Origin: Amoebophrya sp. A120
Lineage: Eukaryota; Protista; Dinoflagellata
Length of the DNA: 37,372 nucleotides
Assembly: GCA_905178155.1 (NCBI GenBank)
Contig: CAJINV010000024.1
Location: 141,601-178,972 of the forward strand
Direction: 5' to 3'
Shown here: piece by piece, positions 1 to 37,372 of the stretch
Numbering within the stretch: the first letter of the stretch is position 1
Layout of the letters: each line of letters starts with the position of its first letter
Notes under the pieces: generated by a model
Databases searched by the model: none
Told to the model about the DNA's origin: nothing
Seen by the model: the letters and a program-made list of their open reading frames with translations, nothing else
Position numbers and translations under genes: made by a program

Positions 1-526
1 CGCCGGTTTGCCGGGGCCGCCAGGTTGCTCGCAGTCCGCAGCCGAGTGTGGCGATTTGGGCACACGAGACGCCAACACAGACGCGGCGCGGTTGTGCACA
101 CAAACAGCAGCGGAGTCCATGCGCGCGCCGCGTTTTCGGTTGCATTGCAACACACTTTGGCACGAGCTAAACCGAAGGTTTCCCGGGAAACCTTAAACGA
201 CCCTGCCCGAGCGGAGTCCATTGATTTCTAGGTCTCACAGCGTCACTTTCTCTATAATATTGAGGTATAATGCCGCCCGAAGTAGAAACGCCCGGGATAT
301 CATTATCAATATGATATTAACGGCGAAATTGTCTAGCTCGTACAGGAGCGAGAAAGAAAATCGAAATGGTGCTCCTCTTTCAACAGAATAAATAACGTCA
401 CGACCTGAGTTCTTGAAAATATTCCAAGCGATGGAACCCACATCTAGCGTAGCGAGTATCTACTTAGGAGCAGGAATTCAAGACTTACATTACAACTGCA
501 GCGATTTATTTTTTTCGCCAATATAC

Positions 527-1852
527 CGTATTTCACAGGAAACTCGACGTTGTACACATCGTCCTCCTTCTGAAAGAGAAACTCAGTCGCCATCGCAAGT
601 CGGCATCTGCTATCCAATGCGCCCTGGTTCGGATTGAGAGCCATATTGACCCTCGAGAGACGAGAATCGTCGGTCGCCCGGGAGAACGCAAGCGTTTCTG
701 GTGGGGTCCATTTGACTAGCTTCGCACTGTCGGTCCCAGTCCTCCGTAGCCGGGATGCGATGCTCTTGCGGTTTTCCGGTGCGTTTTCATGAAAAAACTC
801 TAACACCTCGCGGAAAAATCCTCTATCATTTTTGTGGCATCCACTGGAGAGAGCGGTGGAGCTATATTTTCTCGGAACTACCAGCGCGCTCCCAAAGTCG
901 TATTGATAAGCAGTAGCCGGGTTGCAAGTCTCACGCGCCATTGTCATAAGCAGTCGCACCTGCATGGTGAAATTGTCGAGTGAATATCATGAGCTGGGTG
1001 TCAGACAATTGAGCCGGAGGTGCTCCACGAAGAAGTGAAAATTGGGACATTAAAAGTCGTTAAATGCCAGTGCAGTCGTATACGTAATGAAAGAATGCGC
1101 ACATGACTTACACTCCAGGGCGTCAGGTTTGGCGGAGCCGCGCTTTCCGGTCCCTCGATCATCCTCTGGAAAGACTGCAGGTGGCGTCTTCCTAGATCAA
1201 TATCTGCATTCCAATAATCTCGAGGCAGTTTGGTTCCAACTTTTTCCCGCAGCACTTCCAGAAAGAGGTCCTCGCAGCTTTCCGTTCGGTTTGCGAGTGT
1301 TCGGTCATCCGTGTTTTGTGCCAATGCCGCCACTGCTACCTTCTTCCCTTCGGCATCTTTTTGCGAATGCAATTTGCTTGCATTGAGCAATGCTCCCGCG
1401 TCCGCTGCGGACAAGAAACTCAGAATGCCCTCGTTTGCGTTTAGCTGCTGGTTACCAAACATCATCAGGGCGGGTTCGCTGCTTTTGATGTCATCGAGCA
1501 TGTTCCGGTGTTTTCGTCGACCCCCCTTGTTCCCAACTGGCTCCGCGCGACGTTGCTCTCGCAGTGCATCCTCTTTTTCCAGCAGCTCACTCTGCTGTGG
1601 TTCGCCTTTTCGCCCTGCTGCAGCAATATTTGGATTTGTAGAAGTTATTCCCACCACTCGGTCGTCCAGCTGCGGCCTCAACCGCCCCGCACATGTTTTT
1701 CTCAGCACGTTTCGCACGGTTGCAACCAGGCGGGTCCTTGCAGATATTTCAGTTTCCTCGGCCGTAGACGCTCCCGCTGTGCTTCCGCAGAAAAGAGAAA
1801 TCGCGAATAACAACAGCAGCAGCCGTTGTTTCAGCTGTTGACGAAGCCGCAT
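527..1852 (-). CDS. Secreted-protein family 1, copy A (exons 1852-1112 and 959-527; exon 3 not found in window)
   Basis: ATG at 1852 followed by a hydrophobic leader (LLLLLFAISLFCGSTAGA). Intron TGG AGT|GTAAGT...CATGCAG|GTG joins W-S to V-R-L-L-M-T-M in phase 0. Second donor TAC G|GTATAT at 526. Shares GILSFLS, SCEDL..EVLRE, P.DYW, GCH..D..FFREVL.FFH and RCR.AMATE.LFQ with the other copies. Confidence 0.8.
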
Positions 1853-2584
1853 GGTACTTTCACCGGTCTAAGTTATCTGTATCTCGCCTGTCAACATGCC
1901 CTGATGTATAATTAATAACTGGCGCTACTTGAAGCCCCGCCGCGAAACATAATTTTCCGAGCCGCAATGACACGACAGCACAAAACTAGCAGATAATTAC
2001 TTTTGGTAATATCGCTTTGTATCGCTTTGTATAGCTGGGAGAAACAGGTTGGCGCCACTGTAGAATAGAGGGGGACGGAGGTAATCAATGGAGGTGCCAA
2101 ATCCTATGGATACTAGAATCTTCAGCAGCAAGTTAATGAAGGAGCGGAAGTTGCTTTGTTTGCATTTCCATCTTTGTTGCGGTAGCAAGAATCTTGCTCT
2201 ATGTTGGTTTGTATATCGGAAATAGCTTTGTCATTCTTGGAGTGCATATTGATACTACAACCGGGACTGCCTCGAACTCCAATCGAATCGAATCTTGATT
2301 TGTTAATTTGAAGCCTTGCAATTGCCATCTCGTCTCCCACGTGTTAAATATAAATGGAAAGTTCAAAAAGCGAGCCAGGGAGAATCAACATTCAAGACAT
2401 GACGCGAAGCCGGTTCAGTTCTTGTTTGAATGTAACATCTGCGAGCGGCGTATATTTTCCTCATGGCGCTCGCGTTCGCAACTCTTCATGCCTAGCCCAG
2501 AGAGCCGTGGCAATGCGTATCCTACTGCAGCCTCTACACAGCTTTCTTTTGCAGCGTCAACGCTTTTTTCCGATGGAGTTGGAA

Positions 2585-4880
2585 CTACATCTCAGCAGCA
2601 CTAACCGGAGTGGGAATGACAACTGAAAACTCGCTCGGATTTGCGGCCAAAATACGTGGCGGCCTGCGATCGTCCATACGTCGGGTGTCATAATAGGAAG
2701 TGTTCTGTAGCCGTGCGGCATGATGGCTTCGCCAGTCCCATTGGAATTGATCGTACGACCAACGCAGGCTGACGCCGTCTGATTCTGTTCGCCACCGTCG
2801 CTCATAAGTGCGAAAAAGTCTCCGAAAAGATGTATACCAAGCTGCGTCAATGGGGTCTTGTCTGGAATAGTCGTCTTCGACGTCTGATACGTTCGCGTCC
2901 GGATCCGAATTTAGGCAGTAACCTGAGGTGACCATCAAAACTATTGAATTTACTGACTTTTTGCGTCATGCAGATTTTCATCGCATACTTACCACTCTGC
3001 AACGATCAACATGAAGCCATGTCGCATTTGCACACGTCGGTCGGCGCGATGAGGGAATTGTTCATAGGAGTAATCAAAAGAAAATGCACTTGAAATGATA
3101 AATCACCAGTGAGGTGGCATTTTTCCTAGCCGTTTAGGGTGGGGGATGAAGATAGTGAGCGAGCAAACAAATAGATACCATGCTTCACGAAGAAAAAGGG
3201 TGTGTCGTAGACAACCGCGTGTCTCTGAAAGAGGAGCTCCGTTGCCATTGCAAGTCGACATCTGCTATCCAAGAGGCCCCGATTGGGATTGCTCGCGATT
3301 GCCCGCGCAGCCAAAGTTCCATTGAATCCATTGGTCTCCTGCGGGGGATTCCAAATTACAACATGCTTTCCCTTCTCAGACGTACGATCCGACCGTGAAA
3401 CTTCCGCGTGGAAAAAGTCCAAAACCTCGCGGAAAAAATCCCGGTCACCCGCATGGCAACCCTTTTGAAGGTTCTCCGACGCGTACCTATCCTGCAATAT
3501 CGCGGTTTCGTTTTCGCTGGTGCTGTAGGATCTGAGGGGACTGCAGGTCTCGGCCGCCATCGACATCAACAACAGTACCTGTTCAAATTTCAGATTTGGA
3601 ACGTGTGGCTTTTTCAGACAAAATATGGCGCTATCCCGTATCTAGTACAGTGTAAATTATGGGAGAATTATTCAATTCTGCTTCTATCAAGTGGATAAGA
3701 TATAACCTTCGATCACGTGCAACAAACTGGTAAGTACGCTCCAGTCGGTCTCGCCGGCAGTCTGTTTCCTTCTTCTCGGCGAGTCCAGACGGCACTGGAA
3801 CTTCGCCAAGAAATCAGAATGCCCATCGACCTGGGGGTTCCAGTAGTCCCGCGGCTTCTTCGTCCCGACTCGCTCGCGCAGAACCTCCAGCCACAGGTCC
3901 TCGCAGCTTTCCGCGCGGTTTTCCAGCTTGCTGTCGTGTCTGTATTGTTCCCACGCAGCAGCTTTCACGCTGTTGTTCTCGCTTGCATTAGATGTGGACG
4001 GCGCACCGCGATCTTCTTGTTCAACATCGTCCGTGTGCTTTTTACTCGTCTGCAGCACAGCAACCGCTTCTTTCGGGGAGAGAAAGCTCAAAATACCGTC
4101 TTTTTCGTGTAGGAGCGAAGTTCTCGTAGAATTTCCTGACAGCAGAAGGCCCCGCTCCCTGAGGGTCGGCTGACCGAGCAAACCTGTGTTGCTTACAGGG
4201 TTCGAAGCCTTGCGCCCTTTCTGACCCATCATGGTTCGAGGACAGGCCACAAGATCACCAGATGATGAATCCCTTGTACCCTCATTCGCCACGGTTTTTT
4301 CTGTTCTTGGCATAACTGCATCCCCATCCGCGCCTTCTACAGGTTGTGTAGCTTCGCTGCTTGTCGAAAAATCATGGCTTTTTGATGATGTAGAAAAAAT
4401 TTCGGAGGTCTCAGGCCCGGGTATCATACTAACGAAACTAGTAGCAGGAGCAGTGCGGCTCCACTTCCGCCCACCAGTGCTGCAGCCAGGCTTGCTCGTA
4501 TTCCCAGCCTGGCTGTCTCGGCTTTCTGAGCAGCTGTGTCCTGCATTTCTTTGCTCCGGACCCACAGTTCTTTGTCGCAGTTCAGTTCGCCGTTCCTCCC
4601 CGCCGCGTTCCGCAACGGGTCCCCCAACTGCACCTTCAACCTTGTCCTGTTTCGGCCTTCGCCGCCTCGAGCACGTCTTTTGCAGTATGGCGTCTCGCAC
4701 GGTGGCCAAAAAATGCCTGCCCGAAGAATGATGTGGCTTTGCCGTAGCAAAAGCTGACGGTGGAAGGACTGCGCGCGTCCCGGCCAGTTGTCCAGACGCC
4801 ACAGCTTCCGCCCTAATTTCAGTTTCTAACGCACGTAGACAATTGGAAAACAGCAACAGAAGTTGTCGGCGAAAACGCAT
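2585..4880 (-). CDS. Secreted-protein family 1, copy B (exons 4880-3738, 3578-3179, 2922-2585)
   Basis: GT-AG introns at the same positions and phases as the paralogues (DWS|VLLLMSM; VKHG|YCL). Exon 3 carries SDGVSLRWSYDQFQWDWR. The leader is shorter and a weaker signal-peptide candidate. Confidence 0.85.
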
Positions 4881-5733
4881 TTTGGAGTTTTCTTTGTTCG
4901 CCCTGTCTTGAGAAAAGGTAGGAAAGCTGTCCTCTCGTGGTGGTGCTTACTAGCACTAGCCACAGGCCGGCACTTCTAGACCAGTGAATAGTACAATTAC
5001 GAACAAATCATGGAGATAACGTTCAGACACCTCTACACAGACTACCACTATCCTACAACAAATTCTGTTCTAAAAAGTTAAAGTGGCGGTATTACAGCGA
5101 AACATAATTTTTACACAGGTGCCGCTGCAGGAGGAAAGAGGAGGGCTTTTTCGAGGACGAGGACCCTTCATTTTTGAATCAAGGCTTAGTCCAGATGGCA
5201 TACTTACTCCACGTTGACCCACTAGTACTAAGGTGCACCATACTTTTCTCCATGTTTTCATCTCAATCATTCTGCTTATTCTCAGAAGAATAATTATTAT
5301 AATTCTGGCCAATGACAGTGCGCCTGCGCACGTGCATAAGAGGATCGTACAGGAGGCACGAGGATCTTGAATTCCCATGGGAGCCTCATAAATTCATACA
5401 TTTTACCCGTCCTGGCCTGCCAACCATCTCCGGACCACGACCCCGCCATTGTCGTGTCTTGCGAGTATGCATTTCGACCCCAGTAGCTCGTAGGACACGA
5501 GGACACGAACTAGGTCCTTCACTGCCGAAGGACATTGCTCAGCCCCTCCTGCTGAACAAAAACTGAACTATCTTGAGATTTGTAGCATAAGCGTTAGCCT
5601 TGGTTATTGACCAGTTCCATTTCGCCGGCAAGACTATACCACGGAATCCTACATTTACAAAAGCGCACTCTGCTAAAAAAATAGGATATTTTTCATCGTA
5701 CATTCCATATCGTATTCAAGCCTGCACCCCACA

Positions 5734-8700
5734 TCAGCTTCGCTCCTGAGACTCGTTTGCGATGTCGTCGATTTTGGAAGGATAAAAGACCAGATATCGT
5801 TTCGGACTGTTAGTGAGCCTTTTCGGCACAAGTGGCGCGCCTCTATCTAAAAGCTTTTCGTATGATCCGCGATCCCTCAATCGCTGTGCATGGAGGCTTC
5901 GCCAGTCCCACTGAAGTTGGTCGTACGACCAACGGAGCCCTACACCATCGGAGCCACTCCGCCACTTCTTTGCAAATTTCCGAAACATTTTTCGGAAAAA
6001 TGGGTACCAGTTTTCGTCTAGCGGTTCCCTTCTAACTGGCGTTACCCAGAGACGTGGGTCGGTAGCATTTATCAATTCTGGGTTCAGGCAGTAACCTGTA
6101 TTGTTTATGGATATGTTGCCCTTCGAATTAGTTTTAGACACAAATAAAGGTCTACCTCGTCGAGGTAGACCAGTCGAACAAGAATAGCACGGCTCGCACC
6201 ATCGCTCGGCCAGGTGCTCAAGCCACAGCGATTCAGAACCAAAACGAAGCCAGGCATAGTCGGAGAGGAGGAGCAAATAAGATAAGCCTCAAGGGGAAGG
6301 GTTGGGTACACAGGATAGCTAGTTTCACATGGGAATAAGTGCGCGGCCTGCTGTAGTGTGGGTATATCGATATCCACGTACGTCCAGTAGGCAGCCGTAA
6401 CGGACACATTCCCATCACTCAACGAAGACACACGCATTTATCGACTTACCGTGCTTCACCGGAAATGGCAGCGTGTTGCACACAAGATCATAGTTCTGAA
6501 ACAGAAACTCCGTTGCCATAGCCACACGGCACCTTCGATCCAAAATCAACGGATTTGGATTCCGCGCCATGTTCACTTTCCTAGCGAAGTCAGACGGAGA
6601 AACAGGGAGGCCTTCCGACGCCTTCCAGCTCTTCCTGTAAAAAGCGTGCGCGACCGGTGGGTTCCAAACTACCACATGTCGCACCGAAACAGCTGCAGTC
6701 TGAGTTTTTTTGCTTCTATCCACCGTTGCACTTCGGGTCGCAGATGATTCTTCGTGGAAAAAATCCAGAACCTCGCGAAAAAATGCCTTGTCGCTTTTGT
6801 GGCACCCTTTTCGAAGCTTGTCCGAGTCGTAGGTCGGCAAGATGGAAAGGCCCACACTGCCTGCAGTTTCGTACAACGTGGCCGGATTGCACGTCTCCCT
6901 AACCATGGTCATCAGAAATCGCACCTGAAACAGAAGGTTAGAGTTGAAATTTTACAGATGCATAGATAGTATCTATTCAAAGGNNNNNNNNNNNNNNNNN
7001 NNNNNNNNNNNNNNNNNNNNNNNNNNNNNNNNNNNNNNNNNNNNNNNNNNNNNNNNNNNNNNNNNNNNNNNNNNNNNNNNNNNNNNNNNNNNNNNNNNNN
7101 NNNNNNNNNNNNNNNNNNNNNNNNNNNNNNNNNNNNNNNNNNNNNNNNNNNNNNNNNNNNNNNNNNNNNNNNNNNNNNNNNNNNNNNNNNNNNNNNNNNN
7201 NNNNNNNNNNNNNNNNNNNNNNNNNNNNNNNNNNNNNNNNNNNNNNNNNNNNNNNNNNNNNNNNNNNNNNNNNNNNNNNNNNNNNNNNNNNNNNNNNNNN
7301 NNNNNNNNNNNNNNNNNNNNNNNNNNNNNNNNNNNNNNNNNNNNNNNNNNNNNNNNNNNNNNNNNNNNNNNNNNNNNNNNNNNNNNNNNNNNNNNNNNNN
7401 NNNNNNNNNNNNNNNNNNNNNNNNNNNNNNNNNNNNNNNNNNNNNNNNNNNNNNNNNNNNNNNNNNNNNNNNNNNNNNNNNNNNNNNNNNNNNNNNNNNN
7501 NNNNNNNNNNNNNNNNNNNNNNNNNNNNNNNNNNNNNNNNNNNNNNNNNNNNNNNNNNNNNNNNNNNNNNNNNNNNNNNNNNNNNNNNNNNNNNNNNNNN
7601 NNNNNNNNNNNNNNNNNNNNNNNNNNNNNNNNNNNNNNNNNNNNNNNNNNNNNNNNNNNNNNNNNNNNNNNNNNNNNNNNNNNNNNNNNNNNNNNNNNNN
7701 NNNNNNNNNNNNNNNNNNNNNNNNNNNNNNNNNNNNNNNNNNNNNNNNNNNNNNNNNNNNNNNNNNNNNNNNNNNNNNNNNNNNNNNNNNNNNNNNNNNN
7801 NNNNNNNNNNNNNNNNNNNNNNNNNNNNNNNNNNNNNNNNNNNNNNNNNNNNNNNNNNNNNNNNNNNNNNNNNNNNNNNNNNNNNNNNNNNNNNNNNNNN
7901 NNNNNNNNNNNNNNNNNNNNNNNNNNNNNNNNNNNNNNNNNNNNNNNNNCTAACCATGGTCATCAGAAATCGTACCTGAAACAGAAGGTTAGAGTTGAAA
8001 TTTTACAGATGCATAGATAGTATCTATTCAAAGGGCAAGCGCTAGTAACGCACAGGCAGTGGCAGCCAGTGAAGTGAGTCTGAGTGCATTGCCGACACGA
8101 TCGCACCACCTTCGCCTTGCGTTGAGAATAATCGCGCGCAAGTGGCAACGGCAGGCGAGCGAAAAAAAACGGAGCTGAAGGGAAACATATCAATAAATGT
8201 GCTGGCTCTACAAAAGGGCAGTACACTCCAATCCGTAGCGGCCGCAGAAGTTCGTTTGCCACCCTCTGCTCGAGATACTTCAACTTCAGATTGGTATTTT
8301 TGTAAATAATCCCTGCCCAAGTCCACAGTGTCGCTCCAATAGTCAATAGGCATTTTTGTGCCCAATCGCTCCCGCAAAACCTCTATGTAGAGGTCTTCAC
8401 AGCTATCCGCTCGCTCTTCTAGTGCTCTACCCAGAGTCTTCTGGGCGCGGGCGGCTGCAGCAAGTTGCGCACCGGTTGCGTCTGCTTCCGAATTCGGCTT
8501 GGCAGTTCCCAACAATGCAGCTGCGTCCCCAGCGGATAAGAAGCTCAAAATGCCGTTCTGCTCATTCAAAAAACCCGTTGGTCCAGAGAGAAGTAGCCCC
8601 GGCTGTACGCGTTTGATATCGGTCAAAAGATCCCTACGCACTTCCGGTACGGCAACGGGTTGCTTCATTCTGACGGGCCTGTCCTCCCGTTGTAAGGCCT

Positions 8701-9418
8701 CTACCTGCATTCCAGCGTAATTTTGTTTTTCCTTCGGTAATGAATCGGCTCTGTTCAGCTTTATCTTCACCCCCGCCCGGCTTCCTACGTTAGCAGCACG
8801 GCTTGCCGACTCGCTGTCGCTCTCTTGCCCCGTCCGGATCTCCGTGCCTCCACTCGTAGTTCCACTTGATGAGGCGCCATCGTTTCCGAATGTCGGAACG
8901 AAACCTCGACGCCGGGTCTCTTGCGGCGGGCCCGGTATCATCCGAATAAAGTTGTCACCGGCGGAAGCCTGAGTCGCAATATTTTTCGCGCCCCTGCGAT
9001 AAGATGCGCCCCTTCTGTCCTCGACAATGCCCTCGTCGATCGCTTGGTCGGGCTCCGGGCGACGTTCCTCTCGCAGTCCATCCTCTTTTTGCAGCTCACT
9101 CGGCTGTGGCGTTCCTCGTCGCCCTCCTGCAGAAATATTTGGACTTGTAGAAGATATCGCCGCCCCTCGCCCTCGGTCCTGCTGCGGCCTCAAGCGCCCG
9201 GCGCAGGTTTTTCTCAGTACGTGTCGCACTGTTTGAACCAGGCGGGCTCTTGTAGAACAAATTTCAATATTCTCAGCAGCAGATGGAGCTGGAACAGCTG
9301 TATCGGACGTTTCGGAAGCTGCAGCCGCTGCTTGTACTCCTCTACTCGTTGTACTAGCGTGGGAAAGGGAAAACCAAGAGAACAGCAAGAACTGCTGCAG
9401 GTGTTGACGATGCCGCAT
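5734..9418 (-). CDS. Secreted-protein family 1, copy C (exons 9418-8225, 6924[or 7975]-6450, 6095-5734), spanning the N gap
   Basis: ATG at 9418 (MRHRQHLQQFLLFSWFSLSHAS). Donors at 8224 and 6449, acceptors at 7976/6925 and 6096. Same conserved motifs as the other copies. Could be parts of two tandem copies if the gap is real. Confidence 0.75.
6984..7949. other. Assembly gap (966 N), flanked by a duplicated 85-bp sequence
   Basis: 6899-6983 equals 7950-8034 except for one base (gcacctg vs gtacctg). Confidence 0.95.
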
Positions 9419-9640
9419 TGTGCTTTCGACAGTGTAACTTTTCCTTCTCCCACCTTCTCGTAGGCTGATGGGGAAGCAAGAACTCACTCGCGCTTCCTAG
9501 TGACGTAAGTACTCAGGAGCACCACTTCTACCGTGAAAAAAACACTCTAGTATCACAACATCAATCATACAATTTGTCTACTAGCCGCGAGAAATTAATG
9601 CGTCGGCGCCGCTGGTGGAGAAGAAAAGGGGGTGAAGAAC

Positions 9641-9682
9641 TATGGCCCCCTCAAAACGTAAGTTCTCAACTCGTAAGTGCGC
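9641..9682 (+). repeat. Left terminal inverted repeat, perfect 42-bp core
   Basis: Exact reverse complement of 18906-18947. Confidence 0.95.
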
Positions 9683-12600
9683 TACCCATAAAAATCGCGA
9701 CAATTTCGCGACTTTTTTGGATGGTGCACTTTTTGCAAAGTTTTTCCGATTTTTGGTTTTTTTCGGACAAGTTGCCTGCCTGGACTTGTCTTCACGAGAG
9801 ACGCCGGCGCGCCATTTTGCAAACCCGCTGCCCCATTTTTTTTATGTGTGAGGAGCAGTAGGGCCCGACGCACGTTGACCCGAGCGCGGCAAGCTTACGA
9901 AGAACACGCGCTGGACCGCAGCGGCGGGAAGCTTGCACTGCCATGCTTCGCCGCAACATCTAAAGACGGCCACTGGGCCGGGCATAACGTCACGCGCGAG
10001 GGTATGGAGCACATGGGAAATCATCAAAAAGCTGCGGGCGCTTGATGCCTTCGCACATCCCCCCGGCCGGTCGCAGGGCGCGCGCCACAGCCTTCAGACA
10101 TGACTTATTTTGCGCCCGTCATCTCTGACACCATCAGGCAGGTTTCGCCGCGATTCTCTTGCGCCGCCCCGCCCTCCCCACAATGCCGCGGGCGCCATTG
10201 CTACGCCACGCATCGGGCACGCGACACTCACTGCGCCCGCCCAACCGGGACGCGGCCTGCCGCAGCGATGGGCCGGCCTCGCGCGGGAGAAAAACCGCGC
10301 GCCCGCCTGCCCGCAATCGCGCACAAGGCATCCCGTGGGGCCCCAATCGTCCAGCCCCCCCTTTGGCGCGCCGACTCCCTGAAACGGAGCACGGAAGCTA
10401 GCAACCGCCCCGGGCAAGCATATGCTCATCAGGCCGAAGCCACCGCGCCACAGTTCGACCGACCGCCCAGGCGGGCTTTCGCTACTTAGGGCCGGCGAAT
10501 CATTGAACCAACGGCGGGCCGGGCCCGGCGAAGCGCTTCCATCGCACACGCGCCGTCCGCTTGCAATTAAAAGGTAAGCAAAAGAAAAGGGCCGCGCAGG
10601 GCGGCCCTTGTTTTGCATGTGCAGACAAACATGCCCGCGCGCATAAACCAGAGAAAGCTGCACCCCCCGGGAGCCTACGCCAGCGGGAAGTGGGCGCGCC
10701 GGCCCTGCGTCGAGCGCTCTAGCTACCTACCTGGCGGCAGCAGCTAGGCAACACCGAACCGGCGCCCGCGGACATACAACTCTACCGCCCGACCAGGGGC
10801 GGCCGAGCGCCATAGGGGGGGGTCGGTCCGTCAGCCTGGGGCGCCCCTCTCCCATTCTTCAGTGCCCCGGTCCGCTCGGCTTCTTTTTTCTTGCATCGGC
10901 ACCCCGGCCCACCCCCGCTCGTTGCCTCCTCTCGAAAATACCGGCACATGCTGGGCCGCCCGCATGCGCATCGCGGCCCGGGCGCAACCGGCCCGGCGAA
11001 AATGCGCGTGAGGCTTGCCGCCACCCAGTCGGGACGATGGCCGCCCCAATGCGCACGCTGCGCACCCCCCGGCCGCGAGCCCGCCCCAGGAGTAGCCCGC
11101 AACGCGCCGCCAAGGCTTTGGCGCCCGCGCGCCCGCGTGCAAGACGCCTCGCCGCTCGTCTGCCCGCCGGCCGGGCCAATGGGCCGGCCCGGTTGCCCGG
11201 GGCATGTGCCGGCCCTGCCCCGTGCTGCCCGTTGCGCAGCCAGCGGGGCCAGCCGGCGGGCCGCGCAAATAAAACGAAGGAGGCCAGAGCAGCCCGCGCC
11301 CCGCCCCTCCGACTCCGCTCCCGATTCGCGCAGGGCGCGTAAAGACAAAAGAAGCAGGGGTTGGCGGCTGGCCGACCCACCCTTGGCGAAGGTCGGCTCT
11401 TCGTTTGCGGGGAGGGGGCCCATGCAAGCCGGCCGCCCGGTGGCCGTCAAACAAACAACGAGCAAGGGGGCCGGCCGCGCGCATTGATTAGCTTGCCGGA
11501 TGACCGCACGGGCCACGGCCACACACACTGTAGCTGGCATCGGGCTAGCCAGGCGCCGCGGCCGCTCTTTGGGGGGCCATCCCACCAGCTGCCGGGCAGC
11601 CTCGGAGGCCGGGAAAGGATGGCGGGAGGGTGGGGCGGAAGCGGCGCCGGCCGGCTTCGATCGTGCGTTTCGCTCGACACCAACTGGCGGGGCCGGTTCG
11701 CGCGGGGGCCTTCGGCCCTCCCCAAGGCAAGGAAGGGCGATCAGCCGCCGCGCGGGAGCCTTTAGGGGAGGACGGGCAGCCGCGGCGCCGGGGGGCCCTT
11801 GCATATTCGCGGCACGCGCGCGGCCCCTTTTTTAGTTGTCTACAGGAAGCGCGCTAGGTTGTAAAAATATTTTCACAGGGCGGGGGCGCGCTTATTGCCG
11901 GCGGAGCAACCTTCACAGGGCGCGCGTTGTTTGTGCGAATAGTGTTACCGGGCGCGCGCTGTTTGTAAAAAAATTTTTACAACTATACCAGCCGGGCCGG
12001 CGTACCCCTGGGTAGCAAATGGGCCAGCGGCGCGGCTTTTCTTGCAAAAACCGGCCCAGAGGGCGGGACGGGGGGGGGCGGGCGGCAAGCCGGCCACCGG
12101 CCGGCCTACCTCTGGGTGGCCGCCTTGCTTGAAGTAAGGCGGCCTAAGATGGCAGCAGGGGGCCACCAGCGAGCACGCTCTGGGGTAGGTGGATAGCTGC
12201 GCGGCGGGCCCGCGCGCTTGCTGCTGGCAGCTGTGTGCGCCTATACCAAACCGGCCCCCCATCTGTGCGGCGCCCTTCCTACCTTGGGTAGCCGCGAGGC
12301 CAGCCCGGACGCAGCCTGCGGCCCGCCTTCGCTCGCCCGCGGGCCGCCGACGTGCGTCGCGCGTCTTTGTATGTGGGCTGGCCTTGTTGCCGCCTTTTGG
12401 GCCACTTGTTGTGGGGGCGGGCGACATGCACGCGCCCGCACGCTCGCAACTGGCCTACAGGATACACACAATGGGCCCCCCCGCCCCCCAACTGCAGGCG
12501 GGGCCCACGCGCCGTAGGCGGTGCACCGGCGCGGCTCGCAGCCATGCACCGGGCCGAGCACAGTAGCCGGCCCCCCAAGCCCGCCCGCCCGCGCTTCCTG

Positions 12601-13615
12601 GACTGGCCAACAGGGTGCGCCAGCGGCCATGCCTCGCTTATGTAGAAGCCGCCCGGGGAAGGCGGGCGGGGGAGCTAGCTAGGCGGGCCCGCTGCGTCTG
12701 GCCCGGCTGGCCAGCAAGCAGGTGGCGCTCCGACAGTTCCCCGCGTTGTGTGGGCCAGTTGCAAGCGCGGGCTGGCACGCAGTTGGCCCGCAGGCGCCTT
12801 GCGGTGAGCCGGCCGGGCAATTACCGGGGGCACCTACGTAAGCAGCGCGGTCGCGGGGCCACCCCAGCTAGCTAGGGAGCTGATTTGCGGCCGGGCCCCC
12901 CAGTTCCTTGGCCCGTGTAGATTGGCGGCCCCGGCCGGCGGGCTGCCTGTCGCGCCCCGGCCCGGCCCAGCTCCAGCGCGGGGCTTTGCCAGAGTGCCTG
13001 CGGCCCGGCCGCTCCCCATCAACCCCCGCGAAGCCGTCGGCATCCCAACTGCGTGGGCCAGGGGGCGGCGATGTCTTCTAGGCGGTGGGCGGTGGGCGGC
13101 CCACAAGGGCCCGTTGCTCCCGGCCCACATTTTTCCACCCCAACAAGGCGCACCGGCCGCCCGTTTCTAGCGGCCGGCCGACGAACTTGTGGCCCCGCTG
13201 TGCGCGCCCGCATGTCGCTGGCCCAGCACATACATTACGAAATGCCGCCAGCCGGCTAGGCCCGTCGCGGTTTGAGCGCCCTTGTCAGCTGCGCGCGTCG
13301 TGCTGGCGCTGTGCCAGCTACACGGACCGACGGCACGGGAATGGGCTGCAGGCATGCAGCAAATGGGGGCCAATACCTTGCGGCGCCGACCCTTTGTTGG
13401 GGCGGCCCCGGTTCGTTGGCACACGGGCCCCCCGCCGGCCCGCCGCGTGTAGCGTGTTGGCGAACTATGGAGACCGGCCCTCTTCCGCTAGAAGACCAGC
13501 GAAAAGGTAGGGCAAGCCTCAGACGGCCCGCTTGCCTGCAGATCTCCCACCCCCAACCAGTCTGCCGGCGCCACGTTTGCTTCGCGGGCGTGCGTGGCTC
13601 CGCTACATGCGGCAG

Positions 13616-14142
13616 CACCTAATGGGGCCGCCGCCCATGCAGCTCTCGACAGCAAGCGCGCCGCCTCACTCCCCGGCAAACTGCGGCCCGTTGGCCGCTG
13701 CGAGCGCGTAAAATGGGAAGCCTGCGCCAGCGATGGGGGCCAACCATATGCGCCCCGCGCGCCCGCGTGCGAGTTCCTGGAGCCGACGGGCCGCCCGGCC
13801 TGCTGGCAGGCTCGGTTTACGGTTCCCAACTTGCCCCGCGGGCGCCTGCGTGCATGCAGCTGGGCCGGCCGCCCGCGGCGGGGCCCCCGCCGGCTGGCAG
13901 GGATAGCAGGCTGGCCCCGCGGGGCAAGTTGGGAACCGTAAACCCAGCCTGCCAGCAGGCCGGGCGGCCCGTCGGCTCCAGGAACAAACTCGCACGCGGG
14001 CGCGCGGGGCGCATATGGTTGGCCCCCATCGCTGGCGCCGGCTTTCCATTTTACGCGCAGCGGCCAACGGGCCGCAGTTTGCCGGGGAGTGAGACGGCGC
14101 GCTTGCTGTGGAGAGCTGCATGGGCGGCGGCCCCACTAGGTG
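13616..14142. repeat. Nested near-perfect inverted repeat (about 227-bp arms: 13616-13842 and 13916-14142)
   Basis: For example ggtttacggttcccaacttgccccgcggg / cccgcggggcaagttgggaaccgtaaacc, with only a few substitutions and small indels. Confidence 0.9.
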
Positions 14143-14225
14143 TTTGCTGTTTTTGGGAAATTTCGCAACCTTTTCTGGATTTGTTCTGGAAAAAGTTGCG
14201 AAATTTCTCGAAGCGCTAGCGCTCT

Positions 14226-14340
14226 CGAAAATTTGTGTGGAGCGCACTTACGAGTTGAGAAAAATGCAGCATTTCAATCGAATCCCCGATGGTGTGCTGC
14301 ACTTTTCTCAACTCGTAAGTGCGCTCCAGACAAATTTTCG
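14226..14340. repeat. Central hairpin (46-bp arms, 2 mismatches, 23-nt spacer) containing the element's terminal motif
   Basis: cgaaaatttgtgtggagcgcacttacgagttgagaaaaatgcagca (14226-14271) versus 14295-14340. Confidence 0.92.
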
Positions 14341-16601
14341 CTAGTGGTGTGAATCTGTGTGGTGCGCACTTACGAGTTGAGGGCCTGCAACTTTCCCGAG
14401 ATGTGTGTTTGTCGACGACAAACATAAACCTCGAGAAAAATTGGAAATCACGGCCGTGAGATGCTTCTGCGGTTGAGCTGGCGCGCGCAATCGCAGAAAC
14501 ACGGGCGCGCAACGCGGGCGTCAAGCTGGGCGCCGGCCCCCTATAGCTGACGGACGGCCCAGCACAATGCCTGCGTCGCACCCAGTCGGCCCAAGGGAGC
14601 AGCGCGATGCGCGGCCGATTCCGACCGGCCTCATGCGGGCCTCTATGGTTGCTGCGCGAACTCCGCGAAGATGGATGGCGAGCCCCGGCCCGTCTAGTTG
14701 GCGGGAGGGCTGCCCGCATGCAGTTGCGGGGGGGGCCACGCACGTGTGGGCGCACGCACCTGGCCCCGGGCACATGGTTGGGGCCCGGGTGGGCTTCATC
14801 ATGGGCGGGCCAGGTATGAAGGTAAGGTGGCCCGCATAGCAGGCGGGCGCGCTTTGGCCGATTTTCCATCTGCTCTCTGATTCTTGTCCGCCGACGGACG
14901 GACGCTGTGTGTGGGGAGGGAGGCCAACTACATGCGGGGGGGGGGGGGGCGGCGCTTAGTTGTTTCTAGCTGTGCTGGGATCTGCCGGCGGGCTTTGGCG
15001 GGTAGTCTAATGCTGGGGCGGGCCGCATTTCCTTGGCTAACCCAAGCGGCCGGGCGCCCTGGTATTGACCCGCCACCCGTTTGCCCGCCGGATGTGGCCT
15101 CATAGTTGGCGGACTGGACATACGCGCCGCGCTTCAATACTTCGCGGCCGCGCCACCCACGTGCAACCGGCTGGCCAGCTACATGCAGGCACACAACGGG
15201 CCGGGGGGGCGCTCGCAACGAGCGGAGCGGCTGCCGCGTTGGATGGCGGGGCCACCCAAAAGCGTGGCGCTCGCATGCGGCTGGGCCACTTAGTTGGACC
15301 GCCAGACGGATAGAGCTGGCCCCTGCGATTAGTGGTGGGCCCGTCATCAAATAGAGCGAAGGGGCCAGCTTTTGTCGCCGACTTGCCGGCGCACCCACGC
15401 TGCCCCCCGCCCCTCGTGGCCACATGCCCCCCAGGCCGGCGCCGCCCTCCTTGCTGGCCCACTACATGTGGGGCGTGAGTACTCGGCTCATGTGCCCGAA
15501 CGGCCCGCGCGCGCCCCGCCGCCTACTCATGCAGGTTCGTTGGGGGCTGGGAGGCGGCCGACCAGGTGGGGGCCCCGTGCACCAGCGGCCAGCGACCTCC
15601 ACCAGGCGTGGGAACCTGGCCCAAACACATAGCGTGGGGGATCTCCGTTGCGCGGTCCGCCTGTGTTCGGGCCCCACACACTCGCGCCACCGCCCCGCGC
15701 GGCGGACCGACCTACCCTGCCCAGCCAAGCAATTGGCCGCCCATCATGAGCAGCCGGCCGGCCCACTCGCTCCACGTAGCTGCCCGGCTTGCTGCAGGCA
15801 TGCGGGCGCGCGCGCCAAGCCGGCCCAAGGGGCGCGAGGGTTTGCCGGCGTGGGCCCGCTGCGTCCGAGGTCAAGTTAAGTCAGTGACCCGGCCTCCCCG
15901 CCGGCGCGCGCCCGCGCGCACGGACATAGCCTGTTGGCCAGCCGCAGCAGCTTGAGCAGGCGCGCAGGCGAATGCGGCTACCCCCAAGCGCGTGGGCCCG
16001 CGGGGCAAAATACGGCCCCCCCCCGAGCCAGGGGGCCGGCGGGTAATGGCACGGCGCCCAGGCGGTGGGCCAGCCCCCCCGCCCAAAATCGTTGGCGTTT
16101 CTCCGCTAGCCAGGTTGCTGCCTGGGAGGGGCGTCATTGGTGGTGGGCCCACCGCTTTTGGATCAGGAAGAGCACGCCGGCAGCTGGCCCTCGGATAGAT
16201 TCGCCGCGGGGCGCAGCGCCCTCCCCCCGCTGAGGTGGGCGAGCGGCACGCGCGCCATCCAAATGAAGCATCCCTGCTAGCCTGCCAGCCGGCGGGCCCC
16301 CCCGGGGGGCCGGCCCGGCTCAGCTGCATGCCGGCGGGCTGGCCCCAAATCTTGTCGGGGAAGGGCAGGACATAGAGGGGAGGCGGCTTCATGTGAGCGC
16401 ACGCAGGAAGCAGCTCCAAGCATGCGGGCCGCGCAACTTTAAATCCCCAAGCGCGTTGGCCCCCACCTTACCGCCACCCCGGGCCAGAGGCCGGCCAGCG
16501 GCTTACCGCCCCCCCCTCCGCCCCGCCCGCCCGGCGGGCGTCTATGGGAAAGGCCGCGGCGCCGGCCCGTTTGCCATGGGCCCTCCGGCCCGGCTGGTCT
16601 G

Positions 16602-16700
16602 TTTGTAAAAAAAATTTAACAAGTAGCGCGCTACATTGTAAAAAAAATTTTACAAGTAGCGCGCTACTTATAAAATTTTTTTTACAAATAGCAAGCGCGC
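16602..16700. repeat. AT-rich tandem palindromic mini-array (ttgtaaaaaaaattttacaa + gtagcgcgctac, about 3 units), with a degenerate mirror copy at about 11850-11985
   Basis: Directly visible as an AT island inside the GC-rich arms. Confidence 0.8.
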
Positions 16701-18905
16701 TCCCTATGGAAGTGCTTTGCCACGGACGTTAGCCGGCGCCCCGGCCCCACTTGTTGGCAAATAATGGAAGAACCACGCACGGGCCGCGAATTGATACGCA
16801 AGTAGGGCCCCGCCCCCCCGCGCGGCCGGCGAGTGCCAGCCTTCAGAGAGACGGGGCGCCCGCTTGGTGGTGGCCCTTCTCTTTGCGAAGGCTCCCGCGC
16901 AAGCCGACCCCCCCCCTCGTCTGTCGGTGTCGGAAGGAACGAAGCCGGCCGGCGCCGCCCCCCACCGGCCTGCTAGACTGCCCCGGCCCCGCGCGCACGC
17001 TTCCCTGCTGCCCGGCCAACCTGCCCGCCGGCCCCCCCCTCGCTCGCCCCAAGCCTGCCCCGGCCTACAACTTGGGGGGCCCACTTGGTGCCATTCAACA
17101 AGCTATCTAATGCACGCGGCCGGCGCCGGCCTTGCTTGTCGGTCGCCGGCCGCCGGCCGGCTCGAATGAATCGACTCCCCCCCCCCCGCAAAGGCAGAGC
17201 CAGTAAGTGCCAAGGGCCGGGCGGCCACCAACCTCTGCCGTTTTTTGCGCGCTCTGTCTGCGCGAAGCGGAAATGAATTGGCGGGGCGTGGGTTGTTCTC
17301 GCCTCCTTTGCTTTGCTCGGCCGGCTACCCAGCCCCGCCGCTGCTCAACGGGCGGCGGGCGCGGGGCAGTGCCGGCACATGTCGCCCCCTGCCGCCAGCT
17401 CGGGCCATGCACTCGCCCGGCCGACCGGCCAAGCGCCTCCCTTGCACACGGGCGGGCGGGCGCCAAAGGCTTGGCGGCGCGCGCGCTGCGGGCTGCGCCC
17501 GGGCCGGGCGCGCGGCCGGGGGTTGCGCATTGGGGCGGCAAGCGCCCGCCCCGGCTCGGTGGTGGCGTTGCGCACAATGCCGCCGGGCCGGTTGCGCCGA
17601 GCCGAGATGCGCCCGGCCCAGTGTTTGTCTTGGTTTATTTTCAAGAAGAACGAAGCAACAACTGGGGGCGGGCCAGGATGAAAAGACGGGCCGCGCCCGG
17701 AGAGTCGCCTTGCGGTGCGGGGCGCGGAGAGAATGGCTGGGGGTGGTCGCCCAAGGCTGGCGGACCCACCGGCCCCGCTCGAGGCGCTCTGCCGCCCCAC
17801 CCTTGGTGGGCGGGCGGTAGGGCTGCATGCCCGCGGGCGCCGGTTCGGTTCCACCTAGCTACTTCCGGGGGAGGCAGGTCTTTGCAGGGCGGGCGCGCCT
17901 ACTCCTTGCGGACGCGCCCGGGGGGCGCAACCCTCTTTGGTTTGTTGTATGCGGGTCGGACAAGGGTGCCCGCACTTGGTTGAAGGTAACTAAACGCCGG
18001 CCCGCGCGACCCGGTTTGCTTTGCCTGCCTCCTTGAGTGCGGTGCGTGTGCTTTGAAAGCTCGCCGCCAGACCCGGCCCACCGCTTATTGGCTCGCCGGC
18101 CCCAAGTAGCGCAGGCCCGCCCGGTCGGCCGCACTGTGGCGCGGCGACTGCGACGCGACATCGATGCCCGGGGCAGTTCGTCCTTTTGTGGGAGCGGGGC
18201 CAAGGGGGGGCGCTGAGCGATTGGGGCCGCACGGGATGCATTGTTCGCGACCGATTGTGGAGACGCGGGCGTGCGGTTTTTTTCGCACGCGAGGCCCTTT
18301 TCTTACTTCCGTAGACCGCGCCCCGGCTGAGGGCACTGGACGTGTGCCCAGTGGTGTAGCAAGGGTGCCCACGGTGTTTCTGGGAGGGCGGGCGCACGTG
18401 GGTGAAGGCGGAACGGGCCGGATGGCGTCAGGGATCGATCGATGGTGGGCGCGAAATGGTCCCCGCCCATATTTTTGAAGGGTGTGGCGCGCTCCTTGCG
18501 AACAGCCCAGTGGAAGCGCGAAGGCATCAAACGCCCGCAAATTTTTGCTAATTCCCCACGTGCGCCACGCCCTCGCGCGTAACTAACGTTATCGCCGGCG
18601 CCATGGCCGCCCCTAGATGTTGGGGCGGAGCATGGCGGGAAAACCGGCCCGCCGCTGCGGCCCGGCGCGTGTTCTTCGTAGGCTTGCCATGTTCGGGTCA
18701 GCGTCAGCCCAAGCTCCTCTCTCACGCAGGAAAAAAATTATGCGGGAGTGGGTTTGCAAAATGGCGCGCCGGCGTCTGTCTCGCGTTGGTTCGCGAAGAC
18801 GCGTCCAAGTGGGCAATTTTTCCGAAAAAAATAAAAAACAGGACAAACTTTGCAAAAAGCGCACCACGCAAAAAAGCCGCGAAATTCTTGCGAATTTTAT
18901 GGGTG

Positions 18906-18947
18906 GCGCACTTACGAGTTGAGAACTTACGTTTTGAGGGGGCCATA
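18906..18947 (-). repeat. Right terminal inverted repeat, perfect 42-bp core
   Basis: Exact reverse complement of 9641-9682. Confidence 0.95.
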
Positions 18948-20666
18948 AGAACAATAAAGGAGCTCGTATCTCCTGTGGATACCAGAATCTTCAACATCAA
19001 GTGAGATCGCACACTGCTCAGGGGTTATACTTCTTAATGAACGAGCCAAAGTTGCTTTGTTTGCATTGATTTCCATCTCTGTCTAACTTTGGTCTAATAT
19101 TATGGCTGTGTGTGCATAATTAGATATCCAAGACGAGGCTTCGTCATCCGAGAACTCTATATTAGTAATCTTTGGACTTGCTTATGTGTTAAAGTAATGC
19201 TGGATCCCATCACTGTGGTGTGGTCATCACACTTACAAGACTTAGATCCGACTAACCATTTTTCAAGGAAGTGGTGGCCCCTTCTGGTGACTGACAGGTC
19301 TCTACTGGGTACTGTGGATAATGATCAACAACACTTCTGCTCCGGTTTTTAGACGAGAACTGGAAGGACGACGGACTTTTGAACAACAAAAACTTCTCCA
19401 GGAGTGAAACTCAACGACAGCTGGAACAAGCCGCTCCTCGCCTTTATTTCGATCACCCGGGAGTCCAAGCTGGGAGGCGGCAGGTGTTCGGCTACTGGGG
19501 CTTTTGACGTTGTCTTACCTTGCCTCGCAGTAGCGGGTTGTCACTCTTGATCATGGAAACTGAAATCGTACATACCCTTCGACCATTCGGGCGCCATCTA
19601 CGTTCTTTCCACCTCTCAAAACAACAACAAGATCAGCTATATGCGCTACTTGGTTTACCAAACTTCATATGTTCTTTTTTACTTTTGTTCGTTAACTTGT
19701 ACTCTTAATCCACCTTTTTTACTTTTACTCAACTTTTACTCTTTCAGGAGGAAAGAACTGCACCAACACGTGGATACAGTTGTACTGCTACATGTAAATC
19801 CTACAATTCTTCACTCTACAACGCTGGAGGTGTAGTGTCCTTGAAGTACAGACCTTTTCAGATGTGCCATAGTGCTTGATGCGAGTACTCCATGTATAAT
19901 TAAATAAGGTTGTGGCTACTTCTACTTGAAAAAAACATACTCTTTTGCTCGTCGCAAAATCTTTCTGCTAGTCCCAAAAAATACGCCAGTCAAGGACCGG
20001 ATCCCACCGTTTCCGTTCCACACAGCTTTTTTACATCAGTCGGTATGATGCTAGATCTCGTCGAACTAAGTACTCGTTTCAAACTTCAATAGGTAAACAG
20101 ATACTTCTTCATCAGGTACGGCGCGCGTGTCTCGGATGTCCCTCCCAGTAACAAAACAAGACAGCAATGGACATCATCTGGACAGGAGCACTACTTTACT
20201 CGTCAAACCAAACGCACGGGATCACAATCATATTTTCATACATCATATCAGCCCACTTCTACAGGTCTGATTTTGTTTTTGAGTCATTGTGGCGGCTTAA
20301 AATGTTGAAAAAGAGACACTACATAGCCTATCACTAAACCCAACCTAAGGACGAAGGCTTCACTGTGTGTCTCAAAAAATTTGAACTGATACTACTTCTT
20401 TACTATAATGATCAGGCTACTTCTTACTTTACTGTAATTCGTCTGCTGCTTTACATACAGCAGTTCCACTAGATGCACTTGCATTTCCAAGCAGGTTTGT
20501 TGCGCTGCGAGACTACGCGCAGCAACAACGAGACTCGCGCAAAGATCGTTCGTTAGCATTTTCCATACAACCGAGAACTCCTCTTTTTAATACTCAAGTC
20601 GTAGCCCGACCTCATCAATCTTTCCGTCGTCTACTGCCACTCCTCACCAATTCTTGAGCTCCTTCG

Positions 20667-21584
20667 TCAAGTCGCCTTCTCTTTCCGCGCAAGCGTCATG
20701 TGCACGCCGCGCTTTCGGACATCGGCAGACGCGGGTAGTTTTCCGCCGTAAACCAATGGCGCGACGTAGTGGAGGTAGATGTCCTCCACCACTCCCCGGA
20801 ACATTTCCAGTACCCGCTTGCGCATTTTCTCATCGGGCTTTGGTTCCCCCTCGTCTACTGCATGCAGCAGCCCGTCCGGCGAGCATTTTTTTGGTCTGTC
20901 GATGGACAAACGCGAGAGCCCGGCCACCAAATTGTTCATCTCTCTGGTGCGGCAGTTGCGCGTGAGTTTTTCATCGACCTCCCACTTATCATCCCCGTCT
21001 CCGCGGCGCTGCACGCAGGCCGACTCGCCGTGCCCGGGATCTGGGCACAACACGACCTGACGGTGGCCCTCCGGTGAACAAAACTCGGCCTCCAGGACAT
21101 AATGCTCTCCTTCAACACGTATCTCGCAGGGTGAGAGCCCGTAGAACGCGACGCCGTTCGTAATGGCGCGCTCGGTTCCCGCATCAGCAGCTTTCCGCTG
21201 CACCTCCTCGGTGATGACGTCCACGAGGTGGGACCAGATCCCCGGTTCGCACGAGGTAGGGACCACCATCGTCATGTTGTTTGACTGCTGAAGATCAGTT
21301 TCCGAGAAACTACAGCACGACGGCTGCCGCTTTCCGACAGTGGTGCAGTGGCGCGCAGCCGAAGCTCCGTTATTGAGGCAGTAATACGACATACTGGATG
21401 TGGATGCTGGGTGTGGGACGTCTTGCTGCACCCGTATTTGGCTTGTCTTGCTTTGAGCGGTCGGTGCGGCCGAATCGGTACCAAGACTCAGATTTCGCAT
21501 GGCGGGGTATCGCAATGAAACACCGTTTCCTCTCGCGGAATCATTCAAAGTCGAATCGGACAAATTTTTCGGGTCGTGCCTGGT
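20667..21584 (-). CDS. Hypothetical protein / terminal exon (about 300 aa)
   Basis: Long ORF with globular-looking composition (WSHLVDVITEEVQRKA...HYVLEAEFCSPEGHRQVVLCP). No family recognised. Confidence 0.55.
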   Translation of the reverse strand, partial: TRHDPKNLSDSTLNDSARGNGVSLRYPAMRNLSLGTDSAAPTAQSKTSQIRVQQDVPHPASTSSMSYYCLNNGASAARHCTTVGKRQPSCCSFSETDLQQSNNMTMVVPTSCEPGIWSHLVDVITEEVQRKAADAGTERAITNGVAFYGLSPCEIRVEGEHYVLEAEFCSPEGHRQVVLCPDPGHGESACVQRRGDGDDKWEVDEKLTRNCRTREMNNLVAGLSRLSIDRPKKCSPDGLLHAVDEGEPKPDEKMRKRVLEMFRGVVEDIYLHYVAPLVYGGKLPASADVRKRGVHMTLARKEKAT

Positions 21585-24500
21585 CTTGCTAGATGAACAT
21601 TTTTAAAAAGATAGAAGTCAATGCAAAAGACAATTCTTGGCCAAAGAAGTACGATGCACATGCATGTGCAAACAAGAAGGTCTTCAATGCAAAACTAGGT
21701 CCAGCAACTTGGTTCACAGAGCCGGCTTTAAAATCCGCGGGAAACAGCACACAATTATTTCATTTGAATACGGACCCAAGACCGTGCATTGCGGTAACCT
21801 GCGTCTGCGCGATTGCGAACGCGGCGATGACAGCCAGAAGTGCTACAGCGGCAATGAACTTTTGCGGCGCCGCCCGTCTTTCCCACAGCCCTGCGAAATT
21901 CTGCGCGACCAGGTCTTTGATCTCTCGAAACTGTCCACGGCGAATGATTTGTGCCTGTGGCTCGTGGGTGACAAGGGACGTTTCTTCCGTCGGAGCAGCT
22001 TCCGCGGCCGGGGCCACAGGCAGACCAGGCGCAGGCCCGCTCTGGGTCTGAGCATCAATGCGAGTGGGCAGCCCAGACGAACCTGGGGCAGCTGAATCAC
22101 TTTGCGTTTCGGCGTCAATGCAGTGCGGTGACCCAGGCGCAGCTAGTGCGAGTTCGCTCTGGGTCTGTGCGTCAATGCCCGTAGCTGTTGGCTCGCTCTG
22201 GGTATGTGCATGGACGCAGTGCGGAGCGTGGGCGCGCGAGCGTCGCTGTACAACCTCTTCCTTCGGCAGAGGTGGACCTGCAGGCAAGCCATACCGCCCT
22301 AGTACGGTGTCCCGTGTCAGGCCGCGTCTTTTTACTTTTTTCTCCCGAACGTCGTCGTGCTGACCACGATGTTGCCGCACTGAAAGCCTCCGCTGCCTAG
22401 ATCCACTGCTTGTGGCGGCCGATCCAGTCCGCGTCGCGCGCGCCGATGGCCGTCGTGGTGGCGAAGGGGAGCGGGGGGCAGGCAATCCAGCCCGCGTCAC
22501 GCGCGCCGATGGCCGTGGTGGTGGCGAAGGGGAGCGGGGCCGCCCGGAGAGCGGGGCCGCCGGGAGCGGGAGGCGGAGAGGGGAAAAGGGGAGGCGGACC
22601 TTTTCTGGCAGATCGATTAGACGTGAAGACGGGCTGGCCGAGGCCACGCGACGAGCAGGCAAGTCCTCGTCTGAAGTGCCCGATCTACGAGTGGACTTCC
22701 GAGCGGCCCTTCGGCTACGAAGGTACACCGGCCCAGTCCATAGCGACTGGTCCCGCAAGAGCTGTTGCATCCAATCCTCAGACCCCGAAGAATCAGCATC
22801 ACTGCTGTCGCCGTCGCGCCCACCGTCGGAGCGAAAAGGGTGACCACCTGCAAAGGCATTTTATATCATTGTCACTGCCTCACCACTGCACCATGTTGAA
22901 TTAGGTCCTTACAATCTAATAGCATTTTTGCATCTCGGCCGGGGAACGTGGTGTACCAACCAGATATTCACGACAAGACACCACGGGCTGACAGATCATG
23001 CATTGGTCAATAAACTTTTACAACAAAGATCAACGAAAGTGTCAGTTCTTACCTCGGCAAAACTGCCCAGGCTTCAGCGGAAAGCGAACCAACTCTAGTT
23101 CGGCTTTGTAGACAGGGGAAGGTGGATTTGGATATGGGGCCTCGTCTTCTGCTCCAGCTTGCTCCTCATCAAAAGGCCTCCACCCGGGCCTCAGGCGCGG
23201 CGGCAGAGTGCTCCTTAGCAACACTTCCACAAGCAATCGCCCCTGGTGTCGGAAAGCAAAAGTACCGGAGAGGTACTCGTACTCCTCTCCGCGCTGCTCG
23301 CGCAAGACTTCTCCCCGCTTCTCTGCTTCAATGACTCGGCGTAGATCACATCGCGAGACTTCTTCCCACGAAAGGTCCTGCTCCTGCTGACCGGCAGCTA
23401 CTTGGTCGCGCAACCTGTCCCACCGTTTCCAACGTTTCCCACGTCTAGGGCCGTTGCTGTCATGCTGGGGTTCACGAACCTCCTCCCACAGCAACACCCG
23501 AAAAGCATCTGCCGGTTTGCTTCTCAATATCTTCACGTGGTCAGACCACGCGGTCATACCACGTGACAAGACCAGGTCTGCCCAAACCTCGCCGCCCGTG
23601 CGGTTGGCATGCTGAACGTACCCTTCCAACGCGGCCGCACACCGCTTCTGCAGGTCCCCTACGGTGTCGTCACGCAGAACTGGAAACGCTCGGGACACCT
23701 CCGTCATGGGCCCATTCGCATGCAGCTGAGTTTTCAGGGTCACGTAGAAAAGCTTGCCGTTTTCTCGATGAGGAAGGTCCAACCGGGCTGTAGATGTTTT
23801 CGGAGAAGAAATTACACATGACGAGTATTATAGGCACAAACTGATATTTTTACTTCCGAGACTCGAGAGCGAGATAATATTGGTGCTACTATATTCTAAT
23901 TCAAAACATGCGTGCTGCAATGCAAATCTGGCGGCATTTGGAGACTCGTGAGAACAGAGCAGGAATTATCCACACGTCCAGAAACGTGGGTAGTCTGTGG
24001 GTGTTCTTTTATCCAATGACTTACACAAAACCCAAACAATGATGGTACCAGGTGGGGTGCAAACATCTGCCGCGTCTCGAAACGCCTCGTCGATGTATAT
24101 CGCCGGAAAGACAAAACGCTTCCCTGGAGCTCTGTACGCATTTTCATACGCCGTCGAGTACATGACGTGGAGCAACCGACAATAGCGACTCTTCTTCTCG
24201 TCAAGGGAGGCTGCGTCTCCGGGGAGGTAGGTTTTTTCCCACTTTTCGATTTCAGCTGCGGGTTTTTAGATCATCATGAAATGTTTATCGAAAAGAATTG
24301 AGGCGGCAGCATGGGGCCTGGCCGTCTATGTTGGGTGCCGACCTACTTGCACAAGTACGAAAACTCAAAAAAAATTGAAGTTGACGTGTCTACAATGCAC
24401 GCGGAGCAACGTAAACAGGGCTACTTGTCAAGGGTGTCCGAATGCGAGAAAAATGGCGCCTCGCAAAGAAATCTACGCTGATATTATTTTTTTCCAAAAT

Positions 24501-27500
24501 ATATACCGACGCAGGCTGGTATCAGAACCATCTGTCTGGTTTCCACATAGATGTGCTGGTCCGGGCCCGTGTCGAAACCAAAGATCATGTTGGTGCAGCG
24601 CGTGACGCGGTCCTCCCACTCGTCTATCGGAAGTTTTTGTTGTCACACGGAAAGCCCCCACCTGACACCACTCATTTCACTTTTGCTGATCGGAGACATT
24701 CTTAAATTACATTGCAGTCCATCTTCCACAGTGCTGTGGCGAGGATCAATATATTTATATTCCTAAAGTTTGTTGTTGTTCGCAATGCAAACCCCGTCTC
24801 TTTTTCTCATGAGCGCGGCTCTCGGTTGATTAGCTTTGGCCGTATTATCAGGTGCGTATCATCTTGTACAGCTGCATTCGTTTGGGTATGGGAGTCACTA
24901 ACAATAGATGGTGTCCCAGCGGCTACATTTTTCCGTCTGATAAATCTGCGAGATAAGCAATTTCCCGGAGCACCTTTGTCGGACTGAATCCTTGGGCGTG
25001 CGTGAACCCTCCATTGTGCAAGGGCAAGTCCTCAAGGCGGGGACCCAGTTTAGAAATCAAGTGTCGCAAAATGCGTTCCGTGTCCATTAGGTATCCGCCC
25101 CTCCGCCTGCGGAGGTGGTTGCGAAAGGACAAGAAAAAGTTGTCGTACAGGTTTGTGCCGAGCTCCTGTTGCAGCCACTCCAAAGATGCGTTGGCTCTAG
25201 GGTCCGTCCTCTTCTGTTGTTCCTCGGATTCGGTACTAGATGAGCTACTGCTAGAACTGGTGGACGCGGAGCCAGAGTCTTCGTCATCACCGGACACCTC
25301 CGCAAGCTCTTCTGCGTCGAGCTCATCTGGAGCAGGCTCTGAAAAGCTAATCTGCACGCTGCTGGCCTCCAACTTCTTTTCAGGAATTTCACGGTAACCC
25401 CCGATTGTCAATACGTCGGCTCGCTGCTCCCATTTTGTTTTGTCTGTAGAGTGTAGCCGAAGCCTGCTACCGCTCCGCGCGGAGGGAGGGTCGAACACCA
25501 GCGCCTTCTTCGCCCCTTCGCTTCCTGGCGATTTTGTTCGAGATCGCCGTACGGCCCTGCCAGAGTCGCGCTGGCTGACATTACTCAAGGTGGCTTTACT
25601 AGCACCACTGCGACCGGAAGACATTCCTGTCCTTGGCGGGCCTCCTGAACTGCGGCCCGCGGTCCCTGTACTTCCTTGGGCTGCCTTTGGGAAAAGGGAG
25701 GCTGGAGGCTTGGTCAGCTGCCCAACCACCATGGTGGGGGCATTAGCAGTCTCCGCTGGTGTAGTGAGAGCTCGTTCCCGATTAAGAATGTCCGTTGTGC
25801 CGGCGAACATTTCTGCGATGCTTCCAATCGTGTCTCTTTTAGCTGCGACGCGCCCACCAACATCCTCTGACGCAGGGGATTTCCTCCACGCCAAGATATT
25901 TTCAAACACGGCAGCAACGTGCACAGCCACGCCTCTACAACTACTGCCTTCTCCATTTTCGCTCGCAAGTAACGCGAGTTGGTGAAGCAGGGCACTGGCC
26001 ACAAACAGCTTCCCCGGCGACAATTCTACGTCGCCGCGCTTCCAGGTTGCAATCGTCAAAACGCCGTCATTCTTTGCACTGCGGGCAATCAGGGCAAGCT
26101 GATTCCATATTTGTGTTGAAATCGAGAAGTCAAATGATCAATAAAAAGGATACTGAACTCCTTAACCTTATGCAGTAGGATGGTCCAACAATAACAAAAA
26201 GGAAGTAATGATGCAAAAAACAAAAAAGGTGAACGCGCACACAGTGACAAGTTCATTTTTTCAGTATCACTATCAGATCAATCTAGGCCTAAAAAATAAA
26301 ACTGGCAGGCAGTTCATCATAGTTAAAAGAACAACTGGTACGTAGTAGACGAGCAGACTGCTCTTATCGTGGACTTAAACCAGTCTTAATAGTAACAGAA
26401 TGCACTCAAGTCCAGCTGCAATGAAAGAGAACAGACAACTACAGCCTTGGCGAAATGAGACTGGAAAGTATATACCTGGTCGCCCTCCTCCTCCTGCAGC
26501 AACGGTTCCTGCCCTGCAAAGCGCTTCAGCCCACGAACAAAAAGATAGCTGTCTGTGAATAAGAGCCCCAGCCTTGGTGCTGCATTTGCAATGGCCATTC
26601 GGATACTTTCTCCGAAATCAAGCCTCTGCTGCCTTCGCGCCAGCTGCTTTCTGTTCCACCATCCGCCTACCTCTGATCCAGGTTTATCAGCCCCAACTAC
26701 CACGACGCCCAAAAAGGTAAGCGATGCGTTCTCCTTGGGCCCAGGGCGCCGAGCTCCCGAGCTTTGTGCACCGCCTGACTGCGCCACAGAATGCCGACTG
26801 CGCGCAGCGCTGCCGCGAGATGATGGAGCCGTCTTTCTTTTGGCAGGGCCGGGCTTTCGTTTTCTGCCATCGCCGGGCTGATCATCGTCTTCATCATCGT
26901 CGGGCAAGAAGTCGTCTACTCCACCGTCATCATTACCATCCGAGAAGGAACCTGTCATTATCGTGCTTTTGCAGTCTGTTAAGATTGTTTCCTGGCATAT
27001 TTTGCCAGAAGCGGAGCCTTCTGTCGCATTGATTCTACCATAAAAACACCATGCGGAGTCGAAGTCGACGTGCCTGCGACCTTGCAATGCAATTAAACAA
27101 AGCGTTTGACCACTACATGCATTGCGTCTAAAGCTACTAAATTCTAAGAAAGAAAATATCTGCGTCAGAATAAAAAAACATTTCACAACTAGGAATGTCG
27201 CAGGAAAAAGAGCACTGGCACAAACCTGGTTCTGGCACTGTTCCAAACCCAAGCCGCAAAGCCAGAAAGCGCGACTGAGGCTCGACGCTTCTCTCGAGAG
27301 CCAACTGCTCTGAGAATGCTTGTGTGAGGCCACGCCGAATTTTGGCCATGCTAATCACCTGGTTTGCAGCTAGATTTGCTATTCCTGGTTCGAAAAAGGA
27401 GAAGCTTCTGCCGTCACCAAGAAGAATAGCCGGTGTGGTTATCTGACCTCCTGGCTGTGACGCGTACTCCGAGTGACGCTCAAACCGTGCCCTGGTGAGG

Positions 27501-29214
27501 TTTCCTGTAGACGGAAGCGGCACGTATCCCCGGATTCGATCCGCATTTTCCTTGTAGGCACGCAGTGCAGCACGGACTGGCAAATACACATTCTTGAAGC
27601 TTCGAGGCATAAAAATAGGGAAGGCCGGCACAATAACCAAGAAGTGCGGCCTTCTGGTCTCCTCTTGAGTATTCCCATTCCCGATGGACACACCAAGCTG
27701 CACAAATTCTACGTCCTGCGAAGGAGCATTGCCTGATATTTTTTGCTCGGTCACTTCGCTACATTTGTGCGGACAAATTACTTAATCCTTCGAAAATGTT
27801 CGAAGGCTACACAGAACGGTCATTATAGAAAAAAAGAATGAATAAAACGGAGCTTCGCTGTGCTTTTGCGACTACGAAGCAAAGCAAGAAATGTATGCGT
27901 ATAGTGCTCAGGAGCGGGTCGCGTCTTCCACCTCTTTTGGGTGTTGAAAAGATACAACTACACGATCTAATCGCCGACTTGGACTTCTCTGGATCTTGAC
28001 CTTCGCCTTTCCTCTACAGGCCTGAACGTCTATACGGCAGTAAGTACCAGTAGAAGAGCAGGGGTTCGGCACTAAGTTAGTGATAGCTTTGGGAAATACC
28101 AGAACGAGTACCTCCAACGGGTGCTGGTGCTGTGCTGGGGTCTTTGCAGACGTCTTTTGCATTCTGGAGCGCCTTGAAAACGAAGGTGTTGGAATTGAGA
28201 ATTTCCGCTCCGCGATCTTTTTTAAAAACGACCGTGCCGACATCAGTGGCCCCATCGGAGTCGCTACCTGTGCCGACGTACATGACATGCACAAGACGGC
28301 AATGCCGCAGTTTCTTTTTCCGCGCTTGCACCTCCACTGAGTCACTGCGTTTAATCTCCAACAGCAGCTCGCTTTTCCACTCTGCAAAACGGCTTGAATC
28401 ATGAAGCGCATCATCTGTAGTGTAATAAAATTGAATTTCTTCCAAAAATGCACTTGGTCATCTAGACAAAGACACTATCACTTCTCAGCTGGCACGCAGC
28501 GAGCACCACTACAACCAAAAAGACTAAGCGATACTATTTTTCGTCAACTTTGGTCTAAAAAGTTCTAAGTCTTGCAGTCCGGGTCAGAAAGATAAAAAAC
28601 CAAAATCGGCGAAAGCACGCCGAATGAATAATACTCATGCAGGCAGGGAGCAGGATCATCTGCTGCGCTGCAATCGGAAAGTTGTCGTCGAATTTAATGA
28701 TCATCTGGTGACATTCCGTAAGGGCGGCTTTCCACGACTCCTGCGGTGCCCATGCGCGTAGTCTCACGATGTTTCTGAGTACTCGCTCCGGCTGCACGTC
28801 AAGCCCATTGTCCCAAGGAACTAGCGCGTTTTCCATCTCTTCACCCTGCAACGACGCCAGTTCGTGGCCCAAGACTTCGAACAAATCGACCATGACTCTG
28901 TCGGCATCGGCAGAAGACAGGCCCAAGCCATTGTTGTTGCGCGACGCCCGTAGTGTTTCAGCCCTCAACCGATCAAAAACATTCATGTATGTTTCGCAGT
29001 TCGTGCACTTTCCTGTATGCCCTCTCCTTGCCAGAAGTTTCCATGATGACGGTGTTGTGGAAGACCTTGCCTCACCCTGCCCGCCGGTGGGATCTGGACC
29101 GCTACCACGGAAGCCAGAGGACGACGACGCAAGCACGAATGTGCTTACCGAGGAGAAGCAAAAAAATGCCCCCCAGCATTTCCAAATACGAGGCACCGAG
29201 AAATAAGAGATCAT
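20667..29214 (-). CDS. Putative single long multi-exon gene (signal peptide, two copies of an unknown domain, low-complexity linker, transmembrane segment, tail)
   Basis: Phase-compatible GT-AG joins can be built: 29214-28635, 28414(or 28381)-28100, 27732-27226, 27080-26476, about 26075-24944, 24639-24507, 24255-24049, 23787-23053, 22847-21799, 21584-20667. The 24944/24639 join is non-canonical. The 26476/26075 and 21799/21584 joins are the weakest. May be two or more genes. Confidence 0.4.
21760..23787 (-). CDS. Two exons (23787-23053, 22847-about 21799): globular segment, then Arg/Ser/Pro-rich region with repeats and a hydrophobic helix
   Basis: Strong donor CGAG|GTAAGA at 23052 and acceptor TTTGCAG| at 22848 join the two long ORFs in frame. 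Hydrophobic stretch FIAAVALLAVIAAFAIA. Confidence 0.65.
22423..22539. repeat. 63-bp coding tandem duplication (RSPSPP.RPSAR.TR.G x2)
   Basis: Units start at 22423 and 22486. Confidence 0.85.
24049..26059 (-). CDS. Family-2 domain, copy 2 (exons ...-24944, 24639-24507, 24255-24049)
   Basis: Manual translation: DTERILRHLISKLGPRLEDL...PTKVLREIAYL / LPIDEWEDRVTRCTNMIFGFD...QMVLIPACV / KKSRYCRLLHVMY...AFRDAADVC aligns with copy 1. Confidence 0.75.
24640..24943 (-). other. Non-canonical intron with terminal inverted repeats (introner-like); exact borders uncertain by a few nt
   Basis: ttgtcacacggaaa (24640-24653) and tttccgtctgataa (24930-24943) are 12/14 complementary. Removal restores homology with the uninterrupted paralogue. 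The nearest AG acceptor leaves an in-frame TGA. Confidence 0.65.
26476..27732 (-). CDS. Two probable internal exons (27732-27226, 27080-26476) of unknown function
   Basis: Long ORFs with phase-1 compatible CCAG|GTTTGT and CAAG|GTCGC sites. Acidic patch followed by a basic NLS-like RKRKPGPAKRK. Confidence 0.5.
28100..29214 (-). CDS. Family-2 domain, copy 1, with N-terminal signal-peptide-like leader
   Basis: ATG at 29214 and leader WGAFFCFSSVSTFVLA. QMILLPACM is followed by a phase-1 GT donor at 28634, the same position as in copy 2. The next exon has KKLRHCRLVHVMY...ALQNAKDVC. Confidence 0.75.
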
Positions 29215-30890
29215 CTTTCGTGCGGGGAATGCTACTTACTGGCTCGTCCTCAACGCGACTTCGACAAACTTCTCTGTCGTTGGCAAAAAGTAAAAGATAA
29301 AAAGCAGGACCAAGAAGTGTAGATATACCAGGCAGTGCAACTCTTTCAGATAACCACAGCCAAAGGCCTACCAACACGCGTACAATGTAGGTATATGTAT
29401 GCTGGTCCTTTTGTACGAAATTGACGACCGGTTGGCCACAAGCTGCTATGACTTACGGCTAGGAATATAGGGTCAACAACAACAAAATCCTGTCGGCAAT
29501 ATTGGAAAAATTTTTTTACCTGGAAACAAAATAAGTAATACCACCGACGAGGCCCACCATACATCGAGCGCTTCTATTTTGAGGGAAAGCGGGATCATCC
29601 AGAGGACTTCATTTTGGGGTTCAAAAAGTCATGCAGTTTGCTCAGTCTGGCTCTGGCATCACTCCCGCGTTCTATGTTCTTGCTTCGGCTTCGGCGATAG
29701 GATCCGAATTCTCATTTTTTCAATTTGATGGATCCAACGACGTTTCGCTGCTGTCCGACACCGACTGCTTGCGCAAGAGCTTTATCATTCCAAAAACGAC
29801 GAGATCAGATCCGGTGTCATTTTTACTCTTTTCGAGGACCACAATTTTCTGGAAGACCAAGATTTTTGGACGACCTATTGTTCATTTCACTTCTCTTCAA
29901 AAGTTCTAGGGTTAATATTATAGTAGATTGCTCTTGCACTTGCACATGAGAGATATCGAATTGAAATCACATAGGATCTTCTAGGGCTTCGCACCTTTGA
30001 TGCCATGCCTGAGCACGAAAAGAAAGAAAGTGCGATCGGATAACTTTGATTTCTTTCATCGATTACCCTCCTCACAACTCAGTTCTAAAGCTACCACGCA
30101 AGACGAAGACCTTCCTGTAGTGTCTATTTCTTTTTATGTGCCATGTCGCTCGATGCCTTGCATTTTCTTGCAGGAATCCGATGCGCTCTGTCTGAGCAGT
30201 CGCAGGGTAGCGCGGCCGAGTGTTCAACATCGTTACGAGTGACAGTTTACAACCCAGACCCAGCATTAGCGCAACGTTTGGTCAGGATTTGTTGAGCCAG
30301 CGCTGCGCCTGCTGGTTCAAAAAATCGTCAAACCCGCGGTCGTACGCAAGCGCATGCGCAATCCCTTCGTCGGATATCAAATAAATCATGCACGAGTTGT
30401 TCCACTTCCAGCTCAACAAATATAGTACAATCATCGTACAGAAGATCAAGATCTACGTGATGTGCGCGCTTAGACACTGGCATCGGCTTCTCGTCCGATT
30501 TGTGAATCGAGCAAAAAGTCGTGCCTCCATGTGCTACTGCCGGCACCTCTTTTTGGGTATAGTCAACGTCGACGTCCCTGCTGCCACGTCAGGCAATCCA
30601 AAATTCATAGCACACATTTATCTAGTATTGGCACGGGAGAAGGTTTTATGATCTTTATTTACAACCATTTGCCGACTTGCTGTTGCGAACGAAAAAAGAA
30701 TATAAAGTAGTTGGTCCGGGTACGCTGGTCCTCAGCATCGAAAGCAAATTCACGAATCCTAAAATTAAAAATCCTACAGTACAAACATACGATCGCTGGG
30801 CATGTAAAACCAAACTTATTCAAAGAGTCATTTTTGCGATATTACAAAGGCTTAGCAGTCAGTCTACAGCGACCTGTCCATATTCACATC

Positions 30891-32871
30891 CTAGAACTCG
30901 TAATCGATCTTCGATGGCCGCGAAACGAGATAACGTTCTGGATTGTCCGCCAACATTTTCGGGAGAGGAGCTGCGCGTCGACCTGGAATTTTCCGGTACT
31001 TCGGAAGATTTCGGAGACGCTTGGCATGGAATGTCCTCCAATCCCACTGAAACTGATCATATGACCAGCGCAAATCCAATCCGTCAGATCCTGCGCGCCA
31101 CTTGCGCGCAAATTTGCGAAATAGCTTGCGGAAAAACGGGTACCAATTTTCGTCTAAAGGGTCCTTGCTGACAAACTCGTTCCACCTGAAGCTATCCTCC
31201 TCCAATTTTGGGCTGAGGCAGTAACCTGTAGAAAAAATTATTAAATGTTCATTCTTTGTAGCTGACACACATTGAATTGAGAAAGCCAAATCTTTGAAAC
31301 ACAAAACGCTTCTTGCCCGAAGTCGTAACTGTATCAAGGTGAGTACACCTGATGCTGATTCGAAATACTTCCTTATTAAAGTAAGTACCATGCTTCAGGG
31401 GAAATTTCATCGTCCGGTAAAAATGACGATAGTTTTGGAAAAGCAACTCCGTTGCCATTCCAAGCCGGCAACGCGATTCTAGTACCCCACGGTGTCGTCG
31501 GTTCCGGGCCATATTCACAGGCCTTGCGAAGTCAGCCGGAACGACCGGGAGTCCATCTTCCGGCTTGCTATTTTCCTCGAAGAATGCATGTGCCACCGGA
31601 GCATTCCAAACCACAACACTTCTGTCCCGCCTCGCTGATTTTCGGGGCCGGCTGACCCTGGCACTGCGGGTCGTGCTGATGGGCAAAGTCGACTCGTGAA
31701 AAAAGTCAAGCACTTCACGAAAAAAAGCTTTGTCGCTTTTGTGGCATCCCGCCTCCAGTTTTTCAGAACTATACACAGGAGGAATGTCCAGCGACACAGA
31801 GCCAGAGGTCTCGTACGCCGTTGCGGGATTGCACGTCTCTCTCACCATGGTCATGAGGAATCGTACCTGAGATGTGTTGATTGAGCTCTCGACGATGCAA
31901 TAATAAAAGTGAGTGCTCCTGTTGACGCCTTGGAGAAAAACGAGCGATCAACTTTTCGAAGGATGGCAGTATACACGCAAAGTTGATGATCAAGCAGAGA
32001 TACAGGTCGTGACAGACTAGGCGCAAGTCATTTTTTTACGCACACCTTCCATTCTTTGGAAGCATATTATGTCCACGTAATTTTTAATCGGTTGCGCGTG
32101 GAGGTCAAGGTCTGCAAATCGCGTATATTAAAAAGTACTTCCTAGTGCTGTTTAAGTAGTGAATGAGTACTAGTTTCTCAAACGTCGCACTTCCTCTTCC
32201 TTCGAAAAAAATATTGGTATAATTACGCTCCAGTCCGTTTCATCCGGCGCAACCCGTTTCCCGCCCTCTTCTCGCGGTCTCTCAACTTGTTCTTGGAATT
32301 TTTGCAAATAGTCTGCTCCCAAATCCACAGTTGTGTTCCAGTAATCGCGCGGCATCCTTTTGCCTACTCTTTCGCGGAGAACATCCAAGTAGAGGTCTTC
32401 GCAGCTGGCCGTGCGGCTTTCGAGGGACCTGCCCTCTTCTTGTTGCGCTTGCGCAGTGGCAGCAATCTTTGCTCCAAGTGCGTCTGCTTGAGAGGTCCCC
32501 TTGCTCGTTTGCAGAATCGCGGCTGCATCGCTCGTAGACAGGAAGCTGAGAATTCCGCTGTTCTCATTCAAGAGGCCGGTATGCCCAGACAGTAGTATAC
32601 CAGGTTCAACGTCCTTGATGTCGCCTAAAAGATTTCTTGTGCGGTGTGACGACTCGGCGAAAGCCGGGCACGGGCTACCCGGGTGCTCATCTCCACGTTT
32701 GCACGGATGTCCCGCTGATGCCTCCAGATGACTGCGCTCCCCCCGCGAAGACGAGGAGGAATTCGCTTTGTTGCGAATGCTTTGGTCGTCGACTGCAACC
32801 GCGTATACGCTGTTCAACAATCCACATAAAAGGAGGCACAGAGCCCCCACGTTTTCGCGTCGAGCGTTCAT
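30891..32871 (-). CDS. Secreted-protein family 1, copy D (exons 32871-32227, 31866-31389, 31225-30891)
   Basis: Leader ALCLLLCGLLNSVYAVA. Conserved intron positions (DWS|VRFLMTM; KHG|YCL). Closest to copy C in exons 2-3 (PLDENWYPFFRK.FRKFA.KWR.GSDG). Confidence 0.85.
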
Positions 32872-33939
32872 TCTTGAGCAGGGTTGGATATCCTGTTTTG
32901 GAAAGTCAACCTCGGGAGCTTCGGACTACATTTACACCATTAAGGAACGGAAGTGCGTCGAACGACTTCAGGGCAGCTTTCGTCTTCATACCAAAGAATG
33001 TTTTGATTTATGTTTCTCCTGCGCGATAGACAAGATTCGCAGTGAAGTTCTAATGACAAACAATCTACAACCACTATTCAGAAATACAGCTCGTAATAGA
33101 GGGCAACACTATTATACAAATGCAAAAAACGGAAACAGAGTCATCATCATACAAATGTATCAGCCTTAAATTTCCGATAAAAAAAAATATTCAAAATCAT
33201 ACAACAACGCTACGTGTGTGAACTTCTAGTTTTATGCTATCTTGCTACCTTGGTACAACTACAGGCGGCGTCCGCTAGTTTTTTCTCCATATGCCTCTGC
33301 TTCATGTTGTGTAGGGTAATGTCAGTAAAACAAAAGGCCTCCTGAACGACTCATATGATTATAACCTTGATCTTATTCTTTGGTTCTGGTATTCATCCAT
33401 ACTCGTAGCGATCGCTCAATTTCAGCATAGGAGCTCAGAGAACTACGTTCCTCAAAAAAGTCTGCAACTGACCAATCTACAACTTTAATTCATCCTGAAC
33501 TTCGTCATCGAAAATGCGTTCGGGTCTCGTTTCTAAAACGAACATAATCCAATCTTGGATTTGGATATCGATTCTTGATCAGGAAGAAAATGCGGTGGCG
33601 TGTAAGCTTCCATCTTAGTTCGAAGTCAGGTCTTTGTTCTCTTGCACAGGTCGTCTTCGTCTGCCGTGAATTTTACAATGTTCGGTTGTTGAAGATATTC
33701 TTTCAAGGTTAACTTCAAGGCACTGCTTTGATATATAAGTCCCAGGTGTGTAGTTTATGTACGGTGTCGCTCCACGTCACTTAGCCGCTAGTTCTCGTCG
33801 CTGCAACAAGCTAAAGTTGGTATGGTGCTCTGGCCCGCAATGCAGCACCATGAAACAAGGCCTCCAATTATTGGTAGTGAATTTCTCCGACTAGATATTT
33901 GGGCGGAATAGATCAAAAATAGATTGGCCGCCAAGCTAC

Positions 33940-36730
33940 GAGCATAGCGCGGCGCCTGGAAAAAAGATTGCTCCGGCCCGCGAAAGTTGGCCCAAACACC
34001 ACGGCATTCTCTTACCTGGGCTGTCAGGTTCTGGGGCCAGGAAAGAGAGCAGCGCGGTGCTTGTGGTGCGAAAACGTCTTGGCCCGGGAGGGTGGCCAGA
34101 TAAGGAGGATGATCTTGAAGCACAAGCAGCACGCTGTGCTCTTCCCGGGGCCTCTAGGCTTTGAGGCCCGGTAAGAGCATAGCGTGGCGCTTGGAAAAAA
34201 AGACAGCATCGGCCCAAAAAAAATTCGTCCAAACACCGCGGCACCCTCTTACCTGGGTTGCCGGGTTTGGGGGCCAGGTAAGAGAGCAGTGTGGTGCTTG
34301 GGATGCGAAAACGTCCTGGCCTGAGGAGGTGGCCAGAGGAAAAAGACACTCTTGAAGCACAAGCGCCATGCTGTGCTCTTACCTGGGCCTCCAAACTTTG
34401 AGGCCAGGTGAGATCCTATCATGGCGCTTGGAAGGAAAAAAGGCCGCGTCGGCCCAAAAAAAGTTGGCCCAAACACCACGGCACTCTCTTACCTGGCCTT
34501 CCAGGAAAGAGAGCAGCGTGGTGTTTGGGATGCGAAAACGTCCTGGCCTGAAGAGCGGAGGTGGCCAGATGAAAGAGACACCCTTGAAGCACAAGGCCGC
34601 GCTGTGCTCTTACCTGGGCCTCCAGACTTTGAGGCCCGGTATGAGCATAGCATTGCGATTGGAAGGAAAAAAGACCGCATCGGCCCAAAAAAAGTTGGCC
34701 CAAACACCACGGCACCCTCTTACCTGGCCTGCCAAGTTTTGGCGCCAGGTAAGAGCATTCATAGCGTGGCGCTTGGAAGGAAAAAAGGCCCCGTCGGCCC
34801 AAAAAGAGTTGGCCCAAACACCGCAGCACTCTCTTACCCGGCCCTCCAAGTTTTGGGGCCAGGTAAGAGAGCAGCGTGGTGTTTGGGATGCGAAAATGTC
34901 CTGGCCTGAAGAGCGGAGGTGGCCAGATGAAAGAGACACTCTTGAAGCACAAGCGCCACACTGTGCTCTTACCTGGGCCTCCACACTTTGAGGCCCGGTA
35001 AGAGGATAGCATTGCGACTGGAAGGAAAAAAGACCGCATCGGCCCAAAAAAAGTTGGCCCAAACACCACGGCACTCTCTTACCTGGACTTCCAAGTTTTG
35101 GCGCCAGGTAAGAGCATAGCGTGGCGCTTGGAAGGAAAAAAGGCCCCGTCGGCCCAAAAAAAGTTGGCCCAAACACCACGGCACTCTCTTACCCGGCGTT
35201 CCAAGTTTTGGGGCCAGGTAAGAGAGCAACGCGGTGCTTGGGATGCGAAAATGTCCTGGCCTGAAAAGCGGAGGTGGCCAGATGAAAGAGACACGCTTCA
35301 AGCACAAGCGCCACGCTGTGCTCTTACCTGGGCCTCCAGACTTTGAAGCCCGGTAAGAGCATAGCATTGCGATTGGAAGGAAAAAAGACCGCGCCGGCCC
35401 AAAAAAAGTTGGTCCAAACACCACGGCACTCTCTTACCCGGCCTGCCAAGTTTTGGCGCCAGGTAAGAGCATAGCGTGGCGCTTGGAAGGAAAGAAGGCC
35501 CCGTCGGCCCAAAAAAAGTTGGCCCAAACACCACGGCACTCTCTTACCTGGCCTTCCAATTTTTGGGGCCAGGTAAGAGAGCAACGTGGTGCTTGGGATG
35601 CGAAAACGTCCCTCCTGGCCCGCCCGAAGAGCGGAGGTGGCCAGGAGAAAGAGACACTTTTTTTAGCACCATCGCCATGCTGTGCTCTTACCTGGGCCTC
35701 CAGACTTTGAGGCCAGGTAAGAGCATAGCATGGCGCTTGGAAGGAAAAAAGGCCGCGCCAGCCGAAAAGAAGTTGGCCAAAACACCACGGCACCCTCTTA
35801 CCTGGCCTGGCAAATTTTTGGGCCAGGTAAGAGAGCAGCGTGGTGTTTGGGCTGCGAAAATGTCCTGGCCTGAGGAGGTGGCCAGGAGAAAGAGACACTT
35901 TTTGTAGCACAATCGCCCTGCTGTGCTCTTACCTGGGCCTCCAGACTTTGAGGCCAGGTAAGAGCATAGCATGGCGCTTGGAAGGAAAAAAGGCCGCGTC
36001 AACCGAAAAAAAGTTGGCCAAAACACCACAGCACTCTCTTACCCGGCCTGGCAAATTTTTGGGCCAGGTAAGAGGGCAGCGCGGTGTTTGGGATGCGAAA
36101 ATGTCCTGGCCTGAGGAGGTGGCCAGGAGAAAGAGACACTTTTTTTAGCACAATCGCCCTGCTGTGCTCTTCCCTGGGCCTCCAGACTTTGAGGCCAGGT
36201 AAGAGCATAGCATGGCGCTTGGAAGGAAAAAAGGTCGCGCCAGCCGAAAAAAAGTTGGCCCAAACACCACGGCACTCTCTTACCTGGCCTACCAAATTTT
36301 TGGGCCAGGTAAGAGAGCAGCGTGGTGCTTGGGATGCGAAAACGCCCTGGCCTGAGGAGGTGGCCAGGAGAAAGAGATGACACTTCTTTTAGCACAATCG
36401 CCCTGCTGTGCTCTTACCTGGGCCTCCAGACTTTGAGGCCCGGTAAGAGCATAGCAGTGCGATTGGAAGGAAAAAAGACCGCATCGGCCCAAAAAAAGTT
36501 GGCCCAAACACCACGGCACTCTCTTACCTGGCCTGCCAAGTTTTGGCGCCAGGTAAGAGCATAGCGTGGCGCTTGGAAATAAAAAAGGCCCCGTCGGCCC
36601 AAACAAAGTTGGCCCAAACACCACGGCACTCTGTTCCCTGGCCTTCCAAGTTTTGGGGCCAGGTAAGAGAGCAGCGTGGTGTTTGGGATGCGAAAATGTC
36701 CTGGCCTGAAGAGCGGAAGCGGCCAGATGA
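33940..36730 (+). repeat. Complex satellite of about 114-bp (A) and about 127-bp (B) subunits in AB/AAB higher-order units
   Basis: Marker g(a/c)tgcgaaaa recurs at 34302, 34529, 34887, 35242, 35597, 35851, 36092, 36333 and 36687 (spacings 227-254 or 354-358). Subunits are joined by ctcttacctgg...ccaggtaagag stems. Confidence 0.95.
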
Positions 36731-36739
36731 AATAGACAT

Positions 36740-36985
36740 TCTTTCGCAAACCATTTGCGAAAGATTTTTTGCGAAAGATTTTTTGCGAAAGATTTGCGAA
36801 ATATTTCGCAAAAAGCTTGCGAAAAAAATCGCAAAAGCGAAGGCGGGAACTTTTACTCAGGTAAGACCATACCATGCAGATTGGGCTATTTTCCTTGCCA
36901 CTTTTTTGCGCCTGGACGGGCGCCAAAAAAATCTATTTCAAATCTATTCCGGATCTATTTTCAATCTATTTTGAATCTATTTTGA
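36740..36985. repeat. AT-rich hinge: tttgcgaaa micro-repeats and five 11-bp-period atctatt repeats
   Basis: atctatt starts at 36931, 36942, 36953, 36964 and 36975. Confidence 0.85.
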
Positions 36986-37157
36986 CGGAGGCCAGACAAG
37001 CAAAGTTCTTCCCTTGTTCGCCTGGCCATTTTTTCAGGCAAGAGCAGCTCGCTTTGCAAGTGCCGCGCCATGCTCTCACCGGGGCCGAAGATCTGCCGGC
37101 CCCGGTATGAGCATAGCGTGGCGCCTGTGCTTCAAGATCTATCATCTCCCTCGCCTG

Positions 37158-37372
37158 ACCACCTCCTCAGGCCAGGACATTTTCGCACCCCAAGCACCAC
37201 GCTGCTCTCTTACCTGGCCCAAAAATTTGGCAGGCCAGGTAAGAGAGTGCCGTGGTGCTTGGGCCAACTTTTTTTCGGCTGGCGCGACCTTTTTTCCTTC
37301 CAAGCGCCATGCTATGCTCTTACCTGGCCTCAAACTCTCGAGGCCCAGGTAAGAGCACAGCAGGGCGATTGT
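37158..37372 (-). repeat. Same satellite in inverted orientation, running off the window end
   Basis: Reverse complement of the unit at about 36150-36362 (aggccaggacattttcgcaccccaagcaccacgctgctctcttacctgg). Confidence 0.9.

What the first reader, a model, noticed from the sequence alone, without database searches (positions are those of the whole stretch)
14143..14400. Terminal 20-mer recurs as a head-to-head hairpin at the centre of the element
Seen: TTCTCAACTCGTAAGTGCGC (9663-9682; inverted at 18906-18925) is perfectly repeated at 14242-14261 (inverted) and 14305-14324, with an 18-nt third copy at 14364-14381, although the surrounding arms are highly diverged. The hairpin axis (about 14283) is within about 11 bp of the element midpoint (14294). 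Each half (about 4.6 kb) is therefore itself bounded by inverted motifs. Inference: the motif is a selected protein-binding site. The element may be an inverted dimer of a 4.6-kb unit with a resolvable junction, analogous to the replicated-telomere junctions cut by protelomerases/telomere resolvases, or a composite whose halves can move independently.
Basis: partly seen in the sequence, partly recalled or inferred. Interest (0 to 1): 0.85.

Follow-up and report, generated by a model that had tools for sequence, protein, structure and literature searches.

The report
Four-fold symmetric giant foldback transposon
A 9.3-kb gene-less mobile element carries exact copies of its end motif head-to-head at its midpoint and AT-rich palindromes at both quarter points; the central copies are likely transposase-binding sites left from an old mirror doubling and likely help pair the two real ends, rather than being a site where the element is cut in two.

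Summary
Observation confirmed. The 20-mer lies at 9663(+), 14242(-), 14305(+) and 18906(-), with an 18-nt copy at 14364(-). It belongs to a 9,307-bp, 68% GC, gene-less insertion (9641-18947) with TATGG..CCATA ends, 42-bp perfect tips and a 5-bp duplication (AGAAC). A paralogous empty site lies in the same window. The ends match the IS3EU/GingerRoot signature, apart from a usually 6-bp duplication.

New here: AT palindromes sit at the midpoint of each half, giving four segments of 2310, 2289, 2308 and 2313 bp. The central copies are 43 bp apart, as two tips joined end to end would be (2x22), but the tip sequence is gone (2/22 identical).

Mirror homology fades inward over about 2.7 kb, while other family copies match the same arm at 80-99%. 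So the whole element, not a half, is the copied unit. The axis has no 6-bp palindromic core, which argues against a protelomerase-type junction, and the halves lack a second tip.

Best reading: a foldback transposon from an old head-to-head doubling, whose central sites bind transposase but are not cut. Half-elements, extrachromosomal forms and motif conservation across copies were not settled; no genome was available.

The parts
9641..18947 (.). Whole non-coding foldback element, 9,307 bp, 68% GC against 50% in the flank
9636..9640 (+). Left target-site duplication AGAAC
   Evidence: empty-site paralogue at 2026-2250
18948..18952 (+). Right target-site duplication AGAAC
9641..9682 (+). Left perfect 42-bp end: TATGG tip, variant motif 9650-9662, 20-mer 9663-9682
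18906..18947 (-). Right perfect 42-bp end: 20-mer 18906-18925, variant motif 18926-18938, CCATA tip
   Evidence: loose ends at 18947
9641..12360 (+). Left long arm, a degenerate inverted copy of the right arm; identity falls from about 87% at the end to undetectable; inner limit approximate
16200..18947 (-). Right long arm; inner limit approximate
11859..11982 (.). Left quarter-point AT palindromes (main copy 11963-11982; midpoint of the left half is 11962)
16599..16691 (.). Right quarter-point AT palindromes, three copies in a hairpin (first copy 16603-16622; midpoint of the right half is 16615)
13616..14142 (.). Recent internal foldback (arms of about 260 bp, pieces 91-97% complementary, axis 13879); another copy has different DNA left of 14143
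14155..14210 (.). AT-rich hairpin carrying a second end-like motif (AATTTCGCRACTTTTT type)
14226..14340 (.). Central hairpin: 20-mer copies 14242-14261(-) and 14305-14324(+), 43 bp apart, imperfect loop around 14283
14364..14381 (-). Third central motif copy (18/18)
14392..14438 (.). Small AT-rich hairpin closing the central block

Best explanation
The motif belongs to a 9.3-kb gene-less foldback element with IS3EU/GingerRoot-like ends and a 5-bp target duplication, which is likely moved whole by a transposase encoded elsewhere; its central motif copies are likely tip-less transposase-binding sites left by an old head-to-head doubling of a 4.6-kb progenitor and likely kept because they help pair the two real ends. 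Shown: ends, duplication, empty-site paralogue, four equal segments, fading mirror homology, loss of the tip at the centre, other copies. Inferred: a DDE transposase acting in trans binds the motif (two sites per end, three at the centre). Doubling by fold-back at, or abutment of, an end would give the 2x22-bp central spacing. Later decay of the central tips would stop the element being cut in two. The symmetric centre and quarter sites would act as a scaffold that brings ends 9.3 kb apart together, as the central gyrase site does for phage Mu.
For: Ends TATGG..CCATA and duplication AGAAC. Both flanks are collinear with an uninterrupted paralogue at 2026-2250, with 8 nt between the aligned blocks in each (read from the alignments). 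Contigs leave the element at 18947 (2 contigs; by my reading of the blended consensus one is this copy's own left end and one a different insertion). IS3EU ends are TAYGG..CCRTA (PMC12730594 passage). Perfect end identity is 42 bp and stops at the motif's last base. Tip-to-motif distance is 22 at both ends, the central gap is 43, and tip identity at the centre is 2/22. DNA inward of the left central copy still resembles the end (L vs C1: 0 of 500 shuffles reach the score; L vs C2: 2; R vs C1: 3; R vs C2: 45). Mirror homology is significant in 11 of 11 outer-quarter blocks and in 3 of 11 inner-quarter blocks (two next to the quarter site, one isolated). Segments are 2310/2289/2308/2313 bp. Of 102 contigs laid from run X1, 45/16/22/19 are 99+/95-99/90-95/<90% alike, across all 30 bins of the right 5.8 kb, and pieces occur in two plankton metagenome studies. 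No coding signal: longest frame 349 aa, reached by 29 of 40 Markov controls; 1 weak hit, outside the element, among 30 ORFs scanned with Pfam.
Against: No transposase was found or could be searched for (no genome), so binding and superfamily are inferred. The duplication is 5 bp, not the usual 6 of IS3EU; it is 6 only if the terminal A is shared. Most of the two inner quarters do not align (global score -45 against block-permuted -92 +/- 31, maximum -28), and the two quarters of each half do not align at all (0 of 22 blocks at p<0.05), so doubling is inferred from geometry. The spacing matches were noticed after the fact. Only one contig covers the hairpin axis, so conservation of the pair across copies is not shown. 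The scaffold role rests on analogy alone.
Confidence: 0.5

Rival explanations
1. The central copies are a functionless relic of the doubling, kept alike by hairpin self-correction and occasional gene conversion from the ends.
For: The central stem is also matched outside the motif (47/58 ungapped). This element does undergo local fold-back copying (13616-14142). Equal segment lengths can follow from a shared origin plus balanced indels (net -7 bp against a random-sign SD of 38 for the outer arms).
Against: Identity with the ends is exact for the motif and breaks at both of its edges (2/22 outward), at the same base where left/right identity breaks. A third copy is 18/18. Conversion tracts have no reason to respect those edges.
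Confidence: 0.2
2. There was no doubling: it is a long-TIR element (2.5-2.7-kb TIRs around an unrelated 4-kb middle) that gained extra binding sites, with their central position set by selection on spacing.
For: The inner quarters are mostly unalignable. Extra transposase sites inside foldback elements are known (Galileo, passage in PMC4079207).
Against: The central gap equals two tip lengths, and end-like sequence continues inward of the central copies. Homology decays smoothly with no sharp TIR edge.
Confidence: 0.13
3. Resolvable junction: a tyrosine-recombinase or protelomerase-type enzyme acts at the centre. The excised circle would have two opposite head-to-head motif pairs and AT sites at 90 degrees, like the circular dimer of a 4.6-kb hairpin-ended replicon with a central origin.
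For: The geometry fits: motif pairs at the centre and at a left-right junction, AT palindromes at each half's midpoint. An internal telRL-like site in an integrated eukaryotic element has been described (Ectocarpus giant virus, passages of PMC13236599).
Against: No 6-bp palindrome at the axis, only off-axis 4-mers. The loop differs at 2 positions in the contig. Replicated dimers would have identical arms, but these are about 80% identical at aligned positions and unalignable inside. No GC-skew switch at the quarter sites (|z|<2). A 5-bp duplication and TAYGG tips point to a DDE enzyme. No recombinase among the window ORFs scanned.
Confidence: 0.08
4. Composite element whose halves can transpose alone, as the LTDR modules of KolobokP do.
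For: Each half is bounded by inverted motifs. KolobokP shows solo modules with their own duplications (passages of PMC9587614).
Against: No TAYGG tip and no outer tandem site at the centre. No X1 loose end between 14262 and 14304 among the 6 X1 rows shown (18 of 53 rows were shown), and a single contig covers the axis.
Confidence: 0.07
5. Assembly artefact.
For: Long inverted repeats confuse assemblers, and the window has an N gap at 6984-7949.
Against: The arms are diverged, not identical. One contig bridges the whole centre (14230-14510), and a contig from an independent study covers 14361-14657 with 8 other letters.
Confidence: 0.02

Closest known systems
IS3EU / GingerRoot DNA transposons (passages of PMC10045372, PMC12730594, PMC6839031; Styx preprint 10.1101/2023.03.29.534637)
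   Same: TAYGG..CCRTA / TA..TA ends, TIR over 30 bp, size within the 3.9-12.9 kb range of GingerRoot
   Different: 5-bp duplication here against usually 6; no transposase; kilobase degenerate arms instead of 36-150-bp TIRs; central and quarter-point sites not mentioned in the passages read
Foldback elements (FB, Galileo, Tetris; passages of PMC4079207)
   Same: Very long TIRs, non-coding middle, non-autonomous, extra presumed transposase sites inside
   Different: Their extra sites are tandem repeats within the TIRs; here the arms are non-repetitive and the extra sites form a head-to-head pair at the exact centre, with four equal segments
KolobokP composite-like transposons (passages of PMC9587614)
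   Same: Internal copies of end sequences; modules bounded by inverted repeats
   Different: KolobokP modules are direct repeats with complete ends and occur solo; here the halves are inverted and lack the inner tip
Phage Mu strong gyrase site (passages of PMC10052514)
   Same: A site at the exact centre of a long transposing DNA, needed there for end pairing; functional analogy only
   Different: Mu uses host gyrase and a site unrelated to its ends; here the central site copies the end motif, and no function is shown
telRL of phage N15 and of the Ectocarpus endogenous virus EVEc (passages of PMC13236599)
   Same: Internal inverted repeat within an integrated element
   Different: telRL is centred on a 6-bp palindrome and the element encodes a resolvase; neither holds here
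Palindrome formation at short inverted repeats, Tetrahymena rDNA (second-hand passages in PMC3734650)
   Same: A short spaced inverted repeat at the centre of a large mirror duplication
   Different: A developmental amplification giving identical arms; here an old, diverged, integrated element with a target duplication

Membership tests
IS3EU/GingerRoot | TAYGG..CCRTA (TA..TA) termini | tested here: met
   TATGG at 9641, CCATA at 18943-18947; definition
IS3EU/GingerRoot | TIR longer than 30 bp | tested here: met
   42 bp perfect
IS3EU/GingerRoot | Usually 6-bp target duplication | tested here: inconclusive
   5 bp AGAAC; 6 bp only if the terminal A is shared; a single insertion with both flanks
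IS3EU/GingerRoot | IS3/integrase-like DDE transposase in the element or in an autonomous partner | not testable with these tools
   None in the element; no genome held
Foldback element (structural class) | Very long terminal inverted repeats, target duplication, non-coding middle | tested here: met
Foldback element (structural class) | Modular TIR with an outer domain of tandem repeats | tested here: not met
   Only a 33-bp x 2.2 repeat at 16603 within the element
Protelomerase target (telRL) | Inverted repeat centred on a 6-bp palindrome | tested here: not met
   Only off-axis 4-bp palindromes at 14279 and 14299; definition
Protelomerase target (telRL) | Identical arms in a replicated dimer | tested here: not met
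   Arms about 80% identical at aligned pairs; inner quarters unalignable; criterion from general knowledge
Protelomerase target (telRL) | Resolvase gene; long reads turning back at the site | not testable with these tools
   No genome; listed runs are short-read contigs or RNA reads
Composite transposon (KolobokP-like) | Each module has complete ends of its own | tested here: not met
   Tip identity 2/22, 2/22 and 8/22 at the three central copies
Composite transposon (KolobokP-like) | Solo modules with their own target duplication | tested here: inconclusive
   None among the rows shown (18 of 53 loose-end rows); no genome search possible
Polinton/Maverick | AG.. termini; integrase and polymerase genes | tested here: not met
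   TA..TA ends, no genes (definition passage)

The most novel reading that the evidence does not exclude
The element is a self-organising DNA scaffold: one protein binds the same motif at both ends and at the centre, a second factor binds the AT palindromes at the quarter points, and the four 2.3-kb segments are held equal by selection, so that the excised circle has two opposite junctions, of which the central one can be processed into a hairpin-ended or half-size extrachromosomal form. This would be a eukaryotic transposon with built-in geometric control of end pairing and a second, replicon-like life stage.
Probability: 0.12. Interest if true: 0.85.

Novelty: new variant of a known kind. 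Interest (0 to 1): 0.55.

Why it matters
How transposases find and pair ends many kilobases apart is worked out for phage Mu (a central organising site) but, to my knowledge, not for long eukaryotic elements. An element with end motifs at the centre, AT palindromes at the quarters and four segments equal to within 1%, despite heavy indel divergence, makes that question testable by deleting or moving single sites. It would also record a route to giant foldback elements by whole-element mirror doubling with loss of the inner tips. If the centre is only a relic, it is an ordinary non-autonomous foldback transposon with an unusual history.

Tried and rejected
No whole genome is held, so half-elements, other duplications and a transposase could not be searched for. 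The 18-mer gave 15 single-copy hits in metagenome contigs; none has a second motif or further similarity, so they are chance. It gave 0 hits in viral contigs, and the 28-nt terminal tandem gave 0 in prokaryote genomes. Three protein searches with flanking ORFs found nothing. The host is therefore unidentified: a eukaryote by its intron-like gene structure (inferred), present in marine plankton samples. Amoebophrya was my guess from memory and run size and is not established; passages and the supplement of PMC7789003 and passages of PMC12005148 mention no such element. No RNA holder listed; RNA run X6 laid 0 reads, which is no test. Rfam: 0 matches. Sigma-70 and terminator scan: 0, and not relevant to a eukaryote. 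A generally structured single strand was rejected: median z -0.4, with only 5 of 46 windows below -3, all at the centre or next to the quarter sites. Each half as a detectable palindrome was rejected, as were a tandem dimer (Q1 vs Q3 and Q2 vs Q4 do not align) and origin-like GC skew. The joint 14142->16585 was rejected as a deletion form: its depth (44) and 47-nt side fit this copy's own left-half contig, mapped through the internal foldback and the mirror arm (inference). A TA or AT 2-bp duplication was considered; the 5-bp match and the loose ends at 18947 favour AGAAC. A base-by-base view of the central motif in other copies was not obtained. Earlier scan notes: nothing by sequence or place, and only unrelated small elements by words.

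Full report
Observation. The 20-mer occurs exactly at 9663-9682(+), 14242-14261(-), 14305-14324(+) and 18906-18925(-), with an 18/18 copy at 14364-14381(-), and nowhere else in the window with up to 5 mismatches. The chance expectation is about 3e-9. A degenerate core finds 7 sites against 0.42 expected, the two extra being tandem variants just outside the 20-mer at each end. The central hairpin axis is 14283 and the element axis 14294. The central block folds at z = -12.6.

The element. It runs from 9641 to 18947 (9,307 bp), begins TATGG, ends CCATA and is flanked by AGAAC on both sides. The left flank aligns weakly to 2026-2074 and the right flank clearly to 2083-2250 of a paralogous intergenic region, with the same 8-nt gap, so it is a clean insertion. 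It is 68% GC against 50% in the flank. It shows no coding signal: the longest frame is reached by 29 of 40 controls, and indels between the arms are not biased to multiples of three (31 of 143). None of the 9 element ORFs among the 30 scanned hit Pfam, and Rfam gave nothing. The ends are identical for 42 bp, stopping at the last base of the 20-mer. Mirror homology then fades from about 87% to undetectable some 2.7 kb in.

A further layer of symmetry. AT palindromes of the type TTGTAAAAAAATTTTTACAA occur at 11859 and 11963 and at 16603, 16636 and 16668 (9 matches counting both strands, one of them a 3-mismatch hit outside the element; 0 in 100 shuffles). The copies at 11963 and 16603 lie within 11 and 3 bp of the midpoints of the halves (11962, 16615). 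I chose these two among the five, so the fit is partly post hoc. The motif-to-palindrome segments measure 2310, 2289, 2308 and 2313 bp. The outer two are clear homologues. The inner two align at the central stem and over about 400 bp next to the quarter site, with one isolated weak block further in (3 of 11 blocks at p about 0.01). The two quarters of a half do not align (0 of 22 blocks). Indel drift between the outer arms has an SD of about 38 bp, so shared origin could explain equal lengths without selection. Without shared origin or selection, a site this close to a half's midpoint has roughly a 0.5% chance (my estimate, 21/4600). Local structure beyond composition is confined to the centre and the quarter regions (5 of 46 windows).

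What the centre is. At each end the motif starts 22 bp from the tip. The two central copies are 43 bp apart, as if two ends were joined tip to tip, yet those 22 bp share 2/22 with the true tip (8/22 for the third copy). Inward of the central copies there is residual likeness to the end, including a second AATTTCGC-type motif (0, 2, 3 and 45 of 500 shuffles reach the four scores). No TAYGG lies at the centre. There is no palindromic core at the axis. The centre therefore looks like a decayed junction of two ends that kept the binding site and lost the cut site (inference).

Other copies. No genome was held. Eleven runs were listed; two, of one sample, hold most words and are probably the source. 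I laid 4 of the 11 on 13880-19700. In X1, 102 contigs were laid, 57 of them under 99% alike, over all 30 bins; exact contigs have depth 30-44 and summed depth reaches 241 (the tool warns that this is no copy number). So other copies exist and resemble the same arm far more than the two arms resemble each other. This is the main argument that the whole 9.3 kb is the copied unit and that halves are not being resolved and re-doubled. One contig spans 14230-14510 with two other letters, both in the loop, and is the only one over the axis; it may be this copy or a merge with a close one. A second variant (depth 88) has a 12-nt and a 1-nt deletion between the second and third motif copies. Another contig joins the central block at 14143 to GC-rich DNA not found in the window, so the foldback at 13616-14142 seems particular to this copy. 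Contigs leave the element at 18947. Two plankton metagenome studies hold pieces, among them 14361-14657 (8 other letters, no gaps) and 17699-17929 (0 other letters). 265 difference rows and 35 loose-end rows were not shown, so motif conservation and the absence of halves are not established.

Mechanism. Ends and duplication point to a DDE transposase acting in trans. TAYGG..CCRTA is the IS3EU signature (PMC12730594, passage); IS3EU and GingerRoot have TA..TA ends and usually 6-bp duplications (PMC10045372 and PMC6839031, passages). I treat it as working like IS3EU but do not file it there: the duplication is 5 bp and no transposase could be sought. The likely history is a 4.6-kb progenitor doubled head to head, by fold-back at a short inverted repeat (known for Tetrahymena rDNA; second-hand passage in PMC3734650) or by double insertion (inverted tandems are known but rare in Drosophila; PMC5932611, passages). 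The inner tips were then lost and the arms diverged, least near the ends. The exact retention of the motif suggests that the centre still binds the end-binding protein. The most plausible use is pairing distant ends, by analogy with Mu's centrally placed gyrase site (PMC10052514, passages) and the extra sites of Galileo (PMC4079207, passage). This last step is analogy, not result. Confidence about 0.5 overall and about 0.9 for 'non-autonomous TIR element moving whole'.

A telRL site is an inverted repeat centred on a 6-bp palindrome, served by an encoded resolvase (PMC13236599, passages). The core is missing here, the arms are not identical and there is no origin-like skew. The circle geometry does fit a dimer of a hairpin-ended replicon, so I keep this reading at 0.08. 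KolobokP shows that modules can move alone (PMC9587614, passages), but its modules have complete ends, which the halves here lack (0.07).

Novelty. Four paper searches (listings, plus passages of two of the papers) returned no description of a transposon with end motifs paired at its midpoint and palindromes at its quarter points. The library lacks most subscription papers and Repbase reports, and bioRxiv supplements are closed, so this is not proof of absence. All twelve papers opened were seen as passages only (plus a term search of one supplement). A second element at the window's edge shows a similar recurrence of an end motif near its orientation switch, which hints at a shared design in this genome, but it is cut off by the window.

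Verdict. Real; a new variant of a known kind (giant foldback transposon with IS3EU-like ends and nested symmetry). The protelomerase and mobile-half readings are disfavoured. Interest 0.55.

Noticed in passing
window 33900-37372: A second foldback-like element: tandem hairpin units (110/130/240/355-bp periods) that switch orientation near 36700-37050. Its left-end motif AATAGAT (33907, 33918) recurs as five inverted copies at 36931-36981, beside AT-rich TTTGCGAAAGATTT repeats (36754-36795). Same theme of an end motif recurring near the centre; the right end lies outside the window.
   Followed up: partly
window 13616-14142: Near-perfect internal foldback of about 527 bp that seems to have replaced the original DNA while leaving the segment length near 2.3 kb; a candidate template-switch event.
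   Followed up: partly
window 18869-18952 (run X4, record 24): A metagenome contig follows the right end through the five duplication positions before it diverges; this may be alignment overrun or a target preference.
   Followed up: no
window 444-9487 and 30891-32871, minus strand: Tandem family of multi-exon genes with signal-peptide-like starts and a shared GILSFLS...EDLYLEVLRER...DYW block; no convincing Pfam family and no homologues in three searches.
   Followed up: partly
window 18950-19700: The right flank is itself multi-copy in run X1 (summed depth 93-188 against about 42 for exact contigs).
   Followed up: no
window 6899-8034: An N gap (966 N) flanked by an 85-bp near-identical direct repeat, likely an assembly overlap.
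   Followed up: no
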